The notes under the pieces: generated by a model | Databases searched by the model: none | Seen by the model: only the letters and a program-made list of their open reading frames with translations | What the model was told of the DNA's origin: nothing | Assembly: GCA_000004985.1 (NCBI GenBank) | Contig: GG738859.1 | Source: Naegleria gruberi | Taxonomy: Eukaryota | Length of the DNA stretch: 64,000 bases | Direction: 5' to 3' (one strand) | Made by a program: the position numbers and the translations under genes | Shown: piece after piece, positions 1 through 64,000 of the stretch | Numbering within the stretch: the stretch's first letter is position 1 | Layout: every line of letters begins with the position of its first letter

Positions 1-523
1 AAAAAGTTAAATCTTGTTAACATTCTCAAAGTTGTGAAGAGTTTTGGATTGGAAAATAATGTAACCATTAATGGATGGATTAAATATCTCAATTCTAGGG
101 AGAAACCATATAGACAGTATAGAAAATTATTCAAAAGGGAATGAATTAAGATAATTGCAAATAGATAACAGGAATTAATCTCCTTTATTTTCACTTATAC
201 AAACTTACAATTATTCAAAGGGAATAAAAAGATAATAATAAAAGGTTTGATTGAGGCAAGGAAGGAATTGAACCTTCGACCAGGTCCATTCTCAACGATC
301 CCGCCAGAACATGACGTATCATTAAAAGATGAGAACCTTACTCTCCCTACTGAGTTACTCGCTCCAAGAATTTTCTCAAATTCAAGATTGTTTTTTTTGT
401 ATTGGATGAAATTCCCTAACATCATTATGGTTTCATTGAATATTCCTGTATTCATCTAGATTATTAAGAGTGATAATAAAAATTCGAAAGTGTTTACTAG
501 TCTAATAGGGTTTGTTGAGTACT

Positions 524-1879
524 TTACTTGGGATAAACCCCATTCACAGCATAAATAGAATCCCCGTTAATGGAAATTAAATAATATTGGTTGTGAAAAG
601 CTCCAATCAATTGAGTTCGTTCATTAAATTCCACATTCGAATTTTTCAAAGTAATCTCGCCCACAGAGTCTGTCTGTAAAATTATCAATCCATTTGAACA
701 TGGAATTCCAAAGTACCCATGTTGGAGTGTAGAAATGGAAAGAGAGCATCTTGTTCCTTGTACTACCTTTTGATTGGTGACGTGTATTTCAGAATGAGAT
801 CCCTCAGTGACAACTTGGAATATTTGAGCTACATAGATAAAGGATCCCTTTGTTGGATATTCTACAGAACACACAATTCCAAACTTATCTGAATTATTGA
901 ATGCAAAAGCATTGGAACAATTCCTCATACCCTGCTTTTGGAAAGTTAACTTGTAAGAGTCTGTAGAGGTGATGGTTGTAGTCTTCTTATCCATAATTGA
1001 GAATTCCAAGTTATCACCTGTTGTATTTTGGCTTAAAACGATCAAATAATTATCCAGTGATGTCATTCCTAATAATGGAAATGAAATGTGTTGCTTGGAA
1101 AAGTCTACTGATTGAACAATTTGACCATTGATACTGTTAAACTTTACCAAATAATCTCTACTTGTAACGTAACCATCCACAGATCTAAAATCCAATAAAA
1201 ATTGGCTAAACATTTTGAACTGATTAGGTCTATTGATAATCCACTTTACAGATCCAGCATTTGAATCAATTGTGAGTACCACATCATCCAAAGCAATCAA
1301 TAAGGTGTTATCTGAAACGGTCATCAGATCATTGATCACTTGAGATATTCTGAAGATACATAGAATTGATTGTCTACTAATCTTTAAAATACCATATTCC
1401 TTTGTTGCACGGCACTGTCTCACAATAAAATAATTTCCATAATTAGCATCTACTACTGCATTCAAAAAGCCAACAGTTGGTCTCGACCATGACTTGTAAT
1501 CAATAAAACTCTCACTCTCAGAATAGGTTCCATTCTCGTTTCCTATATAAATCAAACGTTGTTGTGTTTCATCTTTCGACCCCAACACTACCATCTCACC
1601 TCTATTAGGATCCATCAATAAAGATTCAATCTCTATCGAATCAAATGTATTCTTGAACTTTCTAGTCCACTCGGCATGATTAGTAAAGTAGTGTGAATGA
1701 CGAGAACGAGCACTGTTTCCGTATCGTTGATTCCAACTATCATCAAGTGCCGATTCAACACCACTCGTAAAATACTTGATCACAATCAGTAATGTTATTG
1801 TTATTATAAGTTTAATTGAACAACAGTGTTGCTTGTTCCTATGATCAGAACCAATAGCAGCTACCGAAGATACCATCAT
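524..1879 (-). CDS. hypothetical type II (signal-anchor) membrane protein, 451 aa, single exon
   Basis: Uninterrupted ORF. N-terminal hydrophobic stretch (LIITITLLIVI) after a short basic segment, then a ~410-aa hydrophilic domain with repeated beta-strand-like segments. No recognisable catalytic motifs. Confidence 0.45.
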   Translation of the reverse strand: MMVSSVAAIGSDHRNKQHCCSIKLIITITLLIVIKYFTSGVESALDDSWNQRYGNSARSRHSHYFTNHAEWTRKFKNTFDSIEIESLLMDPNRGEMVVLGSKDETQQRLIYIGNENGTYSESESFIDYKSWSRPTVGFLNAVVDANYGNYFIVRQCRATKEYGILKISRQSILCIFRISQVINDLMTVSDNTLLIALDDVVLTIDSNAGSVKWIINRPNQFKMFSQFLLDFRSVDGYVTSRDYLVKFNSINGQIVQSVDFSKQHISFPLLGMTSLDNYLIVLSQNTTGDNLEFSIMDKKTTTITSTDSYKLTFQKQGMRNCSNAFAFNNSDKFGIVCSVEYPTKGSFIYVAQIFQVVTEGSHSEIHVTNQKVVQGTRCSLSISTLQHGYFGIPCSNGLIILQTDSVGEITLKNSNVEFNERTQLIGAFHNQYYLISINGDSIYAVNGVYPK

Positions 1880-2229
1880 ATTATGAAAATCTAGTTCGGA
1901 TATTTTTTTTGATATTGTTTTTCAATAGTTCAAGATTTTTCCCGCCAATATTTTAAAATCTCCAAGTCTTTAATTATCAATGTGGAGAATTAAATAATAA
2001 TTGCTTGATTACTTTTTGAATAGGGATTTGACTTGAGAAAGTAAATTATCCAAAAGTGAAGAGTTGGAAGTTGTAATTCCATTCAATTTGGTGTTATTGT
2101 TAGTTGTTGTGTTTGGGTCCTGAATTGAATAAATAATTTGTTTTCCTCTTGTTCTGTATCTCTCGTAAATTGATAATAATTTACTATCATTATTTCTCTG
2201 TTTTTAATAATATATTAATTCAGATATAT

Positions 2230-2565
2230 TTAAATATTATTAATTCCGAATATTATTCTTTTACATACATGTAATAGAAAAGCAAGTAATCCTCCATAAT
2301 AAATAATTAAAGCAGCCATTCCCAATTTTACATTCCTCAATTTTTCAAATGATTTTAAACTCGATATCACTTGATAGACAAGATGAAGAATTGGCACTGA
2401 AATGTTATCAATAAATGTTTGAGTGAGTGATGATTGTCCCGAAAATACAACAAGATTTGTTTCCTTTTGATTTAAATTTGTTGAAACTAGATTCCGATGA
2501 TTTGTTATTTTCTCATCATGGTGCTGAAAATTGCCATCCGAATGAGCAATTTGTGATTTAATCAT
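2230..2565 (-). CDS. possible small tail-anchored membrane protein (111 aa)
   Basis: ATG-initiated ORF with a C-terminal hydrophobic segment (GMAALIIYYGGLLAFLLHV). Isolated in a ~1 kb otherwise ORF-poor stretch. No homology recognised; could be spurious. Confidence 0.2.
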   Translation of the reverse strand: MIKSQIAHSDGNFQHHDEKITNHRNLVSTNLNQKETNLVVFSGQSSLTQTFIDNISVPILHLVYQVISSLKSFEKLRNVKLGMAALIIYYGGLLAFLLHVCKRIIFGINNI

Positions 2566-2925
2566 TTTTTAAATATTTTCCACCATCTAATAAGCACAGC
2601 ATTTTGGTATTCAAACAATAAATTGACATCTTACTACTGGTAATAGATATGTATGAGGAAACATCATCTTACAAAGAATAACACTAAGCCAACTAACTCC
2701 TCTTGGGATGTGATTGAAGAAAAACTTAATCTTCCTATTTGGAAATGTGAAAAAGTACTTGATAACAAAACAAGTGTCGGTTGTGCTCTAACAAAATGAA
2801 ATAAGCCACAACGCTGTTACTTGAAGCAACCTTCAATAAGAAACTTATCATTCGGGCATGAAAATCATCTCGTCAAGTATTGAGATAGGAAACCAAACTC
2901 ATTAAAAAAAAAAACAATCATTCGA

Positions 2926-4015
2926 ATGTATTCCAAACATTTTCTTTCATTCTGTTGTTTCTTTCTGTTGCTGCTATCTTTCTATCAACAACACCAGTTG
3001 TACTCAGTAACCAATGCTCAATTATCCTCCGTTCAATTCAATCAAGCTGTAGATGCAGCTTTAAGCAAGTTAGTTGCCGACAGTTCCTTTCAAAATTACA
3101 TCTATGATGGTATGTTGTTTGTTATCTTGAATATCATCCATACATATGAACCATGCTGAATGAATTTCTCTAACCATTTTCACAAGCCATTGCTTTCCCT
3201 GTTCCAACATGTGCAACACCAACCTCCTTTCCAACAATTAATCCCATTCCAAGTAATGTTTCAACTATCAAGATGTGTTATGATGGAGCTGGTTATATTT
3301 CTGAACCGTGGCTTTCCATTTACAAATCAGTGGTATGTTTATTTCTTGTTTCATCTCTCATAAAAATTGGAATTGTTGTGTTTAGGGAAATGGAATTGTG
3401 AAATATTTAAATAGTCAATATACAATTCAATTGACAGCATCCTTTGTGATGGTCAATACTGAGAATGGTTATTTCTCCTCAATGAAAAAGGCAGTGGATA
3501 CTGCTGCTTGCGATGTTGCAGTTGCTGACACTACCATTACAACTGAAAGGTCAACCCAAGTCAACTTTGCCAAATGTGCATATGGTTCAACTGCTAATGG
3601 CTTTTTGAGAAATGAATTGGATAATTCCACAATTATGATTTCCACCTTTTCAGATTTGAATAATCCAAATGTTACAGTTGCATTCTATGAAGGAACAATA
3701 TACGAAACTATTGCTAATCAATCACTACCTCTGGCTAAAAAAATTCCTTCAACCTATGATGAACAATTTGATTTACTAACCAAAAACAAGGTTCATGCTA
3801 TAATAGGAGATGGAATTGATTTTTTCCAATTCAAATCTAATAATTTGAAAAGCTGCTCTTCATGTTTTGTCAAGATTTTTGGAGAGAGTGCACCATTTGG
3901 AGTGTTTACTCAAATTACCACTCGTACAAGTGCAAGTGTCAGCTGCCATTTCGAATACTTTTCATTTACTGGACTAGTTTTGATAATTTTATCAACAATG
4001 TTAATGAATTTGTAA
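2926..4015 (+). CDS. secreted solute-binding-protein-like protein (bacterial SBP family 3 / ionotropic-receptor ligand-binding-like fold) with a C-terminal hydrophobic GPI-type tail; 3 exons (~2926-3109, ~3187-3332, ~3386-4015)
   Basis: Exon 1 encodes a cleavable-looking signal peptide (MYSKHFLSFCCFFLLLLSF). Spliced product contains ...KMCYDGAGYISEPWLS...VADTTITTERSTQVNFAKCAY...KVHAIIGDGIDFF, which matches the two-lobe periplasmic amino-acid-binding fold. GTATGT donors and AG acceptors keep the frame. Ends in the hydrophobic tail SFTGLVLIILSTMLMNL. Confidence 0.5.
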
Positions 4016-4169
4016 AGTCTTGGAAAACTATTAGCAATTAACAACCCTCGTAGAATCGGATAAGTTTAATTTACCCTATCAATCACCTCGTACGCACTTT
4101 CTCATTCAAAATAAATAAAACAAATTTTCAATTTCAGAAAATAATAAAATTAAAAAAAAAACACAAGAA

Positions 4170-5423
4170 ATGAAATACGTTAAATTTGGTAATACTGGCT
4201 TGAAAGTTTCTCAAATTTGCTTTGGTAAGTTGATTACTCATATTAATTATAATAATAATTATTAATTATGATCAATTTGATGATGGCTTAATTTTCTCTC
4301 TCGGAATTTTCAAATGGTGATCGGAATTTGATGATCAACAACAAGGTTGTATGAGTTTTGGATCACCAAAGTGGCAACCATGGGTATTGGATGAAGCTCA
4401 ATCATTGCCAATCTTGAAGAAGGCCTGGGATTTGGGTATTAATTTCTTTGATACTGCTGATATGTACTCAAATGGTGAAAGTGAGAGAATTTTGGGTAAA
4501 TTCATCAAGGAGAATAATATCAAGAGAGAGGAAATTGTTATTGCTACCAAGGTTTTCTTCCCTATCGATAAATCTGGTGAGCAAAAGACTCTGTTTAGAA
4601 ATGGTGTGCAAAATCTCGTTCCAAATACTTATGGTTTGTCGAGAAAGCATATCATGCATGCTGTTGAAGATTCTTTGCAAAGATTGGGAACTGATTGTAT
4701 GTATTTATTAATCATGATAATGTCGAATCATAATTCTAATATAATTTGCTTTGGAATAATTTGGAATAATTTCAAAAAGATATTGATTTGTATATTATTC
4801 ACCGTTGGGACAATAATACCCCAATTGAGGAAACAATGGAAGCTCTTCATGATTTGGTCAAGTCTGGAAAGGTCAGACATATTGGTGCTTCATCTATGTG
4901 GGCATGGCAATTCGCAAAGGCACAACACGTTGCAGAAATGAAGGGCTGGACAAAGTTTGTCTCCATGCAAAATCTCTACAATTTACTCTATAGAGAGGAA
5001 GAAAGAGATATGATTCCATTGTGTAAGGATCAATTGACAACATGCACACCTTGGTCACCAATCTCACGTGGAATTCTTGCCAGAGCTCACGAATTTGCCG
5101 ACTCAACCCAAATTGAAGGATCTTCCACTAGAGCTACCACTGATCCATTTGCAAAGCAATTCGAAAAGGAATTAACAGAGGGTGATAAGGAAACTTTGAG
5201 AAGAGTCTCTGAGATTGCCAAAAAGAAGGACGTCACCCCTGCTCAAATCGCCATTGCTTGGTTGTTGACCAAGCCTTATGTTTCTGCTCCAGTGGTGGGT
5301 GTTACCAAGATTGAAAATGTAGAGTTGAATGTTGCTGCAACAGAAATTGTCTTTACTGAGGAAGAAATTAAGCATTTGGAAGGTGCTTACGTTACTAAGG
5401 CTGTTCAAGGTGCATTGCAATAA
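4170..5423 (+). CDS. aldo-keto reductase family protein (aryl-alcohol dehydrogenase / pyridoxal reductase-like); 3 exons (~4170-4224, ~4346-4696, ~4780-5423)
   Basis: MKYVKFGNTGLKVSQICFG | CMSFGSPKW...FFDTADMYSNGESERILG...LQRLGTD | YIDLYIIHRWD...HIGASSMWAWQ... These are AKR motifs. GTAAGT/GTATGT donors and AG acceptors restore the frame. Confidence 0.8.
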
Positions 5424-5522
5424 ACTCCTTAAATTGTACACATTTTTAGCTTAGTATTTCCTTATTGCATTTTACTAAGGGGTATTTATAATGAAAATGC
5501 CCCGTGCTGAAAGTAAGTTGAT

Positions 5523-7268
5523 TTATTTCTTCACCATTGCTTCAAGGAGCGCCTGCATAAGACTGTGCCTGTCCCCTTCCGAGAGAGTTGTCACAAAGCT
5601 CGCCCACCTATTTTCACTTTGTGGTGATGGACTTCCAATAGAGTCGTTATTTTCTTGAATTGTTGCTTGACTGGAATTATCAGCAAATGAACCTCCACAA
5701 CTACTAGTTGGTGTTGCAAGTCCTGCTGGAGATAAGAGGTCAGTTCCATTTTGACTTACACTAGATGGATGAACTGATATTGAATGAGTCCTTGCTGTTT
5801 TCTTCCTTGATCCTGCACCTGTAGGTGTTCCAGAGAATACAAAGTAATTATTCTTAAACTTGTTATTTTCACACAGTACAGTCTCGTTCTTCAATAAGGG
5901 TCTACTAAATTTTTCATTCTTCTTTTCTGATGCATCACCATTTTGAGGTGTTGATGTTCCATTTGAATTGGTATTATTACTATTAGAATTTGGAGAGATG
6001 GATAGAATAGCTGATGGAGATGTATCAGCATATTGGACATGTTGCTGAGGGACTAATATTGAAATTTCTTGAACATTCTTTTTGGATTTCTTTGTTGGTT
6101 TCTTATTTGTTGAGGGTGCTTTGGTAACTTTTTTAGTTCGTTTCTTTTTTCCTCCCTTTTGTGGTTTATCCTCATCTATCATTTCACTTGTGAATGTTTC
6201 ATTCATCACATTCATGAATGCAGATTTTGAAGTTTCTCCAAGCATTTCCTCTACTGAACCTTGTTGAAGTGTTGAGGTTTCCATCATTGAGTTTGAAGTA
6301 AACGAGTGTGAATGAACTTGTTCATCGTTAGATGCGCACAAATCTACTGGTTTTAGTAAATCTTGCATTTGGTGAGAGGAGGTATTTAAGGCATGTTGAG
6401 GTGAATGTGAAATTAGTGCTGAGAAATCATTCGGATTAATGATAATGGACGCTTGATGATGATGAGGAGATGATGAGAATACATCCGACGATGATGATGT
6501 TGGGTGGTTGTTCATGGATCCAAATACAACTTGTTGTTGTGGGTTTACACTTCCATTAAGCATGATGGGTTGATTTTTCGAGACCATTCTTTGGTTATTA
6601 AGACTAGATTGTAGCAATTGAAGAATTGAAGTTTCAGATAAGTTACTATCTATCATGCCAATATTTACATTGGAGGATGGTTGCTGTGGAATTTGATTTT
6701 GTTGAGAGAACATTTGTAACAGTTGAAGGTTAGTTTGATTGAAATTGTTAGGGGAGGTGTCGGAAGGAGAGGGAATACCATTCATCTTCCATGTAGAGTT
6801 TACAGAGTTTGTATCCATATTGATGGTAACTTGTTGGGTGTGTTGAAGATGAGACTGGTTATTGTTGGAACAGTTCATGTTAGGTGGGAGAGGAGCAACA
6901 ATATTCGATTGATGATTAAGCATTTCAACTTGCTGTAGTAATTTTTCAATGGAAATGTTATTCGTGTCGAGACACATGTTAGAATTCAAGGATTGTTGTG
7001 ATTGTGAATGATTGAGAGTATTTTGATTATTATTTGAATTTTGTTGGAGGAGAGAATTAAGCGAATCTTGAGTATTAGGAGTCATGAATAAACCATGTGG
7101 AGAAATGATACCGTTACCTAAAAGCTCTGACAGCGTCGATGAATTGTTGGTAGCAGTGCCAGCTTGCTGGTGTTGTTGGGAGTGTGTTGGTGAGGATAAT
7201 TGTTGAAAGAGTCCTTCACCAATATTGTTATTATTATTATTGTTATTAGTTTGTTGCAATTGTCTCAT
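5523..7268 (-). CDS. N/Q-rich low-complexity protein (581 aa) with lysine-rich NLS-like patch and conserved FSRPLLKNETVLCE...NYFVF motif; paralog of 55022..56929
   Basis: Long uninterrupted ORF with poly-N and Q-rich runs and a KKKRTKKVTKAPSTNKKPTKKSKK patch. The motif KFSRPLLKNETVLCENNKFKNNYFVF is shared 15/15 in its core with the 55022..56929 ORF. Confidence 0.5.
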   Translation of the reverse strand: MRQLQQTNNNNNNNNIGEGLFQQLSSPTHSQQHQQAGTATNNSSTLSELLGNGIISPHGLFMTPNTQDSLNSLLQQNSNNNQNTLNHSQSQQSLNSNMCLDTNNISIEKLLQQVEMLNHQSNIVAPLPPNMNCSNNNQSHLQHTQQVTINMDTNSVNSTWKMNGIPSPSDTSPNNFNQTNLQLLQMFSQQNQIPQQPSSNVNIGMIDSNLSETSILQLLQSSLNNQRMVSKNQPIMLNGSVNPQQQVVFGSMNNHPTSSSSDVFSSSPHHHQASIIINPNDFSALISHSPQHALNTSSHQMQDLLKPVDLCASNDEQVHSHSFTSNSMMETSTLQQGSVEEMLGETSKSAFMNVMNETFTSEMIDEDKPQKGGKKKRTKKVTKAPSTNKKPTKKSKKNVQEISILVPQQHVQYADTSPSAILSISPNSNSNNTNSNGTSTPQNGDASEKKNEKFSRPLLKNETVLCENNKFKNNYFVFSGTPTGAGSRKKTARTHSISVHPSSVSQNGTDLLSPAGLATPTSSCGGSFADNSSQATIQENNDSIGSPSPQSENRWASFVTTLSEGDRHSLMQALLEAMVKK

Positions 7269-8043
7269 TCGTATATATGGTGTTATAATGGTATTGAGAA
7301 ATGACTGGTGGTAGGATGGTTGTTATTAAGTGATGAATTGCTTATATTCTAGGTTTTTAATATTCTTATTCTTTATAATGACTCTTATTGTTGTTGGTAC
7401 GTTCAACTCTTATAAGGGTGCATTCACAAAGGAAGGCTTTCCTCAAATGAATCGTTGTTTAATATTGTTGTTACCTTTTCTTTTGGGCAAAAATGCTCTT
7501 GTTGTTGATCACTGCATCTCCTGTGCATGCTGCGTGAAAGAGGATGATGCTGCTTAAATAATTTTTACAGGACATCTTAAAAAGTATTCAATTTTTCGTT
7601 TACGCGTAAAATCACCGAATAGGTGTTGCTTAAATGGCTTTTGGTTTTTTCTATTGGTGTATTAAGAAATTTTGGTATCGTTCATGGGATGAATAACCGA
7701 CAACGACTGGTCTATTAAGGAGTGAAGCACCAATTTTAATCGAAGAATCTTTATGCTGCTCTTGTTTAGAAATAATGAGTTTGGTTTTCCTAGCCTTCAC
7801 CAAGCATCCCAGTTCAAACAGCCAGTTTTCTTTGTTAGATTCACAACAGAGAGAGCGTGATCTCAATTTGACTCTTCCTCACTGTTCTTTCCACCAACAT
7901 TACAGTACCTGTATTGTCAAGATCTTGCATTTTTCAACTGAAACCCATATTAATCTTGAGAGTTTTTGACAATTCTAATAATCGATAGCTGCTTTTGTCC
8001 TTAGTATCATAAATAACACCTCCCTATTCAACCTTAATAACAA

Positions 8044-8116
8044 GCCGACATAGCTCAGTTGGGAGAGCGTAAGACTGAAGATCTTAAGGTCCCTGGTTCG
8101 ATCCCTGGTGTCGGCA
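8044..8116 (+). tRNA. tRNA-Phe (anticodon GAA)
   Basis: GCCGACATAGCTCAGTTGGGAGAGCGTAAGACTGAAGATCTTAAGGTCCCTGGTTCGATCCCTGGTGTCGGCA. Canonical cloverleaf, A box TAGCTCAGTTGGGAGAGC, B box GGTTCGATCC, anticodon loop CTGAAGA. Near-identical to textbook eukaryotic tRNA-Phe. A T-run (TTTT) lies 4 nt downstream. Confidence 0.9.
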
Positions 8117-8279
8117 AATTTTGATTTTGTATCTCCATCTTCAAATTTGCATAATAACGTCATTTTCAAAAGCCATTCAAAAAACAAAAGTCTGCATTTC
8201 ATTCCACTTTGCTCCTGGACCCATTTTCTTTACTGTTCGACAATAATATTCAATAATACTGTTCCTTTTTGTCATTTAA

Positions 8280-9680
8280 ATGATGACCACAGATTTTCTG
8301 TGTCCTGAGAATGCTTCCTCCCTCAAACCTCGTCCTCCAACCTCACCGTGTACTTCTTCTTCATCATCGGGAAGAAGACAAGCAAGTGTTCGAAATTTAC
8401 AATTTTCTTCTGTACCCTCTTCTCCCTCATCATCCAAAAGAGCTTCTCCAACCACATCATTAAACAGTTCAAAACCCTTATCATCTTCATCGAATAGTAA
8501 AAGTCCATCACTAACCATAGGAACTGCCACATTATCACCAAGAATAACAACATCATTATCTGCACAACAAGCACCTCCATCACCCTCATCAGCAGCAGCA
8601 AGAAAGATACGTCTCAATATTGATTTGAATCAAATTCAAAAACAAAATGAAACTACCATCGCAATTGGATTAAAAAGATCATCTTCTAAGAGTCATTCAT
8701 TGAACAGCTCCCCAATTAATCATCTCCTCTCACCCAATTCCATCCTTTCAAACAACTTATACTCGAGTAATAGCAATCAATGCACTCCAGCTACAATGAT
8801 AACCGTTACTTCATCCTATCGGAGCACAGTAGAGAAGGATGATTTGATGAAAATTGTACCCTACTCTCCACACATTCCCTCTCCCATAATGAGTAAGGGA
8901 TTGTTTGAGAGTGATGGATGTGAATTCTCTCCACGTGATGCTCACTGGCTGCCCAAACAAAAGAAAACCATCACTAAGGAGAAGAGTTATCAATCGTTGC
9001 CACCCCAGGTTGAGGAGAATGAATTTAATCTGATGAGTCCACGACACATTGTGGAAACTTATTCAACTACAAAGAAAAAGTTTACAGAGATTAAGAATAA
9101 CCCAATATTCGATACTGCACTATTGGAAAATAAGGCTAAAGTTGCTGAATTTAAAAGTGAAAAATTCAAAATTTTGAGAGAATTTTGTGATATGAATTCT
9201 ACATTGGATGTTTGTTATAAGGAATTGGGTTCATTTACAAGTTTGGAAAATCCACAAGATCCACTCAAAGTTGTGGTTGACAAAGCAGCTTTTGAACAAT
9301 CACCAATTCATGAACATGAGGATGCTCTTCATAAACGAAGACAACTCAAAAGAATGATGAAGAATGCCAAAAATCAAAATATTGCCAATGACTATGCAAG
9401 TGACATGGATTTGAAATCTCTCTTACTCATTTGTGAGTTGAGAGAGAAGGAAAAGAAGGAATTTCCGACACCAAGGAAATCACTTCTTAAAAGTCCAAGA
9501 ACTCCCAGAACTCCAGGAAGAAATGCCAAGTTGCCACCTCTCAAATTTTCAGAACAATACAGATTAAGCAAAATAAGACAATCTATGGAAGTAAGTGGCA
9601 CTGATTCCTCTTCTCCAATAAGTAATGGCTCTGTACAACAATCAACTGTGATGCTATCACCTTCATCTCCTAATAATTAA
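8280..9680 (+). CDS. Ser/Pro-rich hypothetical protein (466 aa) with clustered proline-directed (S/T-P) sites
   Basis: Uninterrupted ORF, Ser-rich N-terminal half, multiple SPxK/TPR motifs (SPRTPRTPGR) near the C-terminus. The antisense ORFs 8276..8617 and 8323..8601 are alternate-frame artefacts. Confidence 0.4.
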   Translation: MMTTDFLCPENASSLKPRPPTSPCTSSSSSGRRQASVRNLQFSSVPSSPSSSKRASPTTSLNSSKPLSSSSNSKSPSLTIGTATLSPRITTSLSAQQAPPSPSSAAARKIRLNIDLNQIQKQNETTIAIGLKRSSSKSHSLNSSPINHLLSPNSILSNNLYSSNSNQCTPATMITVTSSYRSTVEKDDLMKIVPYSPHIPSPIMSKGLFESDGCEFSPRDAHWLPKQKKTITKEKSYQSLPPQVEENEFNLMSPRHIVETYSTTKKKFTEIKNNPIFDTALLENKAKVAEFKSEKFKILREFCDMNSTLDVCYKELGSFTSLENPQDPLKVVVDKAAFEQSPIHEHEDALHKRRQLKRMMKNAKNQNIANDYASDMDLKSLLLICELREKEKKEFPTPRKSLLKSPRTPRTPGRNAKLPPLKFSEQYRLSKIRQSMEVSGTDSSSPISNGSVQQSTVMLSPSSPNN

Positions 9681-9707
9681 TTTATTAGAAAGGTTAACAT
9701 GCGGTTT

Positions 9708-11748
9708 TTATTGACCAATGGATTGCCAAATACCTTCTAATTTATCTTGGTATTCTTCATAATCATTTGCATTTCCTAATTGTTGTAATAATTCGGTAAT
9801 ATCATTATTGCATAGGAATGAGTCATTGCTGTTTGTTTGCTCTATTGCATTAAATTCTTGATATGGCTGCATGGTTGTTTGATTTGAGGTTGGTATCGAA
9901 TAACTGCTATTGGTAGAAGAAGCTTCTCTATCACCATTCATGATGGAAGAATTCAAATTTACCAGAAAATCATTCAAATCTCTCCTTTTTCTCATCAATT
10001 GAGTCATTTCGCTCAAAGTATTTTTCAACACTACGAATTTGGAACTAATAATCACAAGTGAATTGAAATTTTCAATAATCATACTAGAATCATTCACTCT
10101 CAGATTGACCTTAATAAGAATTGGAAAGAAAATTATAATGACAGGAGCAGATTTCCAAAAAGTTGCCCTCGATGCCAATCCACTGGCCATTGTAGCGCAA
10201 TGTAAACCCATCTTTTCCAAGCCACACCTCACCAAAATGTCAGCCCTCAAAGAATAGAGACAGAATCGGTGGACATTCTTTTGAATATCATGTTTCTGGA
10301 ACTTGTCAGATTCAATATACTTTTCCAGAGTTTCCAATTTTCTCAATATCCCAATCAACTCTGTCTGATTATTTGATAAGTATGCAACTCTAGAATACAG
10401 CAAGTAATAAACCAAAGTGGCGGTGAAGGAAATTTCTTCACTTCCCTTAATGAGTGACATTTCACTAATTTTCCTTTCTAATTGTTCAATCTTTCGAGTA
10501 CATTTGGATGATGTGAGATAATTACTTGTCTCCTCCACTATTTTCTGCATATTTTCATCTATTTTCTCAATTTCTTCCAACTTGTTTACTCCCAATTCTG
10601 CCAAAAATTTTGAAATGGAATTTGCAAATGAAAGTGCTGAAAGAGCTTGATAAAATTTGTCATCCTCAACCTGATATGAACATATGCTCGATGACATTTC
10701 CAATGCAATCCTGTTATACATATGACTCTTTACTCTTTCACCTTCTGAACAAGCATACACTCCCATCAAACTCAAAGCACACGAAGCTTCTCTAGAAGGA
10801 TGATCGAATAGATAACTTGCCTGAGATCTAGCTCTATTGAAAAAGTCGACACAATTCTTTCGATCCTCCAATCGTTGAGCTCCCATTGCACAGACGATGT
10901 TGAGCAATAAATGGAAGCCATAAGGATCTGGTGAGTGATTAATTGGGCTCATGAGAGATGAATTGAGGCATTGATCTAACATTGGACCATCTACTAGTGA
11001 GTGGCATGTTACACAACTTGTAATGTTGAGTATGAAATGTCATTATGAATACTTACTCTAAAAATTGATTCATGAGAGTTCTTGTTTGAGTGGTGACATT
11101 AAATTGAAGTCCACTTAATGGACTTGAGTATAAAGAAGTAATGGGGAATGCTTGAGAATGATTCTCATTAAATTGATCGATAGAATTATTTGATTGTTTT
11201 TCATCTACTGCAATTTCATGATTAGTGACATTATCTGAATTTTCTAAATCATCAGATGATGACGATTTTCTCTTCTTTGGGCCTCTTTTCTGAGGTGGTA
11301 GGTAAGCACAACTAATTCCCTTTGATTTACATCTTGTGCATGAATTTGGAGCTTCACCATCGCATTTTTCTATTTTAGGAAAATGCAATAAGAGAAATTG
11401 AATATTTGTAAAGTACTTACTGTGCAGCTTGTTACAATAGACGCATGCAGATTTGTGCTTTCGTTTCTTTTCGGAAGAATTTGAACTGTGTCTAACTGTT
11501 GACAAGGTTTCGGATTCTTGTGGATGGAAAGAGGTTTCGTTTGGTAGTGTTTGGGATTCGTTAACAATTGAAAGGATATTTGATGATGTGGTTGGTGTGA
11601 AATACATGTTGGTTAACTGTTCAAAGAATGGCAAAAGTACTAATTGGAAATTATTCGAAACATTATTGTTGTGCATGACTGGTTGATTAGTTGAAGATGC
11701 TAACTGTCGATTGTTCTGTTGCCACGATGCTTGTTCATTGGATGACAT
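9708..11748 (-). CDS. Zn(II)2Cys6 (Gal4-type) transcription factor with fungal-type middle homology domain; 3 exons (~11748-11421, ~11369-11057, ~11016-9708)
   Basis: Exon 1 ends ...KHKSACVYCNKLH. An intron (GTAAGTAC...AATAG) splits the zinc cluster, which continues KKCDGEAPNSCTRCKSKGISCAY, giving CX2CX6CX7CX2CX6C, followed by basic PQKRGPKKRK. Exon 3 (ORF 9708..10982) resembles the fungal_trans regulatory domain (LLLNIVCAMGAQ...SLMGVYACSEGE...). Confidence 0.7.
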
Positions 11749-12271
11749 TTTTTTCTTTATTAGTTTCTGATTTCGATAATACAACTTTCGTTTGGTTTCT
11801 TATGACCACAAGACAAACAGCTATTCTCCATTTGTAGAATCTTAATTGCCTTACGGAAAACCTTGCTTCAATTTGGCATGAAATTGAAAACTGTATCTCA
11901 ATACAAAACTCCTTTCCAGATTTTAGATTCCAGTTCTGAAATTTAATAGAATCTCAAAGAGAAAATCCTTTCCCAAACGATGACAATCTTCACTGTCTTA
12001 TTGTCTTCATTCCTTCATTCTTAGTACTTTATTCAAATATCGAATATCGTACCATCACTTGCAAAAAAACCAATCACGAAAATACATGAATGAACTTGCT
12101 CAAATTGTACTTGAGGTTACATCCCTCACCCATCGCCCTCGTCTATTTTGATTTTATATTCGATGATTAACAGCTCTTTTGTGAACAAGCAACAACTCGG
12201 TAAAAATATTCAATATTAAGAAAAAACAACAACTAGTTACCCACCCTACCTTCTTTTTGTATTATATAGAG

Positions 12272-12949
12272 ATGAATCCATATCAACAACCATACGGTTA
12301 TCCACCACAAGGAGGTATGCCACCACAAGGATATGTAAGTTTTATATTACTATATGAATTTGATAGAGTTTTTGTGATTTTTGTGATGTTTTTGTGATCC
12401 ATGGTGATCTTTTGTAAAATTGAAAAAACGTTTAAATTTATTATTTGCTGATGATCATCATATATTTATTGTACAATACAACATACATATTTATAATTAT
12501 ATTTGAAATAACGACAATTTTCATATGAAAATATTTAAATTTGTGGACAACAAATATTTTCGGATTTTGATGACACTTGATAATCACACAAATATTTAAA
12601 TATCATATTGATGATGATTTAGCCAATGCAACCAGGTATGCCAATGCAACCTGGCTATCCAATGCAACCAGGAATGCCAATGCAACCAGGTTATCCTATG
12701 CAACCAGGTATGCCTATGCAACCAATGCCAATGCAACCTGGAATGCCAATGCAACCAATGGGCCAACCTGGATATTATGCTCCACCAACTGGTTATGTTC
12801 AACCACCAGTGAGTTATAATACCACAACTAACTATGCTTATCCACCTACTCATGGTCACGGATATTATCATCATGGAAAGAAGATGAAGTTCGGTAAGAG
12901 AATGAAGTTTGGTAAGAAATTTGGTAAATTCGGAAAGAAGTGGTTCTAA
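12272..12949 (+). CDS. small Pro/Gln/Met-rich repeat protein (~129 aa) with basic Lys/Phe-rich C-terminus; 2 exons (~12272-12334, ~12623-12949)
   Basis: Exon 1 MNPYQQPYGYPPQGGMPPQGY, GTAAGT donor; exon 2 has about ten tandem PMQPG(M/Y) units (15-nt DNA repeat). Ends ...GYYHHGKKMKFGKRMKFGKKFGKFGKKWF. Confidence 0.45.
12623..12790 (+). repeat. coding tandem repeat, ~15-nt unit (CCAATGCAACCAGGW) x ~10
   Basis: Direct reading of aatgcaaccaggtatgccaatgcaacctggctatccaatgcaaccagga... The periodicity generates overlapping ORFs in all frames (12577..12819, 12596..12874). Confidence 0.7.
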
Positions 12950-13296
12950 ATTAATTCTAGATGATCTTATTTCTATAAATTATTGATTTATTGTCAATAT
13001 TGAAATAGCTCACTACTTTTTTCTAACTGAACAACAGATGGATTGGTGAATTGCTTACGATATTGGTAATTGAGAGAACCTGTTGTGAAGGTGGTTGTGC
13101 TTGAGGACCACAACATTTTGTGAGTCACCAACAAGCTTTTACATTCGATTACATTCTTGTTGGATTACTGACTTAATCTTCTTAATTACGTGTATCTAGG
13201 AGTTTCTTTCTTCAATTTCAATTTTTCACATCAACTCCGATCTTTTTTGAACAACTCAATTCACCTCGTTACAACTCCATAAAACAATAGAAAAAA

Positions 13297-13830
13297 ATGG
13301 AGGCAATGCAAATTGTTGGATTGGTAGACTCTCTCGAATTATTGGAAGCCATCAAATCAGTTCGGAATCAAGTCTTTGTTCAGGAACAAGAAATTGACTC
13401 TACTCTAGAATTTGATGCCAATGATATTCAATTTAAAGAAGGATTGGAAAATTCATCAACAACCTCTCTTTTAAACAAACTCCGCTATTATTATATTAAA
13501 TTCAATGGTGATGATGGAGAGGTGTGTGGTACATGCCGAGCAAGAAAAACCACTGATTCAACTTGGAAAATTGAAAGAGTGGCCACTTTGAAAAATCATA
13601 GAGGAAAGGGATTGGGACAGAGTTTGATTTCGTTTGTTATTGATGATTTGTCCAAGTTGGATGATTCCAGTAATAGTGAGGAAACAACTTTTTACATTCA
13701 TGCTCAATTGTCTGCTTATCCATTCTGGAGTCGAGGCAATTTCAATAATGGAAAATTTATTAAAGTTGGAGAAGATTTTGAGGAAGCTAGTATTCCACAT
13801 TGTAAAATGATCTACCATCCAAATAAGTAA
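13297..13830 (+). CDS. GNAT-family N-acetyltransferase (177 aa)
   Basis: Single ORF with GNAT motif A, ...KIERVATLKNHRGKGLGQSLISFVIDDL... (R/Q-x-x-G-x-G/A), and a typical ~170-aa size. Confidence 0.65.
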   Translation: MEAMQIVGLVDSLELLEAIKSVRNQVFVQEQEIDSTLEFDANDIQFKEGLENSSTTSLLNKLRYYYIKFNGDDGEVCGTCRARKTTDSTWKIERVATLKNHRGKGLGQSLISFVIDDLSKLDDSSNSEETTFYIHAQLSAYPFWSRGNFNNGKFIKVGEDFEEASIPHCKMIYHPNK

Positions 13831-14408
13831 GAGAATAAAATTGATGATCTTTTAATCTCTCATCACCCTAAAGAATCCACAGATCATCCTATTCCACAAA
13901 TCTTGCTGATAATGATGAAATACTGCACCGGAGTTAAAAGTCCTTACGATTTTTTTGCATTCATCACCAGTAACTCATTTCTCACCCTCAACTATCTTAC
14001 TAGATCGTCATCATCGAAATATCGATCCTCCTGCAATATTCATCGACTCCACTTTCACAACCAAAAAAAACATTTGAAAAAAATATCAAGAGGTGAGTTT
14101 TTGATTTTTTTGCATTTTTTTTAAATCTTGCATTTTGTGTTCGTGATGATTTTTATTATTTTATAATGATGGTGATGAATTATAATTTTGTTGTTGTTTG
14201 GGGATGATGGATGAACTGTGCATGATTGTGGGATGAAATGCAAATTTTTCCATGTAAAAAACTCTTGAAAATTAATGATTTGATATTGATGATGATGAAT
14301 TTATATTTTATCCTATGATATTGAATGTTGAACATTAACAATCTAATAACAATCTAATCTATCATTTTGATATTATCCATGTAAAGAAAGTGAAAAATAT
14401 CAAAAAAA

Positions 14409-16931
14409 ATGGTTTATGTTAACGAGGAAATTGAACAAGCTAAAGAAAAGGTTTTGAATGAATTGGGTTATGCTCCAATGGCCATTGTTCTTGGAAGTGG
14501 TCTTGGTGATTTTCCAAAAGTACTTTTAAATGCTAAAAAGTTATCCTACTCTCAAATTCCACACATGCCACAAACATCAGTTCAAGGTCACTCTGGAGAA
14601 TTGATTCTTGGTGAATTGCCAACCAATGATAATCAAAAGAGACTTATTTACTGTTTTGCTGGAAGAATTCACTCATATGAAGGAGGTCCTTGGGATGAAG
14701 TTACCTTCCAAGTTAAATTGATGGCTTCAATTGGTTGTAAACTTTTTATCATGACAAATGCAAGTGGTGGTCTTTTTGATGAAATGAGTGGAGGTTGTTT
14801 GTGTTTATTGACAGGTCATTTCCGTTTATTAGCAAGAATGGATCCAAACAGTCTTGCACCTGGGGCTAGAGTTTCAAATGGTCAATTATTAGAAACTAGT
14901 TTTGAAAAGAATGAACAAATTTCACAAATTGAAGACAAGTACTCACACTTTGCTCCAGATTATTGGACTTCCAAGTATGTTAATTTGTGTAGAAGTGTTG
15001 CCAAGGAGCAAGGTATTAAATTATTCGAAGGTTCTTATGCTTGGGCTAGTGGTCCTTCATTTGAAACTCCACTCGAAGTTTTGATGGCTAAACAATTGGG
15101 AGGTGCTTGTGTTGGTATGTCAACTGTTCCTGAAATGCTCACATGTAATTATTATGGAATGGAATGTATGGGTATTAGTATGGTTTGTAATTTGGGAGCT
15201 GGTTTGCAAACTGAACCACTCACTCACAAGGAAGTTTTAGAAAATTCCAAGATTGGTACTGAACATATGCAATTGTTGGTTAAGGAAACTCTTTCCAAGA
15301 TTGATTTTGATGAAGCCACTCCACAAACTACCACCACCACTGAATATCTTCCACTCAGAAAGAATGAATCCACTCACAAACTCACAGCTGAATCTATTGC
15401 AAAGGCTGCTGAAATTATTAGAGTAACTTTGGGAGAAATTGACTCGGTTCAAATGAATGTCTATTGTACTCTTCCAGATGCTCCAAATGTTAGTGAACTC
15501 GAAAATAAGGTCGACTTGATGACTCTTCCACAATTCCCATACAGTACTGCCTCTGGTAATTTTGGTTACTTTACCAAGAATTCCAAGAATCAACTCACCT
15601 TGATTACCAATACTCACTCCAGTTTGGACAATACATTGACCACTGAAGAATCTACTTACATTGCTTTGGTTCTCAACTTACTCAACATTCCAAACGTTGC
15701 CTACTTTGTCAAGTGTTCTGATTCAAAGGTTGTTCCAGGTGTCACCCAACAAGAAATTACCAACGTTACCAACTTTGGTTACTATGAACCATTAGAATAC
15801 GTTGAAACAGTTTACAGAACTTCTGAACGTTTCGTTGATACTACCAGCAAAGATACCAAGAAGAATTCCTACATGGCCTTTATGGGTCCTGATTTACCTT
15901 GTGCTATGGAATGTCACACTGCTGAAGAATTGGGTCATGCTGTTTATGGTGTTACCTCTCTTGCTTTGCATAATTCTTTGAAGTATTTGGGTTTCAATGT
16001 CAAGACTTTTGTTGAATTTGTTGGTGCTCCAGAAAAGAATGCTGTTCAAATTGAAAATGTTGCTACTAGAACTGTCAAGCAAGTTGATATTGAACAAAAC
16101 CACAAGCTTCACTATCAAATGCTCAAGATTAGTGAAATTGAAGAAGCCACTCAGTTTGTAAAGGAACAATTGGAACTCACTGATAAGAATATTGAATCTG
16201 TTATTCTCGATTTGAACTTGAATTTGCCATTCACTCAACATGAAAATATCAAGATTATCAAGTCTGTTCCATTCAAGAATATTCCACATCTCCAAACTGA
16301 ATTTGGTCAAACTCTCTCATTGGCCACTATTGGTGATAAGCACATTTTGGTTGTTCACCATATTGATCAATCTGATGAAAGCACTTATTTGCGTAGTAAT
16401 TCATTGATTGAATTGTCATTCATTATCAGAGTTTGTCAACATTTGCACACTGTTAATAATATTTATCTCAATAGTGCTGTTGTCAGTGCTCTCAATTCAA
16501 ACTTTGAACCAATTTATACTCCAAACACATTAGTTCAATACCGTGATCACATTAACTTTACCGGATACAATCCATTGATTGGTAAGAATGAAAACAGATG
16601 GGGTGATAGATTCTTTGATGTTTCAGGATTGTACAGACCACTCAAGACCTCAACTAAGGTTGAAACTACCAATGTCATGTATGCCAATCACATTCTCCAA
16701 CTTGATAATAAGGAATTACGTTCTACTGTCTCTAAATTCAACGTTAACGTCTTGAGTTCTGTTGGTGGATATGAAGCTCTCGTTGCTCACCACGATGTCA
16801 AGCCAAAGGAAGAAAGAGTCAGATGTGTTTCATTGGGATTGGTTATTAATGAAAATTCTGAAAAGTTAATTTGTCCAGAAAAGAAGAAGGAATTAATCAC
16901 CACTCTCTGTAATGATATTTTAGGATTGTAA
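14409..16931 (+). CDS. multi-domain purine nucleoside phosphorylase (PNP/MTAP family) protein with three tandem PNP-like domains (840 aa, single exon)
   Basis: Domain 1 (aa ~20-290): MAIVLGSGLGDF...HMPQTSVQGHSGELILG...GRIHSYEG...IMTNASGGL...SGPSFETPLEV...GGACVGMSTVPEM (canonical trimeric PNP motifs). Domain 2 (~330-575) is degenerate (PQFPYSTASGNFGYF...HAVYGVTSLALHN). Domain 3 (~590-840) retains RDHINFTGYNPLIGKNENRWGDRFFDVSGLY, matching the PNP [34 protein letters not shown] loop. Each domain is ~270 aa. Confidence 0.75.
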   Translation: MVYVNEEIEQAKEKVLNELGYAPMAIVLGSGLGDFPKVLLNAKKLSYSQIPHMPQTSVQGHSGELILGELPTNDNQKRLIYCFAGRIHSYEGGPWDEVTFQVKLMASIGCKLFIMTNASGGLFDEMSGGCLCLLTGHFRLLARMDPNSLAPGARVSNGQLLETSFEKNEQISQIEDKYSHFAPDYWTSKYVNLCRSVAKEQGIKLFEGSYAWASGPSFETPLEVLMAKQLGGACVGMSTVPEMLTCNYYGMECMGISMVCNLGAGLQTEPLTHKEVLENSKIGTEHMQLLVKETLSKIDFDEATPQTTTTTEYLPLRKNESTHKLTAESIAKAAEIIRVTLGEIDSVQMNVYCTLPDAPNVSELENKVDLMTLPQFPYSTASGNFGYFTKNSKNQLTLITNTHSSLDNTLTTEESTYIALVLNLLNIPNVAYFVKCSDSKVVPGVTQQEITNVTNFGYYEPLEYVETVYRTSERFVDTTSKDTKKNSYMAFMGPDLPCAMECHTAEELGHAVYGVTSLALHNSLKYLGFNVKTFVEFVGAPEKNAVQIENVATRTVKQVDIEQNHKLHYQMLKISEIEEATQFVKEQLELTDKNIESVILDLNLNLPFTQHENIKIIKSVPFKNIPHLQTEFGQTLSLATIGDKHILVVHHIDQSDESTYLRSNSLIELSFIIRVCQHLHTVNNIYLNSAVVSALNSNFEPIYTPNTLVQYRDHINFTGYNPLIGKNENRWGDRFFDVSGLYRPLKTSTKVETTNVMYANHILQLDNKELRSTVSKFNVNVLSSVGGYEALVAHHDVKPKEERVRCVSLGLVINENSEKLICPEKKKELITTLCNDILGL

Positions 16932-17061
16932 ATAGATATTATAAAGTATATTTATTAAGTTGGTTGGTCTCACTAATTTTTCTCACACTAAATCACTAGA
17001 TGGTTGATGAAGAATAATTCATTCTCGAAGAAGATAGGTACAAAATGAATACATGTATCAT

Positions 17062-19288
17062 TTAAAGAGCTTCTCGACGAGTCATGGTCAATAATTGTTG
17101 AGCATAATTCATACAGACCTTTTCACTCTCACTCATCCATTTGCCTTCTCTTCTCTCCTTCAATTTGGTCTGAATAATTTGAGCCCATTGTTGATCACAT
17201 TGAGCAAAGTGTTGCAACATTTTATCAATCACTCTTTGTTCAGTCACTCTAAAGAAGCTGGCAGCAATATTATCACACAAATTATTCTTATCCTTCTCTG
17301 GGAGAATCTTCCAGAAATCAGCAACTTGAGAATACAAATCCTCGAAAGAACCTTCATTTGGAACTTCATACAGACCACAATTTCCAGTAACCTTAAATGG
17401 TGGATCAATGTATTTGGCATTTGGTTTCAAACCTCCAAAGGCACTTCCAGTATAGTGAGGGAAGGAATCATTGATTGGAATGTACATGTTACCACCCAGG
17501 TAATTATTCATTGGTTCAATGCCATGTGGACGATTGACATAGAGTTGCTTAAAGTTTGGACCAATACGATGAATTTGAGTATAATCATAAATTAATAATC
17601 TTCCTTGCAATAGCTATTAACGAAAAACATGTATAAATATTTCAAACTCATGAACAAGTAAACTTACCTTATCAGGACTCAATCCAATTCCAGGAACAAC
17701 AGTAGCAGGAGAGAAGGCCACTTGTTCAACCTCTGTGAAATAATCCACAACATTTCTATTCACCTCCAACGTACCAACCTCAATCAATGGATAATCTGCA
17801 TGTTTCCAAACCTTTGTAGCATCAAATGTCCATGGATGTTTGTAACCTTCCTCCTCTGGCATGACCTGAATCATCATCTTCCAACGAGGGAAATTCTGTT
17901 TCTCAATTGACTGATACAAATCACGAGAAAGGAAATTTGGATCCTCACCTGCTACTAATTTTGCTTCATGTTGATTGAAACCGAAAGCTCCTTGTTGAGA
18001 AACTAAATGGAATTTGACCCAGAAACGTTCTTTGGCAGAGTTGACCAATGAGAAAGTGTGGCAACCATAAGCATTCATGGTTCTGTAGGAAAGAGGAGTT
18101 CCAGTTCGATCTGTGAAGAGCATGGCCATTTGATGGAGTCCTTCTGGGTGGTTGGCAACATAGTCCCAGGTTTGGGTAATGTTCCAGCAACCAGTTCTTG
18201 GATCACGTTTGAAAGCATGGACTTGGTCTGTGTGGTTGAGGAAGAATGTAGAGTTTAGTTGTTGGAAAGGTTTAGTTTGAAAAATTGTTAGTGGAAAGTG
18301 AAATAAACAACTTACCTGGACCTGCTTTGGCATCTCTGACAGCAAAGACAGGAGTGTTGATGCCCAATAAATCCCAGTTACCTTCCTTAGTATAGAATTT
18401 GATAGCGAATCCTCTTGGCTTGGAAATTGAAAAAATGATATTCGAAAGTCAATATTAAACTTAAAAACTTACATCTCTTGTAGTTTCTGGATCTCCAACT
18501 TCAGTAAAGATACCAGAAAATCTAGTAATAAATTGAGTTGACTTTCCAACTTGATTAAACAAATCAGCACAAGTATACTTGGAAATGTCATTTGTCACAG
18601 TAAATGTACCATAAGCACCAGTTCCCAAAGCATGTACATTTCTTGGAGGAATCTTTTCAGTATTGAAATGTTGAAGCTTTTCTAACAAATCCAAATCTTG
18701 AACACAAAGTGGACCTTGACTGCCAGATGTTAAAGAATCCTTGACATGACCAATTGGACAACCTGTTTGTCTTGTAATGATATTTTGTCTGTTAATTTCA
18801 TTTTGTTCAATCACACCTGGAATTTTACCAAATTGCTTACTGACTTCCTTGGAAGTGAATGAGTCTGAACCATATCCAAGCGGACATTTTAATTGTTGTG
18901 ATAATTGACTACTTTCAAGTCCTTGTTCTTGTTGAAGCTTTGGTTGAGTGGATTGAATTCCAGATGGTTGTAATCCAGAAGTTTGCTTTCCATATTGTTG
19001 TTGTTGAAGTTGTGGTTGTTGTTGCAGTTGTTGTGGTTGCTGTTGAAGTTGTGGTTGATTGGGTTGTTGTAAGCCAACCTGTTGTTGTTGTACTCCAGTT
19101 GGTGATTGTTGCATTCCAGTTGGAGATTGTTGTGATTGTTGTGATTGTTGTTGAGTGGAAGATAAATGAGAAGGTCTGAAGGCACCACTAGCATACGTTG
19201 GTGAAAAACCTTGTTGTTGCTGAGTGGGTGATTTCTGTTGTAAACCACCCTGTTGTTGTTGAGGTGATTGTGGTTGGTTTGATTGCAT
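17062..19288 (-). CDS. catalase (monofunctional, heme) with ~170-aa Gln-rich N-terminal extension; 4 exons (~19288-18473, ~18418-18315, ~18227-17668, ~17613-17062)
   Basis: ...[33 protein letters not shown]...ETTRD | [34 protein letters not shown] | [13 protein letters not shown]...SPDK | [21 protein letters not shown]..., collinear with catalases. Introns have GTAAGT donors. The N-terminus [15 protein letters not shown]... is encoded by a CAA/CAG-rich region. Confidence 0.85.
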
Positions 19289-19503
19289 TTTGTTTTGGCT
19301 TAATAAACTTTTTACCCTCCAAATGATTCAAGTTTTTAAGTTAATAAGTGGGACGAACTTATTTGGAAAATTGTTGAATGAAGAAATTGCATTAGAAAGT
19401 CAACGAACTAAGCTTTACTTTTGGAGAATTTACAAAAATCCAAAAGTCGATTTACTAAATGTGGGTGGTTCCAAAAGGAGTTTACAGTTATTGTAATAAT
19501 TAT

Positions 19504-21924
19504 TTATTCGTCATCGTCTGAATCTTCTTCGCTGTCTTCTTCGCCTTCCTCAATGTCTTGTTCAAAATCATGTTTTCTCTTCTTGTTGGATTTAATACTT
19601 CCTGATTCTTCGTCATCGTCGTCTTCGTCCTTATTCTTTCTCTTCTTTCCTAGAGCATCCCTAATACCTGCTTCTTCATCATCGAGATCTTCATCAGAAT
19701 CATCTTCCATGTCAAGATCAGTTCCTAAGGCATCAATAAGTCCACCCATTTCATCATCCTCATCATCTTGCTCTTCTTCAGAATCAGATCCCATAATTTC
19801 CTCCTCATCAGAATCATCTTTAATTTCTTCTTCTTCATCTTCATCGACGAGGTCAACCATTTCGTCATCCTTTTCGTCTTCTTCGTCTGCTTCTTCATCA
19901 GCCTTGAATTCATCATCGTCTTCATCTGCTTGGAATGCATTGAGTAAACCAGCATCGATATCACCATCCACTTTCATGTTACCTTCTTCTGGAGGTACTT
20001 CCTCTTCATCATCTGATAAATAAACCTTCTTCTTGCTTGGCTTTTCCTGCACTTCAAGCACTTCAACAACATCAATTTTGGATTTCTTTGAACTTTTCTT
20101 GCTTGGCTTTTCTGTTGTTGCTGTTGCTGTTGCTGTTGTTTCAGCAATTGATTCCTCCTTTACATCAAAGCCAAAGTTTTGCTTAAGTTTTGGTAAACTC
20201 AGATAGAAATTGACTTCATTAAATGGATTGAAGTCTGGCTTCTTATTTTCGTCTTCCTTAGCTAAACTGACAAGTTCAGCACCACCTCTTGACATTCTCG
20301 AAATCATCTTTCTTGCAAAAGAACTTTGAGTATCTGGACTTACACCCATCGAATTGAAACACATTAATATCTTTTCTGTTGTCATTTTAGTGTCTTTTTG
20401 TATAGCAGCAACGAGTTCTTTCCTCATATAGAAATTACACATGAGTAAGGCAGATGCAAGAAGGTGACAAGCAATACGAACTTGTACAGTTTTACAAATA
20501 AATTTGTCAACATTCAAATGTCTCAATTCTCTTGGTCTAGTCTTTTCATCAGTAACAGCAAAACGAAGAAGTAAATCTTGAAGACATTTTGAAGATTTTG
20601 GAAGGAAGAGATATGGGTGTTTCTTCATTGCTTCAACTGGAGCATTTGGGAAAATAGCTTCAACACTTTCAATACCAGTATCCTTCTTTTCTTTCTTTTT
20701 TTCTTCCTTTTCTTCCTTTTCCTTCTTTCCAGCTTTCTTAGTTTGTTTACGATCAAGAATTCCATTTACATAACAAGTTCTAATAATATTTTGAGCATGA
20801 TCCTTGAATCTTTTAGCTTGTGAAATTTGGAAAAGACCCAACATGACCATATAATAATGAGCAATAGCTGGAATGTCACCAGCAACAGTTTGTAAGAATG
20901 TTGAGAAATCCTTTTGATTATCCGTTTCCTCTTGATCAGAATCTTGTTCGTCATCACTAGTAATGAACTTTTTCTTTTTCTTTCTCTGTTCTTTAGAGAC
21001 AGCATTCCAATTCCTATTATCAATTATTGAACCAAAATAGGTTTGTAAGAATTGTGGAAGGTGGGTGAAATCTGATGTTGATTTAATATTCACATTAACA
21101 TCTTCACTCAAAGCACCTGTTTCTTCAGTGGCATCTTCAAGAACTGCCCAAACTTTTTGAAGTGACTTGTTTCTATTGTGTTTTTCCTCAAATTGTTCAA
21201 TGAGTTGTTTCTCTGAAAATAATAAATCCCTCTTTAAATCAAGAACTTCATGTAAATGAGTTGTATGAATATTGAAACTTGGCATGTACTGTTGCATAGT
21301 AGACAAGGCAGAAGCTCTTGTTGTTTTTCCGACCAATGTTTGCAATTCTTGTAATTGAGCCTTTCTCAAATCAGTTGCTGAAGTAGTAGCTCTCTTTTCT
21401 TGAATTTTAGTGTATTTCTTAGAGTTGAAAAGTGTGAGACCATCGTTTTTAACAATGGCACCACCAAGTACTCTCTTTTCAAAGAATTGTTTGTATGTGA
21501 TACCTGGTTGGACAGAATCAATTCCTCCTTGTTCAATTTCCCTCTTTAAAGTTTCCTTTCTTTCAATATTTTGTTTAGAGTCCTCGTTAATAACATAAAA
21601 TTCAGGTACATCAATAATTGTTGGCTTGCTTTTACCTTGTTTTACTACAGCCAATAAATATTTAGACCCTTGATTTGTGTTATTTGATGAAAATTGCATT
21701 GTTTTAGATTCTCCGTATAAGAAAGACTTGGATTCTTCATCTCGCACTAATGTAAAGTGTACATTAGAAATATTAGGAGGTGCAGAGATTGAATTTGAAA
21801 ATTGAACAACACATGGTGTTGTCAAGGATGTTTTTTTGCTCTTTTTAGAGGAGCTTCTTGTCTTCTTTTCATCCTCTGAAGATGATGAAGATGACTCCAC
21901 TGGCTTGTTTTTGTGTTTACCCAT
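19504..21924 (-). CDS. nuclear/nucleolar-type protein with long D/E-rich acidic C-terminal tail (806 aa); N-terminal region weakly resembles RNA polymerase I subunit A49/PAF53 dimerisation domain
   Basis: Uninterrupted ORF. N-terminus ...CVVQFSNSI...VHFTLVRDEE...PTIIDVPEFYVINED loosely recalls POLR1E/A49. Lys-rich patches and a ~200-aa Asp/Glu tail follow. The +strand ORF 19421..20023 (poly-Ser) is the antisense of this acidic tail. Confidence 0.45.
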   Translation of the reverse strand: MGKHKNKPVESSSSSSEDEKKTRSSSKKSKKTSLTTPCVVQFSNSISAPPNISNVHFTLVRDEESKSFLYGESKTMQFSSNNTNQGSKYLLAVVKQGKSKPTIIDVPEFYVINEDSKQNIERKETLKREIEQGGIDSVQPGITYKQFFEKRVLGGAIVKNDGLTLFNSKKYTKIQEKRATTSATDLRKAQLQELQTLVGKTTRASALSTMQQYMPSFNIHTTHLHEVLDLKRDLLFSEKQLIEQFEEKHNRNKSLQKVWAVLEDATEETGALSEDVNVNIKSTSDFTHLPQFLQTYFGSIIDNRNWNAVSKEQRKKKKKFITSDDEQDSDQEETDNQKDFSTFLQTVAGDIPAIAHYYMVMLGLFQISQAKRFKDHAQNIIRTCYVNGILDRKQTKKAGKKEKEEKEEKKKEKKDTGIESVEAIFPNAPVEAMKKHPYLFLPKSSKCLQDLLLRFAVTDEKTRPRELRHLNVDKFICKTVQVRIACHLLASALLMCNFYMRKELVAAIQKDTKMTTEKILMCFNSMGVSPDTQSSFARKMISRMSRGGAELVSLAKEDENKKPDFNPFNEVNFYLSLPKLKQNFGFDVKEESIAETTATATATTEKPSKKSSKKSKIDVVEVLEVQEKPSKKKVYLSDDEEEVPPEEGNMKVDGDIDAGLLNAFQADEDDDEFKADEEADEEDEKDDEMVDLVDEDEEEEIKDDSDEEEIMGSDSEEEQDDEDDEMGGLIDALGTDLDMEDDSDEDLDDEEAGIRDALGKKRKNKDEDDDDEESGSIKSNKKRKHDFEQDIEEGEEDSEEDSDDDE

Positions 21925-22095
21925 TTTTTTTCAAATTCAAAAAATTATTATTCAAATTATTTTTGAATGTGAAAGCGTTTCTCTTATGTTTGGGTGTTTG
22001 CCAGTGTGGTAACAGTCACACAGATCGGATTTAAGAAAACAAGTTTGTTTATTTTGTTATTATCTTGAATATGTACAATGTGAAGGGAAACATGA

Positions 22096-23211
22096 TTATA
22101 TAATGTTCAGTGTTTCCAAATCCTTTTGAAGCAAGATATTCTTCACATCATTAAAGACCATCTTGATATTATTGGTGTTGGTGGCTGTTGTTACATGGCT
22201 ATAGAGTTGAGTATTCTTAGAGTTAAGTGATTTGAATTTGTTAATGATGAAATCTCGAGCTGATTCATATTGATGTCCTCCATGGTAATCACTAAAGGCC
22301 ACTCTCAGATCTGCATTCTTAATCTTTTCTCTGAACAGATCATCCTTGTTGAATAAGACAATAATTGGAATGGACTTGAAACAATCAAGCTCACAAATTT
22401 CTCTAAAAAGAAGTAAGCTTTCGTGTATTCTATTGGTAGTCTTATCTTCCTCTAAATTCATATCAAAATCATTAAGTGAGCAAATAAACACGACAGCTGT
22501 AGTATCCACAAAGGCATGAATCCACTTTCTTCTCTCCGTCCTTTGACCACCAACATCTGTGAATTTCCATCTGTATCCATCGGCATCAAATTCAACCTCA
22601 GTAATACCTAGGGTGGTTAATCTGGCTTTGATGATGTCTTCCTGGGTGGCTACATAATCTGGTTTGCATATTCTTTCACAATGATCCAGGAAACTGTTGA
22701 ATTACCAATGATGAAAATTAATTAATATATATTAATTAGAACAATCATTTCTTAAATAACATCTTCAAATAACTTACTATTCAATAGTGTCATTGATGGT
22801 AAATTCAGATCTTTTGGCCAAACACTGTTTCATGCCTGGATCTTTCCACAGTTTTGCAATCTTTCCAGCAATATCCTCTCCATAATTCTCGGTTTTTGTT
22901 GTTAGGATTTTTTGAATTTCAATAACAGGCTCCTTAGCAATAGACATTATCATTGAGGCTGTATCTTCATTCTCCTTCATCAACTCAATTCCTAGATCGT
23001 GCATTGCTTTGAGTATTGCCGAACATCCCTCAATCAAATTCTCTCTCACCACATTCGACATGGAAATCTTTTCCTTCTCTGTGAAGGGCTTATTATTAAT
23101 AATTCTCAATTGTTTAAAGAGTGTACTCTTTCCACTTTGAGCCGTACCTAGCAAAATGAGCTTTAACACTCTCTTTGGTTCATCTTCACCTCCACAGTCA
23201 AAGCAGCCCAT
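22096..23211 (-). CDS. heterotrimeric G protein alpha subunit (divergent), 2 exons (~23211-22778, ~22693-22096), ~344 aa
   Basis: MGCFDCGG... (N-terminal Gly/Cys lipidation signals), P-loop LLGTAQSGKST, switch/G3 DVGGQRTERRKW, NKDD (NKxD), TTATNT (TCAT-like). Intron has GTAAGT donor / CAG acceptor. The helical-domain region is divergent. Confidence 0.85.
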
Positions 23212-23670
23212 TTTTTTCTTAATAATTTAATCCTTAAGGATTTTACTTCTTAACGGTCAAAAGAAAAAGACTTGATGAATCGTTCCTTCTTTCCAATGCA
23301 TGAATATATAAAGCAGTGAATTAAAAATGGAACAAAAAATTCAAAATTCCTTAACATTGTTTTTCAATTCAATTGAAGTAATTGACCATGAATGGGTAGT
23401 TTTTTAGTTCTACGGAGTTTCAAACTCCAGCAATCTATCATAATTTTATTAGAAAAAGAACAAGCAATTCTCTTTATGATTTCTAATTTAAAAAAATGAG
23501 AAAACGTTGCTGAGCAACACATAATCATCAATTATTACATTCATTAAAACAATTATTGATCAGTAAAGAGAATTTAAAATCGGATACTATTTACTATTCA
23601 TTTATACATCATCAGCATCATTTAGAAAAATATATATCTTGTTGTTGTTATTACATAAGACAAGGTGAGA

Positions 23671-26600
23671 ATGAGATTACCAATTCCTCAAAATGTAATG
23701 CCGAATAATATGGCAAATAATCATCATCATCCTCCTCATCATCATCAAAATAATAATTACCCTAAACATCATTATCATGCCCATTCACGATTTAATGTTA
23801 ATACTCAACAAAAGCATTTACCACTTTTCAGAAGGGATTTTATTATAGTGGCTGAGTTTTGTGAACAGAAGGGTCCGACACCTCTTCTCGTCTTGCCAAA
23901 TGATCGAGCCTTGGAACGTTTCAATGTTCAAAAGTTTGTAACAAGAGTATTGGCTGGTGATCACACAAGGAAACACGACAAGTTGGGAGATAATTGTACT
24001 TGGATTTGTCCAGAGGATACTCAAGTCTACTTGACAGATTCTGCTCAAGGAGCTTTTGCCTATGTATGTTTCAAAATCAATTCATTATTGGAAATTAATT
24101 TTTACTATCTTTCTCTGTTAACTTTACTGTTTATTTATCTTGTTTGATTATCAATCATCTACACAACAACAGGTACATCACATTACACTTCATGATATCA
24201 ATGCAAGAGGATATGTTAGACCAATGGTCATGTGCTATGTGACCAATGATAAGGATAAAATAATGCACCATTTTGAATACTTGCTAAATACCTTTACACA
24301 AGTTTCACAAACACTCAAGTATGGAAACAATTGTAAATTCTTGAGCGATACTCAACATCAATTATATGGAATTCAGAAAATAGAAATGAAATTACATCCC
24401 AACAGTGGAAATGAACTGTCTTCACCAAGTATTAGTTCCTCACAGGAATTATCAAATGAAGAAAAAATTGAAAAACGTTGGAGAGAAATGTCAGAAGGTT
24501 TATTCTCTCCCAACAATGAGAATGCACTTTCAAAGGATACTTTCGAATTGGTAATGAAAGAATTGAAGGATTTGAGACGAAGATTCATGATACACATGAA
24601 CAAGTCCTCATCCATACTGAAACCAAAAAAGAAGACTCAAAAAAACAAAAAGAATTCCAAATCAGGTCCATTACAAAATCATACATATTTATTTGAAGAA
24701 TCGAGGTCAAGATCTGCGAGTAATAGCTCACAATCTACCTATGGAGCTGGGTCCACAGAGGAAGATAATTCCGATCAGGAAGTTTCTTCGCTAGGAGATC
24801 CTAGTAGTGGTGACTACAAAGTAGTTCAAATTGTACATAATAGCAGCAGTGGAAACAAATTGGAGGAAAATGATTTCAATGAAGAATTGGATGAAGAGTC
24901 TACCGAACTCATCCTCAATAAGATTGCTGATGAGGAAACTCTTGATACGGGGTTAATCGATCATATTTACATGTCGTTTAGTGCTGGAACTTCCTCAGTT
25001 TCATCTCTACATTTACATCCAACATTTGCAGTTAATCCTAAGGCAAATCTGAATGCTGTACCATATAAGAGTTCGCATTTTGTTGGAGGGTTTAGTGGTG
25101 CTAGTGTTGGTGCTCCAACAACAGCCTTCTTGTCCTCTCCTCATCAAGGTTCACATATTCAAAACACATCTCATATGGTGAATGTACTGAATGATATTAG
25201 TGATTCTCCATATTTGAACAGCATTTCCAGTCCAACATTCAATGCAATGAATTCTCTCAAGGTTCAAAATCCTGACTTTGTGGAATTGTATGAGACTGGT
25301 CTTTCTGTGTCCTCTCATAATTTGAAACAATTCATGCCAACCATTTTAAGATGTATCCACAGAAATACTAATTTTGAAACCACCCTGAGAACGTTAGCTC
25401 AAATTGCTGGACAGAAATTTTATGAAACATCGGTTGATTTGATGTTGAATATTATCGAACATTTCTATAGAGATTGTGATGTTATTGATATGGAAAATGC
25501 CGACTTGGATATTATCAATTCGAATGACCTTAACTCAATGCTCTTCATTGGAAGAAACTTTTTATTGGACTTTAATATTGAAAATGGTTATCATTACCCA
25601 CCAACGTTAAGCAATACCACATTTACAAAGAGCTTCCAATACCAATCAGCTCTGAATACTAGTGCTAGCATCAACTCTTCCAATGATGAAGTTTCATGGT
25701 TAGACAATGAAAATACATACAATGATGCTGAAGATGAGGCACTATCAACCATCTCTCATGATGAGCAAGACAATCCACTATTTGGAAGCTTCCCTTCCTC
25801 CTCTCCTGTGATGGCAAACAACTCTATCGAACAAAGCAACTCTCTTTCAACCAACAACAGTGACCGCTTTCAACTGTACAGAAATGGATTCAAGGGCACT
25901 GGTTCCTATGTCAATAGTCTATTCCAAGAATATGACAAGTATGATGAATTATTCCACGAATTGAAAAAGAGAAAACATAATTCCTCCAATTATACTGCAT
26001 CAAATAATAACCAAAATCAATCCCTTCTAACCTCTCTCCTGTTTGAATATAATTATGGTGAGCATAGTTACGGAAAAGGAATATTAAGGTTTTTCAGAGA
26101 ATTTTCATTCACAAAAGATATTGCCTACTCCATCATGATTGGTCGACCTATAGTAATATATGCAGATTCTAATCAAGAACAGTAAGTATTAGATCACCAC
26201 TCTTTTCAAAAATTAATTAATACTTTTATCCAATACAGAATTGTAAGAAGTATTGTCAACTCCCTAGCTTTATTCATACCAGGGTTTATCAATGGAACAT
26301 TTGAAAATACAAAGAATGACTACTTTTCTGTTTGTTATTGGAAGACCACTCCAATCAATGTAAGTTTTTTCAGCAACATTCAATATCAACTCTGAAAAGA
26401 TTCTTGATTTTTCCACAAACAAGATTATTGGGCTGAGTAAGAAAGTTCATTTCCCTACAACATTCGAATCTTGGGTGAGCATTTTGGATTTGGAAAATGA
26501 ACTCTATACTGGACCAAGCTATTATGGAAGATATTTGGATATTATCTTTGATGAGTCAAAGGAGTGGTTTACTGAGGATGCATTCTTGGCCTTTACGCAT

Positions 26601-27083
26601 GCCATCTTTTTAGAAATGGGCATGAAGGCATCACTCTACAATCAATTGTATTCCATTGCAAAAACTAGAGGGCACTTTTACAAGAAATCCCTCCACAAAA
26701 TCTCAACCACTGATCAAGCACCAAAAGATGGAGGAAGATCATCTCTATTTGGACCAATGTTCCCATCCCTACCACCACAAATGATTCACAAACATAATTC
26801 TCAATCCTCAAAGAAATCCAAACAAAAGAAAGCCTCTCAGCATTCACACAGCTACCCTATTGGTTCAGGTGCTCTGGAATCCATGAAAGATTGCAGTAAG
26901 ACCATCCAAAGACAATTAGGACTCAAATCTTGTGACTCTAAAATAGTTGATTATTTGGTAGATTTGATTCACATTCAGGAATCTATGGAATTAATGTTAA
27001 ATCCAGTCCTTCAAAACTCCATTCGTGTTGACACTGAAGTTTCTCTCAAGCATACCAATAAAAGAAGAAAACAAACCAAGTGA
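23671..27083 (+). CDS. folliculin (FLCN/Lst7)-like protein with long Ser/Asn-rich insertion; 4 exons (~23671-24063, ~24173-26181, ~26239-26359, ~26424-27083)
   Basis: N-terminus FIIVAEFCEQKGPTPLLVLP and ...AFAY | VHHITLHDINARGYVRPMVMCYVT match folliculin HFCELHGP / [24 protein letters not shown]. Donors are GTATGT/GTAAGT with AG acceptors. The C-terminal exons encode a DENN-like region. Confidence 0.55.
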
Positions 27084-28104
27084 GATGGACAATCCACTGT
27101 GGTATTCCTGATAATCGAAAAAGTGACTTATTTTATCAAATTTTCAATTGTTTCAATGATTTAAATTCAATCACAAGATAGATGACAATGAAATGAAACG
27201 GAATTGTTGTACAGTTAATTGAAGATGATCCACTTATCATGTGGTTGTAATAATTTACTTTCATTGTGTTCGCTTCACACTTTGGATCATTTATAGAATG
27301 AGAGTAATTAATTGGAATTTCATTTATTCGAAACCATGAATCCCAACTCTCACGATATTTTTATTCGAATTATCCATCAACAGACATTCAAACACTTTTC
27401 GTGATGAAAAAACTGTAAATGTACTTTTCAATGCTTGTTCCATCATCAATACATTTCAAGTTGGTTCTCAGTGAGAGATATTTCTCTTACCATTCATCTT
27501 ATTGAAAAACAAAGCTCTTTGGAAGTGCTCTAACCCTAAACTAAAAGAAAGATCATTTCGTTTACTTTCGTCTTCAGTTTCTGATTTTGACAACAATCTT
27601 GCATAAGATAATCCCACAAGTCAACCAAATCTCAATTATTGCAACTCATTCCAATGATGTGAATCACTTGCCGAGTATTTCACGCTGCAAGCCAAATAAA
27701 ATTCATGCCTTCTTTTTTAATGGTTGTTCGTCAAAATGATGTATGGAGACGTCAGTTGTCTATCAATAAAAAACAACGTAAAAAAAAACACTTTTCATCC
27801 TCTCGCACACTCACTTCATCCAAAACTTCATCAACGAAGCGAAAAGGACAAACTTGAAAACACAACACACTGATTAAAACATTGAAGTGTGTTCCATTGT
27901 TCATTAAAGGCGTTTTCCTCTCTAAAACATTGAAAAAAAAAAGCGGCGCGCTTTATTTACCGTAAATTTTAAAACATAGATAACACACAACGCAGGAAGT
28001 TGCTTTTGTTTTCTCTCTCACTCTCTAGGAATAAGAAGATAACACACATATAATATTTGTAGATTACAAATTACATACAACAATTGATTTAATATAGAAG
28101 AAAA

Positions 28105-29357
28105 ATGGGTATTTGCGCAACTAAACAACCAGGATCAGTCCAAGCACTGAATGAAATTGAAAAGGGAAGACAACAACAAGAAAGAGAAATTAAAGTCTTG
28201 CTTTTGGGAGCAGGTGAATCTGGTAAGAGTAAGTAATCATAACGATAATTGATGGTGGTTGACCATATACAACAATAACAATTTTAATAACTACAAACTA
28301 CTAATGATTGTTTGTTGAATGAACATGTTTAATAATGGTAATGATGATCATATGAAAACCTTTTATCTTTGTTTCTTCAACTTTAACTGATTATAAATTT
28401 ATATATTGATGATTTATAATAGGTACCATTTTCAAGCAAATGAAGATTATCCATCAAAATGGTTACTCTGAAGAAGAAAGAGAATCATACAAGGAAATTA
28501 TCTACGGTAACATATTAAAAGCCATGAAGAATCTGGTCCAAGCGACCTTCTCTTTTAACATTCCTATTGAACAGGAAGAAAACAGAGAACGTGCTGGTAA
28601 GATCAATGAACTCGAACAAGAAGCTCTGCTACACGTACATAAATATTGGACAGCTGAAATTGCTGACGATATTCAATGTTTGTGGTCAGATCCTGGTATT
28701 CAAAAAGTTTTTGAGAAACGTAACGAATTCCAATTGGACGATTCTGCTCCATACTATTTCACTCACCTTGATAGAATTAAACAAGCTGACTATAAGCCAA
28801 CTTTAGAAGACGTTGTCAGATCAAGAGTCAAGACAACTGGTATTGTAGAAATGAGCTTTAAATTAGATGATAGATCTGTAACCTTGATCGACGTTGGTGG
28901 CCAAAGAAACGAACGTAAAAAGTGGATTCACTGCTTTGAAGGTGTCACTGCTATTATCTTTGTTACATCACTGAGTGAGTATGATCAAAGATGTTATGAA
29001 GATGATTCCACCAACCGTATGCATGAATCCTTGCTATTGTTCGACGAAATTTGTAACTCTAGATGGTTCATGGATACATCCATTATCTTGTTCTTGAACA
29101 AGATGGATTTGTTCAAGGAAAAGATCAAGAGAACTGATCTCAGTCAATTCTTCCAAGAATATGAAGGTGGTAGAAACTTTGAAACTGCTGCCAGCTTTAT
29201 TCGTTCTAAATTCGAAGAAAAGAACAGAAATCCAAGACACAAGACCATCTATGCTCACTTTACATGTGCCACAGATACACAACAATTACAACAGGTCTTT
29301 GATGCCATCAAGGATATCATTCTTAACAAGACTTTAAGAGAACAAGGTCTTTTCTAA
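28105..29357 (+). CDS. G protein alpha subunit, Galpha-i/GPA1-class (352 aa); 2 exons (~28105-28228, ~28423-29357)
   Basis: MGICATKQ...KVLLLGAGESGK | STIFKQMKIIHQNGYSEEE...RVKTTGIVE...DVGGQRNERKKWIHCFEGVTAIIF...SIILFLNKMDLFKEKI...FTCATDTQQ...REQGLF. All G1-G5 boxes are canonical. The ~194-nt intron (GTAAGT...TATAATAG) falls in the P-loop codons. Confidence 0.9.
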
Positions 29358-29575
29358 ATGTCCTCCCACATTGTCATATTACTCTATTATCAACCCAAAA
29401 GAACTTTTCCAATTCTCTTTCCCCACAAACAATCACACATAAAACATCGAATGAAAATAAGTGTTCAATTTTGTAAATAACATAATACTTCAATTCCAAT
29501 TAAATAAAAACACATTAAAAACATTATGAAACAAACGAGTGAGCGAACAAACTCAAATAATGAAAGAACTAAAAA

Positions 29576-30661
29576 ATGGGTGCAAAACAAAGCAGGAATA
29601 GTGCAAAGAAAGTAGACGAAAGCTCATCCACAATACAAGAGAAGAAAATACAAGAAAGAACCGTTATGCTTTTCTCAAAATGCGGAGCAAGTACATTCAG
29701 CAGACAACTCACGAATGATAAATTACATGATAAAAATCAAATTGACTATTGTTGTCATGCTCTGTTATCACGAATGGAAAATTTTGATGAATTTTATTCT
29801 ATGGATGAAGAATTTGCAAGATTAAAGAATTTCAATCAATTTAATAGAATTCCAAGACCTAGGGAAATGCTTACAAGAATTTGGAAACATGACGAAATGA
29901 GACGAATCTTAATGGAAAAGTATCACAATGTTTGGAGATTTGAAAATTTATCTTTATTTATGGAACACTTATTGAATGGAAATTTTGATAATCAATTGGA
30001 AAATCCTTTTACATATGCTTCAACAAAAACAACAGGTGTTATAATTAGTGATTTCATTCATAGTGATCCAATTATTGGTCAACCCATTAAATACAATCTA
30101 GCAGAAATTGGAGGATCTAGAAGTGAATGGAAGAAAGCATTTATCTGTTTTGAAAATGTTTATTTTATATTCTTCTTTTGTGGACTTTCGGATTTTCATG
30201 ATAATCCTAACTATGATTTCGAACATGAATTTGTAAAATTCAATTATGTTTTTACCTGCAATAAGTTTCATGAGATTAATCCAAATTGTAGAATAATATT
30301 CTTATTTACAAAACCAGACATCTTACAATCAAAGCTTAAAAGGGGCAGTATTTATGACATTAAGAAGAATTATGAAATAAGGGAAGAATTGAAACAAATA
30401 TCAAATGAAAATGAAAGAAATGTCATCAATTCCATAGTATGTGATTTTTTTGCAGAGCACGAGACGGAGTATCACATTGTAAATTTACTAAATAAGGAGG
30501 AGGTTAATCAGGTGAGAGATTTGATTTTGAGTGGAGTGAAATCAAGGTTTCCATTCATTTCTAAATGTTTGAGAGATGAAGGAAAATGGAGGCAAGTTCT
30601 TTTCAGAATATTGAAAGATTCTAAACTTGGTGATATTTCAATAATTGCCAGAGGTGAATAA
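29576..30661 (+). CDS. G-alpha-like protein with degenerate nucleotide-binding motifs (predicted pseudo-GTPase), 361 aa, single exon
   Basis: MGAKQSR (myristoylation-type MGxxxS). Where the P-loop aligns it reads TVMLFSKCGASTFSRQL instead of LLLLGAGESGKSTIxKQM. Switch I STKTTGV is retained. G3 is EIGGSRSEWKK (catalytic Gln->Ser). NKxD becomes TKPD. Collinear with Galpha through WIHCFEGV->AFICFENV and ILFLNK->FLFTKP. Confidence 0.7.
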   Translation: MGAKQSRNSAKKVDESSSTIQEKKIQERTVMLFSKCGASTFSRQLTNDKLHDKNQIDYCCHALLSRMENFDEFYSMDEEFARLKNFNQFNRIPRPREMLTRIWKHDEMRRILMEKYHNVWRFENLSLFMEHLLNGNFDNQLENPFTYASTKTTGVIISDFIHSDPIIGQPIKYNLAEIGGSRSEWKKAFICFENVYFIFFFCGLSDFHDNPNYDFEHEFVKFNYVFTCNKFHEINPNCRIIFLFTKPDILQSKLKRGSIYDIKKNYEIREELKQISNENERNVINSIVCDFFAEHETEYHIVNLLNKEEVNQVRDLILSGVKSRFPFISKCLRDEGKWRQVLFRILKDSKLGDISIIARGE

Positions 30662-30719
30662 ATGTATTTAATTGTATTATTTTGAAATATATAGACAGTA
30701 CTAATAATATGAAGGAGAA

Positions 30720-30792
30720 GCCGACATAGCTCAGTTGGGAGAGCGTAAGACTGAAGATCTTAAGGTCCCTGGTTCGATCCCTGGTGTCGGCA
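30720..30792 (+). tRNA. tRNA-Phe (anticodon GAA), second copy
   Basis: 73-nt sequence identical to the copy at 8044..8116. Followed by AAATTTTAG (T-run). Confidence 0.9.
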
Positions 30793-31018
30793 AATTTTAG
30801 ATTTTAGTGTCTTCCCTTAACTGCACAATAGCCATTTTCATAACGATGCAATCTCAAAATAAATTCATGTTAAAAAAATGTTAGAAAAAAATTAATTCTT
30901 TCATTTTTGGTAGTTTACCATTTTGGTTAATTTATCTTCAATATTTGCTATTATCCTTTTTTGTTTTTTTTACTTTTTGGCTACCTTTTCCAAGTTATCT
31001 TTAAAAAAAACAAGCAAA

Positions 31019-33238
31019 ATGGTAGAATCACCAATTCTTCAAAAAGATCCTAATGAACAGCTGTTGCTACAAAGCCAAAAGCCACTTGGTCAACCACAAC
31101 AGCAACCTTACAATGCCATGCAAATGGAACTCACTCCACAACAGCAAACTCTGGAAAGTGTTGATAGACAAATGACTCAAGCATTTGGTCAACCATTGCC
31201 CCAACAGCAACCCATCCAATTTCAACAGCAACAACCATTAACCAGTAGTAGTGGTACCTTGCCAACTGCTAGCAATTTGGAAAGAAGAGAAGAACCTGAA
31301 AAACTTATTCAACCTTCTGAAGAATTAATGGAAGAGAAACAAGGTGGTAGTGCTCTTGGTGTTAGCAACATTTCTGGTTCTAGTAGTGGAGCTACTCAAC
31401 AAATGTCCATTTCTCCTTCGGTAGAAAAGTCAACCTTGCCACCCTTACCAACTAGTACCTTGCCTCAATCTGAACCATTTAGCCAGGAACAACATATGGT
31501 TAGTCATGATGTGAAAACACCTCACATTCGTGAGTACCCATGTATGAAAGCAGTTGTTACTTGTAACTATCAACAAGATGAACCAGAACACATGCTTGTT
31601 TATGTTGACAAGTATCCAAGACCTATTCGTATGAAATCTGATGAAATTCTTGTCAGAATGAAATGTGCTAGTGTCAATGATTTGGATTACAAAATCTGTC
31701 AAGGTAAAATTCCAGTTGAAATTCAAACTACTCCAATTCATTATCCGCTCATTGTTGGCGCAGATGGATGTGGTATAATTGAGAAATTAGGTGGAGATCC
31801 AACTAATCTCAGAGTAGGTGATTGTGTCTTTGGTTTCACCAATCAATTGGGTACATTTGGTGAGTTTGCTATCTTTAAGGAGAGAGAAGTCATGATGAAA
31901 CCTGACTGGTTGAGTATGGAAATGGCCAGCTGCATTCCATTCAGTGCTCTTGCTGCAATGAATTGTTTCCTTCTTGTTGATAAGAAGAGAAAGAAGAAAC
32001 ATGGTTTATTGGGTCCTTCCTTGTCAGTAATGAATAGAATTAGCAAATCACCTCGCTCAGTTGGTCAATCATCAAGCGTAGAAGAATCCTTTGAGAAAAA
32101 GGTCATTGAAAGCTCACAATCTCATCAGAAACTAACTCATGAAAATGAACCAATTAACCTTGAAGTTGTCAACCAACTGTTAAATGGTGACAAATCTGGT
32201 TCCATTCTCATCCAAGGAGGTGATACTTATATTGGCTCTTGGTGTATCTTACTAGCACGTTACTATTTTGGAGCTCAACGTATCTATACAACCATCAGTA
32301 CAATGGACAATGAAGAATATGTTAGAAAGATGGGTGCTGATGTCATTCTCAATTCACACGATGCCAAATATGAAGAAACCATTGAAAAAGATTTGTTGCA
32401 ATATTGGGAAACATTTTGTTGTGAATTGGATCCTCACAAGAATCAACAAACAATGCAACCTCCAGCAACCTCTACATTGAATACAAGTACTGGTAGTGAA
32501 ACTGTAACCCAACAAATGCAACCAACTTCAATGGTCAATCCACATCAAATGCAAACTACCCAACAAACCATGCCTAGCTCAAACATGCAACAAACTTCAT
32601 ACACAACCACTACAGAGACAGTTCAAGAACAAGTGGGTTTTCCTTCTTCTTCTCAACAAACTCATACAGTTCCAAGTCAAATGGAGTACAAGCCAAGTAT
32701 GATGCATCAAACAGAACCTTCCAATGTTTCCATGTCTCCTCAACAACCATCTCCAACTCATACTCCACTCACTCAATGGCCACATCCTGCCTTTAAATCA
32801 AAGAAGGAAATGGAGAAGTGTAAGCTCTTGATTTCAACACTCCAATTATCAATTGACACAGTTGGTGGTTATGATAATATGCAAAAGTCATTCAATTTGT
32901 TGAATGGAAGTACCAGTCATTACATTACTACCAATCCACCAATTGAGTTGGAACAAAAGAAGGTCAGTGGAAAGGATGTTTGGAAATTGGTAAGTATGGC
33001 AGCTGCAAACAGATTGAAGAGTTTCTTTGCTAATTATCCACATTTCCACCTCTTGCCTGCTGTTCAATGTGAGAGAGAATTGATGGTAGAGTTGATGAAA
33101 TGGTTTGAACAAATGGATAGAGATTGGATCCACAAGTTACTTCCATTCAAGACTTATCCAATGACTGAAGCTGCTCGTGCTATGGCAGATTGTAAAAAGA
33201 ATCCTTTCAAATTAGTGATTAACGTATCCAATGAATAA
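31019..33238 (+). CDS. medium-chain dehydrogenase/reductase (quinone oxidoreductase / zeta-crystallin-like) with Gln/Ser/Thr-rich N-terminal extension and insertions
   Basis: ADH_N/GroES-like segment ...ILVRMKCASVNDLDYKICQGKIP...YPLIVGADGCGIIEKLGGDPTNLRVGDCVFG... Rossmann segment ...ILIQGGDTYIGSWCILLARYYFGAQRIYTTIST...GADVILNSHDAKYEE. Long Q-rich insertions flank these. The first ATG in frame is MVESPILQK; the ORF track starts earlier at a non-ATG codon. Confidence 0.55.
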   Translation: MVESPILQKDPNEQLLLQSQKPLGQPQQQPYNAMQMELTPQQQTLESVDRQMTQAFGQPLPQQQPIQFQQQQPLTSSSGTLPTASNLERREEPEKLIQPSEELMEEKQGGSALGVSNISGSSSGATQQMSISPSVEKSTLPPLPTSTLPQSEPFSQEQHMVSHDVKTPHIREYPCMKAVVTCNYQQDEPEHMLVYVDKYPRPIRMKSDEILVRMKCASVNDLDYKICQGKIPVEIQTTPIHYPLIVGADGCGIIEKLGGDPTNLRVGDCVFGFTNQLGTFGEFAIFKEREVMMKPDWLSMEMASCIPFSALAAMNCFLLVDKKRKKKHGLLGPSLSVMNRISKSPRSVGQSSSVEESFEKKVIESSQSHQKLTHENEPINLEVVNQLLNGDKSGSILIQGGDTYIGSWCILLARYYFGAQRIYTTISTMDNEEYVRKMGADVILNSHDAKYEETIEKDLLQYWETFCCELDPHKNQQTMQPPATSTLNTSTGSETVTQQMQPTSMVNPHQMQTTQQTMPSSNMQQTSYTTTTETVQEQVGFPSSSQQTHTVPSQMEYKPSMMHQTEPSNVSMSPQQPSPTHTPLTQWPHPAFKSKKEMEKCKLLISTLQLSIDTVGGYDNMQKSFNLLNGSTSHYITTNPPIELEQKKVSGKDVWKLVSMAAANRLKSFFANYPHFHLLPAVQCERELMVELMKWFEQMDRDWIHKLLPFKTYPMTEAARAMADCKKNPFKLVINVSNE

Positions 33239-33285
33239 GTGTAATATAATATTGTAAAAAAATAAATAGTATTATTTGTGAAATG

Positions 33286-36200
33286 TTACTGTTCTTCAAT
33301 ATCTTCAAAATCATCATCGTTTTCAGAGTTGCTATTTCGTGACCAAGCAACTAATCCAATTGCAACATTGACCACATACTTGAAGTAGGTCTTTCCATTG
33401 ATAGTGCACATGGTGGGAGCGTATAAATCTCTTCGTTTCAGTGAATTACCAGCACTTCTTAATCCGTTAAGAGTACTTCTTCCAATGTACATAGAGTCAG
33501 AATCAAAGTCAGCATTGGCAAACATGAATTTGATTTCCACTTTTTCTAATGCATGCTTTTCCTCGTTTTTATCAAATGAGCAGAGAGTTAGGAAGATGGC
33601 ACACTTATCCGATTGGTCATCAACCAGCACTATAATTGTTGAGATAATAATATTTCATTAAAAACTTACTTTTTGTTTCTCCTTTTGGATAGAAACAAAC
33701 ACACCACTTGAAACCAAATGCATTGATAATATCTGAATAACAATCATCACCATTCTCCTCTGATGTAGAAAGAATAGAAACAGTATGAATGGATGTTGGC
33801 AATTCGTCAAAAGTTCTAAAAATCCAAGGGGCATAATGTCTAGAAGATAATTCCTTTTCTCCTTGGTGAATTTGTTCAATTTTCTGAACAGTGGTCTCTG
33901 TTTTGTATTCTGGAATTTCCAACAGCTTGAGACAAACTACAAACTTGTAAATATCAAATTCATCATTTGTTTCGAATGGATGGAATTGAGTTGCATCTAC
34001 ATATTCTCCATAGGAACCACCCAACATTTTAAATTTCTTAACATAGACCAAGTATGTTATTGGGTTAAAGTCGTAATTGCACATCATGTATTGGAGTTTG
34101 ATGTGGTCAAACTTGTCATGTTGTAGTGGGCTCTTTGTGGAATCGAGAGTCAAGTAGATGGAGGAAGTATGTTCATCATCATTTTCATCATCCTTGTCTT
34201 TAGGACAAAAATCAATAATCCATCTGTAGCCATAGGCTTCGAAAGGTTCTGATTCATAGTGTCTTGTTCTACTTCCGCTCTTTGGAATTTTAACTGTTGT
34301 AATGTGGATGGAAGAATCCTTGTAGGATTGTGGAATTCTCTCATGAATGCATTCTAATGGATCCTTTCCTTCATAGCTCTCAATTGAAAGTTTAGAAATA
34401 TAATCATCACCAGGATTGAGTGTCTTGGCAAAATTGTCCAAAGCATGTAAGGTAGGAACGTGATTCTTCAAAATATCTTGATTCATTAAATAGTGAATAA
34501 AGTCCAAAACTTTTGAAATGTGAGGATAGCCTCTGGTTAAAATGTCTGCCATTTGCATAATGTAAAAAACAGGATAATTCTCAATGATACCATAATTATC
34601 CAAAATATGCTGAATTATTTGTTCAATGAGTGGATCAATAGATTCATCACCAGTAAATTCATCAAGTTTGAATAGACCATTGATAGTGTATCTAATTTCT
34701 CCAAGATTGAACAATATCATGGATGCAATTGTAAAGCATCTACAAGATGTCACAAACTCCAAGCTCTTTCCAATGGCTTTTGCTAACTTTTTCTTTCTTT
34801 CATCTGTTACAATCTCTCTATGGTCTCTCATGATATGATCAAGTAATTCGAATATATTGCAAATACCAGTAGAACCTCCACAGCCACTAGGGAATGTTAG
34901 TATGTACTTGTAACAGAAATCATAAATTTTTTCTTGTGGTAGAGGTTCTGATTTAGGGTCGTGAATATATGGATTTTTGCTCAAATATAAATCTAAAGCA
35001 AAATTAGCCAAGGTCATTTCTCTACTCTCCAAAAGAATGTTGACGTAATCCTCCACTGCATGGTAATTATTATCTCCGTAAATCCAACCATGATATGATT
35101 TAAATTCCTCATATTGCTCATCAATTTCCATTTCCTCATTTTCTGGCTCATCTACTACAATGGTAACGAATGGATGTTCCTGTTGGAAAATGGAAAATTC
35201 TTTGGAAAATAGAATATTTTCACAATATTGAACAACTATAAGATCACAGTTTGTGAGTTTTCCAAGGTATGGAAGACAGTTATTTGTAATGGTATTGATA
35301 TGTTCAAGGTATAGGCAAATAAGCTCCTTTTCGTTGAGAGGAAGTAATTGTTCAATAAACTTGTCAGAAAGGTCGGATCCTACAAAGAACAATTCTCGCA
35401 ATCTTGATAATGACAAAATATTGGAAATAAAACCAGGTTCCAAACCAGTGAGGTGTTGAGTTCCAGTGAACATTAGCTTTTTCAAAGATGTTGGAAGGAT
35501 AAAATCTGTAAAATCAGTAACCTCCTCTTCAAATGCACTACACTCCAAGCTCTTTAAATTTTTAAACTCTCTCAGGAATGGAATGTGGCTCTTTTTAATT
35601 CCATATAAATTGAGTTTGGTAATATTTTCTTTAGGTAGGTATTGTGCAAGGGAACCTCCAATGCCATTTCCTTCAACTTTACTGAGTGGAAAGTTCATTT
35701 TTACATTACTCTTCTTAAGTGTTTCATGGAGAGGTTTGAAAACTTTCACTAGTGCTTCATTGGTATTTTCATCACCTTTAACAAATAAATTAATCAAGTT
35801 TGGTGATTTTCTAAGGAATGAAAAGTCCAGATTTGGTTCTTCTAAAATATCTAGAATGAGAGTTTCCAAGCTTGGACCGACCAGAGCATTGATAATCTCC
35901 GAGAATGGTCCCTTTACATAGAGTCCACTTTTAATTTTCAAGTATTTCAGGGAATTTTTCATAGTAGTATTGAGTGATTCCAAACTGGTTTTGGAGGCCT
36001 TGAGGAAGAAGGCATAGAGTTGAAATTTGAGGGTCAATGAGTTCAACTTGGTGAGAGTACTCAGTGTATTTAGAACACCATCAAATGTGAACTTGCTTCC
36101 TTCAAATCTTGGAATAAATTTCAAACATAGTTTTTCTAAATATGGAGCCAGTGTAGAGATTGATTTTTGTGCGTTAACAATGTGAGCCTCAGTGGAGAGA

Positions 36201-37256
36201 ACGTATGGAATATTGAGAGATCTTATATTTCTAAGAGTTTCTGTTTTAAAAATAGTATAAAAGCCACCTTGAATAAGAGTCATTTCTTCGTCCATGTCTT
36301 CATCTTCGTCATCATAATTTGGACATACTACCAATTTAAAGTCTTGTAATTTTTTCAATGATTTTAACATCATTTCAACTGGTTTGTCTTGTAAATTGTC
36401 GCCTCCTACATAAAATTTGACAAGATTAGGACATTGGTTTACAATGCTCTTAACGTTCCTATAAACAACTGGATAGTAAATTTCTAATTCTTCCAAAGTA
36501 GGAGGAAGTTCAATACTAGCCTGTTTCATATCTTGATCATTAACGTCCAATTCGTCGGCATCTCTTCCAAGTGAAAGTATTTTAAGATTTTTGAAATGTT
36601 TTAATAGTGGAAGGTGTTCCAAGAGAGTATTTGAAATTTTAAGACTCGTTATTGTTTCCAATAATTTGCTATTGTTTTTGACCCATTCCTTGAGATAACT
36701 ACCATGTGCTTCATCGAGAGCAAATAATTCCACCTCCTCTAGTGTTTGCAATTTTGACAAATGACTCAGTCCAACATCTGTTTTTGAAAATAATGATAAT
36801 ATTATTAGAGCAATCTCAAGAACAAATAAACCTACCAGTGAGTGAAAGGGTACTAATTAAATCAAAATCTTGAAAATCAATCTTTTTAAGCTTTGGTAAA
36901 TGTACAAGAAAATGATCAACAATCTTCTCAAACTTGGTATTTGTTGTTCCGACACGAATAGAATACTTGGTTTTCATATTAACAAAATAATACCACACCA
37001 AATCTGACAAGTTTTTAGAAACAAGTCTAATACGTAATAATTGATTGGTAGTAAAATAACCAAACAAGTGTTCAACCCAAACATCATGCGGAACACCAAG
37101 AAAATGGTCTATCAAATCCAATCTAAATTCATGATAAAATTGATGATGTTCACTTCCATTACTAGCAACTATTTCCTCCACTTTTGAATATTCTTGCTGC
37201 TGGTGAGACTGCACACCATTTTGCTGCTCCGAATCTTGTGGTGAGGAGTTTTGCAT
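33286..37256 (-). CDS. F-box / leucine-rich-repeat protein with two C-terminal MATH (TRAF-like) domains, ~1290 aa; 3 exons (~37256-36836, ~36777-33670, ~33629-33286)
   Basis: Exon 1: ...DLIDHFLGVPHDVWVEHLFGYFTTNQLLRIRLVSKNLSDLV (F-box). Exon 2: ~500 aa of LxxLxLxxN-type LRRs (LKILSLGRDADELD..., LEELEIYY...), then a helical region, then MATH 1 (HYESEPFEAYGYRWIIDFCPKDKD...IYLTL). MATH 2 spans the last intron (FGFKWCVCFYPKGETK | LVDDQSDKCAIFLTL...NGKTYFKYVVNV). Introns GTAGGT...CAG and GTAAGT...TATAG. Confidence 0.6.
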
Positions 37257-37525
37257 TTTTATTAATAAGTTTAAAAATAATTGTTGGATTTATTTTTGGT
37301 TTGAAAATTGAATTGAACGTACTTATTGAAGTTTGAATAAGAGAAAGGTAGCAATGAATGGTATTCTTATATTGAGTCTCAAACCTTAATGAATTTTTGT
37401 GTTTAATTCTTGTTTTTAGATGACACTCAAATTGGGATCAGCTCCTCTAGGAATACAAGAGCAATCAATTTGAAGTTGGTTTAATAGTAAATAACGGATT
37501 GAAATGTAACTTAATTTATAGATTT

Positions 37526-38881
37526 TTATATGAAAGTGAGTATCCTCTTATTGGAAGAATCAACAATTAGTAATTCTCCAGTTTTTTCACAAAGACAAAG
37601 AGCATTAGGAAATGAGAATTCATTTCGTCCCTTTCCTTTTCTTCCAAAACTTTTAAGATGATGACCATCCTCACTGAATACTTGAAGTCTATGGTTTGAA
37701 TAGTCACAAACAACTATCCTCTTGTGAACTGAGTCAAAGACAATTGAGCTTGGATATTCCATTCGCCCATTTTCGCTTCCCCTTCCACCAATGATTTTGC
37801 TAGTTTTCCAAATTTCTTGATATTGGTTCGAGTTGTCAATCTTTGTTAAATGGCGTTTCAATATTTGAATTCTGTGAGAAAGACTCTCGGTGACAATCAT
37901 TTCCCCACAACTTGTAAAGTCAATTCCCCAAGGACTTGTCATTGAAATTCTATCCTGAATACCTATTGAGGTTACAGTTTGTCCGTTCAATGTTTTCATC
38001 ACTCGTACACAATTCGAACTTCCATCACAAACGAAAGTGTAATTTCTCTCAACTCGTCTCTCATTGATAATGTCTACAAATTTCCTTGAAACTATTCCAT
38101 TTGGATATTTAACATCAGTGTTTCTCCACAAATATTTTGATTCCTTACATTCAATCATGGATTTGAGATCGTACTTGTAAACAGAATTATCATTACTTGT
38201 AAATAAGAGAGCATCATTTCCGTAGCCATCATAATCTGACTCAATGTGCATATATCGAGGGGTGGAAGGTAAATTGATTGAGGTGAGGAATCTACGAGAA
38301 ATTAAATCAAAGAGTTGAATCATTCTCGACTCCTTCTCACTCACCAAAACACAAGAGCACGAGAAGGAAATTTTAACATCGAAAGGATTTTTAAGGAGAG
38401 GTTGTTGAGAGGAGTTGTTGTCTGGTTGTGAACTTCTTCCATCCTCAATACAAGGTTCTGAGCAATATTCGAGAGAATGAATGAGATGAAAATTCATGGA
38501 GAAACCTTTTGGGGAATCAGAATGGGCCATTCTAATTCGAAGTTGTTCGAAGGAGGTACTTGTTGATTTGTGCAAGTCTATCAAGTGAACAACTACTTGA
38601 TCTGCTGTCGATGTTGTTGTGGTTGAGGCCTGATATTGGAACGTCATTATTTTGCTAAATTCCATGCTTGAAGTAAAATTATTATTAATGAGAGAATCTC
38701 TACAGTTGTTCATATTGTTAGTGTTGTTTTTTCTGATTATTATTTTGAAGAACACAATGGAGCAAAAATTTAAATAGCAAAATTCAATGGTTGTCCTCTT
38801 GGAATTATAATAATCAAAGTTCGAGATAAGTTTCTTGCAGTACTGAGAGACAGGACATTTTCGATGTTCGTCCTTGTACAA
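37526..38881 (-). CDS. NHL-repeat (six-bladed beta-propeller) protein, 451 aa
   Basis: C-terminal half has tandem NHL units: ...SSIVFDSVHKRIVVCDYSNHRLQVFSEDGHHLKSFGRKGKGRNEFSFPNALCLCEKTGELLIVDSSNKRILTF. Uninterrupted ORF; more 5' exons are possible. Confidence 0.6.
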   Translation of the reverse strand: MYKDEHRKCPVSQYCKKLISNFDYYNSKRTTIEFCYLNFCSIVFFKIIIRKNNTNNMNNCRDSLINNNFTSSMEFSKIMTFQYQASTTTTSTADQVVVHLIDLHKSTSTSFEQLRIRMAHSDSPKGFSMNFHLIHSLEYCSEPCIEDGRSSQPDNNSSQQPLLKNPFDVKISFSCSCVLVSEKESRMIQLFDLISRRFLTSINLPSTPRYMHIESDYDGYGNDALLFTSNDNSVYKYDLKSMIECKESKYLWRNTDVKYPNGIVSRKFVDIINERRVERNYTFVCDGSSNCVRVMKTLNGQTVTSIGIQDRISMTSPWGIDFTSCGEMIVTESLSHRIQILKRHLTKIDNSNQYQEIWKTSKIIGGRGSENGRMEYPSSIVFDSVHKRIVVCDYSNHRLQVFSEDGHHLKSFGRKGKGRNEFSFPNALCLCEKTGELLIVDSSNKRILTFI

Positions 38882-39952
38882 AAATATTAATGCTCAATTA
38901 ATTTGGAAAATATGATGATTGAATCATACATGTTTCAATTTTTCAAAAATCTATCTTTTCCTTTCCCAAAATCAATCAATTGCTGTTCAATAGGTATACG
39001 AAGGATTCTTAGATGGATTCTTGAGTGTTTCTTATTATTTAGAATACAAATCAATCTCTATTTTCAATACAGTTCTTTCAGTTTTGTTTTTGATATGATA
39101 TCTTCCAGATTGGTGTTGACAATTGAAAGTCTGCTGAAATAATTGTTGTCTTGATGATAAGAATCCTCCACAGAAGTTTGAAATCTTCTCTTGTAACGGA
39201 GGTAGGAGTATGTTGTTTTAAATGGTTCGAAGAATCCTTAGATTTTTCAATCAATGTGAAGGAGAACACTCCTTAGATTCGTTTCTATAAGTGTGAGAGA
39301 ATAAGGCAAATTAAGTCAAAGATAGGTTCATCAAAAGGGAAGTATCACACCATTCTCATATTATAACCAATATCCAACGTGGATGTTCTTTCAACGTAAC
39401 AACAGATAAAATCCTTTTCTAATTCGGTGGATAATATTGTTATTGGTGTAGTGTTGCTTGTTGGATGGAAAATAACGTGAAGATAGGCGTATCTTGGATC
39501 ATGATTTTTGTTTGCTTGGATTGTGAGTTGGAGAGAAGGTGAGGGCTGTAGTAATTAATATTCATTGTACTCTGTGTGTTGAAGATTGCGGATAACCTTA
39601 ATGTTCTTTGGAACAATCGATAGTATTGAATGATATGCTGGAAAGTATTTGAATGGTTTTTTATCAAAAAATTCTTCATTTTCTTTGATATTAGAAACTA
39701 TAAGCGTCTTATTTTCTTTGGTATCAATGGCTCTTCTTAGGTTTTGAGGTTGAACTTATTTTCCCGCCAAATTCCTTAACGCCATCTGTAAATTTAGGTT
39801 ACGAAAAAACTTTAAAATCACTTTAAAAAAATTTGGACAATTACCCTCAGCCTTCCACTCAGAAGAGCTCTTGTCCAATTATAACAACATCAACAACAAC
39901 AAAATCATCAACTCATCATCATCAAATTATTGGTTTTATTGGAATAAGGAAT

Positions 39953-42900
39953 ATGAGTGAGCAAGAGGATATTCATCAACAAGTAGAAAAATTCTGCTTT
40001 CAAGCAACTGAGGCAATTAACTCTAATAATTTAAAGTCAGCCTTTGAATTTGTTAGTAAAGCTAAAAATTGTATGCCCTCAGACTCTTGGACAAATGAAT
40101 CGTTCTATGAACAAGTTTTAAACGTTAATCTTTTATATGCCGAGTGCGAGTACATCTCTGGCAATCATTCATCAGCAATAGAAATATATCAAAGTATTCT
40201 GCCCAACATTGTGGATAATGTAGACAGGCTGAAAGTCAGATTTTTACTGCTAAAATCATCATCAGCATCATCCAAGTATGAAATTATGTATGACGAATTT
40301 ATTGACTTGCTGGCGTCAAATCCCTCAACACATTGTCTAGTTGCTAATGGTGATGCCTTTACCGAAAAATGGATAGAGTCAACAACAATACAAATCAAGG
40401 AAAGCCTTGAATCATATTCAACACTTAGTGATGTATTACAAATGAAAGAATGTGAGGATGAAGAATCTGTAGCATTTGCTAGATGTTTATTGGAATGTAT
40501 TCAAGGAGTGTACATAGGAAAAAACTCCAACAAAATCTTTCTCTTTGTAACCCCACTTTTATTGTTCAAATCAATGCTAGAAGATGGATTGTACATGGAT
40601 TTAACTCATACCATCTTAACAGCTCTAGGGTAAGATTATTTTATTAGTATCAATTAACTAAATATTATAGATGGCAATTTTCTTATTTGGATGACCCAAA
40701 ACTAGGAAGCGACTTGTCAGAGGTTGGTAGTACCTTAGCAAAAGAGCATCACTCTACAGAAGCAAATTTTGCCCTCACAAAGTTTTTCGAATTGTGTATA
40801 ACGGCTTGTACAGGCGGTCTAGATGATGTTTTGAAGGTTTCGTATGATGCTTTCAAAATTGCAGAAACAGTTGAGGAAATTTCTTGGGGTGCTCAAAGTG
40901 GTTTTGTAAGTTTTAGTTCTTGCTTAAGAGTTTTCTAAATTATTACTATAGTGGCTTGGATTGACAAGTATTTTAAAAGGTTTTGATAAGGATTCGAATG
41001 AAAATCATTTGGAGGAAATCAAGACATTCAACAGAAAATGTAGTAGAGAATTCGAGAGTGATTTACTGGCTTGTATTGAACAAATTCCATTGTTTTTATA
41101 TGGAGCAACTGAGAATTTTTCCCCTAGTTTCATGCTTGACGGTTTTGAAGAGATAACCTTCTCAAGATTAATAGTCTTCTTTACAAAAGCTTTAATTCAT
41201 TTTTTCAAGGGTCAATATCAGGAAGCAGCTGAGCAAATCAATGAATCTGATGATGTGATAGATGACTGCTTTGGTACACCGTTTTACATGTTCTACAAGT
41301 GGTTTTCCTTCATTATTTTATCCTCCTTCTATGAAAAATATGATGATATAATGGCAACCAAAAACCAGAAAAAGTCCAAACTTTCAATAATGGAAGTAAT
41401 GCTTGGTCCCAATGCCAAAGCTCCAAAAACAATGAAAGAAAAGACATTGGAAAGAATTTTAGAGCACGAAAAGGATATTCTTGACTTGCATGCCAAGTAT
41501 CCTCATTTGATGGCAGCTGCTAGATCCATGTGTTCAGCAGAAGTCACTAAATTGCACAATGGAGATAAGGATGAAGTGATTGAGCTTTATGTCAATGCGT
41601 ATGAAGTTTCTGTGAATCAGAATATGCACCTCTATGCTGGTTTGATCCAAAATAGACTGTGTGACTTTTGTGTCTCAAATGAAATAGAGACAAAGTTCAT
41701 CAAATCATACGCAGAAAATGCAATTAAGACATGGAAGATGTGTGGTGCTCATGCAATGGTTTCCAAATTGAATGAGCAATATAAGGATGTACTGACGTTG
41801 GAGGTTGGAGATTCTCCAGAGTTTGAAAATATTGTTCCTATTGACTCGATACCACTGTCCATTGTTCTATCTAAGCAAACTCAAAGTTTCCTTTCATTCT
41901 CTAATTGTGATAGATTGGGAATATTTGTAAAAGAGCCAAACACTAAGGAATTCATTTTATTGTGCGAAAAAGAAAAGGGACACGAGGTAGAAATTTTCGA
42001 CGAGTTGGAACTCTCCCAAGCAGATTTCAAGTTTAGCATCAAGTCCCTTAAGATTTGTCTAAATTGCAAGAATCCTGTAATTATCTCTAATGCTGCTGGA
42101 AGTGACTATACAAGAAATCAAGTTTCTGATTGTGAGTATCTGCAGCAAAACAAAAATGTAAAAGAACAAATGATTATTCCACTGATTGGAGAATCAATAC
42201 TGAGAGGAGCCATAGTTTTTGAGTCATCTGTTGAAGAAACATTCAATAAGAACATGCTCAATAATACCAAGGCCCTTGTTGATACGCTTATTGATGGGTT
42301 GATAATACAGAATGAACAATTTAGAGCCCAAAGAAAGCTTGTTCCATTGGAATCTCTAAAACAATTAGGCAAGGATGCAGGAAGTGTACAGTTAGGAGAT
42401 CATGCCATCAAGAACGCTACCATTATGTGTTTGGAATTGAGAAACTTTACGGAAATAATAGAATCAGGACTAAGCTTTGTAAACTTGTTAATAGGGACAA
42501 TATCTCCAATAATAGAAAACCTAGGTGGATTTATAGAAAATTGTACAGGGCCAAAAATTGTGGCAGTTTTTACTAATTCTTCATCGAAGGCAGTAAGCGC
42601 CTCTTTGGATATTGTAAAAGCTTTGAGAGATTTGGGCAAAAATGTTAATTCAAAGACAACTCCTTCAATAGGTATTGGTATCCATTCAGGTAGTTGTTCT
42701 TTTGGAGTGGTAGGATCTTCTCAAATGTTTTCCATCATGTATTCCGAATCATTTTCAATGTGTTTGGAACTTACCAAACTTTCAAACAGCTTGGGAGCTA
42801 TTGTTGTTTTGACTCAAGATGTTCTCGATAGTCTAAATGCTCAAGAGTTGAAATTTAAATCAAGAAAGCTAGGGAAATTTATTTTTGAAAACAAAAAGAC

Positions 42901-43444
42901 CCATCCTTATTCACTCTTTGAAATTTCAGGACCTGATTGGATTGAATACAGCAATGATATTTCAAAGAATATTTCTCAACAAGTTGAGGAGTGTATTGAC
43001 TTTTTTTCAAAGAAGAAGTTTGACAAGGTTTTAACCATCACAGAGGGTTTAGAAAAGACAGTTAGGGACAAGTTTGATAATAATCCTTCACTCTTAGGAT
43101 CCCTCCCTCATCTCAAACTAATTCAAATGTACAGAGATCAAAGTAAGCGAAATATGAGTGTGACCTCTTTGCTGGGTGATTGGTGCGGAGAAATTAGCAT
43201 TGATCATTCCGGTAATCCACAACATTTATTCGAGCAATCTATAACATCTGAACAAGTACAGGTAACCCCAAAGGCAAATGAAGTGAATGAAGACATTGAA
43301 AAGAAGCTGAGAAGTTTACAAACTCAATTGGAACAACTAAAGTCAGAAAATGAAAACTTGAGATCTATTGCCAAGAATGAAGACTCAGGGATGGGATGTT
43401 TTTGTATGCCTAGCAGGAAGAAGATACATCCAACTAATAAATAA
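39953..43444 (+). CDS. TPR-like / GAF / class III nucleotidyl-cyclase-homology-domain protein with catalytically degenerate cyclase domain and C-terminal coiled coil; 3 exons (~39953-40635, ~40679-40906, ~40952-43444)
   Basis: Helical TPR-like N-terminus. GAF-like block ...FSNCDRLGIFVKEP...IPLIGESILRGAIVFES... Cyclase domain ATIMCLELRNFTEI...GPKIVAVF...IGIGIHSGSCSFGVVGS...FSIMYSESFSMCLEL aligns to FADIVGFT...KIKTIGDAYM...RIGIHTGPVVAGVIG...YDVWGDTVNxASRMES. The first metal Asp becomes Glu and the second Asp is lost. The transition-state Asn/Arg are absent. Ends with a coiled coil (LRSLQTQLEQLKSENENLRS). Donors GTAAGA/GTAAGT. Confidence 0.6.
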
Positions 43445-43458
43445 CAAGTAATTATTTC

Positions 43459-44382
43459 TTAATTGTTGTTTTTAGCCTTCTCTGCCTTTTCTAAACCTGT
43501 TATAAACTGATCCCAAAGAACAAATTGTTTGGAAATGGTTAAGATCTGTAATTCATAATAAATAATAAATATAATTAACACGTTGAAACATACCATACTG
43601 TTATAGGCTGATAATTGTTTGAGAATAGTTTCTGCCTGAATGGTGGAAAGATCATGCTTTTCCTCCATCGATAAATGAAACTGTTTCAAATCTTCGAGCT
43701 TGTTACAAAGTAAGTCCAATTGTTCCCTATCTGAAATCATATCCACAACAGGTAATAACTTTTCCAACTCTTCGAAAGACTTTGACATGTGTTCAATCAT
43801 CTCTTGTTGCTGGTTGATATAATTCAATAGGGCTTCCTTCTTGAGAAGAGATGATGGCAATTCTTCCTGAATATTCTCATAATCTGACGAGGTAAAATTT
43901 GCATACTCTTGCAAATCCTTTGCTTCCTCAATAAAACTCTCATACTCATAAATATTTAAATCTTGTATTTGATCCACAAACTCTTTCACTAGTGGAGTCT
44001 CCAAACTCTCAAAATTCTCCTCAATATCCTTCAACTTTTCCAAAAAACTAGGCTTCTTCTTTTGATTTTTAAATCTATTCCCTATATAATACTCCTGATC
44101 AAACTCTTCCCAAATACTATCATTAACATGCTGATGATGATTCGATTTCTGCAATCCACCACTGGAATTCAACAAGTGACCAGAATCCCACGTTAATTGT
44201 TCCATCGGAAAGAGTCTACACTCCAATTCTCTAATTCTATTCTCCAATTCATCTATATTCATTGTTTTATTCAGAACTGTTCTTGTTGAATCATCATCTT
44301 GATCTTCATGTTCTACTTCTCTATGTTGTATTTGAGGTTGGCGTTGATTTTCAGTCATTTTTTTTAAGGTTTTCTTCTTCAT
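43459..44382 (-). CDS. coiled-coil hypothetical protein (~307 aa); probably one short 3' intron
   Basis: ORF rich in heptad-like E/L/K segments (ELENRIRELECRL..., LEKLLPVVDMISDREQLDLLCNKLEDLKQF). A GTATGT...ACAG intron is likely near the 3' end. No family assigned. Confidence 0.35.
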   Translation of the reverse strand: MKKKTLKKMTENQRQPQIQHREVEHEDQDDDSTRTVLNKTMNIDELENRIRELECRLFPMEQLTWDSGHLLNSSGGLQKSNHHQHVNDSIWEEFDQEYYIGNRFKNQKKKPSFLEKLKDIEENFESLETPLVKEFVDQIQDLNIYEYESFIEEAKDLQEYANFTSSDYENIQEELPSSLLKKEALLNYINQQQEMIEHMSKSFEELEKLLPVVDMISDREQLDLLCNKLEDLKQFHLSMEEKHDLSTIQAETILKQLSAYNSMVCFNVLIIFIIYYELQILTISKQFVLWDQFITGLEKAEKAKNNN

Positions 44383-44492
44383 ACAAAAATCAATGATTCC
44401 TTATCAAAGATCTTCGTCATCGCGACATGCAGTATTACATTTTAAATTATATAATTTTTGTAAAGCGTTTTAAATATATTTAAGGTGCAATA

Positions 44493-46304
44493 ATGAAAAA
44501 GACCAAGAATAAAAAAATGCCACCAAAACATCAAAAAAAGAAGGGATTTTACGGAGGTAAAAAGACTCTCCAAGATTTTGATTCCATCCAGGGAATTTTA
44601 TTCACCTGTAATGGTACTAGGCAAAAGGAAGCTGCACAGGAAGCTCTCGGATTAGTAGAACAGGTTTGTTTCTTGTTGAATAATAGTAATAATAATAGAA
44701 TTTCTTGTTGAATTATTTGATGATGATGAAATTGTTGTTATTATTGCATAACACCATTATTATTTTATTTAATAATTTACTAATTTAATATTTTAATGAA
44801 AGTTTGGAGATAAATTGGTGGAAACGAGTGATACTTTGCAAAATGATATTTTGGAAATAATGACAAAGGAACAAGAGAAACAAATAGCTGCTAGTAAAAA
44901 GAAGCAAGATAGAATTAATGCGAGAATTTCAAGAGAACAACAAGGTGCTGCCTCTTCTTCAGTTGATAAAGCAATAATCAATCCAACAACCACTGATAGT
45001 AGTTCAAATGAAACAAAGGTTGAACTAGTCCCTACTCCTTCAGAACCAGTGAAATTGGAAATTAAATCGGAACAAGATGCTGTAACCAATGTTGCTAGTA
45101 ATGTTTCAACAATTGTGGAAAAAGTGGAAGAGCAGGAAATTAATTCAACAATACAGAAATCATCAGAGGATAAACCATTGGAAGGAGTTGCAGCAACTCC
45201 TGTTAGTGATTCCGATACAGCAATAGCAACAACAACAAATACTACTGTAACATCCGAAGTTAAAGAATCACAAACAACCACTACTTCAGAGGAAAAACAA
45301 AAATTAACAACATGGCAAATGAAGGAAAAGAACAAACCACTTCCAACTGGTTTGGACTTGTCAACAATATTATCATGTGAATATTTGGAAACTGAAGTTA
45401 AAATTGTAAAGGATGGAACTAAGAATTACGAATTATTGGAGACTGGAGTGAATGGTCAACTCTTTGTTCGTATTAGAAATAGAGCTATTTCACCAGTAGC
45501 CGTATGTCAAAAAATCTCAAAACATTTCAAAAAGGCATACGATAATCAAGAAGAAATTTCCTCTCGATTTTTATTCAAAATGTTCCCAATCTGTGACATG
45601 TTCCAAGCCAATGAAAATAATTTAAATAACAGATTTGCAAGTAAGTTTACACAATAATTCTTCATTTTGTGACACTCATAGATATGATTGAAAATAAGGT
45701 TGATAGGACAAAAGCTGTGAAATATGTAGTTAATATCAAATCCCATCACAATAATTCCTTGGACAAGAAAATTATTTATGAAACCATCTCTCAGAGAATG
45801 CCTAATGGATCTGTGGAGTTAAACAATGCCACTGTGGAATTTCATGTCTTCCTCATGAAGGGCAAGTGTTTATTAGGCATTTCTACTGATTGTGATATTT
45901 TCAATTATAACATTAATGCAATGAGACACATGACAACACAAGATGAAATTTTGAAGGAGAACCAAAGAAATGCAAGTAAACGAAAGGCTACTGAAATGTT
46001 AACAGAAACCTCCCTTGAGGTTGCAGATATGATTGAAGTGGAAAATTCCAAGAACACCAATGAGCCATCCGAAAAGGAGGACGAAACAATGGAAGATAAC
46101 AATCCATCAGCATCCAATGCTACTGAAACCGATTCTCAAATCAATCCAAAGACTGAGGAAAATGACCAGGAAATGTATGAATTTTTGGAAGAACCAATCG
46201 TAGTACCTTTGGTGGAAGCAACTGTTTCTTTACAAGTTTATTCAAAGAGGCGAAAAATTGAAAATCATCCCTCTCTTGAATTTGACGATATTAAAGTTAT
46301 TTAA
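44493..46304 (+). CDS. THUMP-domain protein (THUMPD1 / Tan1-like, tRNA acetylation cofactor); 3 exons (~44493-44663, ~44803-45640, ~45682-46304)
   Basis: N-terminus KKKGFYGGKK...GILFTCNGTRQKEAAQEALGLVEQ matches the THUMPD1 GILITCNMNERKCVEEAYSLLNEY block. Later NGQLFVRIRNRAISPVAVCQKI and KAVKYVVNIKSHHNNSLDKKIIYETI...VEFHVFLMKGKCLLGI match the THUMP core. Donors GTTTGT/GTAAGT. Confidence 0.65.
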
Positions 46305-47115
46305 TTGATGACAATTCATTTCTTTATTCTTTGCAACAACTGAACAACAAATGAACAATATTGTAAAGATTAACATTTTCAGAAATTATTTGCATGAAAA
46401 AGGAAAGATTCGTTAACATAACAATACATTCTAGTTGAAGCACTCAGATTTTGATATTCTGTGGCCAGTTCTGTGATCCTTCTGATAAAACATGAATCAG
46501 TTAAACACCTGCTTTATCTTTTCTGATACAAATATCTGTACTATTATCCTTACTATCTCACTCGGCAACCTCAACCCCATTTTCTCATCACATTATAATT
46601 TCCCAAACAAACATTAAGCATATTAAGTTAGGTATGACTTTTGACATTCTACCTTCCACATCAAATACATTTACCGCCAAGACATTAGACACCTATTATC
46701 AAGTCATTGCCGTCCATTTAAATCCTTTATGTGTCGGACCTTAACACGCACCGCAGAATCTCCAAATATTTTGTGATGAAACATCGTTTAAAAAGCACAA
46801 GAAGAAAAAAACGAAACTCTTCCCCGAACGAGCATCAAGCCATAGAGCTCTTTGTAAATATATTATAGTTGTGTTATTCCAAGCAGCCTGTATTAGCATA
46901 TATTGTATTATTATTATTTGTAGTAATATTATTATTTAGTATTTAATATTTAATATTTAATATTTAAAATTGAAAGTAGGAATAGTCTTTGCTTTAATAC
47001 AAAACAACAACAACTAATTGTACATTAAAATATTACCCATCTTGATTATTTAGTATTAATTAAATATTAAATATATATTTAAACTATTAAAATATAATAG
47101 AAGAAAATTAATAAT

Positions 47116-50100
47116 ATGAAGAAACTATTATCAACAATGGGAGCTCACGATTCTCAACAACAACAACAAAATCATGGAAATTCATCATCAACAACTCCAC
47201 GAGAACAATTACTTGGTATTCCATTGAGTGGAAAGAGAGCGACAACTAATTTGAGTGGCTATTCGAATCAATCATCCTCCTCCTCACCAAATACCACAAC
47301 AAGTGTCAGCAGTAGCAATGTATTTAGTACAAGTAGTTCGATACTGAGTAATTCGAATAGTGCTGTTTCGTCTCCTCCTCATCATTCTATGCATTTTACA
47401 AATCCAATAACTTATCCATCATCTTCATCATCAGCAACAACAACAGGAGGAGGAGGAGGTAGAAATAGAAGTAACAGCTCCTCTTCAACACATCATCAAT
47501 ATTTGGGAGCTACTTCTCCATCAACCATGTCAACTTCACCACACAATGCCATTTCTCCCAACACTTTACAAAGTCATATTCAAAATATGCAACAAACAGC
47601 AAAGAATGAACAATTACATGCAAAGCAAATTCAATTAGCCAAGATGTATAAATTCCAATTTGAGGAAATTTATGATAATCATGAAACTAGAGCCCTTTTT
47701 AAACAATTTCTTATCAAGAATCAGAACGGAGAAAATATCTATTTTGATAAGACTCTAGATTCCGAGTATAAACCTCTAAAATCGAATAGAAATAGATATT
47801 ATATGGCAAAGAGAATAGTAGAGACGTTTATAAAGGAGGGATCTCCGTATGAAGTGAATTTATCAGAAAAGGTGAAACATGCCTTGTTGAGAGAGTTTGC
47901 AAAGGCAAGTGAAGAAAATTGTCCTTTAGATTTATTTGATTCTGTTCAGTATCAAGTTTTAAGTTCAATGAGAATGGTATGTTTTTTTTATTGATCGATT
48001 TGAATTTGAATTTTTATTATTTGATTTTATAATTATTTGATGATTTGATGATTTGTAATAATTTATTGGAAACTACATAGGATGCCTATCCAAGATTTGT
48101 ACAAAGTGATGAATTTTTAAGTTTTATTGGAAGTAAATTATTAAATGCAAAGAATATGCATCATAAACTGAGGTTTTTAAAGGCCATTAATGCTGTTAGA
48201 AAGGTTTCACCTCTGGAATTATCATCTTCAAAGGCCAATCTCAGAAAGAGTTTGAATGTGAAACAAAAAAAGACTGAGGAAGATCAATTGAAGGAAGCTC
48301 TAATCATGGACCAAATAGAATTGGAAGATAATGCTCATGAAAATTTAATATTACACATTCCTGATGCTGATCCTACATTGACACCTCGATCCTATTATAC
48401 CTACACTTCTGCACCTGCCAATGGTCAAACAGCTCCATCACTCAATTCTCCAAATAATACCAACAATCATGCACATACTCATCAAACATCGGAAATTAGT
48501 GAACCTTCTACAATTAAGAGAAGTATGTCAAATTTGATGGGACATTTCTTTAAGAGTGGCGACAAACAATCAAGTAACGAAAAGAATTCAAACAATAGAA
48601 AGAGTACAGCTGCTACTCCAGTTCAACCCTATGTTCATACCACTAGAAATAGACATTCTAGATCAGGATCTGCTCTTGGTCTTTCTCTGGGTGAGTTGAC
48701 AACAAGTAGTAATAGCATTGGAGTTAAATTGCATGACAGCTTACCGAAAGCTATTCCTCCAATTAACAACTTTATTGTCACACCTGGTAGCGATGATGAA
48801 CATGACGATGAGGAAGATTATTCCAACAATACTGCCGACCATCAAGATAATGAGGATGACGATGACATTCCACTCTCTGAGCACGAAAGAGTTAAAAGAT
48901 TTGACACCATTCTCAGTAAGAGTAACATGTTTGGACAAAATCATAATCACCATCATCATCATCAAGATGAAATGGTTGAAGTTATTGATCCATGGCAAGA
49001 TGTGGAATCTTACATTTCTGGAGATTCTTCTGACGATGATGAAGATGAATTGGATCAAATGGATATTGGAGGAAATTTGGCAGCTATTGCTGGCACTCAT
49101 GTTAATTCCAGTCCTCTTACACACAATACAATTGTTCCAATTCTTGAAGGATTGTCGACTCATATAGAAGATCTACAACTTTCTACAAGAGAAGTTGAAG
49201 CCATCAAATCTGAGTACATGCACTATGTGGATAACAAGTCAGTATTGGATCTTGCAACCATTTTGAAACAAGTAGATGAGAAGGATAAGAAAACTAAATC
49301 AGGATGGTCCATGGTCAATTTGCAACCTAAAAAGAGAAGACTCGGCAGGAGAAGTAAATCAATTTCCTCATTGGACCTGATTGCACAACATTCAGTGAAG
49401 GCCTACTCTGCAAGATTTGACTCTATTGCCACCGATGATATTACATACATGTTGAGAAGATCTTGTCGATTGCCTTACAATGCCTTTTCAGTTTTACAAA
49501 TTTTGGCAGATGAAAGCACGGACGAAAGTATTGTCAATCCGTTATTGACAAGTCCAGCAGAATATATCGAATTTATTGTTAAGGAAACTGAACATGCCTA
49601 TGCCTCATTGATTACTTTAGAAGGTGCCAGATGGCCTTGGCCTCTTAAACAACGTCACTATGTCACCACTGGTACTGTTATTTCTGATATTATCAATGAC
49701 GAAAAGGATAATCCAGGAAGAAAACGTTATGTCATTATCAAGAGAAGTGTTGTAAATAATCCAAAATTGGAAATTACATTGAGTAAGAAGGATAATCCAA
49801 ACAGAGTATTTGGACTCAAATTAGAGGCCTACTTTATCGAATCTTTCAATACCAATGAATGTACATTGACCATGTTCAATGAATGGAAATTCACCAATGC
49901 CAACAAGTGGTCCTTCCCAACCAAACTCTTTAGAAAAACTCTGAGAACCTTCTCCACTGATTTCCATCAAAATTTAATTGACAGATTATCGAGCTCAGCT
50001 GGTCATCAACCAATTTCCTATCATGAATTCATCAGCCATACCAATACAGCTCACGATGTCTCTCCAAGAAACGATCACACTCTCCTCCACACACTCTTCC

Positions 50101-50348
50101 GTAATCAAGCTCTATCTCCATATAAGAAGAAGGAGGAAATTAAGGGTAAAGTTCAGAGTGTTTTCAATACATTATCCCTGATGAGATTATTCGAGTATGA
50201 TCTTCATGAAACTTGTCGAATCATTGAGGAAAGATATCACAATTCAAGTGCTACTACACCATCTGATGATAATAATCAACATCTTGTCAATCCTTCCATT
50301 CACATTGTTTCTGAAGAATCATCTCAGAAACAAACAAAAGTCTTGTAA
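47116..50348 (+). CDS. RGS (regulator of G-protein signalling) domain protein, ~1042 aa; 2 exons (~47116-47976, ~48081-50348)
   Basis: Ser/Asn-rich N-terminus. RGS domain FEEIYDNHETRALFKQFLIKNQNGENIYFDKTLDSEY...AKRIVETFIKEGSPYEVNLSEKVKHALLREF...QYQVLSSMRM | DAYPRFVQSDEFLSFI, split by a GTATGT...CATAG intron. Long C-terminal region without recognised domains (includes a His-run and acidic stretch). Confidence 0.7.
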
Positions 50349-50797
50349 AAGACATTATCATTACCAACATATACAGGTTGTGCCAACTTACATTGGTTTT
50401 CAACAGTCAATTATATCCCAAATTAAATATTTAATCCAAGAGCAACAACAAGGGATTATTCAATATTAAAATATGAGAATTAAATAATTGTTAATTTATT
50501 CGAATCAACGTTTTTCAATGGTTGTTAAAAACCGTATTGGAAATGGGCGGTAAGAGCAAGCAAATAAATTTGCAACGCACGTTTAAATGTTCTCCCAATC
50601 TTCACAAGTTAAAAATAAAATTAGATCAAAACCAAAGCAAATCGTGATGATGGGAAGTCACGAATTTGCACAAATCTATTTTTTCACATGTGAAACATTT
50701 TGCATTAAGCTATTTAAACTGACTTTAGTTTCAGCACCATTTCTTCCAACACAAAAAAAACAAATACAACAACTGAAACACTCTAATCACGTTCAAT

Positions 50798-51904
50798 ATG
50801 CAAACAACTCAACTCACTTTCGATCAAATTAAATCCTCAATTCTCGTCTCTTTAGATAAGAAGAAATCTGATCAACATTGTAAACTTCTTTTCGAACAAC
50901 TTGTTGGAAAGTTTAAATTCAGAAATAACAAATATACCTTCTCGGGATCATATGATCTTGCACAGTGGCTGGTTCTCTCTTTTGATTCAATGATTAAGGA
51001 AGATGAAAAGTTTTTCACAGAGATTGTCATTCCTATTGTTGCCTATATTTCAATTGTGGATGATGCTTGTGATGAGAACATGACTCTTTCGTCTATTGCA
51101 GAGATGAAAGAGCACTGTAAGATATTTAGAGGAGAACCAGTTTATGCTTCTCACCAAGCTCTCAAGATGGGACAATTTGTGTATAATCTTATCAAGGGAG
51201 AAAGATTCGAATGTATAAGAAGAAAGGTTTTGGAATTCCTGGTGACTGGAACTAATCTAATTGTAAAGGCAAAGCAAGAATGTGAAAATGTCACTAAAGA
51301 AACATTGGAAAACTTTTTAGAGGATAGAAGAATTGACTCCATGGCATCACTTTTCTTTACAATTAATAATTTCTTTAAGAATATTCAAGAATTTGACAGA
51401 TGCGATACTGTATCCACTTTATATAATCACAAGGCAAGTGACACCATCAGTTTATTAAATGATGTTGCCTCCATTGCAAAAGATACCAAAAAGCAACTTG
51501 TTAACAATTATGTAATATTGAATAAGGGATTGAAAGAGAACTTGACATACACTCAATTGAAACAACTCCCAATTGAAGCATTTGAATCATCCCTGAATGA
51601 AGTTTTAGAATTAATCAAAGACAATTTACTCCAAATGCAAACAATCAAATCCTCCAACCCATCCTACTCCACTCAATTCGATTCAATCGATGAAGTCATG
51701 AAGGGATATTGTACATGGTGTATCATTTCCAAAAGATTCCAACTTGAAAATCATCTCCTTCCTGAATATCATCCAAAGATGACATCAGGTGAGTTGAAGC
51801 CAGCACAAAAACCATGGGCTGATGATGATATGGATACTTATTTTGTTGATATTGAAAAATTCAATGAAGAACTTCTCCTCACTTTCAGAATATTGATGCT
51901 GTAA
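50798..51904 (+). CDS. class I (microbial-type) terpene synthase-like protein, 368 aa
   Basis: Single ORF of typical sesquiterpene-cyclase size. Asp-rich motif VAYISIVDDACDEN (DDxxD) at ~aa 85. NSE/DTE-like motif LLNDVASIAKD (NDxxSxxxD) follows ~135 aa downstream. The rest is predicted all-alpha. Confidence 0.5.
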   Translation: MQTTQLTFDQIKSSILVSLDKKKSDQHCKLLFEQLVGKFKFRNNKYTFSGSYDLAQWLVLSFDSMIKEDEKFFTEIVIPIVAYISIVDDACDENMTLSSIAEMKEHCKIFRGEPVYASHQALKMGQFVYNLIKGERFECIRRKVLEFLVTGTNLIVKAKQECENVTKETLENFLEDRRIDSMASLFFTINNFFKNIQEFDRCDTVSTLYNHKASDTISLLNDVASIAKDTKKQLVNNYVILNKGLKENLTYTQLKQLPIEAFESSLNEVLELIKDNLLQMQTIKSSNPSYSTQFDSIDEVMKGYCTWCIISKRFQLENHLLPEYHPKMTSGELKPAQKPWADDDMDTYFVDIEKFNEELLLTFRILML

Positions 51905-52423
51905 TCACACTTGCCTTCTCACTTGTACAATTTTGTAAAATATCTCAGTGTAAATAATAAATATCATGTAATTGAAATAATTAATAATTATAATTTGACA
52001 ACTTTCCAGAGAAATTCAAGGAAAAGTGAGTGAAAACTTGGAATGAATATAAGCCTGTCAATAATGGCTCATTCAAATACAATGAAGTTTTCAAATATTT
52101 CATCATGAACATTAGTAATCATGTTGCTCAATCAGAAGAACAACGCGAGAGAGCTAATAAACTTGAAAGAATAAGGAGTTCCAATAGAAGAGAGTTGGGT
52201 CTTTGCAGATGTGATGAGAGTGTGATGATAATCTTGATAAATGTAACGCTTGTGTTCTCAAGAATGCAGAGCAAAAGAGAGTTCCTGTCTTTTGTGTTAT
52301 GGTATTCCATTGATGATGAAAAGATGTAAATATTCTTGCTTAATATTAAATAACAAGTGGGTGAAAGATAATATTGATTATTGAAAAACTAAAAGTGAAT
52401 TGAGAAAAGATCCAAAAGTCAGA

Positions 52424-52504
52424 CGCAAACTGCAGGATTTGAACCTGCGAGGGTTTCCCCACGAGATTTCGAGTCTCGCGCCTTAACCTCTCGGCCAAGT
52501 TTGC
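52424..52504 (-). tRNA. tRNA-Ser (anticodon CGA), type II with long variable arm
   Basis: Reverse complement GCAAACTTGGCCGAGAGGTTAAGGCGCGAGACTCGAAATCTCGTGGGGAAACCCTCGCAGGTTCAAATCCTGCAGTTTGCG: 7-bp acceptor stem, anticodon loop CTCGAAA, long extra arm, B box GGTTCAAATCC. A T-run follows on the coding strand. Confidence 0.85.
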
Positions 52505-52643
52505 TTACATTAAGATTTGAAAAATTAGCCTTGTGGGAGGTATAGCACGGTATTGCCTTAATAAAAAACAAATGTTTGATATCATCAACTAGATAATAAA
52601 CGTATTTATCGAGAGCCTACAAGAAAGAATCAATTCAAGTCTT

Positions 52644-53703
52644 TAAATTTGTACACAATTTTTTTTAATAAATTAAATAAGTTTCTTGGTTTTGAAAAAG
52701 CTTCTCAAACTAATCAATTGGAATGTTGCTGAAATAGTGTTAATATATAAATGTAAAAAAAAACAGAATACCTACTTCCGAAAACAATAAAAACAAATTT
52801 AAGAAAACCAATCCAGAATGTTCTTTCATAAGTACTATCGGTAGTATCACGGAATCTACTTTCTCTAGTTCTGAAATAAGTTTGTTCATCACGGATAATA
52901 TCAATTTGATTCTTGATATCTTTCAACAGGGTTGAGAGACGATCAAGTTGGTCAACTGTTTGAGGTTCCTTTTCCAAATGATAATGAACATCCACATCAA
53001 CACGAACATCAATAAATGATTCTACAGCAATAGATGGAGAAAAATCGAAACAAATTTCTATTCCAATTCAATAAAATTAAATGTTATCAATCATTACAAG
53101 TTCATATGAAGAAATCAAATCCATTATTATTATTATTATATTTTTAAAATAATAACAAAATATATAATATCAAATGTAAAGAGTAATATTCAAGAAGTAA
53201 ACATACCATATTCACCAGTGACACCAGAGTGTGCTTTTAAATGGAAAACACTTTCCTTGGCCTTGTCCAACATTTCACTCTTCAATTCATGTCCATATGG
53301 ATCAGTGACTCTGAGTTGAGCACTATCTGGACGATTAAAATATGGTCGAACAGTGAGTTTAAATGGTGTATTTTCACTATTTAGTAGTTTCCAATCATGA
53401 TTTTTCATCCGATTAATTATATTATCCAATAGATAGTAGGTAAATAATTATTGATGATCCAAAAATGTTATTGGTGATGTAATGATGAGGCAATGATGAT
53501 GATATTTAGTAGTAAATAATATTATTGTTACACAAGATATTTGGTCAAGTCAATATATTGAAATCAACAAACCTCAAATGTTCATGAAGACAAGCTTTAC
53601 TTCCTCTAACCATCTTGACCAATACTCCTTCCGTGCCCACACTCATCATACCAATCAAGGTGATGAAAACCAGCAGACATGAAAAAACACATGAAATTTT
53701 CAT
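52644..53703 (-). CDS. p24/emp24/gp25L family cargo receptor (GOLD domain); 4 exons (~53703-53573, ~53376-53207, ~53057-52776, ~52728-52644)
   Basis: Signal peptide MKISCVFSCLLVFITLIGMMSVG. GOLD-domain pieces ...SKACLHEHL | SENTPFKLTV...LRVTDPYGHELKSE...VTGEYG | EICFDFSP... Coiled-coil/stem ...DQLDRLSTLLKDIKNQIDIIRDEQTYFRTRESRFRDTTDSTYERTFWIGFLKFVFIVFG | TTFQLISLRSFFKTKKL... (TM plus short basic cytosolic tail). GT donors and AG acceptors are consistent throughout. Confidence 0.65.
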
Positions 53704-53853
53704 TTTTTTAATTTTAAAAACATATGACGATCGATGACAACAAGATAATCTCGTCATCATCAGAATAGATAATATTATTATTATTTAATAAATTGGATAA
53801 CATCATCTTCATCGATAACGGATTTCATTCATTATAATATAAAACCATGGAAG

Positions 53854-54642
53854 TTACAACTGGGTGAGAGGAGTGGTTGGATTATCATAATAATTCTTGT
53901 CAGTAATACGTTCAGACAAGAAGGAATATGGTGCATGGGACCACTGATCAGTATGAGAATAGAAGAAATCGTGAATATCTTCTCCTGGAGCTCTATTGTT
54001 CAATATTTGCTTATCGATAGAGTAGACCTCCTCTTCGAAAATGTAACATTTCGAGTCGGTGAACATGTAGGCATAAACAACATCATTATTACCAATAGGA
54101 CTGTATAGTGCTTGAATAGGCTCATCCATAGTAAATTTACCAACATGAATACCAAAGAACCAACATTCATTGGAAGGAATAAATCTAATCAATAGGGCAG
54201 CACCATGGAAGAGTATTGGATACGCATTGCTTGGAAAGACCTCTGCAGTATTATCAATACCAGGGAAAACTTCAAAAGGAGTTTCATTGGCATCTAATTC
54301 CTTGATGAGAGCAAAGAAGTAGGCCTCTCTTTGGTTGAATTCCTTCAAGTACAAACCCTTTCGAGTGATCTTGTCTCCATTGGAGAGGATGATTTCTTGT
54401 TCGACCATATTTACACTTGTTTGATCACGAGATTGCTTGGTGAAGGAAGCTTCGTAAATGTAGATGTGTTGTTTATCATTTCTGACTTGAATAACAAAGG
54501 CACGACCTCCATTGTCATGTGTTACATAGAGTTGATAATCAGCAAAGGTTTGATTGGAAAGTTCAACTTCTTGGAAGGAGGTGATTTGTGGACCCGATTG
54601 AACAGCCTGGTTGTTCATTGGTGTACTGACGAGAGTTGGCAT
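53854..54642 (-). CDS. hypothetical protein, 262 aa
   Basis: Uninterrupted ATG-initiated ORF with ordinary (not low-complexity) composition. No family recognised. The ORF continues in frame to the stop at 53854; upstream exons not assessed. Confidence 0.35.
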   Translation of the reverse strand: MPTLVSTPMNNQAVQSGPQITSFQEVELSNQTFADYQLYVTHDNGGRAFVIQVRNDKQHIYIYEASFTKQSRDQTSVNMVEQEIILSNGDKITRKGLYLKEFNQREAYFFALIKELDANETPFEVFPGIDNTAEVFPSNAYPILFHGAALLIRFIPSNECWFFGIHVGKFTMDEPIQALYSPIGNNDVVYAYMFTDSKCYIFEEEVYSIDKQILNNRAPGEDIHDFFYSHTDQWSHAPYSFLSERITDKNYYDNPTTPLTQL

Positions 54643-55021
54643 TTGTTTTGTTGTGAAATATCATTACCATCTGAATCATGCTTTGAACATTTCACAAATG
54701 GTGAGCTGTTGGAAATGTTAAAAAATCTGTTTTTCAACCAACAACAGGAAGATTGGTTGTGGCAACACTTTATGAACAATTGTTGATATCAACAGAAGCA
54801 TTTGCGCTATTTTTTTTTAAAGTTACCGTTACATATTTTATTTTGAATTAATAAAAAATTCTTTCTTTCAAAACTGTCTTCATCATCATCATAAACAATG
54901 CTGTTGGATTGCTTCCATACAATAGCATCTTCCTTTGGTCTTGTATATCCTCCAACACAAATATGATTCGGAATATTCTCATTATCATCATTAACGCACC
55001 TATCACCAAATATTAAACCAA

Positions 55022-56929
55022 TTAATTGTTATTATTATTCTTATTCATCATGGCAATATATTGTTCTAATAAATCAGACCATTGCTCCTGACTCAATTCT
55101 TGCAATGGAACAGAAGTTGATGCTGATGCCATAGTTGCTGTTGTTGCTACAGCAGAACTATTATCAAATACAAAATTGCTCAAATCCTCCTCAACAATGA
55201 AATCCTCCAATGGAAGAAATGATGATGAAGGTAAAACTTCGGCATTCATAAAGCTAGCATTGTTATTTGCTGCTGCTTCGTTATTAGTAGTAATAGATTG
55301 TTGTTGTTGTAGATGTTGTGGAAATAGACTTTCAACAACAGGTGATAAACTGGCAAGTAAATTATCAACTGGATTAATATTGGTATCTTGATGGGAACAA
55401 TTCATCATTGAATTATTAGTGTTAGAGAATGAGCTGATGGGAGTATATTCATTGTTGTTTAAACAGGATAATTCAAGATACTTATTTCCAACAAATTGTT
55501 GATTATTATTAACATTGGAAAGGAGAATATTCAAAACATTGGAATTATTCTCAATTGGAGGAGATGATCGTGTTGTTGATGCTGTTTGTGTGGTTACTGA
55601 AGGAATAATTGCCTGTTGAGTAAGTAATTGATGAGTAATGGTCATTGGTTGTTGATCCAATTGACCATTTGAATTATTAGAGGAATTAGAAGTATTTGGA
55701 GAATGAGTCATTCTAATATTTGATTGAATAAATTGTTGTGGTACATGTTGAGTTAATTGCATTTGTGGAATAGTTAACATTGGAGAAGATTGATTGGAAG
55801 CAGATGAAGAATCCAAAGATTGCATTGATTGACTTGGAATATGTTGTTGAAAAACTTGAATTGGTTGTTGTGCAAAAACACCAAATTGTTGTTTCATTTG
55901 CTTATTTCCCATTCCATTATTCGAAACCTTCTTATTCTTCTTTTGATTATTCAATTTAGGTGAATTTCCACTTCCACTCTGAATCTCTCCACTAATAATC
56001 TCATTCACTGAAATATTATGAAATGAAATTTGTGCCTTTTCCTTCTTCTTTTCAAATACGAAATAATTTTGCTTGAATTTTGGTTTTTCACACAAAACTG
56101 TTTCATTCTTCAATAGTGGACGACTGAATTTTCCTTCACTCTTAATGACAACATTCCCAGTAGAGAGAGAAGAATTGAATTGTTGTTGTGGAGTCAATGG
56201 AGTTGAAGAGGAGGATGAAGAAGCTAGTTCTGAACTTGTTGTTGGTGAAGAATGAAGACATGTTGATGAAACATGTTGAGTCAATTTGGCCATTTTGTGT
56301 GATTTTTGAATGCCTCTAGCATGTAGTGGTGGAGTGGATGATAACTTTTGAAGTGGTGGGCTAGGTGTTAATGAATCATTCAAATTAGTTTGATTGTTTG
56401 TTGTAACATGTTGTTGATGAAAATTGAAAATTTGATTGTCAGCACTTGACATGTTAAATTGGTGTTGATTATCAAAATGTGAAGGAGAAGAATTGTTTCC
56501 ACTCATGTTATGACTCTTTGAAGGTGTTATACATGTATTTACAAGATTAATCATTGGATTTGGATGATTCAATGAAGTGTTATGACTATTGTTGTTAATC
56601 ACAACTAGAATTGGAGAAACTGAAGTTGAGTTTTGTTGAGTATGAGGTGGTGGTGATAATTTGCTAGTTGCAGCCAACAGTATTTGATCTAGTGTTGTTG
56701 TTGATGTGGATTCATTTTGTTGACATGTGTTGGCAGATGATTGAGAGGTGGCACTTTGCATTAATAATTGGTACATGTCCCAAACACTCTTATCTACAGT
56801 GACTGGTTGGGATGTATTTGTTGTTGTTGGAGAATTTTGAAGTGAATGATTTTCAGATGTCGAATAGAAACCATTATTCGAAAGGTTGTTGTTCGAGAGA
56901 TTATTCTTACTCATCATTAAATTGAGCAT
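55022..56929 (-). CDS. N/S/Q-rich low-complexity protein (635 aa) with conserved FSRPLLKNETVLCE...NYFVF motif; paralog of 5523..7268
   Basis: Uninterrupted ORF. KFSRPLLKNETVLCEKPKFKQNYFVFEKKKEK at ~aa 270, followed by a basic patch (NNQKKNKKVSNNGMGNKQMKQQ). The C-terminal LQELSQEQWSDLLEQYIAMM resembles the C-terminal end of the paralog. Confidence 0.5.
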   Translation of the reverse strand: MLNLMMSKNNLSNNNLSNNGFYSTSENHSLQNSPTTTNTSQPVTVDKSVWDMYQLLMQSATSQSSANTCQQNESTSTTTLDQILLAATSKLSPPPHTQQNSTSVSPILVVINNNSHNTSLNHPNPMINLVNTCITPSKSHNMSGNNSSPSHFDNQHQFNMSSADNQIFNFHQQHVTTNNQTNLNDSLTPSPPLQKLSSTPPLHARGIQKSHKMAKLTQHVSSTCLHSSPTTSSELASSSSSSTPLTPQQQFNSSLSTGNVVIKSEGKFSRPLLKNETVLCEKPKFKQNYFVFEKKKEKAQISFHNISVNEIISGEIQSGSGNSPKLNNQKKNKKVSNNGMGNKQMKQQFGVFAQQPIQVFQQHIPSQSMQSLDSSSASNQSSPMLTIPQMQLTQHVPQQFIQSNIRMTHSPNTSNSSNNSNGQLDQQPMTITHQLLTQQAIIPSVTTQTASTTRSSPPIENNSNVLNILLSNVNNNQQFVGNKYLELSCLNNNEYTPISSFSNTNNSMMNCSHQDTNINPVDNLLASLSPVVESLFPQHLQQQQSITTNNEAAANNNASFMNAEVLPSSSFLPLEDFIVEEDLSNFVFDNSSAVATTATMASASTSVPLQELSQEQWSDLLEQYIAMMNKNNNNN

Positions 56930-58032
56930 TTCAGAGAGAATGGATATCTTTGTGATGTTTTGTGAAATAGTGTAATAAACAAGGAGAGAGATTATTAACT
57001 AATAGTCTTGTTTCTAATAGAGAGGCGGCTGATTTCGTTTGTTTTCGGATGTACAATGGTTGATGTAAAACTCAAATAGTCCTTCTCAGAATAATAAACG
57101 ATTCTCAAAGGTAGATGTTGGTTTGTTTTTTTCAAAATTGCTAAAACTTTGGAAGTCTAATCATCTTCCTTTAAAAGTTGTAGAAATAGCTTGAAATTAA
57201 ACCTCGCTCTTGAAAATTATGATGAAAAAATCATCATCGTCCACCTGTCGACTATTTAGGTTGAAGATAAAAAAGGATCAGTCAACGTCAGTAATCAAAT
57301 TTAGAAAAAAGCGCTGTCAAAAAAATTGGAACTAGCACCTTGGAGCGACATGAGAGCATTCAAACGAAAAGTTTTGGGCGAGTTACTAAATTATCATGCA
57401 TTCTCAACTTCTCAAAATAAAATGATTAACCAAAAGCAATGTGGACTCACTCAATTCGTATAACATTCGTTGAGATTATTCTTTTTAAAGATTAGTATCC
57501 AGGGGCAACGTGGGTTCTTATCGTTCAAATAACATTGAACGGTTTAATTGGTGATATTGGACGAGTTAGAATTGGGGCATTTAGTTTCGTCTTGTTTCGT
57601 TTTTCTAATTTGAGAAGAAATAATTGTGTGATCCTCCTATGTAGGAAGAGTTGACCGTTGGTGTATTTAAAAGAGGTGTAATGCTAAACTGTTGTCTATC
57701 CATTGACTGGAGATTCTATACGAAAGTAACCTAATAATTGTAATCTTCCTTCTGTTAGAGAATCAGCTCTAAACCTTTTTACAGCAAACACCTCAGCATT
57801 CAAAGCAGCTTTTCAATATTGTACAAGTTGTTGTCATCTTTCCAATTCATGAAAAATTAAATATTTTAAATTCTCATGAGGGTTATTCTAAATAGTAAAG
57901 ATTAATCTCCTTTCGTCCAATGTTTACATAAATTACAAAGACAACATTACAATGATAATTTGGTTTATTACACTGTGAATGTATTATGAGAGATTACATA
58001 GTATTAGTTTTTTAGAATTTATTTTGGTCAAC

Positions 58033-58998
58033 TCACGGTTTTGAAGTTGGAGGTGAATTTTGTAATCTGAAACTTCTTGAAAGTTTTGAAAATGACAATC
58101 TTGGCAAATGTTTCTCTTGTGGTTGTTCAGGTGTGACTGGAATTGTAGACGATTCTCCAACACTAGACGAAACATGAATTGGTGGCACTGCCGAAGGTCC
58201 ATTCTTCAAAGCAGTTGAAGCTTGCTTTCCAATCGAAACATTCACCAATAGCGCTTCAATAATCAATAAGGGTTTAGTTCGAGATCTCTCTAAGAATCCA
58301 TTCTCAACGAATTGAGATTCTAATTGAATTTCTAATTGTAAATAATGAGGTTTCTTCTTCTGATCATACATTGCTTGCTTATATTCATATGATTTCCATA
58401 AATCTCCCCAATTGACTTGAACATATTTGGATGCTGTCAAGTCAATGTCATGAGATTGTGACATTTCTTGTATTTCTTCAATTTCTTCATCTGAAAAATT
58501 GACAAATTCTGCTTGTTTCATTGTAGGAGTGGGAGTTGGTGGAATATTTACCAAATTATGAAAATCTTGCACAATTGACTGAGAATCTGAAAGATACAAC
58601 CACCAAGGAGGACCATTTCCACTCTCATCTTCACATTCAACTGGACAACCATCGAAAATACACGAAAGTGGAAGAAAGCACTTTCCAATCTTTTCATTTC
58701 TACCAATTCTATCATGATCATAAATTGTAAACTCAATCGTGTTGGTTTTCTTTGTTTCTCTATTTGGAACGAAGAGTGTTGAAGTGCTAATAATTGAGGG
58801 ATATAAATTTTGTAGAGTTAAACCTTTCAGATTGAACTGCATGGTTTCGTCCCAGATTGGATTTAAAGTTTCTTTCAAAACTGCAGTTTTTCTTGAATGA
58901 CCATTTATATCAATTTCAATAAAGGGATCGGATTTTTTGAATAGATCAGAGGGAGGCAGATGATGTGCTCTAATGACACGAATGAAAAGTTTTGCCAT
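58033..58998 (-). CDS. C2-domain protein, 321 aa
   Basis: N-terminus MAKLFIRVIRAHHLPPSDLFKKSDPFIEIDINGHSRKTAVLKETLNPIWDETMQFNL fits the Ca/phospholipid-binding C2 consensus (basic/Asp-rich loops, NPxW). The remainder is Pro/Ser-rich. Confidence 0.6.
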   Translation of the reverse strand: MAKLFIRVIRAHHLPPSDLFKKSDPFIEIDINGHSRKTAVLKETLNPIWDETMQFNLKGLTLQNLYPSIISTSTLFVPNRETKKTNTIEFTIYDHDRIGRNEKIGKCFLPLSCIFDGCPVECEDESGNGPPWWLYLSDSQSIVQDFHNLVNIPPTPTPTMKQAEFVNFSDEEIEEIQEMSQSHDIDLTASKYVQVNWGDLWKSYEYKQAMYDQKKKPHYLQLEIQLESQFVENGFLERSRTKPLLIIEALLVNVSIGKQASTALKNGPSAVPPIHVSSSVGESSTIPVTPEQPQEKHLPRLSFSKLSRSFRLQNSPPTSKP

Positions 58999-59143
58999 TT
59001 TTTTTTATTAAAGTAAATTACAATTTTTGGAAATCAAAAGAAATTTGATTGGATTAATTTGGATAAATTCCAAATTTGGAATGTTGATAGATTACAAATT
59101 GAATTGATTGGATGGGGAGTATTTTGGATCATAAATATTTGAG

Positions 59144-60534
59144 TTAGACAGTATTCTCTTGAATATTACTTGGGGCAGTATGCAATTCTTGAGATTCGTC
59201 CACTTTAGCTCCAATTTTGTTGGTTTGTTTTCGTTTAGTTGACGAGGTTCCATTAGAAGATATGCTATTTCTTCTAAATACTCGTTGAACCTCCTTCAAT
59301 GGTCTATGAATTCCAATAAACAAACTAACAATCACAACAATAGTCACGTCATAAGTCACAAAATAAACCAACATTAAATTCTTATCAATCATTGACAGTG
59401 GAATGAAAAAGAATCCAATAAACTGAATGACCAAACACACTGTTGCAACAATCAATATAGCCCATGCTTTTTTCAATACTTGTTTCTTAATATTTACGGA
59501 ATTTTCTTGTTCCTTACTTTCAATGTAAGGCGTTTCAATTTTTTCTGATTTTTCTTGTTGTGTTTGTTGAGTGATTTCTGAATTATTATTTTGATTGATT
59601 GAAGGATTGGTGAGCTGAGCATTATTTTGAAGAGCTTTGGCTCTTGCATGACCTTGATGGAGAGATTTCAAGAGTATACTTCCAGTCATCTGGAAATGTC
59701 ACATTGACATGTATGAAATTAAAGTATTACTTACATGGAGAAGACATAAAATACAGATGGACAATACAAAGAATGTCAAGGCACTAATCAAGAAAACAGC
59801 CAATATCAAATTATTCATCACTGGAGTATTTCCATATCCAGCAATTAATCCTCCTGCCACAAACAAGATTACAGTCAAGACACAAATTATAATAAACAAG
59901 ACAATTAAAAATCCAATAATCAAATATCTCATAATCTTGTACTTTCTAGTCGAAACTGCTCCAACTGCCTTTGTCGTATTCAAACTATCATTATTGTAAA
60001 CTCTTAAAAATCCTTAATTTCAAAAAAAACTTACAAAATCAATGAAACATGACCCAACAATAGAAATTCCCAATAACAATTCCATGAAATTACAGTTCTA
60101 TCCAAAGCTTTCATTACAGCATAGATTTCATCTGCCTTAACAAGAGTTGGATCTAAATAACTCAATTCGGCACACATTCTTGTGAGCATATTCAAAGTGG
60201 AGAAACTGCAAAATGCCATTAGAATGTAAAAGATTATTCTCTGGTTTCGTTTTAATTCGCTTTTCATTGTAATAATTTTGTAAATGCATAAAAATAATAA
60301 AAATGGAAAGATGAACATGAAGGGAATGTTAATGCCGAATGTGGTGTATTGATAATAAGTCATGTGGTGAGTGACTGTTGTTGATGAATTGTTGGTGGAA
60401 TTGAAGGTATCTGAAAGGTTGTCAAGGGTTGTACTTTCGAATAAGAAACTATCCAAAAAATGATGATTCCCAAATAGAAAATTTAAAGACAATTGTTGAA
60501 AATTGTCGTTTAGAGATGTGGAGCTATCTGCCAT
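59144..60534 (-). CDS. multi-pass transmembrane protein, 3 exons (~60534-60035, ~60002-59735, ~59689-59144)
   Basis: Three ORF-track pieces join in frame through two short introns (GTAAGTTTTTTTT...TTAAG and GTAAGTAATAC...TTTCCAG). At least six hydrophobic helices (e.g. IPFMFIFPFLLFLCIY, YLIIGFLIVLFIIICVLTVILFVAGGLIAGY, WAILIVATVCLVIQFIGFFFI). No family recognised. Confidence 0.45.
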
Positions 60535-61305
60535 GATGATGGTTCAGTATGTTGAAGGGTAAAATATTTGACAGAAGGTGTGGGAAACCTTTCGTTCTTT
60601 TTTTTATGGTTGAACGTTGTTTATTAAGAGAGGTTTGGACACATGATTTATTATTCATCTTTATCTTCTGTTTCCATTCGAAACTGATTTCGGTAGATAT
60701 TACGAAGCTAATTTTAAAGTATGTTCTAAATTGTTGTCAAGATTCCAAACCAGAAGGAAAAAGTAAAAGAAATGAAGTTATAAGAATCAATTTAGTTTCG
60801 CTCCTTCTTTCGCATTATCAAACGAAGAGCTTCTAGAATATCTTAATGGGAAAGGTTCTGTTTGGGAATATTTTATCCGTAAGGTTGCAAAATTATGCAG
60901 CAAAAACAATAAAACTTTTGCTGACGGACGGGATCGAATTGTTGCACATAAGGTGGCGATTTTCCAACAACTATTACGGTTTTACGTCTTTTTGAATTAA
61001 GGCACAATGCTTAGACATCTACTTACTGATCAAACAACAATAAGAAACAAAGAAGACAGGGCTGATGTTTCTTACAATGTAATTATGTCTATGAACTAAA
61101 TTTCCACTTTCATTATTTGCCATGTTATTAGTGTGTAAATGATGTTTGTTGGTAACTTTGTCATTGCTCTATTCATTAAATTTTGTAAGTGTTGCACATG
61201 CGCTTAGTCCTCTCTTGTTCAAATTACCGTCTAATGCGAAAGAAGCGGGGAATAAAATCCCATTTAATAAGATGATCATGTTTTTTAGATGGAATTTTAA
61301 AAAAA

Positions 61306-62984
61306 ATGAAAACTCTTAAGACAGTTACCTTGCTGGCTTCAAAACAACAAACTACAGCCAGAGCCTTCTCCACTACAACTTTAATAACATCCCAGAAATG
61401 TCCACATTTAAATTCCGAATCCTCCTCAGAAACATCAACATTAAACAAACAACCATTGAAAAGATTTGATGAAATGCCAGGCCCTAAGGGATTACCAGTC
61501 CTTGGAAATGCTCTTGAATTGGCCAAACATGCCAACAATCCAGTTCAATATTTTACTGAATTGGCTGCTAAATATGGTGATATGGTTAGAACTAGGGTTT
61601 TCAATGAAAAGATGGTTTTATTATCTGATCCTCAATTAGCTCGTGTCTTGTCTAGAGAAGAGGAGGGAAGAATCACTCTCAAAGCTGGAAGACATTACTC
61701 CCTCGACAGGGGATATCCACTCATTCCATTATTTGCTTATACACATGAGAATTGGAATGACATGCGTCAAGTTTTAAATGTTGCTATGAAGCCACAATTT
61801 GTTAATGAGATTATTCTTCCACAATTAACTGAATTGAATAGTGATTTATTACAAGATATCATCAAACATTTCAAATTTGATAAGGAAAGACAACAGTTCT
61901 ATATTGAAGATCCAAATAGAGATGTCACAAGCCCGTATGCATTTGGCAGTGTATTGAAATCAATTCTTGGTGGTCGCTTATCAAAAGAAAAATTGAGTCA
62001 ATTTGGTTTCACAGTGCGACAATTCATTGACGATGGAAATGTTGGTGCTGATCTCATTACAAAACTTCAATATCTTCCACAAATTTACAAATATTACAAA
62101 ACCAAAGATTACAAAGAATTTGAAAGAGTTTTGGATTTGACTCATACTAGAGTTGAACGAATGATGGAACTCTATAAGGAAAATGAAAGTGGAAAGGCAA
62201 GATTAGTGGAATATTTTGAAGAAAGAGCAAAGGAAAGTAATATGGATTCAAAATGTGTTGGAGCATGTACTGGAGCTCTGTTCAATGCTGGAACTGATGT
62301 TACTGCCAAAGTTTTGGCTATTTTGCTTTACAGAGTAGCTAACGAGAAGGATTATGCTGATAGGATGTATGAAGAGCTAGTGACTGTATTTGGAGAACCA
62401 ACTTTGGATGAAATTACAAGTGAGAATGGACTTGTTGTCACTTCAGAAGACTTGAAACAATTGAGATTGTGTAAGAATTTCATAGATGAAGTACTGAGGG
62501 TTGATCACATTATTCCAATCAGAAATACAAGATATCTCTCAAAAGATATTGAACTGGGAGGTTATCTTTTAGAAAAGGGAACATTAATCTCCTTTCTGGA
62601 TGAACTTAACACGCAATCAAAATATGTTCCAAGAGGTTGTGAATTTTTACCAGATCGCCATGAGAAGGGATCTGATTTGAGTGAACCAAAGGGTTATCTT
62701 GGACCATTTGGTCGTGGTGCTCGTAAATGTCCAGTAAGTTTCAAGTTTAACAATTAATTCATTAATCGAAAATATAGGGAGAAAGAGTTGCTGGAATTGA
62801 AGTTTATTTGACCTTGATTAATGTAGTGAGACATTTCAAATTAGCTCATTCAAATGGTGATCAATTTCCTCCATTGTCAGCTGACAAGTCAATGATGTTT
62901 ATGGATGCTTCAAAGTATAGATTATTCTTCACTCCAAGAGACCATTTAATTAATCATTTAAAACAATTAAACAAGTATCAATAA
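61306..62984 (+). CDS. cytochrome P450 monooxygenase (~544 aa) with presequence-like N-terminus; 2 exons (~61306-62733, ~62778-62984)
   Basis: I-helix FNAGTDVTAKVL (AGxDTT), ExxR (DEVLRVDH), PERF-like FLPDRHEKG. Heme-thiolate loop PFGRGARKCP | GERVAG is split by a GTAAGT...ATATAG intron just after the ligand Cys. N-terminus MKTLKTVTLLASKQQTTARAFSTTTL is basic/hydroxylated and lacks a hydrophobic ER anchor. Confidence 0.8.
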
Positions 62985-63687
62985 TTTATTTGCATTATTA
63001 AAATTAATGTTTATCCAAATTACATATTTAAAATTCAACAAATGGACCTTCATGGCCTTGACACGATTTTCAGAGTGGTTTCACATCGTCATCTCAGTGT
63101 CATCTAAATAGTAGTAATAATAGTAATTTTTGAGTAATTAGTGAGAATGTTTCATCATGAAATTTTGGATACAAGTTGGTGTTCCATCATCCGATCATTC
63201 ACCAACCAATGATCATTATTGTTTTCCATCAATATTATAAGCAAGTTGGAAAACATGTTCATTTATTATCAGATTTTGATCATCGTGTTGTAAATTTATC
63301 AAGTACCGATATTCAATGCTACCCAATTTTTGATCGTTTAGTACAATTTTCGCAATACCCACTAACAATTTAAATTTCTTTAAACTTTGTTGATGGTATT
63401 TGACATAATCTTATCTTAATGATTAAATAGTCATTCATGAATACAAATCAGTATATGCAAAATATTCAAATTAAAAAATATTGATACATGACACAGAGAT
63501 AATTGCGTGCGAATTTCGTATAATTTCGAATAAGGTTTGTTGTGACCCTGAAATAGTTTGAAATCTCTTGAAGGTTTTAGAATGGACAAAGAGACGAAAC
63601 AAACATGTGGTGCAATCACCATCTTGATATCTCCTGAAATTTGTAATATTGTTTCGTGTTTCAAGATATCAACAAAATCATAAAAAA

Positions 63688-64000
63688 ATGAAAGAAACGA
63701 AACAAGTCATTCCAATTGTCAAATCAAAAGATGAACGAGAGGTCGATGAGGAAAATCCAAAGGATGACACATCAAGTGATCTTTTTATTCAAGAAGATAA
63801 GAGAAAGATTGCATTCTTTGGTTCAATTAAAATGTGGCTAATTTTGATAATTTCCATAATTGTATTGTTGACAGTTTTTATTCTGTCAGCGATTTGGTTG
63901 AGCAGTTTTATGCCATCAGTGGTTTCGTATAGTTCAGAATTGAGAGATTTTGAGTTTAACAATATTATTTCATTTGTAGAACAGTTGATTAGAGAAGTGT
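63688..64000 (+). CDS. 5' part of a gene encoding a membrane protein (runs off window end)
   Basis: ATG-initiated frame MKETKQVIPIVKSKDEREVDEENPKDD...FFGSIKMWLILIISIIVLLTVFILSAIWLSSF (signal-anchor-like TM), open to the window edge. Confidence 0.3.
   Translation, partial: MKETKQVIPIVKSKDEREVDEENPKDDTSSDLFIQEDKRKIAFFGSIKMWLILIISIIVLLTVFILSAIWLSSFMPSVVSYSSELRDFEFNNIISFVEQLIREV

What the first reader, a model, noticed from the sequence alone, without database searches (positions are those of the whole stretch)
2926..4015. Stand-alone secreted bacterial-type solute-binding-protein domain with GPI-like tail
The spliced product has a signal peptide, one periplasmic-binding-protein type II domain most similar to bacterial amino-acid-binding proteins / iGluR ligand-binding cores, and a C-terminal hydrophobic tail typical of GPI attachment. 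There is no channel or 7TM part. Free-standing eukaryotic SBP domains are uncommon and may be amino-acid sensors or a product of horizontal transfer. The gene has spliceosomal introns, so it is host-resident.
Basis: partly seen in the sequence, partly recalled or inferred. Interest (0 to 1): 0.5.

Follow-up and report, generated by a model that had tools for sequence, protein, structure and literature searches.

The report
Permuted surface amino-acid-binding protein, Naegleria
This is a real three-exon gene of the amoeba Naegleria gruberi, absent from the protein collection searched, that encodes a stand-alone bacterial-type amino-acid-binding "flytrap" domain with a GPI-like membrane tail; it belongs to a large unstudied protist family in which the last helix of the bacterial fold sits at the front.

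Summary

Three things are new. It belongs to a large family in Naegleria, Willaertia, Heterolobosea sp. BB2 and metagenomes. The fold appears circularly permuted: the N-terminal helix matches the C-terminal helix of bacterial binding proteins, and the order is colinear with the junction of tandem bacterial domains. The same ectodomain is fused to a membrane span and a protein kinase in other protists.

The likely function is a GPI-anchored surface amino-acid binder, perhaps a sensor. The GPI anchor, the ligand and the role are inferred. There is no sign of recent horizontal transfer.

The parts
2926..3109 (+). Exon 1 (aa 1-61 plus the first base of codon 62). It encodes the signal peptide and the permuted N-terminal helices.
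   Evidence: Splice model. In-frame stop upstream of the ATG. Conserved with homologues.
2926..3018 (+). Predicted signal peptide (aa 1-31): n-region MYSKH, hydrophobic core FLSFCCFFLLLLSF, possible cleavage after T-N-A31.
   Evidence: Hydropathy maximum 2.34 over aa 3-21. Homologues also start with hydrophobic segments. The cleavage site is inferred by the -3/-1 rule, not by a predictor.
3031..3109 (+). N-terminal helix pair (aa 36-61 of helices 36-51 and 53-63), homologous to the C-terminal helices of bacterial class-F binding proteins. This is the permuted segment.
   Evidence: A 40-position profile of this segment alone hits class-F binding proteins at their C-terminal ~30 residues (E 1.3e-6, 1.8e-5). 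pLDDT is 93-98 here.
3110..3186 (+). Intron 1, 77 nt, GT..AG, phase 1.
   Evidence: 8-nt and 1-nt deletions in the 98%-identical allele fall here.
3187..3332 (+). Exon 2 (aa 62-110): Cys70 linker and first strand of lobe 1.
3333..3385 (+). Intron 2, 53 nt, GT..AG, phase 0.
   Evidence: A 3-nt deletion in the allele falls here.
3386..4015 (+). Exon 3 (aa 111-319 plus the TAA stop): most of the binding domain and the C-terminal tail.
3261..3913 (+). Bilobed class-F solute-binding core (aa 87-286; the span includes intron 2).
3548..3550 (+). Codon of Arg165 in the motif DTTITTER. It aligns with the arginine of the bacterial '...TITPER/TITEER...' motif.
   Evidence: Alignment to AncCDT-1 and AncQR. 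R in 44 of 45 family members. That this arginine binds the alpha-carboxylate is from knowledge of GlnBP/HisJ/iGluR structures, not tested here.
3929..4012 (+). GPI-signal-like C-terminus (aa 292-319): small residues S292-A-S294, spacer VSCHFEY, then 18 hydrophobic residues FSFTGLVLIILSTMLMNL ending the protein.
   Evidence: The same architecture is seen in 59 of 82 relatives with a complete C-terminus.

Best explanation
The gene encodes a cell-surface, lipid-anchored amino-acid-binding protein. It is a member of a protist family of circularly permuted class-F solute-binding ('Venus flytrap') domains.

Shown here: the gene and its splicing; residence in N. gruberi; the bilobed fold; the stand-alone architecture; family membership; and sequence evidence that the N-terminal helix pair corresponds to the C-terminal helices of bacterial binding proteins.

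Inferred: the N-terminal signal directs the protein into the ER. It then folds with three disulfides (C70-C174, C92-C152, C267-C270) and N-glycans. The C-terminal hydrophobic peptide is exchanged for a GPI anchor near S292/S294, leaving the flytrap on the outer face of the plasma membrane. The cleft between the lobes closes on an alpha-amino acid or a close derivative, held by Arg165, Thr160 and Asp252.

Most speculative: the loaded, closed form reports bacterial-prey or nutrient amino acids to a membrane-spanning partner. The basis is that the same ectodomain is wired directly to a transmembrane helix and protein kinase in related protists.
For: Gene and host:
- Splice model.
- Within the gene, indels of the 98%-identical allele fall only in introns.
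- Exact N. gruberi neighbours.
- Synteny with N. lovaniensis catalase and PNP_UDP_1 genes.

Fold:
- pLDDT 91.8, pTM 0.84.
- Foldseek E 1.8e-13.
- Profile E 3.9e-34 against solved structures.

Permutation:
- The N-terminal segment profile alone finds class-F binding proteins only at their C-termini.
- The full profile aligns colinearly from the SBD1 C-terminal helix into the SBD2 core of tandem GlnPQ 6h30 (profile 29-261 = chain 196-405, E 1.1e-25).
- It also aligns across junctions of tandem bacterial proteins.
- 67 of 150 representatives have the helix before the core and none after it. Single bacterial proteins have it after the core.
- After the last core strand the protein goes straight to the tail.

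Anchor:
- The hydrophobic stretch reaches the last residue in the window protein and in most full-length relatives, preceded by small residues.

Ligand:
- R165 in 44/45 members, D/E252 in 38/45, T/S160 in 22/45, aligned to the ligand-contacting motifs.
- The model superposes best on closed, ligand-bound structures.

Sensor idea:
- P0146, P0149 and P0162 (the last from Cavostelium apophysatum) carry the same ectodomain plus a membrane span and PK_Tyr_Ser-Thr domain, E 1e-55 to 1e-74.
Against: - The single sequence falls just below Pfam's curated SBP_bac_3 cut-off (23.5 against 26.4 bits).
- No GPI predictor could be run and no experimental data exist, so a C-terminal transmembrane anchor cannot be excluded.
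- I could not obtain model coordinates. The placement of the N-terminal helices at the site of the bacterial C-terminal helices is therefore inferred from sequence homology and high pLDDT, not from a superposition.
- Thr160 is only moderately conserved, and position 158 is Asp where GlnBP has Gly, so the ligand may not be a plain amino acid.
- No signalling partner is identified.
- The gene has no model in the protein collection searched and no expression evidence was available.
Confidence: 0.6

Rival explanations
1. Same ectodomain, but anchored as a type I membrane protein by its C-terminal hydrophobic helix (tail-less transmembrane anchor) rather than by GPI.
For: AlphaFold draws residues 301-318 as a helix. 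Some homologues have a few polar residues after the hydrophobic stretch, such as P0002 ...EMFSKP and P0003 ...HMMMSD. Relatives with a true transmembrane span plus kinase exist.
Against: In the window protein and in most relatives the hydrophobic stretch runs to the last residue or leaves 0-6 residues. It is preceded by a Ser/Ala/Gly-rich site and a 5-10-residue spacer, which is the GPI-signal layout.
Confidence: 0.25
2. The protein serves nutrient capture rather than signalling. It concentrates amino acids at the surface or in phagosomes/endosomes and hands them to a transporter, as bacterial binding proteins do for ABC importers.
For: The closest solved relatives are ABC-transporter binding proteins, with conserved Arg/Asp ligand residues. 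Naegleria feeds on bacteria (general knowledge).
Against: No binding-protein-dependent permease was found among the six neighbouring ORFs scanned; the adjacent genes are an aldo/keto reductase and a protein with no Pfam domain. Binding-protein-dependent ABC importers are not known in eukaryotes (general knowledge). Kinase-fused relatives point to sensing.
Confidence: 0.3
3. It is an enzyme derived from the binding fold, like cyclohexadienyl/arogenate dehydratase, rather than a binding protein.
For: Cyclohexadienyl dehydratases and their reconstructed ancestors are among the top sequence and fold matches.
Against: The very top matches (AncCDT-1, AncQR) are non-catalytic, consensus-like reconstructed amino-acid binders. 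Extant dehydratases score lower (E 1e-14 to 1e-24 against 4e-34). The Arg/Asp pair typical of amino-acid binders is kept. Catalytic residues were not examined.
Confidence: 0.05
4. A recent bacterial transfer, a contaminant or a decaying pseudogene rather than a functional host gene.
For: A bacterial-type domain, and no gene model in the protein collection searched.
Against: Two spliceosomal introns. GC content like the rest of the window. Exact N. gruberi genes on both sides. Synteny with N. lovaniensis. Homologues in three Naegleria species, Willaertia and Heterolobosea sp. BB2. Best bacterial identity about 25%. The ORF is intact, and a second strain has indels only in introns within the gene.
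Confidence: 0.03

Closest known systems
Bacterial class-F (Pfam SBP_bac_3) amino-acid-binding proteins of ABC importers: GlnBP/GlnH, HisJ/LAO, ArtJ and the reconstructed AncQR/AncCDT-1
   Different: Eukaryotic gene with introns. The C-terminal helix pair is moved to the N-terminus. Three conserved disulfides and N-glycan sequons. GPI-like tail instead of a free or lipoprotein form. No ABC permease partner nearby.
Tandem substrate-binding domains of GlnPQ-type transporters (PDB 6h30) and multi-SBD permease fusions
   Same: The window protein's order (helix pair, about 25-residue linker, core) is colinear with 'end of SBD n, start of SBD n+1'. This is the arrangement expected of the intermediate in permutation by duplication.
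   Different: Those are bacterial, carry 2-7 complete domains and are fused to a BPD_transp_1 permease. Here there is one permuted unit and no permease.
Ligand-binding cores of ionotropic glutamate receptors (GluR0, AvGluR1, plant GLR3.4, NMDA/AMPA/kainate)
   Different: There is no channel inserted between the S1 and S2 halves. Profile and fold scores are weaker than to the bacterial binders. The 'DGTY..I..KWF'-type helix is a feature of the bacterial proteins.
GPI-anchored ligand-binding co-receptors such as GFR-alpha (with RET) or CNTFR-alpha. Functional analogy only, from general knowledge.
   Same: A lipid-anchored extracellular binding module that would need a membrane-spanning partner to signal.
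   Different: Unrelated folds. No partner is known here, and the analogy is untested.
Flytrap-ectodomain receptor kinases and cyclases (natriuretic peptide receptors) and bacterial SBP-linked Ser/Thr kinases (NCBIfam StpK7)
   Same: Relatives P0146, P0149 and P0162 couple the same ectodomain through one membrane span to a protein kinase. NCBIfam StpK7 matched the binding domains of three relatives scanned (P0133, P0160, P0180).
   Different: The window protein has no kinase or membrane-spanning part. Natriuretic peptide receptors use a type-I rather than a type-II flytrap (general knowledge).

Membership tests
Class-F / type-II solute-binding proteins (Pfam PF00497 SBP_bac_3) | Significant match to the family profile | tested here: inconclusive
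   The single sequence gives E 5.1e-5 but 23.5 bits, below the 26.4-bit gathering score. 31 of 45 family members match at E up to 2.5e-29. The family profile against solved class-F proteins gives E 3.9e-34.
Class-F / type-II solute-binding proteins (Pfam PF00497 SBP_bac_3) | Two alpha/beta lobes joined by a two-strand hinge (flytrap fold) | tested here: met
Class-F / type-II solute-binding proteins (Pfam PF00497 SBP_bac_3) | Canonical chain order: first strand at the N-terminus, 'DGTY..I..KWF' helix pair at the C-terminus | tested here: not met
   The helix pair is at aa 36-63, before the core. The C-terminus goes from the last core strand straight to the tail. This is a permuted variant.
Class-F / type-II solute-binding proteins (Pfam PF00497 SBP_bac_3) | Residues that hold the alpha-carboxylate and alpha-amino groups (Arg of TIT.ER, Thr/Ser before it, Asp after the second hinge) | tested here: met
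   R165 (44/45), T160 (T/S 22/45) and D252 (D/E 38/45) by alignment. Ligand binding itself was not tested.
Class-F / type-II solute-binding proteins (Pfam PF00497 SBP_bac_3) | Works with an adjacent ABC permease/ATPase | tested here: not met
   The adjacent genes are a 451-aa protein with no Pfam domain and an aldo/keto reductase. None of the six neighbouring ORFs scanned is a permease.
Ionotropic glutamate receptor ligand-binding core (PF10613 + PF00060) | Profile match above cut-off, and a channel inserted between the two halves of the domain | tested here: not met
   Lig_chan-Glu_bd E 0.008, 16.7 bits against a 30-bit cut-off. There are no internal hydrophobic segments, and the ORF ends at 4015 with a reductase gene next.
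GPI-anchored proteins | N-terminal ER signal peptide | tested here: met
   Positive n-region and a 14-residue hydrophobic core by hydropathy, seen also in homologues. This is a heuristic; no SignalP-type predictor was available.
GPI-anchored proteins | C-terminal signal: small omega / omega+2 residues, a 5-10-residue spacer, and a 15-20-residue hydrophobic stretch ending the protein | tested here: met
   S292-A-S294 / VSCHFEY / FSFTGLVLIILSTMLMNL. A similar layout occurs in 59 of 82 relatives, 40 of them with small-residue candidates under a crude rule.
GPI-anchored proteins | Score from a trained predictor (NetGPI, PredGPI, big-PI) | not tested
GPI-anchored proteins | Actual GPI attachment (PI-PLC release, anchor mass spectrometry) and a GPI transamidase in the organism | not testable with these tools
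   One pangenome paper mentions 'evidence of GPI-anchored proteins' in Naegleria without detail (PMC9928731).
Cyclohexadienyl dehydratase (PheC/CDT) | Catalytic residues and dehydratase activity | not tested
   Only overall similarity was seen. Extant dehydratases score below the non-catalytic binders.

The most novel reading that the evidence does not exclude
Amoeboid protists independently recruited a bacterial amino-acid-binding flytrap, circularly permuted through a tandem-domain intermediate. They built a chemosensory system from it: dozens of fast-evolving GPI-anchored binders in Naegleria that act as exchangeable ligand-binding subunits, and one-piece flytrap receptor kinases in other lineages. 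This would be a third eukaryotic use of this fold in signalling, beside iGluRs and class C GPCRs, and a candidate for how amoebae smell bacterial prey.
Probability: 0.25. Interest if true: 0.8.

Novelty: new variant of a known kind. Interest (0 to 1): 0.6.

Why it matters
Flytrap domains of bacterial origin underlie glutamate receptors and class C GPCRs, so each independent recruitment shows how eukaryotic sensing evolved. This locus shows a stand-alone, apparently lipid-anchored version in a free-living amoeba, with relatives in the pathogen N. fowleri. The family has a natural circular permutation that leaves the C-terminus free for a membrane anchor or a transmembrane-kinase extension. If the ligands are amino acids, the family is a concrete candidate for prey or nutrient sensing in Naegleria, where the receptors are unknown. 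The permuted scaffold could also be useful for biosensor engineering. In practical terms, the N. gruberi protein set in the collection searched lacks this gene.

Tried and rejected
- A first AlphaFold run with only the five Naegleria sequences gave pLDDT 57 and was discarded.
- The two word-indexed homologue searches with Naegleria queries found only Naegleria proteins and the metagenome allele, which wrongly suggested a tiny family. A third search with the 45-sequence profile added only two BB2 proteins and seven weak bacterial matches. The exhaustive representative search corrected the picture.
- The AlphaFold-database fold library was not available, so eukaryotic structural relatives could not be listed.
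- Look-up of the N. gruberi paralogue P0005 on contigs failed.
- I suspected that P0133 is a prokaryotic permuted form, because it is acidic, has a tail ending in RRKK and sits on a compact contig. NCBIfam gave no sorting-signal hit. A scan of 185,579 prokaryote genomes found only ordinary binding proteins matching its core. Its origin stays open, and no prokaryotic permuted form was demonstrated.
- There is no paralogue elsewhere in the 64-kb window.
- Nine literature searches found nothing on this family.
- A formal phylogeny against iGluR cores was not attempted, because no iGluR sequences could be obtained. Relative profile and fold scores were used instead.

Full report
**What is at the coordinates**

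The region 2926-4015 (+) reads as a three-exon gene: 2926-3109, 3187-3332 and 3386-4015. Both introns begin GTATGT and end AG. They are 77 and 53 nt long and in phase 1 and 0. The joined CDS is 960 nt and the product 319 aa. ATG 2926 follows an in-frame stop 14 codons upstream.

Three independent results support the model. First, the junction-spanning sequence (…SFQNYIYD|A|IAFPVPTC…, …IYKSV|GNG…) is conserved in homologues, and the N. lovaniensis homologue P0002 is encoded by a single uninterrupted 1017-nt ORF. Second, a metagenome contig (ERZ929261) is 98.06% identical over 1134 aligned bases. Within the gene all its indels (8+1 nt and 3 nt) fall inside the predicted introns, while the 793 exon bases compared carry seven substitutions and no indel. 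Third, no other copy exists in the window.

**Whose gene it is**

Four neighbouring window ORFs are letter-for-letter proteins of Naegleria gruberi NEG-M (EFC46410.1, EFC46420.1, EFC46299.1, EFC46294.1), on a 530-kb scaffold. GC content is 0.31-0.38 throughout.

The locus shares catalase, PNP_UDP_1 and two smaller genes with an N. lovaniensis contig that carries three copies of the homologue. Catalase blocks are 68-82% identical in that comparison, but the binding proteins only 42-48%. This is a fast-evolving gene.

The exact 319-aa protein is not in the 15-billion-protein collection. No N. gruberi model with high identity was returned; only a 48%-identical paralogue on another scaffold, P0005. 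The gene therefore appears to be missing from the reference annotation.

**The domain**

On its own the protein scores SBP_bac_3 at E 5.1e-5, 23.5 bits, just under the 26.4-bit cut-off. Lig_chan-Glu_bd scores E 0.008. The best solved relative is AncCDT-1 at E 1.1e-6.

An exhaustive profile search of 1.84 billion representatives found 231 proteins at E ≤ 1e-3 and 100 at E ≤ 1e-10. A 45-sequence alignment of these (A2) gave three results:
- Profile E 3.9e-34 to AncCDT-1 and 349 solved class-F relatives.
- SBP_bac_3 matches in 31 of 45 members, against 9 of 45 for Lig_chan-Glu_bd.
- An AlphaFold model with pLDDT 91.8 and pTM 0.84. A five-sequence alignment had given only pLDDT 57.

**Architecture**

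The only hydrophobic segments are aa 3-21 and aa 299-319. There are four N-glycosylation sequons and six conserved cysteines in the mature part. Across the family the cysteines are lost in pairs, which suggests disulfides C70-C174, C92-C152 and C267-C270.

The ORF stops at 4013-4015. The next gene starts at 4170 with its own ATG and is an aldo/keto reductase. Homologues in other species end at the same point with a similar tail.

**GPI-like tail**

After the last core strand (…FGVFTQ) come ITTRT-S292-A-S294, the spacer VSCHFEY, and 18 hydrophobic residues that end the protein. In 59 of 82 relatives with a complete C-terminus a 13-33-residue hydrophobic stretch likewise runs to, or nearly to, the last residue. 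Forty of these have small-residue candidate sites under a crude rule.

This is the canonical GPI-signal layout. However, no trained predictor and no experiment were available, so a tail-less transmembrane anchor remains a live rival.

HMMER reported a second small match: the family's N-terminal helix region against the C-terminal helix of bacterial proteins. I tested this separately. A 40-position profile built only from the N-terminal segments (A3; window aa 33-70, VQFNQAVDAALSKLVADSSFQNYIYD…) was searched against 177,635 solved sequences. It hit almost only class-F binding proteins, always in their last ~30 residues:
- 6h30, E 1.3e-6.
- 5eyf, residues 209-236 of 245, E 1.8e-5.
- 3vv5, residues 224-255 of 260.
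- AncQR, residues 203-231 of 233.
- LAO, HisJ, ArtJ and GlnBP further down the list.

More distant family members still show the bacterial motif plainly, for example …ALKEVMANSEWDTIYYKWF… in P0076.

Among the 150 representatives, 67 have this helix before the core and none after it. Another 32 are bacterial proteins with three or more tandem domains, and the rest are fragments. Single-domain bacterial proteins in the same data set have the helix after the core.

The full family profile aligns without a break from the C-terminal helix of SBD1 into the core of SBD2 in the tandem GlnPQ structure 6h30 (profile 29-261 = chain 196-405, E 1.1e-25). It does the same across domain junctions of tandem bacterial proteins P0080, P0137 and P0065. 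That is the arrangement expected if the permuted unit arose from a tandem duplication trimmed at both ends.

The AlphaFold model builds helices 36-51 and 53-63 with pLDDT 93-98. I could not obtain coordinates to superpose them, so the structural equivalence is inferred.

**The family**

Named members come from:
- N. lovaniensis, with at least seven genes: C9374_005960, 005962, 005968, 002535, 002538, 008029 and 008685.
- N. fowleri: FDP41_000021 and FDP41_012477.
- N. gruberi.
- Willaertia magna: KAL9653165.1.
- Heterolobosea sp. BB2.

Many others come from unnamed metagenome or read-archive assemblies.

Three relatives carry the same ectodomain followed by a membrane span and a PK_Tyr_Ser-Thr kinase domain (E 1e-55 to 1e-74). 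These are P0146, P0149 and P0162, the last from the amoebozoan Cavostelium apophysatum. Two-copy tandem forms also exist, P0024 and P0112.

The best bacterial matches share about 25% identity. Together with the introns, the synteny and the spread over at least two eukaryotic supergroups, this argues against a recent transfer. The ultimate bacterial ancestry of the fold is not in doubt.

**Likely ligand and mechanism**

By alignment to AncCDT-1 and AncQR, the window motif D153-VAVADTTITTER165 matches the bacterial D-(I/V)-V-x-(S/A)-G-M-T-I-T-x-E-R motif, and …VHAIIGD252 matches the bacterial …ADA(M/V)VTD motif. From published structures of GlnBP, HisJ/LAO and iGluR cores (general knowledge), this Arg binds the alpha-carboxylate, the preceding Thr helps, and the Asp binds the alpha-ammonium.

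Across the 45 aligned members, Arg165 is kept in 44, Asp/Glu252 in 38 and Thr/Ser160 in 22. An alpha-amino acid or near derivative is therefore the most likely ligand class, with specificity probably varying among paralogues.

What the loaded protein does next is not shown. I favour a sensing role through an unidentified membrane partner, because relatives wire the same ectodomain directly to a kinase. Nutrient capture is the main alternative.

**Comparison with known systems and novelty**

The protein works like a class-F binding protein, but it fails one defining feature of the family, the chain order. It also lacks an ABC partner. It is not an iGluR core, because there is no inserted channel and the scores are weaker.

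UniProt automatically labels the Naegleria homologues 'Solute-binding protein family 3/N-terminal domain-containing protein'. No paper on them was found.

I rate it a new variant of a known kind: known fold and likely known chemistry, in a new topology, with a new anchoring mode, in a new and sizeable eukaryotic family.

**Verdict**

Interest is moderate to high (0.6). The main reasons are the natural permutation, the size of the family and the receptor-kinase relatives. Function, GPI attachment and expression remain unproven.

Noticed in passing
window 2926-4015: The 319-aa product is absent from the 15-billion-protein collection, although neighbouring ORFs are exact N. gruberi NEG-M proteins. 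No high-identity N. gruberi model was returned, so the gene seems to be missing from the reference annotation.
   Followed up: partly
L001 (ENA ERZ929261 contig, 1121 nt) = window 3093-4226: An environmental metagenome contig is 98% identical to this locus. That implies a close N. gruberi-like strain in that sample, and it served as a second allele for testing the introns.
   Followed up: yes
L002 11375-12411 (N. lovaniensis PYSW02000026.1): Two adjacent called genes (149 aa and 186 aa = P0006) match the front and back halves of the family protein. They are probably one gene split by an unrecognised intron or a frameshift. The contig carries three family copies within about 11 kb, against one at the syntenic N. 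gruberi locus.
   Followed up: partly
P0005 (N. gruberi paralogue, other scaffold): This annotated paralogue ends abruptly at ...GRFEKLFYF, without the last core strand or the hydrophobic tail. The likely cause is a mis-called 3' exon.
   Followed up: no
window 4170-5423 (+): The downstream gene is an intron-containing aldo/keto reductase. It starts MKYVKFGNTGLKVSQICFG and matches Aldo_ket_red at E 1.6e-42 in its last exon.
   Followed up: partly
window 14409-18810: A PNP_UDP_1-domain protein (840-aa ORF) and a catalase gene lie next to each other, as in N. lovaniensis. Translated blocks are 68-87% identical, far more conserved than the binding-protein gene at 42-48%.
   Followed up: partly
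P0146, P0149, P0162 (the last from Cavostelium apophysatum, EukProt): These are receptor kinases whose ectodomain is the same permuted binding domain: signal, flytrap, one membrane span, PK_Tyr_Ser-Thr domain. I found no description of such receptors in the literature searched.
   Followed up: partly
L003 1470-2480 (P0133, Logan ERR13063753): A very acidic family member has the same helix-first order and a tail ending ...VVLRRKK. It scores much higher against bacterial LAO-type models (143 bits) than the amoebal members do. Its organism is unknown, and no close relative exists in 185,579 prokaryote genomes.
   Followed up: partly
P0041 (557 aa): A complete family unit sits behind about 250 residues that look like an ABC-transporter membrane/ATPase fragment, and Pfam finds no domain. 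It is probably two merged gene models.
   Followed up: no
P0138, P0143 (metagenome): These family members have Cys/Pro-rich C-terminal extensions (…PSCPSAPSCPNCVCPSCPACNCC…) in place of the hydrophobic tail. That suggests another mode of surface attachment or cross-linking.
   Followed up: no

Follow-up and report, generated by a model that had tools for sequence, protein, structure and literature searches.

Two genes of Naegleria gruberi, here called gene A and gene B, are anciently diverged paralogs that have kept in common a single short island of sequence, and this island defines a family that is confined, as far as detectable, to heterolobosean amoebae of the Naegleria-Willaertia branch. 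The family appears to be undescribed: no Pfam model covers it, database names for the members go no further than "predicted protein" or "hypothetical protein", and the identifiers of genes A and B retrieved nothing from the literature; a preprint on the Naegleria kinetochore does not mention the two genes either. Our preferred interpretation, to which we would give about an even chance, is that the family members are lineage-restricted, disordered and probably nuclear regulators, and that the island is a docking peptide that would fold upon binding.

Both genes lie on the minus strand of a 64-kb window (the whole stretch of N. gruberi nuclear DNA analyzed here), as the preliminary description had them: gene A is an ORF of 581 aa at 5523..7268 and gene B an ORF of 635 aa at 55022..56929. 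They correspond to exact or near-exact N. gruberi database entries from a 530-kb scaffold (NAEGRDRAFT_47937 / XP_002679155 / D2VAD5 and NAEGRDRAFT_47954 / XP_002679164 / D2VAF6, respectively), the sole annotation of which is "predicted protein". The gene B ORF is identical to its entry; the database model of gene A is 611 aa long and includes an intron and an upstream exon at about 7474..7527, which adds 30 aa at the N-terminus. The two proteins had been called N/Q-rich, which holds in that asparagine (13.1% in A, 13.5% in B) and glutamine (9.6% and 9.8%) are both high, although the commonest residue is serine (15.5% and 16.1%); together, S, N, Q, and T account for about 46% of each protein. 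The proteins of the family are long chains rich in these four residues and presumably intrinsically disordered. Dipeptides of the [ST]P type occur at about twice the frequency expected from composition in genes A and B and in the N. lovaniensis member P0124 (shuffling, p<=0.002), an excess not seen in the shorter family members.

The window has a G+C content of 32-38% and contains eukaryotic genes for G-alpha, RGS, catalase, C2, MATH, dynactin p22, P450, and terpene-synthase-like proteins. Two G-alpha ORFs stand in tandem on the plus strand: the one at 28440..29357 shows strong conservation (88% identity to a Willaertia magna protein, Pfam E 1.9e-120), and the one at 29576..30661 is far more diverged (Pfam E 5.8e-17). 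The terpene-synthase-like ORF (Terpene_syn_C_2, 50798..51904, plus strand) and the cytochrome P450 gene (61306..62757, plus strand) are about 10 kb apart. The window also carries two tRNA-Phe(GAA) genes of identical sequence on the plus strand (8044..8116 and 30720..30792, with about 22.7 kb between them) and a tRNA-Ser(CGA) gene at 52424..52504 on the minus strand.

The proteins encoded by genes A and B can be aligned only over residues 444-499 of A and 258-308 of B, where 30 of 56 positions are identical (BLASTP with composition correction, E 2e-13). The core of this island is the identical 15-mer KFSRPLLKNETVLCE, followed by two variable residues and then by KFKxNYFVF, as had been noticed in the preliminary description; the complete core motif reads KFSRPLLKNETVLCENNKFKNNYFVF in gene A (5835..5912, minus strand, aa 453-478) and KFSRPLLKNETVLCEKPKFKQNYFVF in gene B (56054..56131, minus strand, aa 267-292). 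A third copy of the island was not found in the window by tblastn. Of the 26 core residues, 23 are the same in both proteins, and 14 of these 23 are encoded by synonymously different codons. At the DNA level, the sole significant similarity that blastn detected between the two genes is a stretch of 78 nt with 74% identity, and the flanks show none. This is far from the identity of more than 90% over the whole genes that would have pointed to a recent duplication or an assembly artefact.

The compositional bias in both genes makes it necessary to consider that the island could be functionless, whether as a chance match between low-complexity sequences, as the product of a recent duplication or an assembly artefact, or as an element acting at the DNA or RNA level. 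These readings are refuted, and we leave them practically no probability. The protein similarity is highly significant despite the correction for composition, the confinement of the DNA similarity to 78 nt at 74% identity rules out a recent duplicate or an artefact, and near-identity of the peptide in the face of so many synonymous differences rules out both a nucleotide-level element and a chance match. Moreover, the island is kept in five more genes, from other species, and 13 of its 14 invariant residues are encoded by several codons.

The distribution of the island was determined with HMMER: a profile built from both islands was compared, with no word index, to 1.84 billion representative proteins. 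Seven clusters were found, consisting of A, B, one N. lovaniensis protein (C9374_005947, P0124), two W. magna proteins (ABK040_010164 and ABK040_014063, hereafter P0126 and P0127, with lengths of 226 and 250 aa), and two environmental members (P0123, with P0128 in the same cluster, and P0125). Seven is a lower bound, since a profile made from two sequences of a 26-residue motif is blind to diverged versions. A word-indexed protein search missed even A and B themselves, which reflects a failure of recall for a short motif and not absence. With the two-sequence HMMER profile, no match was obtained in Acrasis kona or in the other heteroloboseans of the collection. A scan of viral contigs with the motif gave nothing, and two scans of metagenome contigs gave nothing genuine; one metagenome locus (L007) was rejected because it lies on a bacterial or phage contig and matches by chance only at LCEKPKFK.

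Across the seven genes the island is 25-26 residues long and has 14 invariant residues, in the pattern F-x-R-P-L-L-x-N-E-x-x-L-C-x(4-5)-F-x-x-N-Y-F-V, with [FW] next. Nine of the 14 are F, L, Y, V, or C, and only one is basic. At 13 of the 14, the seven genes use 2-4 synonymous codons, a sign that the peptide is under strong selection. Beyond the island, even proteins from different Naegleria species do not align, and lengths across the family vary from 226 to 635 aa. The preliminary description had proposed a short conserved island amid otherwise fast-evolving sequence and had suggested looking for it in related species; both expectations were borne out, as synonymous sites are saturated within the island and the remainder is unalignable, and the island is present in both paralog lineages, in Naegleria, in Willaertia, and in two environmental relatives.

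Orthology was assigned from gene contexts and from tblastx against the window. P0124 and the environmental P0128 both lie immediately downstream of an EMP24 gene, and an RGS gene is also close to P0124 in N. lovaniensis; in the N. gruberi window, EMP24 is found at 52.7-53.6 kb and RGS at 47.1-50.3 kb. These common neighbors identify P0124 and P0128 as orthologs of gene B. Compared with N. lovaniensis (L004), the segment with gene B (52.7-57 kb of the window) is inverted relative to the RGS/EMP24 neighbors. Between EMP24 and gene B there is a 262-aa ORF (53854..54642, minus strand) that is without a Pfam match and for which the syntenic stretch of N. lovaniensis has no counterpart. P0125 adjoins the ortholog of the PNP_UDP_1 gene (from 14409 in the window), and it aligns with gene A (E 3e-16) starting at the motif and continuing up to the C-terminus, which identifies it as the ortholog of gene A. 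The gene for RPA1 (Rep_fac-A) directly adjoins P0126 in W. magna (L002, 6320..10681) and likewise P0128 (L003, 9738..12676, a contig of JGI 3300002220), an adjacency absent in N. gruberi and N. lovaniensis. The position of both P0128 and P0126 beside RPA1 suggests that P0126 is the Willaertia ortholog of gene B. As both paralog lineages have orthologs in relatives, the A/B duplication took place before the sampled Naegleria-like species diverged, and possibly before the Naegleria-Willaertia split.

Around the island, conservation is looser or limited to subfamilies. In gene A, the basic patch SRKKTAR (5790..5810, minus strand) lies just past the motif, and a basic run occurs in the roughly 20 aa that follow the motif in 5 of the 6 other family proteins, being weak in P0127; it varies in sequence, length, and distance, and the 46 residues counted from the motif start contain 7-11 K+R. 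The lysine-rich patches that had been described as flanking the core are present in both paralogs, but their positions differ. Gene A has its candidate nuclear localization signal upstream of the motif (KPQKGGKKKRTKKVTKAPSTNKKPTKKSKKN, 6075..6167, minus strand, aa 368-398), recognized from its sequence pattern only and preceded by an acidic/hydrophobic stretch (6168..6260, minus strand), whereas the patches of gene B are downstream (aa 293-298 and 327-335). Patches of the K[KR]x[KR] type occur at varying positions in four of the seven family members and are absent from three. The gene B subfamily has an extension directly after the motif (EKKKEKAQISFHNISVNEIISGE, 55985..56053, minus strand, aa 293-315) that is kept in P0124 and P0123/P0128 with the pattern EKKKEK..ISFHNISVNEIISGE and is absent from the gene A ortholog. 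This subfamily has in addition an upstream motif of the pattern G[IV]xK[ST][HY]KM, which reads GIQKSHKM in gene B (56291..56314, minus strand, aa 206-213), GVHKTYKM in P0124, and GVKKSHKM in P0123. The two Willaertia proteins share an extra motif of their own, LKLS.[KQ]DIEEL.[YN]YP (P0126 aa 145-161 and P0127 aa 228-244, E 2e-4), which was not seen in the Naegleria proteins.

The island had been described as unrecognised, and our searches agree. No match to Pfam-A was obtained, at E up to 1 and 5, for A, B, and 4 of the 5 relatives, and P0125 gave only two insignificant DUF matches (E 0.058 and 0.21). The motif profile retrieved nothing at E<=10 from all PDB chain sequences, and a Cip/Kip profile showed no similarity (see below). 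The island had also been called ordered, a property that AlphaFold2 did not reproduce: constructs of both A and B, modeled from alignments of 7 sequences, gave pLDDT values of 50-64 over the island and no tertiary fold, the models containing one or two helical turns around TVLC only. With alignments so shallow, the absent fold is suggestive and leaves room for a small autonomous domain. The lack of a predicted autonomous fold, again from shallow alignments, and the unalignable flanks are what is expected of a linear motif or MoRF. Several known motifs were considered and dropped because the island does not fit their patterns, namely the PIP-box, D-box, ABBA, LxCxE, eh1, PxVxL, and clathrin box motifs, the YxxxxL-hydrophobic motif of 4E-BP, and the Chk1-binding repeat of Claspin.

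A second element was predicted at the C-terminus of gene A. There, AlphaFold2 (residues 420-581) models a two-helix hairpin, PQSENRWASFVTTLSEGDRHSLMQALLEAMVKK (5526..5624, minus strand, aa 549-581), with helices at aa 549-561 and 564-580 and a pLDDT of about 95. The hairpin is kept in the gene A ortholog P0125 and at the extreme C-terminus of W. magna P0126, where 0 of 2000 shuffled sequences score equally high. A similar C-terminal helix had been noted in genes A and B, and it is real in A, P0125, and P0126, but the resemblance between A and B is not significant. The best match of gene B to the A-type C-terminal profile is an amphipathic segment (QELSQEQWSDLLEQYIAMMNKN, 55037..55102, minus strand, aa 610-631) that is equalled by 52 of 500 shuffles, and a two-sequence C-terminal profile did not match gene B; this segment could correspond, in degenerate form, to the hairpin of gene A. 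A Foldseek search of the gene A C-terminal model against the PDB returned only the helix-hairpin of RecR (E 4.4), and a profile search with the C-terminal alignment against PDB chains gave only unrelated matches at chance level (best E 0.068). The hairpin is likely to be a dimerization element or a second docking element.

Taken together, these features are best accommodated if the 25-26-residue peptide is a long linear motif of the MoRF type, which would fold on binding a conserved, structured partner protein. Binding to a partner is suggested by the dominance of F, L, Y, V, and C in the invariant set, with its single basic residue and no predicted autonomous fold, and by the extreme divergence around an island that was retained in two old paralog lineages. 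Once the peptide is docked, the disordered arms and the acidic/hydrophobic patches might serve a regulatory or scaffolding role, and the C-terminal hairpin of the A-type and Willaertia proteins would probably provide dimerization or a second contact. Together with N/Q-rich arms and acidic/hydrophobic segments, the lysine-rich patches resembling nuclear localization signals point to regulators active in the nucleus, the putative location being drawn from the lysine-rich patches and the regulatory role from composition; the proteins could act in the nucleus, for example as transcription or chromatin co-regulators. What speaks against a docking peptide is that the island is longer (25-26 residues) and more constrained (14 invariant residues) than typical linear motifs.

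The preliminary description had left open whether the island binds DNA, RNA, or protein. That it is functional is now supported, and its mostly hydrophobic and aromatic invariant residues favor protein over nucleic acid. The island and its basic patch could nevertheless form an autonomous nucleic-acid-binding mini-domain, such as a beta-ribbon with a basic tail, which would make the proteins sequence-specific transcription factors whose DNA-binding domain would be new. N/Q-rich and acidic/hydrophobic regions are typical of transcription factors, NLS-like patches are present, most members have a basic run after the motif within a lysine- and arginine-rich segment, and Pfam revealed no other candidate DNA-binding domain. 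We nevertheless regard this as unlikely, given the one invariant basic residue among a hydrophobic and aromatic majority, the inconstancy of the basic patch in sequence, length, and distance, and the absence of a predicted fold in either paralog. Proteins of P-bodies and stress granules are typically Q/N/S-rich and disordered, with short motifs that bind helicases or decapping factors, and the composition of the Naegleria proteins would also suit cytoplasmic scaffolds of RNP granules or condensates in which the island docks a conserved enzyme (a helicase or a decay factor). The lysine-rich NLS-like patches of several members and the lack of any RNA-binding domain in the Pfam searches make such a cytoplasmic role quite unlikely.

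A narrower form of the docking reading, that the island is a hitherto undescribed, Heterolobosea-specific protein-protein docking module tethering disordered proteins to the core cell-cycle or transcription machinery, seems very unlikely to us in that specific form; the proteins might then, for example, functionally replace in this lineage the CDK inhibitors or G1/S cofactors, for which no described counterpart in Naegleria is known to us. We judge it highly improbable that the island serves to dock or inhibit cyclin/CDK and that the proteins are heterolobosean functional analogs of fast-evolving cell-cycle regulators like the Cip/Kip or Sic1-type CDK inhibitors. In favor of it, KFSRPLLKNE fits, at the level of pattern, the R-x-L-hydrophobic consensus of cyclin docking, and p27 has a strand, K-W-N-F-D-F, to which K-x-N-Y-F-V-F bears a vague likeness; the two proteins of W. 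magna are small, and CDK inhibitors, too, are short conserved modules in disordered proteins. Functional analogy among CDK inhibitors also does not require sequence identity, as Sic1 and p27 illustrate (PMC4862756). Against it, the spacing from the RxL-like element to the aromatic strand is about half of that in p27, and sites with the complete CDK consensus, [ST]Px[KR], are almost lacking (0-1 per protein), with the [ST]P excess limited to three long Naegleria proteins and thus lending no support. The profile comparisons that bear on this assignment are given below.

The phenomenon itself is familiar, namely a lineage-restricted disordered family united by one conserved peptide, and there is no sign of an unusual mechanism. 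With the peptide of 26 residues and its 14 invariant positions as a testable handle, an orphan gene family of Naegleria, the genus that includes the pathogen N. fowleri, would acquire a name. In disordered proteins, conserved islands are usually the site at which a conserved hub protein is contacted, which makes the peptide a ready bait for a lineage-specific regulatory interaction. The finding touches no long-standing open question; its main use is as this defined bait in Naegleria.

Three known systems invite comparison. The RxL-like start and the aromatic-strand end of the island led us to compare it with the Cip/Kip-KRP inhibitors (Pfam CDI, PF02234), which likewise combine a short conserved module with disordered, fast-evolving sequence, show an RxL-like start followed by an aromatic strand, and form small paralogous families. 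The island differs from them in being half as long, in having neither the linker helix nor the W/Y-E-W elements, and in showing no profile similarity. Membership in the CDI family (RxLFG...WNFDF...YEW) was accordingly rejected: Pfam includes a Cip/Kip CDI model and none of the seven proteins matched it, when hhalign compared the motif profile with an alignment of p21, p27, and p57, the probability was 0.05%, and no PDB match appeared at E<=10.

At the C-terminus, LMQALLEAM of gene A and LIQMLIESM of P0125 appear to resemble IQMLLEAA, the core of the Sin3-interaction domain (SID) of Mad1. By analogy, a short amphipathic helix at the protein terminus could recruit a corepressor. The gene A helix, confidently predicted by AlphaFold2, differs in being part of a two-helix hairpin and in ending before the positions of Mad1 Y18 and L19, and the PDB profile search gave no SID match and only matches at chance level.

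Vestigial/Tondu (Vg_Tdu, PF07545) and the GTB motif of Whi5/Nrm1 (Whi5, PF08528) belong to disordered transcriptional cofactors in which the sole conserved part, a peptide of about 25 residues, docks a DNA-binding partner, TEAD or SBF/MBF, respectively, and their paralog pairs retain that peptide only. Pfam includes models for both, and the seven proteins matched neither (E up to 1 and 5), so that membership in these families was rejected. Although they are animal and fungal families and have no sequence relationship to the Naegleria proteins, their architecture is the same as that proposed here for the Naegleria family.

Follow-up and report, generated by a model that had tools for sequence, protein, structure and literature searches.

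The analysed window, a stretch of 64,000 nucleotides from the Naegleria gruberi contig GG738859.1, contains an intron-less open reading frame (ORF) that had been read in a first-pass annotation as a single polypeptide with three tandem purine nucleoside phosphorylase (PNP) domains (Table 1). The frame is indeed uninterrupted: it is free of internal stop codons, and its product is residue-for-residue identical to the N. gruberi NEG-M protein XP_002679035.1 / D2VAE0, which carries the annotation "purine phosphorylase family protein"; this identity marks the window as nuclear DNA of N. gruberi, and the gene model equals the one in public databases. The three thirds of the protein are referred to here as D1, D2 and D3.

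Table 1 Features of the PNP gene and its product (positions in the window)
Feature	Residues (aa)	Position	Strand	Basis
Complete intron-less ORF, 840 aa and stop	1-840	14409..16931	+	ATG-to-TAA, single terminal stop
D1, catalytically competent PNP domain	1-300	14409..15308	+	Catalytic-residue mapping
Degenerate D1 inter-subunit loop and lineage-specific insertion	~133-190	14805..14978	+	Alignment, model pLDDT
Linker 1, low-confidence coil	301-317	15309..15359	+	Predicted model
D2, catalytically dead PNP-fold domain	318-565	15360..16103	+	Profile comparison, fold, residue mapping
Linker 2	566-584	16104..16160	+	Predicted model
D3, catalytically dead PNP-homologous domain with inter-subunit donor loop	585-840	16161..16928	+	hhalign, D2+D3 profile, residue table
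D3 donor loop RDHINFTGYNPLIGKNENRWGDRFFDVSGLY	712-742	16542..16634	+	Alignments, conservation

Immediately upstream of the PNP gene lies an ORF of 177 aa for a GNAT-family acetyltransferase (13297-13830, plus strand; Acetyltransf_1, E 1.4e-8). An 18-nt tandem repeat of 7.7 copies (12622-12760) encodes MQPG(M/Y)P hexapeptides in a 107-aa ORF (12626-12949, plus strand), the product of which ends in a Lys/Phe/Gly-rich C-terminal tail (GKKMKFGKRMKFGKKFGKFGKKWF). On the minus strand, a catalase gene (17062-19288; Pfam Catalase and Catalase-rel) is distributed over three ORF pieces (17062-17610, 17617-18345 and 18461-19288), which implies at least two short introns. The catalase has an unusual Gln-rich N-terminal extension of ~170 aa with short tandem repeats at 18995-19151. 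Long acidic and Ser/Lys-rich tracts characterize the product of an 806-aa ORF (19504-21924, minus strand) that is devoid of a Pfam match. Pfam matches were likewise not obtained for the ORFs at 8280-9680, 9708-10982, 11053-11784 and 24140-26185.

Homology of the three domains

In a single-sequence scan against Pfam, the PNP_UDP_1 profile (PF01048) matched aa 24-295 only, with 122.7 bits at a cut-off of 25.1. When each third was scanned separately against Pfam, no match was obtained for D2 or D3; a sub-threshold DIX match (E 0.025) was dismissed as noise. For a comparison at the profile level, 16 full-length homologues were aligned, the alignment was split into three domain blocks and the blocks were compared with hhalign. 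D1 and D2 were related with a probability of 98.9 % (E 2e-17, 205 columns), D1 and D3 with 97.6 % (E 3e-12, 183 columns) and D2 and D3 with 93.3 % (E 3e-7). Identities between the domains in these alignments were 12-16 %.

A profile made from D2 and D3 only, searched against the PDB sequences, matched solely PNP and MTAP chains (best E 3e-40). The D3 part of this profile (positions 341-499) aligned to PNP residues 73-233 with an i-E of 4e-32, and the N-terminal part of D2 to PNP residues 5-93 with an i-E of 2.5e-6. In phmmer searches, PNP chains from the PDB aligned to aa 6-132 and aa 195-289 of the N. gruberi protein and separately to aa 702-743 (i-E 3e-6). The PNP segment DHINxxGxNPLxGxNxxxxGxRFxDMS aligned to this last region and not to D1. 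The alpha/beta nucleoside-phosphorylase fold is supported for D1 and D2; the assignment of D3 to this fold is one made from the sequence profile.

The profile comparisons, the PDB search and the fold match of D2 together identify all three thirds as PNP homologues, so that the proposal of three PNP-sized domains in one chain stands. Profile matches confined to the first ~290 aa had been named in the first-pass annotation as grounds for abandoning it. Such confinement was seen in the Pfam single-sequence scan and disappeared with the family profiles; as the latter detect D2 and D3 where the Pfam scan does not, the criterion was too strict. Pfam-based annotation thus picks up just one of the three domains.

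Distribution across protists

A search of 1.84 billion cluster representatives with the D2+D3 profile recovered about 45-50 proteins, 750-1170 aa long, that possess an N-terminal D1 followed by D2 and D3; ordinary PNPs of ~275 aa first appeared at E ~1e-36 downwards, matching the D3 part. The named sources of the three-domain proteins are Naegleria gruberi, N. fowleri, N. lovaniensis, Willaertia magna, Acrasis kona, Andalucia godoyi (with a shortened D2), Blepharisma stoltei, Anaeramoeba ignava, Lapot gusevi, Dermamoeba algensis, Diphylleia rotans, Pygsuia biforma, Gefionella okellyi and MMETSP transcripts. We take Naegleria, Willaertia and Acrasis to represent the Heterolobosea, A. godoyi the jakobids, B. 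stoltei the ciliates, L. gusevi the Rhizaria, D. algensis the Amoebozoa, D. rotans the CRuMs, P. biforma the breviates and G. okellyi the malawimonads. The search of related genomes for the same fusion, suggested earlier, was successful in other Heterolobosea as well as in many other protists.

This distribution also bears on the concern, raised at the outset, that three adjacent genes or an assembly error had been joined into one ORF. Such an artefact would account for the unusual length of the frame, which is its sole support. A run of 840 stop-free codons in one frame has a chance probability of the order of 1e-28 (~1.6e-28, computed from the base composition of the window, 34 % GC), and the NEG-M genome annotation holds the identical protein. 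Full-length orthologues are present in N. fowleri, N. lovaniensis, Willaertia, Acrasis and Blepharisma. Many of the three-domain homologues are transcript assemblies of 'ORF type: complete', which indicates, at the level of transcripts, a single translated chain for the three domains. Moreover, D1, D2 and D3 are highly divergent paralogues rather than recent copies. With the same architecture of 770-1170 aa in genomes and complete transcripts of many protists, we regard the artefact as excluded for all practical purposes.

The identical D1/D2/D3 pattern in all of these lineages argues for one ancient triplication. The presence of a three-domain PNP in most eukaryotic supergroups sampled bears on the nature of the purine-salvage enzyme in early eukaryotes. 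N. fowleri is a lethal pathogen and trimeric PNP a classic drug target; the N. fowleri homologue has the same architecture and 64 % identity, and its inter-subunit loop is unlike that of human PNP.

Catalytic residues and inter-subunit elements

The list of catalytic residues of human PNP was taken from PMC9916683 and mapped onto each domain. D1 contains S30, H61, R86, H88, Y90, N117 and G120 as counterparts of human S33, H64, R84, H86, Y88, N115 and G118, and Y210, F218, E219, G236, M237, S238, N261 and H273 as counterparts of Y192, F200, E201, G218, M219, S220, N243 and H257. The phosphate and ribose motifs previously ascribed to D1 were all four located between aa 29 and 242 (GSGLG, aa 29-33; VQGHSGELILG, 58-68; MTNASGGL, 115-122; VGMSTVPE, 235-242). 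Among 47 three-domain homologues, the D1 equivalents of E201, G218, M219, S220 and N243 are invariant, and those of R84 and H86 occur in all 43 proteins that are not truncated there. Position 200 is F or Y, and the equivalents of S33, H64, Y88, N115, G118, Y192 and H257 are kept as well.

None of the 15 catalytic positions is kept in D2 or D3 of the 47 homologues, and the positions of N243, M219-S220 and R84-H86 are variable in these domains. The homology of each domain to PNP would by itself be compatible with three active domains, giving an enzyme with three sites on one chain, comparable to the fused dUTPase of Drosophila virilis. The residue table contradicts this reading, as no phosphate-, ribose- or base-binding residue is left in D2 or D3 of any of these proteins, and we consider it highly improbable.

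The inter-subunit loop is distributed differently. D1 is without the canonical loop and has GHFRLLARMDPN in its place, in which DHIN is changed to GHFR and an equivalent of Phe159 is missing; none of the 16 homologues found first and aligned in this region has this residue in its D1 loop. A low-confidence insertion follows, with pLDDT values below 50 for aa 151-182 in the AlphaFold2 model. This insertion (~aa 133-190 of the N. gruberi protein) occupies the former place of the inter-subunit loop; N. fowleri and N. lovaniensis have longer versions of it, and Willaertia has none.

D3, in contrast to D1, contains a loop of near-canonical PNP sequence, DHINxTGxNPLxGxNxxxWGxRFPDMS. G725, G732 and F735, the last corresponding to human Phe159, are found in all 47 three-domain homologues, and N727, R734 and D737 in 45 of them. 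The first-pass annotation had correctly placed this loop in D3, but the end of its motif reads NRWGDRF instead of ERFGDRF.

The description of D2 as strongly degenerate was borne out, yet profile-profile comparison and fold mark it as a PNP homologue. It has neither a catalytic residue nor a Phe loop, and its C-terminal helix is reduced. The position of Phe159 is a gap in 15 of the 16 first-found homologues, with an F aligned in the remaining one (P0017). Conserved residues foreign to PNP are present, namely E at human position 95 and P at 201, the latter replacing the catalytic Glu in 42 of the 47 D2 domains. D2 retains a GPxxPxxxE 'acceptor' strand with P497 and E501 (human E205), and the E501 equivalent is invariant in the 16-sequence alignment.

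In calf PNP, loop 141-168 of each subunit forms the interface by packing against residues 87-91 and 196-205 of the adjacent one, and Phe159 is the sole active-site residue given by the neighbouring subunit (PMC9916683). E205, the counterpart of E501 in D2, bonds to the neighbour's loop in the calf enzyme. Conservation, expressed as the frequency of the commonest residue, was calculated for the donor and acceptor segments of each domain in the 47 proteins (Table 2).

Table 2 Conservation of donor loops and acceptor segments in 47 three-domain proteins (rest of the domain in brackets)
Domain	Whole-domain mean	Donor loop	Acceptor
D1	0.50	0.34 (0.52)	0.71 (0.48)
D2	0.28	0.20 (0.29)	0.44 (0.26)
D3	0.30	0.59 (0.26)	0.24 (0.31)

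Conservation was strong for the D3 donor and the D1 acceptor, intermediate for the D1 donor and the D2 acceptor, and decayed for the D2 donor and the D3 acceptor, both of which fell below their domain means. At a threshold of at least 85 %, D3 has 14 conserved positions, 12 of them inside the donor loop (human numbering 134-166); D2 has four, three of which, including the E205 equivalent, belong to the acceptor strand 196-205. This gradient is what a ring with the order D3->D1->D2->D3 would be expected to show were selection confined to the D1 site.

Proposed arrangement and comparison with known PNPs

The full-length AlphaFold2 model reached a pTM of 0.83. This value and the conservation of donor and acceptor segments suggest that the domains most likely close into a ring resembling the PNP trimer. 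We consider it probable that the protein is a single-chain PNP of three paralogous PNP-fold domains, likely ringed like the homotrimer and presumably monomeric, in which one active site is left. D1 would give the phosphate, ribose and base pocket. D3, its own pocket destroyed, would provide the Phe159 loop (aa 712-742) in trans, with F735 complementing, capping and stabilizing the pocket of D1. D2, devoid of pocket and loop, would accept the vestigial D1 loop on its conserved acceptor strand and, as the third, structural member, complete the ring and keep D3 in position. D1 would catalyse the phosphorolysis of nucleosides, probably of the 6-oxopurine class because equivalents of Asn243 and Glu201 are present, at one site per ~95-kDa chain.

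Such a division of labour among the copies, with the pocket on D1, the trans-acting Phe loop on D3 and a degenerate D2, had been anticipated from the N. gruberi sequence, and its residue pattern is conserved in the 47 homologues. The accompanying interpretation, a fusion of the PNP homotrimer into one chain followed by subfunctionalisation, is supported. In the Andalucia godoyi protein P0043 (702 aa), D1 and the D3 loop are kept, D2 is much shorter and only its GPxxPSxAE half is recognisable, which suggests that, of the three ring members, D2 may be the one most easily reduced or dispensed with.

D1 could also be an ordinary PNP catalytic domain to which D2 and D3 are attached as PNP-derived pseudoenzyme domains with a different function, for instance in allosteric ligand sensing, in binding a partner or in localisation; there would be no PNP-like ring, and the D3 loop would be conserved for that function. 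The retention in all lineages of two domains stripped of every catalytic residue would fit this reading, as would the conserved non-PNP residues of D2 and the human variant F159A, which is reported to be still trimeric and nearly normal in activity (PMC9916683). However, conservation in D2 and D3 falls precisely on the donor and acceptor elements of PNP, which keep a near-canonical sequence, and the pTM of the model argues for a fixed, compact arrangement. A PNP subunit simulated on its own by molecular dynamics does not keep its active-site geometry, including that of F200/E201 and the H64 loop (PMC9916683). D1, whose own loop cannot serve, should for this reason need the loop of a neighbour. 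We therefore judge a role outside a ring to be rather unlikely. For the single-site ring, the nearly full activity of human F159A implies that the D3 loop may owe its selective value more to interface stability than to catalysis. In D2 and D3, the inactive pockets might moreover have become allosteric sites.

The gene has already been annotated in GenBank, and the three-domain PNP architecture is, as far as checked, new to the literature. A literature search with thin coverage of subscription journals turned up no account of a multi-domain PNP, whether called triple-domain or pseudo-trimeric, from Naegleria, from ciliates or from any other organism. The known trimeric (low-molecular-mass, NP-I) PNPs, represented by the human/calf structures 1ULA and 1PF7 and the bacterial PunA-type structures 4UC0, 8SWT and 8SWU, consist of three identical chains of ~280-290 aa with three equivalent sites. 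The Naegleria protein, in contrast, is one 840-aa chain of three diverged domains with one intact pocket; pocket and trans-acting loop reside on separate domains, and the catalytic domain has a decayed loop of its own. D1 is a bona fide member of the trimeric-class family (EC 2.4.2.1), whereas the whole protein has neither three identical subunits nor three sites. It resembles fused pseudo-trimers in that a single polypeptide carries three homologous domains corresponding to the subunits of a normally homotrimeric enzyme, but these domains are diverged rather than near-identical, and only one of the three pockets is intact.

Triple fusions are found among dUTPases, in Caenorhabditis elegans as well as in Drosophila virilis. 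The D. virilis enzyme is a fused pseudo-heterotrimeric dUTPase (Benedek et al. 2016, cited in PMC12524310). It resembles the Naegleria protein in that a normally homotrimeric enzyme of nucleotide metabolism with inter-subunit sites now consists of three tandem domains joined by linkers. Its fold is unrelated (an all-beta jelly roll), and its three domains are described as nearly identical and as forming a catalytically active unit. The Naegleria-type PNP, by contrast, has lost two of its three sites and goes back to a probably ancient, widespread fusion, whereas the D. virilis dUTPase is lineage-restricted.

Whether the Naegleria-type protein represents an undescribed and very old PNP class, possibly dating back to the last eukaryotic common ancestor, in which a fused homotrimer has one composite site (D1 pocket and D3 Phe loop) and D2 is a purely structural keystone, is in our view evenly balanced. 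The reasons why PNP must be a trimer, and the existence of 'third-the-sites' reactivity, are still argued, as contrasting references cited in PMC9916683 indicate. If the proposed arrangement is true, pocket donor, loop donor and scaffold are split within one polypeptide and each can be mutated alone, which is impossible in a homotrimer. The protein would be a natural, hard-wired 'one-third-of-the-sites' PNP and would illustrate clearly how, after a fusion, redundant sites decay asymmetrically. A natural single-site pseudo-trimer would surprise PNP enzymologists and offer a direct handle on trimerisation and site-site communication.

Other PNP fusions were encountered among the metagenome proteins P0012-P0037, P0041 and P0052. 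Many of them, ~660 aa long, contain a metalloenzyme domain (PF01676, phosphopentomutase-like) next to the PNP. In one protein PNP is combined with concentrative nucleoside-transporter domains, and in another, of 998 aa, the PNP domain is embedded in a PAS/GAF/histidine-kinase architecture. All these fusions likewise carry PNP_UDP_1 in a longer chain, but join one PNP to unrelated domains, have no PNP-derived D2 or D3, and presumably are still homo-oligomers.

Follow-up and report, generated by a model that had tools for sequence, protein, structure and literature searches.

Three G-alpha lineages in one 8.6-kb segment of the Naegleria gruberi genome, including a putative pseudo-GTPase

The window analysed here is a stretch of 64,000 nucleotides of Naegleria gruberi contig GG738859.1, in which positions 22096..30661 hold three G-alpha genes, denoted G1, G2 and G3, inside 8.6 kb (Table 1). 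All three were previously annotated, and their gene identifiers are named in no paper of the literature searched. The gene models agree with a sequence-only reading of the window that had placed three G-alpha genes here, with Pfam G-alpha scores of 362.6 (G1), 459.6 (G2) and 62.3 bits (G3). The N. gruberi genome is ~41 Mb in size. With 44 G-alpha genes reported for the species (Anantharaman, 2011, as cited in PMC8584482), only ~0.01 additional G-alpha genes are expected per 8.6 kb, and the clustering seen here is therefore above chance. G2 and G3 do lie head to tail on the same strand, as had been stated, with a spacer measured at 218 bp rather than 219 bp. The SMCR8-like gene between G1 and G2 has 55-80% identity (tblastn) to a 1157-aa gene of N. 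lovaniensis with a precomputed PF27109 SMCR8_C match; on their own, the N. gruberi ORF pieces have no Pfam match.

Table 1. Positions of genes and sequence features in the window
Feature	Position	Strand	Details
G1	22096..23211	-	exons 23211..22778 and 22693..22096; GT..AG intron 22777..22694; 343 aa
SMCR8/folliculin-like gene	23665..27083	+	between G1 and G2; three ORF pieces, presumably spliced
G2	28105..29357	+	exons 28105..28228 and 28423..29357; intron 28229..28422; 352 aa
G2-G3 intergenic spacer	29358..29575		218 bp
G3	29576..30661	+	single exon, intronless; 361 aa; pseudo-GTPase G-alpha-like, TKPD/YHIVN/FISPCL subfamily
G3 myristoylation-type signal MGxxxS	29579..29593	+	codons for G2-A-K-Q-S6; MG.K.S common to full-length subfamily members
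G3 degenerate P-loop G37-A38-S39-T40	29684..29695	+	Lys to Ala; identical lesion in paralogue P0003
G3 switch I ASTKTTGV	30017..30040	+	Arg finger to Ser; Thr kept
G3 switch II EIGGSRSEWKKAFICFENV	30104..30160	+	Gln to Ser, Trp to Ala; identical to Gi at 12/19 positions
G3 G4 box TKPD	30308..30319	+	Asn to Thr; subfamily signature
G3 YHIVN	30470..30484	+	replaces TCAT G5 box; subfamily signature
G3 C-terminal extension	30530..30658	+	~43 residues past helix alpha-5; PFISKCL at 30551..30571, terminal LGDISII
ADH_N-domain gene	31019..33238	+	flanks G3 position; syntenic in N. lovaniensis and N. fowleri
Cyclase-domain ORF, partial match	40961..43444	+	22.2 bits (cutoff 21.9); profile positions 68-169 of 183; context only
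RGS-domain ORF	47116..47994	+	46.1 bits; possibly spliced to 48156..50348; context only, functional link not implied

The region had also been described as enriched for G-protein signalling components. The nearby RGS domain is confirmed and the cyclase-domain match is marginal, but the case for enrichment is unconvincing. With 229 RGS genes in N. gruberi (PMC3971589), ~0.36 are expected per 64 kb, and cyclase families in Naegleria are very large, with 80 in N. fowleri (PMC9283941), so the presence of both is at chance level.

G1 (NAEGRDRAFT_47943/EFC46415.1, exact match) is a Naegleria-lineage G-alpha which keeps the P-loop Lys/Ser, the switch-I Arg and Thr, the Gln and NKxD. It begins with MGCFDCGG and contains GTAQSGKST, ARLTTLGI, DVGGQR, NKDD and TTATNT, including every motif on which it had been called divergent. 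Its ortholog in N. lovaniensis is of equal length, with 73% identity and the same intron. G2 (NAEGRDRAFT_38654/EFC46293.1; 98% to the representative of the cluster containing EFC46293.1) is the Gi/o-like core G-alpha of vahlkampfiid amoebae and evolves slowly, with 88% identity to Willaertia, ~96% to N. lovaniensis and N. fowleri over exon 2, and dN of 0.031 against dS of ~2.2 between N. gruberi and N. lovaniensis. All of the near-animal G-alpha-i motifs quoted for G2 were found. It has 52% identity to human Gi-alpha-1 (GNAI1), of the canonical Gi/o class, with all five G boxes identical and the C-terminal GLF shared. Its intron is phase 1, within the P-loop Ser codon, and is conserved.

G3 (NAEGRDRAFT_65833/EFC46294.1, exact match) exceeds the Pfam cutoff of 48.8 bits, with only residues 58-315 matched. 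The P-loop reads LFSKCGAST, DVGGQR has become EIGGSR, RVKTTGI has become STKTTGV, KKWIH has become KKAFI and TCATDT has become VNLLNK. Loss of the P-loop Lys, the catalytic Gln and the NKxD Asn had been recognised from the sequence; the accompanying loss of the P-loop Ser was an error, since Ser39 and Thr40 are kept and Lys alone is replaced. Further losses are those of the switch-I Arg, the switch-II Trp, TCATDT and the first P-loop Gly, which is replaced by Leu. The switch-II Trp is universally conserved in 13 N. fowleri G-alphas (PMC9283941). G3 thus shares the two-domain fold of canonical Gi/o G-alphas (GNAI1; N. fowleri, PMC9283941) and passes the Pfam G-alpha threshold, but is without their P-loop Lys, Arg finger, catalytic Gln, NKxD Asn, TCAT and switch-II Trp. 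Where the receptor-docking tail would be, it carries an additional C-terminal module of ~43 residues, for which there was no Pfam domain match.

G3 belongs to a G-alpha-like subfamily specific to Naegleria and Willaertia, comprising 20 or more clusters at the 50% identity level. In a profile search, relatives align through the C-terminal extension, and the named ones are from N. gruberi, N. lovaniensis and Willaertia. As read in 19 cluster representatives, the family alignment and the motif table, every member has (T/S/V)KxD, mostly TKPD, in place of NKxD, and (Y/F)H(I/V)xN in place of TCAT, and those reaching the C-terminus have an extension of ~45 residues with PFISPCL-type and L(T/S)D(I/V)-type motifs. 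Among the tabulated members, the switch-II Gln is lost in all but P0212, and the aligned switch-I Arg in all but Willaertia P0244. The P-loop Lys is kept in most members, and is additionally lost in G3 and its closest relative NAEGRDRAFT_50404, a paralogue with 70% identity on another scaffold.

These relationships bear on the earlier proposal that G3 arose by tandem duplication of the adjacent Gi-like G2 and lost its catalytic motifs afterwards, which is extremely improbable. BLASTP matches of G3 are stronger to subfamily members from different scaffolds or species (64-98 bits) than to G2 (43.5 bits) or G1 (36.6 bits). In a neighbour-joining tree, built on columns which exclude the C-terminal extension, bootstrap support for the subfamily split including G3 was 100%, or 90% with Willaertia P0244 added, and the sister relationship of G3 and G2 on which the proposal had been staked appeared in 0 of 300 replicates; this tree is distance-based, draws on a subset of the N. 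gruberi G-alphas and has very long branches, so that long-branch attraction could inflate support. The grouping is also backed by the C-terminal and motif signatures, which are independent of the tree and point the same way. In addition, G3 lacks the conserved G2 intron and carries the subfamily C-terminal extension, which is absent from G2. The arrangement of the two genes does favour a tandem origin, and Willaertia P0244 provides a deep link between the subfamily and a G2-like ancestor: it matches G2 at 37% identity (205 bits), and the two have a CYEDDSTNR..ESLLLFDEI block in common. No adjoining G-alpha was found at the other subfamily loci examined. The replicates and the subfamily split thus contradict a decayed in-place copy of G2, and they match the outcome that the earlier proposal had itself named as refuting. 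The three genes each come from a separate lineage, and the progressive motif decay suggested for them does not hold; they form no series, and G1 retains every catalytic residue checked.

Comparison across Naegleria points in the same direction. The gene order G1, SMCR8-like gene, G2 was in place before N. gruberi and N. lovaniensis separated, apart from one inversion; G1, G2 and the intervening genes are syntenic in that species, and at the N. fowleri locus G2, the ADH gene and the start of SMCR8 are in the same order. The position directly downstream of G2, by contrast, turns over between species. In N. lovaniensis, the place between G2 and the ADH_N gene is taken by a different degenerate G-alpha, non-orthologous to G3, which has G2 as its best BLASTP match (131 bits) and shares with it the phase-1 intron inside the Ser codon of the P-loop. 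This gene does resemble a G2 duplicate, as a tandem origin would have it, but it has no BLASTP match to G3, and in N. fowleri the position downstream of G2 holds unrelated genes and no G-alpha.

G3 and NAEGRDRAFT_50404 diverged within the N. gruberi lineage, as dS between G3 and the paralogue-like sequence is 0.36, compared with ~2.2 for G2 between N. gruberi and N. lovaniensis. It is possible, if somewhat doubtful, that in this lineage a NAEGRDRAFT_50404-like copy replaced an older, G2-derived tandem duplicate by ectopic recombination or gene conversion. The non-orthologous genes at this position in two species and the young age of the G3/paralogue pair are in keeping with such a replacement, and a metagenome contig which is a mosaic of G3 and the paralogue, including flanking DNA, at least suggests ongoing non-allelic exchange. 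However, the mosaic may stem from misassembly, the pattern is equally well explained by genes gained and lost independently, and no remnant of a G2-like gene was found at the G3 position within the window. The older type of duplicate persists in N. lovaniensis, and the scenario is compatible with the explanation preferred below.

Despite its losses, G3 is not a dead pseudogene. The earlier view of G3 as a retained G-alpha-derived pseudoenzyme is borne out by its intact ORF, open across 361 codons in DNA of 34% GC (random expectation ~1e-12), and in simulation at most 0.02% of neutral copies keep the G3 ORF once substitutions reach 0.12 per site or above. The 70%-identical paralogue is likewise open, all indels between the two are in frame, and long identical blocks, the subfamily motifs and the MG.K.S N-terminus are all kept. 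Over 381 nt differing from the paralogue-like allele, synonymous changes are significantly in excess (p ~0.003-0.008) and dN/dS is 0.40, a value drawn from 59 substitutions across a third of G3, on the mosaic metagenome contig. The fold is also predicted confidently by AlphaFold2 (pLDDT 77.6, pTM 0.76), and the best 50 Foldseek matches of the model in the PDB are all G-alpha chains (probability 1.0, ~340 columns aligned). That G3 is unexpressed, non-functional and open by chance is hence very unlikely, even though five catalytic or nucleotide-binding determinants are lost and its evolution is far faster than that of G2.

Whether G3 binds guanine nucleotide is a separate matter. It would then be a hydrolysis-dead G-alpha, permanently 'on' or 'off', like GTP-locked pseudo-GTPases, which we think unlikely. 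G3 still has Ser/Thr in the P-loop, Thr in switch I, GG in switch II and both the Lys and the Asp of G4, and since most members have the P-loop Lys, nucleotide binding may be a property of the subfamily in general. In dynamins TKxD serves as a working G4 box, so inactivity does not follow from the absent Asn by itself. In Ras-like GTPases, however, nucleotide is bound orders of magnitude more weakly once the P-loop Lys is gone, and in G3 this Lys and the first Gly are both replaced, as in the paralogue, and the G5 box is lost.

Taken as a whole, we consider it probable that the locus holds three lineages and that G3, of the Naegleria/Willaertia subfamily, is a GTPase-dead, membrane-associated adaptor or decoy; judged from its sequence and predicted structure, a membrane-anchored adaptor is most likely. 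G3 would be expressed and N-myristoylated, with lipidation predicted from the MGxxxS signal, and would keep the two-domain G-alpha fold at the membrane. It would be unable to hydrolyse GTP, with nucleotide binding probably poor or absent, which would leave it the role of a nucleotide-independent adaptor or decoy. Its comparatively well-preserved switch-I/II face may engage partners of canonical G-alphas, for example G-beta-gamma, RGS proteins or effectors. Binding of G-beta-gamma in particular is uncertain, because the N-terminal helix which binds it is not predicted (residues 1-25, pLDDT ~42) and the switch-II Trp is lost. The new C-terminal module, with pLDDT of ~87 over the PFISKCL segment and <50 at the C-terminal end, may have replaced receptor coupling.

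Comparable proteins are known elsewhere. Plant extra-large G proteins (XLGs) and other atypical G-alphas have degenerate G motifs and are retained under selection, as is G3, and they are thought to be largely independent of the nucleotide cycle (PMC8584482). XLGs differ in having a long N-terminal extension rather than a short C-terminal one, and the two are of independent origin, with no specific sequence relationship. Like pseudo-GTPases in general, G3 retains the fold, has lost essential G-motif residues and shows evidence of purifying selection; that class is defined biochemically, whereas G3 is known here from its sequence and predicted fold. Lineage-specific diversification of N. gruberi G-alphas, including members with deviating catalytic motifs, has been described (PMC8584482, summarising Anantharaman, 2011; de Mendoza, 2014, PMC3971589), and G3 is one such member. 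As G3 sits in a separate, amoeba-specific G-alpha family, the locus is a tidy case of gene-family expansion of an already known type.

GC content is 33-36% across the window, which is eukaryotic DNA. When the DNA was read for open reading frames (ORFs) and these were then spliced at GT..AG sites, three complete G-alpha genes were obtained, here called G1, G2 and G3. The public proteins EFC46415.1 and EFC46294.1 are identical to the G1 and G3 models, respectively, and EFC46293.1 belongs to a cluster whose representative G2 matches at 98%. In the public annotation each of the three is a predicted protein bearing a G-alpha domain. G1 has no entry of its own in the homolog list, but this does not mean that it is unannotated: the 90% cluster to which it belongs has a 121-aa fragment as representative, and the G1 model itself exists as EFC46415.1. 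Pfam PF00503 matches G1 with 362.6 bits, G2 with 459.6 and G3 with 62.3, all above the curated cutoff of 48.8, and the match in G3 is confined to residues 58-315. G2 and G3 are adjacent on the same strand with a 218-bp spacer. Three G-alphas within 8.6 kb is far above chance, as only ~0.01 further G-alpha genes would be expected in such a stretch, given 44 genes in a genome that is reportedly ~41 Mb. The count of 44 is the one reported in PMC8584482, which cites Anantharaman 2011.

Positions of the G-alpha genes and of other features in the window and in the comparison contigs
Feature	Sequence	Position	Strand	Intron	Protein	Accession or identifier
G1	window	exons 23211..22778 + 22693..22096	minus	22777..22694	343 aa	EFC46415.1, NAEGRDRAFT_47943
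G2	window	exons 28105..28228 + 28423..29357	plus	28229..28422	352 aa	EFC46293.1, NAEGRDRAFT_38654
G3	window	29576..30661	plus	none	361 aa	EFC46294.1, NAEGRDRAFT_65833
SMCR8/folliculin-like (DENN-type) gene	window	23665..27083	plus			
G2-G3-ADH_N block	window	28105..33238				
Span compared with metagenome contig L001	window	29440..30700				
Catalase gene	window	17617..19288	minus			
ORF with terpene-synthase match	window	50798..51904	plus			
Degenerate G-alpha	N. lovaniensis L003 / L006	908..2265 / 11532..12889			424 aa	C9374_005974
Subfamily gene, annotated start 10001	N. lovaniensis L004	9779..10906			301 aa as annotated	C9374_002998
G2 ortholog to ADH_N	N. fowleri L005	11571..18052				
Small-GTPase gene	N. 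lovaniensis L007	1342..4233				
Small-GTPase gene	N. lovaniensis L008	8592..9551				
Protein with G-alpha domain	Willaertia magna L002	1647..4841	minus		1064 aa	
Phage_lysozyme-domain gene	Willaertia magna L009	11251..11670				

Every motif quoted for G2 and G1 in the sequence-only reading was found in the spliced models. G2 has all five G boxes intact and shares 52% identity with human Gi-alpha-1, the G boxes being identical. Its second exon is ~96% identical to the N. lovaniensis/fowleri protein, the Willaertia magna ortholog being at 88%, and its orthologs in N. lovaniensis, N. fowleri and Willaertia share with it a phase-1 intron that interrupts the P-loop Ser codon. Against the N. lovaniensis ortholog dN is 0.031 and dS ~2.2, synonymous sites being saturated at this split. 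G2 is the conserved core Gi/o-like subunit. G1 has all G boxes intact save for the conservative TTATNT, keeping the P-loop Lys/Ser, the switch-I Arg and Thr, the Gln and NKDD; its N. lovaniensis ortholog is 73% identical, of equal length and with the same intron, and in our tree it forms a separate branch with 100% support. G1 is divergent rather than decayed. The progressive decay that had been described across the three genes gives way to three distinct proteins that form no series, the catalytic residues being kept in G1.

In a catalytically competent G-alpha the five G boxes are GxxxxGK(S/T), the switch-I Arg and Thr, DxxGQ, NKxD and TCAT. The boxes of G3 read LFSKCGAST, ASTKTTGV, EIGGSR, TKPD and IVNLLNK, so that the set is not intact. 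The P-loop Lys is replaced by Ala, DVGGQR by EIGGSR and NKxD by TKPD. Three of the losses noted previously (P-loop Lys, catalytic Gln and NKxD Asn) are therefore borne out, but the P-loop Ser/Thr, which had been listed as lost along with the Lys, is kept (LFSKCGAST). Also gone are the arginine finger of switch I, where G3 reads ASTKTTGV, the Trp of switch II (KKAFI), the TCAT box (now IVNLLNK) and the first Gly of the P-loop.

A word-indexed search with G3 returned only G3 itself, its paralog P0003 (EFC42511.1, NAEGRDRAFT_50404; 70%, on another N. gruberi scaffold) and one 89%-identical metagenome sequence. A HMMER profile search of 1.8 billion representatives recovered graded relatives which, unlike canonical G-alphas, align through the G3 C-terminus. 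These include EFC45911, EFC39174, EFC44299 and EFC39698 in N. gruberi, KAG2385849, KAG2386051 and KAG2389242 in N. lovaniensis, and KAL9653390 in Willaertia magna; a scan of JGI metagenome contigs found no G3 relatives. From 19 cluster representatives we defined a TKPD/YHIVN/FISPCL subfamily, in which the G4 NKxD becomes (T/S/V)KxD, mostly TKPD, the G5 TCAT becomes (Y/F)H(I/V)xN, and an IR.EL...R.V.NSI block is conserved. Members reaching the C-terminus carry a ~45-residue extension with a PFISPCL-type motif [(F/Y)IS(P)C(L/I)] and a terminal L(T/S)D(I/V)xI, and most full-length members begin with MG.K.S, which is of N-myristoylation type. G3 fits this signature (TKPD, YHIVN, PFISKCL, LGDISII). 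PF00503 is matched by 20/20 subfamily members, and no Pfam domain was found in the C-terminal extension. The terminal L(T/S)D(I/V) was considered as strand one of a BTB domain whose remainder would lie in an exon further downstream; this was rejected, as members reaching the motif all end no more than ~15 residues beyond it, and at G3 only ~360 bp separate the stop codon from the conserved start of the next gene.

Catalytic residues have been lost to varying degrees among the subfamily members. The P-loop Lys is kept in most (e.g. P0212, P0215, P0217, P0219 and P0244); among the members tabulated, the catalytic Gln is kept in P0212 only and the aligned switch-I Arg in Willaertia P0244 only. 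G3 and P0003, which both have GAST and EIGGSR, are the most degenerate full-length members tabulated. P0244 is 37% identical to G2, with a CYEDDSTNR..ESLLLFDEI block in both, yet has TKVD, YHVVN and FISHSL; it is an intermediate form. A Phage_lysozyme-domain gene lies directly 3' of P0244 (L009). The annotated model of N. lovaniensis C9374_002998 looks N-terminally truncated, and P0212 aligns from its residue 1 at L004 9779, upstream of the annotated start.

The sequence-only reading had proposed that G3 arose by tandem duplication of G2 and then decayed into a pseudoenzyme, and had named the lack of a sister relationship between the two among the outcomes that would refute this. In BLASTP from G3, subfamily members score 64-98 bits, G2 43.5 and G1 36.6. 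A bootstrapped neighbour-joining tree with Kimura distances was built from 36 G-alphas and 347 columns; columns with >30% gaps were dropped, so the C-terminal extension contributes nothing to it. Bootstrap support for grouping G3 and P0003 with the dispersed subfamily is 100% (90% with P0244 added), and G3 was sister to the G2 orthologs in 0/300 bootstrap replicates, in agreement with the BLASTP ranking; the refuting outcome named beforehand was thus obtained. Intron structure also differs, the phase-1 P-loop intron of G2 being conserved across genera while G3 is intronless, like 3/4 of the other sampled subfamily genes. Synteny points the same way, in that the G2-G3 pair is not conserved as orthologs in N. 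lovaniensis, N. fowleri or Willaertia. The claim of a tandem duplicate decaying beside its parent, striking as it was, does not hold; the underlying observation is confirmed and its tandem-decay interpretation is not. The idea that pseudo-G-alphas regularly sit beside a canonical one was rejected too, as no G-alpha neighbour was found at four other subfamily loci. Arf/Ras/Roc-type small-GTPase genes lie 0.5-7 kb upstream of two subfamily loci in N. lovaniensis (L007 and L008), which may be coincidence.

In N. lovaniensis the G2 ortholog (C9374_005975) is followed by the G-alpha C9374_005974, an ADH_N gene, an SMCR8/folliculin-like gene on the opposite strand and the G1 ortholog (C9374_005971). 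The SMCR8-like and ADH_N genes of N. gruberi are clear orthologs of these, and the G1...G2 neighbourhood is therefore older than the split of the two species. Relative to SMCR8-G1, the G2-G3-ADH_N block is inverted in N. gruberi compared with N. lovaniensis (L006) and N. fowleri. Linkage of the SMCR8/folliculin-like ortholog to G1 is conserved in N. lovaniensis, and this gene is also present at one edge of the locus in N. fowleri; taken by themselves, the ORF pieces in N. gruberi gave no Pfam match.

The gene directly 3' of G2 is not conserved and differs between species. The G-alpha that N. lovaniensis has at the G3 position, C9374_005974, is degenerate too but is not the G3 ortholog. It has the P-loop GPSGAGIST (Lys to Ile) and a scrambled switch II, keeps NKMD and is without the FISPCL tail. 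Its best BLASTP match is G2 (131 bits), with no match to G3, and its intron has exactly the G2 position and phase (phase 1, P-loop Ser codon). In N. lovaniensis, then, a true tandem duplicate of G2 has plausibly turned pseudoenzyme, but G3 is a different gene. In N. fowleri, three unrelated opposite-strand genes without a Pfam match lie between the G2 ortholog and ADH_N, and tblastn detected no G-alpha remnant at the position downstream of G2; likeness to N. lovaniensis there is limited to ~180 nt upstream of ADH_N. Locus L010 is N. fowleri-like and hence no independent data point. The next gene after the Willaertia G2 ortholog runs in the opposite direction without a Pfam match, and G3 gave no tblastn hit across that locus; ~5 kb upstream of this ortholog lies a gene for a large protein with a G-alpha domain (L002). 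The position downstream of G2 turns over even between the sister species N. fowleri and N. lovaniensis.

Synonymous divergence between G3 and P0003-like sequence (dS ~0.36) is close to the 0.355 for N. lovaniensis vs N. fowleri and far below the ~2.2 for N. gruberi vs N. lovaniensis. Either one copy (G3 or P0003) or their last exchange is therefore specific to the N. gruberi lineage. The metagenome contig L001 (ENA ERZ929261, 1226 bp) carries a mosaic gene; its 5' flank and first 381 nt are P0003-like and the remainder, including the 3' flank, corresponds to the G3 locus with 5 coding SNPs and 1 in the flank. At the junction the shared stretch, deduced from the P0003 protein, is apparently only ~40 nt, which makes a k=127 assembly chimera unlikely. 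The contig suggests gene conversion between non-allelic copies in a further N. gruberi-like strain.

Several results bear on whether G3 is a retained gene. Its frame is open over 361 codons (p ~1e-12 for a random ORF that long in such DNA), and in a neutral-mutation simulation ≤0.02% of copies were still open at ≥0.12 substitutions per site. The P0003 ORF is also open, and indels between the two are all in frame. The 381 nt of P0003-like allele in L001 give a dN/dS of 0.40, synonymous changes being significantly in excess (p ~0.003-0.008). Conservation between G3 and P0003 is patchy, with long identical blocks in part of the helical domain, the TKPD region, YHIVN and PFISKCL. Though limited in extent, these data point to a pseudo-GTPase retained under purifying selection, its ORF intact despite the lost catalytic residues.

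An AlphaFold2 model of G3 made with the family alignment (pLDDT 77.6, pTM 0.76) has a Ras-like core and a helical domain, and places the PFISKCL segment confidently. The best 50 Foldseek matches in the PDB are all G-alpha chains, headed by Gs, Gi, Gq, Golf and Gt at probability 1.0, and the top matches have TM 0.5-0.6 over ~340 columns. G3 is accordingly predicted to combine a Ras-like GTPase domain with an all-helical insertion, as in the G-alpha family. A heterotrimeric G-alpha binds G-beta-gamma by its N-terminal helix and switch II and docks into a receptor by a free C-terminal alpha-5 tail. In G3, switch II is identical to Gi at 12/19 positions, the Trp being lost; the N-terminal helix is not predicted (residues 1-25, low confidence), and alpha-5 is followed by a 43-residue extension.

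G3 retains the fold and has lost catalytic and phosphate-binding residues; its receptor-docking tail is replaced, its lipidation-type N-terminus is conserved, and selection is acting on it. It is classed as a G-alpha-derived pseudo-GTPase, a known kind, and as such is analogous in principle to the plant XLGs. We propose that G3 is a membrane-anchored, GTPase-dead protein, probably without nucleotide binding, which would work by protein-protein contacts via its relatively conserved switch-I/II face, as an adaptor or decoy among the very numerous G-protein components of Naegleria. The chief alternative is a G3 that has kept nucleotide binding and stays fixed in a single state: the kept P-loop Ser/Thr, switch-I Thr and G4 Lys/Asp would allow binding, although the change of the P-loop Lys to Ala speaks against it. 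Beyond the proposed adaptor or decoy role of G3 itself, it is conceivable, though we think it rather improbable, that the TKPD/YHIVN/FISPCL proteins form an undescribed vahlkampfiid-specific clade of G-alpha-derived myristoylated signalling adaptors and that the site downstream of G2 is a recombination hotspot. In such a clade a new C-terminal module would stand in place of receptor coupling, and stepwise loss of the nucleotide switch would have led to G3 as the end point. Such a hotspot would time and again take up degenerate G-alpha copies, or exchange one for another, by non-allelic exchange between paralogs, of which mosaic contig L001 may be a live example.

The region had also been read as enriched for G-protein signalling, on account of nearby RGS and cyclase genes. 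Of these, the RGS domain is genuine (Pfam, 46.1 bits) and the cyclase-domain match marginal (22.2 bits vs a cutoff of 21.9). N. gruberi has 229 RGS proteins (PMC3971589), so one RGS gene per 64 kb is expected ~30% of the time, and Naegleria cyclase families are very large, with 80 in N. fowleri (PMC9283941). The RGS gene thus falls within chance, and, the G-alpha genes apart, we saw nothing that points to a functional cluster. Elsewhere in the window lie a catalase gene in two ORFs, presumably split by an intron (Pfam Catalase, 239.9 + 117.7 bits), and an ORF matching a terpene-synthase C-terminal domain (PF19086, 35.1 bits), which is unusual-looking in an amoeba.

That G-alpha has expanded in N. 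gruberi, and that some members deviate in their catalytic motifs, is already on record (PMC8584482 summarising Anantharaman 2011; PMC3971589). In the literature searched, where Anantharaman 2011 is represented by the paper citing it, no paper names the gene identifiers of G1, G2 or G3. Naegleria has among the largest heterotrimeric G-protein toolkits known, and the G-protein pathways of N. fowleri, a lethal pathogen, are under consideration as drug targets (PMC9283941). Sorting conserved switches such as G2 from lineage-specific switches such as G1 and GTPase-dead derivatives such as G3 aids target choice and the interpretation of knockouts. Within the subfamily, G-alpha can also be followed from near-intact to fully degenerate forms, a natural series that helps in the study of how a switch becomes a scaffold.

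What the first reader, a model, noticed from the sequence alone, without database searches (positions are those of the whole stretch)
29576..30661. G-alpha-like pseudo-GTPase retaining N-myristoylation signal and effector/receptor-facing regions
The full-length intron-free ORF aligns collinearly with Galpha, but the nucleotide-contacting boxes are substituted: GAGESGKST->SKCGASTFS, DVGGQRSE->EIGGSRSE (catalytic Gln lost), NKxD->TKPD. MGAKQS at the N-terminus and the switch I Thr (STKTTGV) are kept. This pattern implies a membrane-targeted Galpha scaffold that cannot hydrolyse, and probably cannot bind, GTP. It could act as a G-beta-gamma sink or a receptor decoy. Nucleotide-free or dead Galpha paralogs are rarely described.
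Basis: partly seen in the sequence, partly recalled or inferred. Interest (0 to 1): 0.75.

Follow-up and report, generated by a model that had tools for sequence, protein, structure and literature searches.

The report
Naegleria G-alpha-like protein, GTP site lost
This is an intact gene of the amoeba Naegleria gruberi for a lipid-anchored G-protein alpha-subunit look-alike that has lost the residues needed to bind and split GTP. It belongs to a Naegleria/Willaertia-specific clade of such proteins, so it is a real but not unprecedented "dead switch", and its function has not been tested.

Summary

- The P-loop has a 2-residue deletion and Lys->Ala.
- The catalytic Gln is lost.
- DxxG has become ExxG.
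- TCAT has become VNLL.

The gene is not a one-off. It sits in a clade found in N. gruberi, N. lovaniensis, Willaertia magna and unnamed contigs. Shared clade traits are MGxKxS, [TS]KPD, YHIVN and a C-terminus about 30 residues longer, carrying FISPCL and L[TS]DIxI. Most clade members keep a P-loop. This gene and its 70%-identical paralog lost it.

Intact ORFs and dN/dS of about 0.4 argue against a pseudogene. The G-beta-gamma-sink or receptor-decoy idea is untested and weakened: alpha5 is short and followed by an insert, and no alphaN helix is predicted.

Deviant G-alpha motifs in Naegleria have been noted in the literature, and plant XLGs are a studied analogue. I rate interest as moderate.

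The parts
29576..30661 (+). Intronless 361-codon ORF plus stop: a divergent G-alpha-like protein, equal to N. gruberi NAEGRDRAFT_65833 / EFC46294.1 / D2VAE6
29576..29596 (+). N-terminus MGAKQSR. It fits the N-myristoylation consensus M-G-x-x-x-S/T and has no Cys for palmitate.
   Evidence: MG.K.S/T recurs in clade members P0003, P0004, P0007, P0008, P0009, P0102, P0110. The motif rule is from established knowledge; lipidation was not tested.
29675..29695 (+). Degenerate G1/P-loop SKCGAST. Compared with GAGESGKST it is 2 residues shorter and the invariant Lys is Ala. The Ser/Thr that follows is kept.
   Evidence: alignments; regex search; coordinates checked
29735..29977 (+). All-helical domain (residues about 54-134). 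It is shorter than the canonical one by about 22 residues. It is the second-best conserved segment between the two paralogs (86% identity, after the G4 region at 95%).
   Evidence: (helices 54-133)
30017..30043 (+). Switch I equivalent ASTKTTGVI. The Arg finger is replaced by Ser149. Thr152-Thr153-Gly154 are kept.
30104..30160 (+). G3/switch II equivalent EIGGSRSEWKKAFICFENV. Asp->Glu, catalytic Gln->Ser, Trp211->Ala. R, S, E, KK and CFE are kept.
30308..30319 (+). G4 equivalent TKPD. This is the clade-wide [TS]K[PV]D form of NKxD. Lys246 and Asp248 are (near-)invariant in the clade.
30470..30484 (+). G5 equivalent YHIVN, a clade-wide replacement of (T)HFTCA
30530..30658 (+). Clade-specific C-terminal module after a short alpha5: SRFPFISKCL loop (pLDDT about 91-93), an extra helix at 338-348, and the tail KLGDISIIARGE
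28105..29357 (+). Neighbour, not part of the protein: a canonical G-alpha gene 218 bp upstream on the same strand. It has one intron at 28229-28422, encodes 352 aa, and all its G boxes are intact.
   Evidence: (402 bits). It is not in the divergent clade and is 23% identical to the ORF.

Best explanation
The ORF is a functional N. gruberi gene for a membrane-targeted G-alpha-fold protein that no longer works as a GTP switch.

Shown:
- It has the two-domain G-alpha fold.
- It carries an MGxxxS N-terminus.
- It lacks the P-loop Lys (and the loop is 2 residues short), the switch I Arg, the switch II Gln, the Asp of DxxG and the TCAT box.
- It belongs to a monophyletic clade, found so far in Naegleria and Willaertia, with derived G4 ([TS]KPD) and G5 (YHIVN) boxes and a conserved C-terminal module (FIS[PK]CL ... 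L[TS]DIxI).
- In this clade the catalytic Arg and Gln were lost early, while most members kept GxxxxGK[ST]. P-loop loss is a later step, shared by this gene and its paralog NAEGRDRAFT_50404.

Inferred:
- The protein is myristoylated and sits on a membrane.
- It does not bind guanine nucleotide in the canonical way.
- It acts constitutively through protein-protein contacts. Candidate surfaces are the well-conserved helical domain, the switch-like surfaces and the clade-specific C-terminal module. It would work as an adaptor or competitor within Naegleria's very large G-alpha/RGS network.
- Functionally it resembles plant XLG2, but it evolved independently.
- Which partner it binds (G-beta-gamma, RGS domains, 7TM-RGS proteins or something else) is not known.
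For: - Identity and fold.
- Motif losses.
- Clade: a profile search of 1.84 billion representatives gives a distinct tier of hits that align through the C-terminal extension. Shared motifs are seen. Sources are N. gruberi, N. lovaniensis and Willaertia magna. All 18 aligned members hit Pfam G-alpha. NJ bootstrap for clade monophyly is 184/200, and 200/200 for the P0001+P0003 pair.
- An intact P-loop is present in 9 clade members, against loss here.
- Same predicted topology in the P-loop-intact relative P0004, with a short alpha5 followed by a loop and an extra helix.
- Constraint: the ORFs of both paralogs and of L001 are intact. 5.5% of possible single-base changes in the ORF would create a stop. 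dN/dS is 0.41 over codons 1-130 against the P0003-like part of L001, with synonymous excess p=0.005. Identity between the paralogs is uneven: 95% around TKPD, 86% in the helical domain, 38-55% elsewhere.
- Precedents: a G-alpha without nucleotide can still fold and bind partners. XLG2 binds RGS and G-beta-gamma independently of nucleotide. G-alpha-o K46E binds nucleotide poorly yet keeps G-beta-gamma affinity.
Against: - No expression, lipidation or binding data were available.
- dN/dS rests on about 130 codons and 62 differences. The comparison sequence, L001, is a mosaic that could be an assembly chimera.
- Gene conversion between the two paralogous loci could produce the patchy identity without selection.
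- Lys246 and Asp248 of G4, the Mg-ligand positions (Ser39/Thr40, Thr152) and Gly179-Gly180 are all kept. That is not what full relaxation of a nucleotide pocket predicts.
- No ortholog closer than about 30% identity was found outside N. gruberi and close strains, so long-term conservation of this particular P-loop-less lineage is not shown.
- The model coordinates could not be inspected, so where the C-terminal module packs is unknown.
Confidence: 0.6

Rival explanations
1. G-beta-gamma sink or receptor decoy. The dead G-alpha would sequester G-beta-gamma and/or occupy receptors, acting as a dominant negative like XLG2 or G-alpha-o K46E.
For: - Eight of the switch II positions that face G-beta in Gi1 are kept: R205, S206, E207, K209, K210, C214, F215, E216 (the contact list is from my knowledge of the 1GP2 and 1GOT structures).
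- The RGS-contact positions T182 and G183 are kept.
- Precedents exist.
- MAFFT can align the clade's last residues, KL[TS]DIxII, with the canonical C-tail NLKDCGLF. A tail-like docking element may therefore persist.
Against: - No alphaN helix is predicted for this protein or for P0004: residues 1-25 are coil at pLDDT below 60.
- The pre-beta1 segment ranges from 10 to 81 residues in the clade.
- Trp211, His213 and Glu186 equivalents are lost.
- Alpha5 is interrupted after 12 residues, so canonical insertion into a 7TM core is unlikely.
- N. fowleri has 13 G-alpha but only 2 G-beta and 1 G-gamma, and few candidate GPCRs.
Confidence: 0.15
2. It still binds a guanine nucleotide, or a related ligand such as a nucleoside or base, in a non-canonical way. 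It would then be a permanently loaded, non-hydrolysing G-alpha rather than an empty one.
For: - TKPD is identical in both paralogs. Lys246 and Asp248 are (near-)invariant across the clade.
- Ser39/Thr40 and Thr152, the Mg2+ ligand positions, are kept, as are Gly179-Gly180.
- The G4 region is the most conserved segment between the paralogs, at 95%.
- Clade relatives with intact P-loops probably do bind GTP.
Against: - The P-loop is 2 residues shorter and lacks the Lys. From established knowledge of P-loop NTPases, the Lys and the loop's backbone amides supply most of the phosphate binding.
- A charge change at that Lys alone makes G-alpha-o bind nucleotide poorly.
- The paralog has PGSGAST with no compensating Lys.
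- The P-loop region is only 54% identical between the paralogs.
Confidence: 0.15
3. It is a decaying duplicate, a young pseudogene or a neutrally drifting gene with no function. It would be one of the many excess G-alpha copies in N. gruberi (44 reported).
For: - It scores very low against the family profile: 62 bits, against 402 for its neighbour.
- All catalytic motifs are lost, and there are indels in core elements.
- No close ortholog was found in N. lovaniensis, or in N. fowleri if that proteome is in the libraries searched.
- dN/dS of 0.41 is only moderate constraint.
Against: - The paralogs differ at about 30% of residues, yet both keep full-length ORFs with the same ends. 5.5% of single-base changes would make a stop.
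- dN/dS is significantly below 1.
- Clade-specific motifs (TKPD, VINSI, YHIVN, FIS.CL, L.DI.I) and the MG.K.S start are all retained.
- AF2 gives a confident compact fold.
Confidence: 0.08

Closest known systems
Canonical heterotrimeric G-protein alpha subunits (Pfam PF00503), e.g. human G-alpha-i1, Entamoeba EhG-alpha-1, N. fowleri G-alpha-7, and the gene 218 bp upstream in this window
   Same: Homologous Ras-like plus all-helical two-domain fold. Also shared are the N-terminal MGxxxS lipidation motif, the switch I TTG, the switch II GG.RSE.KK..CFE core and the Lys/Asp of G4.
   Different: - 23-24% identity.
- The P-loop is shortened and lacks the Lys.
- The Arg finger, the catalytic Gln, the Asp of DxxG and TCAT are all lost.
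- The helical domain is about 22 residues shorter, and there is a 6-residue insert in the beta2-beta3 hairpin.
- Alpha5 is short and followed by about 30 extra residues.
- No alphaN helix is predicted.
Unnamed divergent G-alpha clade found in Naegleria/Willaertia, e.g. N. gruberi EFC42511, EFC45911, EFC39174, EFC44299, EFC39698; N. lovaniensis KAG2385849, KAG2386051, KAG2389242; Willaertia magna KAL9653390
   Same: It is a member. It shares MGxKxS, [TS]K[PV]D, VINSI, YHIVN, FIS[PK]CL and the L[TS]DIxI tail, and the loss of the Arg finger and Gln. The clade is monophyletic in 184/200 NJ bootstraps.
   Different: Nine clade members keep GxxxxGK[ST]. P0004 even keeps DVGGQ, and Willaertia P0036 keeps the Arg finger. 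This gene and its paralog have additionally lost the P-loop, the Asp of DxxG, the Trp of switch II and the NRMxES segment.
Plant extra-large G proteins (XLG1-3), especially Arabidopsis XLG2
   Same: A G-alpha homologue lacking the residues for nucleotide binding and hydrolysis. It still works through nucleotide-independent binding to RGS and G-beta-gamma. This is the best functional analogy.
   Different: The origin is independent (plant-specific versus a Naegleria/Willaertia clade). XLGs carry a long N-terminal extension with a Cys-rich region and an NLS. This protein has only 28 residues before beta1 and has a C-terminal module instead. It is lipid-anchored rather than shuttling between nucleus and membrane.
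Engineered or disease-associated nucleotide-free G-alpha (G-alpha-o K46E)
   Same: Loss of the P-loop Lys, giving poor nucleotide binding with the fold and G-beta-gamma affinity retained.
   Different: That is a single substitution in an otherwise canonical, receptor-coupled G-alpha. Here there are many further changes, and the receptor-coupling end is rebuilt.
PseudoGTPases in general (named from my own knowledge, not checked here: CENP-M, the p190RhoGAP pseudoGTPase domains, Rnd and RhoH)
   Same: A GTPase fold with degenerate G motifs, acting as a constitutive interaction module.
   Different: Those are small-GTPase or other lineages. Here the scaffold is a two-domain G-alpha.

Membership tests
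G-alpha (PF00503) as a homologous family | Significant match to the family profile | tested here: met
   62.3 bits against a cutoff of 48.8, E 5.8e-17, residues 58-315. PDB G-alpha chains match at E about 1e-6.
G-alpha (PF00503) as a homologous family | Ras-like domain with an inserted all-helical domain | tested here: met
Functional G-alpha GTPase switch | G1 P-loop GxxxxGK[ST] | tested here: not met
   --SKCGAST: a 2-residue deletion and Lys->Ala. The motif is absent from the whole protein and from the other frames.
Functional G-alpha GTPase switch | Switch I Arg finger and Mg-binding Thr (RxxTxGI) | tested here: not met
   Arg178 equivalent is Ser149. The Thr181 equivalent, Thr152, is kept.
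Functional G-alpha GTPase switch | G3 DxxGQ with the catalytic Gln | tested here: not met
   EIGGS
Functional G-alpha GTPase switch | G4 NKxD and G5 TCA(T) guanine-recognition boxes | tested here: inconclusive
   G4 is TKPD, with Lys and Asp kept and Asn->Thr. G5 is IVN in place of TCA. Both forms are clade-wide, including in P-loop-intact members.
Functional G-alpha GTPase switch | Binds and hydrolyses GTP | not testable with these tools
   Needs recombinant protein assays.
Heterotrimer-forming, receptor-coupled G-alpha | AlphaN helix and switch II surface for G-beta; free distal alpha5/C-tail for the receptor | tested here: inconclusive
   No alphaN helix is predicted: residues 1-25 are coil at pLDDT 58-60. 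Alpha5 is 12 residues and is followed by a structured insert. Eight switch II contact positions are kept and Trp211 is lost. Actual binding was not tested.
Divergent G-alpha clade of Naegleria/Willaertia (defined here) | [TS]K[PV]D, VINSI, YHIVN, FIS[PK]CL and the L[TS]DIxI tail; groups with clade members in a tree | tested here: met
   All motifs are present. NJ bootstrap 184/200. Profile hits at E 3e-22 to 1e-4 align through the C-terminal module.
Plant XLG | Long N-terminal extension with a Cys-rich region and NLS; plant lineage | tested here: not met
   Only 28 residues precede beta1. The organism is a heterolobosean. The protein falls in a different clade. It is an analogue, not a member.
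N-myristoylated proteins | M-G-x-x-x-[ST] N-terminus; myristate actually attached | tested here: inconclusive
   The motif MGAKQS is present and recurs in the clade. Attachment is not testable here.

The most novel reading that the evidence does not exclude
The clade is a new class of G-alpha-derived, lipid-anchored constitutive adaptors. In this class the conserved C-terminal module (FISPCL ... L[TS]DIxI) has replaced receptor coupling. In P-loop-less members such as this gene, that module, or a non-nucleotide ligand, would stabilise or occupy the former guanine pocket. This would explain why TKPD and YHIVN stay nearly invariant after the phosphate-binding loop is gone. If so, it would be a stepwise, naturally sampled path from GTP switch to locked binder to empty scaffold within one genus.
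Probability: 0.15. Interest if true: 0.65.

Novelty: new member of a known kind. Interest (0 to 1): 0.4.

Why it matters
N. gruberi is reported to have the largest known G-alpha repertoire, 44 genes. Its pathogenic relative N. fowleri is being examined for druggable G-protein signalling.

This gene belongs to a graded series within one clade:
- catalytic residues lost but the P-loop kept;
- then the Lys alone lost (P0008);
- then the P-loop deleted (this gene and its paralog).

Such a series gives a natural experiment on how a heterotrimeric G-protein switch turns into a nucleotide-independent scaffold, in parallel with plant XLGs. It also warns against counting all Pfam G-alpha hits in Naegleria as signalling GTPases. 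The practical value is modest until expression and binding partners are known.

Tried and rejected
- DNA for the paralog P0003 and for P0005 was not on record. Full-length dN/dS between the paralogs could therefore not be computed. Only the P0003-like 5' third of contig L001 was usable.
- A scan of JGI metagenome contigs with the P0001/P0002/P0003 alignment found no relative. The clade alignment was too divergent to make search patterns.
- Word-indexed protein searches with the clade alignment and with N. lovaniensis P0009 returned almost nothing beyond the queries. Presence of the clade in N. fowleri therefore remains untested.
- The AFDB Foldseek library was unavailable.
P0004 was modelled instead.
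- Anantharaman et al. 2011 (PMC3396428), the primary source for Naegleria G-alpha diversity, is not held. It is cited only through the review.
- No paper mentions the gene's identifiers.
- The first tree script timed out. The second used a distance formula that produced NaNs and a comb-like artefact. Both were discarded in favour of Poisson distances.
- Origin by recent tandem duplication of the upstream canonical G-alpha is rejected. The two are 23% identical, and the neighbour falls outside the clade.
- A hidden P-loop elsewhere or in another frame is rejected.
- No conserved link to a neighbouring G-alpha was seen at the N. lovaniensis P0006 locus or on the P0004 contig.
Full report
**1. 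What is there**

The ORF listing and translation show one uninterrupted 361-codon ORF at 29576-30661 on the + strand, starting MGAKQSRN. The window is 32-38% G+C. At that composition, a random stretch of 361 codons without a stop has probability about 1e-12.

The protein is 100% identical to a Naegleria gruberi 'predicted protein', EFC46294.1 / XP_002679038.1 / D2VAE6 / NAEGRDRAFT_65833, on a 530-kb scaffold. The window is therefore N. gruberi nuclear DNA, and the public gene model is also intronless. No paper in the library mentions its identifiers.

**2. Is it a G-alpha?**

Yes, by homology and by fold.
- Pfam G-alpha scores 62.3 bits (cutoff 48.8, E 5.8e-17) over residues 58-315. The gene immediately upstream scores 402 bits.
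- phmmer against PDB sequences finds only G-alpha chains, at E about 1e-6.
- An AlphaFold2 model built on a 122-sequence alignment is confident: mean pLDDT 83.1, pTM 0.81.
- Foldseek against the PDB returns G-alpha chains in all top 50 places, with TM 0.55-0.66 over about 335 columns at 15-19% identity.

**3. The motif losses**

| Element | Canonical | This ORF | Note |
|---|---|---|---|
| G1 / P-loop | GAGESGKST | --SKCGAST | 2-residue deletion; invariant Lys is Ala; the following Ser/Thr is kept |
| Switch I | (T)RVKTTGI | ASTKTTGV | Arg finger -> Ser149; Thr152, Thr153, Gly154 kept |
| G3 | DVGGQ | EIGGS | |
| Switch II | RSERKKWIHCFE | RSEWKKAFICFE | |
| G4 | NKxD | TKPD | |
| G5 | HFTCAT | HIVNLL | |

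A regex search finds no GxxxxGK[ST], no looser Walker A, no GK[ST] and no DxxG anywhere in the protein. It finds no GxxxxGK[ST] in any frame of 29401-30800.

There are further differences from canonical G-alpha:
- The helical domain is about 22 residues shorter.
- There is a 6-residue insert in the beta2-beta3 hairpin.
- There is a 5-residue deletion where NRMxES normally sits.
- The C-terminus is about 30 residues longer.

**4. It is not a one-off**

A profile of the ORF plus its two close relatives was scored against 1.84 billion cluster representatives. Besides ordinary G-alpha proteins at E of about 1e-9 and weaker, there is a tier of hits at E 3e-22 to 1e-4 whose alignments run through the C-terminal extension.

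Their sequences share the following:
- an MG.K.S/T start;
- [TS]K[PV]D[ILV]L..KL in place of NKxD;
- a VINSI helix;
- YH[IV]VN in place of HFTCA;
- PFIS[PK]CL;
- a tail L[TS]DIxI.

Named sources are N. gruberi (EFC42511, EFC45911, EFC39174, EFC44299, EFC39698), N. lovaniensis (KAG2385849, KAG2386051, KAG2389242) and Willaertia magna (KAL9653390). The rest are unnamed ENA, Logan and JGI contigs. All 18 aligned members hit Pfam G-alpha.

A neighbour-joining tree used Poisson distances, 346 columns and 46 sequences. It recovers the clade in 184/200 bootstraps, with Willaertia P0036 branching first, and the clade without P0036 in 195/200. The window ORF pairs with P0003 in 200/200. The canonical neighbour falls outside the clade.

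**5. Order of losses within the clade**

- The Arg finger survives only in Willaertia P0036 (ARVKTTGI).
- The catalytic Gln survives only in P0004 (DVGGQ).
- GxxxxGK[ST] survives in nine members: P0004, P0007, P0009, P0010, P0011, P0012, P0036, P0102, P0110.
- P0008 has Lys->Thr.
- The window ORF and P0003 have the 2-residue deletion with Lys->Ala. They also have Asp->Glu in DxxG and have lost the switch II Trp.

My reading is that the clade became GTPase-deficient early, while most members probably remained nucleotide binders. TKPD is then a clade form of G4 and not a sign of decay. From my own knowledge, Rac1 has TKLD. The P-loop was lost later, in the lineage leading to this gene.

**6. Ends of the protein**

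The AF2 secondary structure has no helix in residues 1-25 (pLDDT 58-60). Alpha5 is only 12 residues (307-318). It is followed by a confidently placed loop containing SRFPFISKCL (pLDDT about 91-93), an extra helix at 338-348 and a floppy tail.

The P-loop-intact relative P0004, modelled in the same way (pLDDT 88.6), has the same layout:
- coil at 1-21;
- alpha5 at 317-328;
- a loop with FISPC;
- a helix at 349-359.

Across the clade, the segment before beta1 ranges from 10 to 81 residues. The segment after the Gi1-335 equivalent is 43-56 residues, against 20 in canonical G-alpha. The canonical receptor-inserting distal alpha5 is therefore not preserved as such, and an alphaN platform for G-beta is doubtful.

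One caveat applies. MAFFT can align the clade's last residues (KLGDISII, KLTDIQII) with NLKDCGLF. The extra about 30 residues may therefore be an insertion before a tail-like element, not a pure extension.

**7. Gene or pseudogene?**

The relatives are as follows.
- P0003 (NAEGRDRAFT_50404) lies on another scaffold and is 70% identical.
- P0002 is encoded on a 1226-bp ENA contig, L001.
- Both are full length with the same start and end.

5.5% of all single-base changes in the ORF would create a stop. About 30% protein divergence without any stop or frameshift in either copy is hard to reconcile with neutrality.

L001 is a mosaic. Its 5' UTR and codons 1 to about 140 are P0003-like, with 3 amino-acid differences from P0003. 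The rest, including 34 nt of 3' flank, is 99.3% identical to the window.

Nei-Gojobori on the divergent part (codons 1-130) gives dN 0.148, dS 0.365 and omega 0.41. There are 20 synonymous differences out of 62, against 11.3 expected under neutrality (binomial p=0.005).

Identity between the two paralogs is uneven:
- 95% around TKPD;
- 86% in the helical domain;
- 81% in beta6-alpha5;
- 79% in switch II;
- 54% around the dead P-loop;
- 38% in beta2-beta3.

This fits constraint on particular surfaces. Gene conversion, which the mosaic hints at, could also contribute.

DNA for P0003 was not retrievable, so a full-length test could not be run. No expression data were available.

**8. Context**

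- The ORF lies 218 bp downstream of a canonical G-alpha gene on the same strand. That gene spans 28105-29357, has an intron at 28229-28422 falling right after the GK of the P-loop, encodes 352 aa and has all G boxes intact.
- A tRNA-Phe gene lies 58 bp after the ORF's stop codon.
- A third, canonical G-alpha lies on the minus strand at about 22117-23190.
- The neighbour is only 23% identical to the ORF and is outside the clade. The adjacency is therefore not a recent tandem duplication.
- At the N. lovaniensis P0006 locus and on the P0004 contig there is no adjacent G-alpha.

**9. Mechanism**

Shown: the fold, the motif losses, clade membership and signs of constraint.

Inferred:
- Myristoylation and membrane location, from MGAKQS. 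The motif rule is established knowledge, and the motif recurs in the clade.
- No canonical nucleotide binding. The P-loop Lys and the loop geometry are essential in P-loop NTPases. G-alpha-o K46E alone binds nucleotide poorly yet keeps G-beta-gamma affinity (PMC11300612).
- Action as a constitutive binder within Naegleria's oversized G-protein/RGS network. N. fowleri has 13 G-alpha, 2 G-beta, 1 G-gamma, 28 7TM-RGS and 79 other RGS proteins (PMC9283941).

The partner is unknown. The retained T182/G183, S206, E207 and K210 equivalents leave RGS-type or G-beta-type contacts possible. The clade-specific C-terminal module is the most obvious candidate for a new interaction.

Retention of Lys246 and Asp248 and of the Mg-ligand positions keeps a minority possibility alive, namely that some ligand still binds.

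**10. Comparison with the known**

- The closest functional analogue is plant XLG2. It lacks the residues for nucleotide binding and hydrolysis and binds GTP-gamma-S 100-1000 times more weakly than canonical G-alpha subunits. It still binds RGS1 and G-beta-gamma and was proposed as a decoy (bioRxiv 10.1101/795088).
- The XLG review states that N. gruberi has 44 G-alpha subunits. [quoted passage not shown] 2011 (PMC8584482).
- I could not read that primary paper. I therefore cannot say whether this clade and its C-terminal module were already delineated.
- The general phenomenon is published. This protein and the ordered series of losses in its clade are uncharacterised as far as I could find.

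**11. Verdict**

The 'pseudo-GTPase' reading is well supported at the sequence and fold level. The specific G-beta-gamma-sink or receptor-decoy mechanism and the 'retained receptor-facing regions' are not supported by the anatomy. The claim of rarity is overstated.

Novelty: a new member of a known kind. Interest: 0.4.

Noticed in passing
window 22117-23190 (-), 28105-29357 (+), 29576-30661 (+): There are three G-alpha-family genes within about 8.5 kb. One is a canonical gene on the minus strand (MGCFDCGG..., P-loop GTAQSGKST, one intron). One is a canonical gene on the plus strand whose single intron (28229-28422) interrupts the P-loop codons right after GK. The third is the divergent ORF.
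   Followed up: partly
L001 1-1226 (ENA ERZ929261 contig) vs window 29461-30700: The contig is a mosaic. Its 5' UTR and codons 1 to about 140 resemble the paralog NAEGRDRAFT_50404. The remaining two thirds and 34 nt of 3' flank are 99.3% identical to the window. This suggests gene conversion or an allelic recombinant between the two paralogous loci in a close N. gruberi strain, or an assembly chimera. The identical stretch at the junction looks much shorter than the assembler's k of 127.
   Followed up: partly
window 8044-8116 and 30720-30792 (+): Two tRNA-Phe(GAA) genes have identical sequence and unrelated flanks. The second lies 58 bp after the stop codon of the divergent G-alpha ORF.
   Followed up: yes
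window 30923-33238 (+): A 771-aa ORF rich in Q, S, T and P, with ADH_N and weak ADH_zinc_N matches in its middle. It looks like a medium-chain dehydrogenase/reductase-like core embedded in long low-complexity regions. The start is probably mis-set, since the mechanical ORF begins at TTG.
   Followed up: no
L002 127-1245 (ENA ERZ929261 contig, protein P0004): This is the closest P-loop-intact relative of the window ORF (GTSDSGKST, DVGGQR). It comes from the same ENA sample as L001, but it has no 90%-identical counterpart among annotated N. gruberi NEG-M proteins. Either that gene is unannotated or missing in NEG-M, or the sample holds a different strain.
   Followed up: no
L003 4998-6906 (N. 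lovaniensis PYSW02000017.1): Clade member P0006 (301 aa) lacks the N-terminal P-loop region. An unannotated-domain 204-aa gene lies immediately upstream on the same strand. The two models may be one split gene.
   Followed up: no
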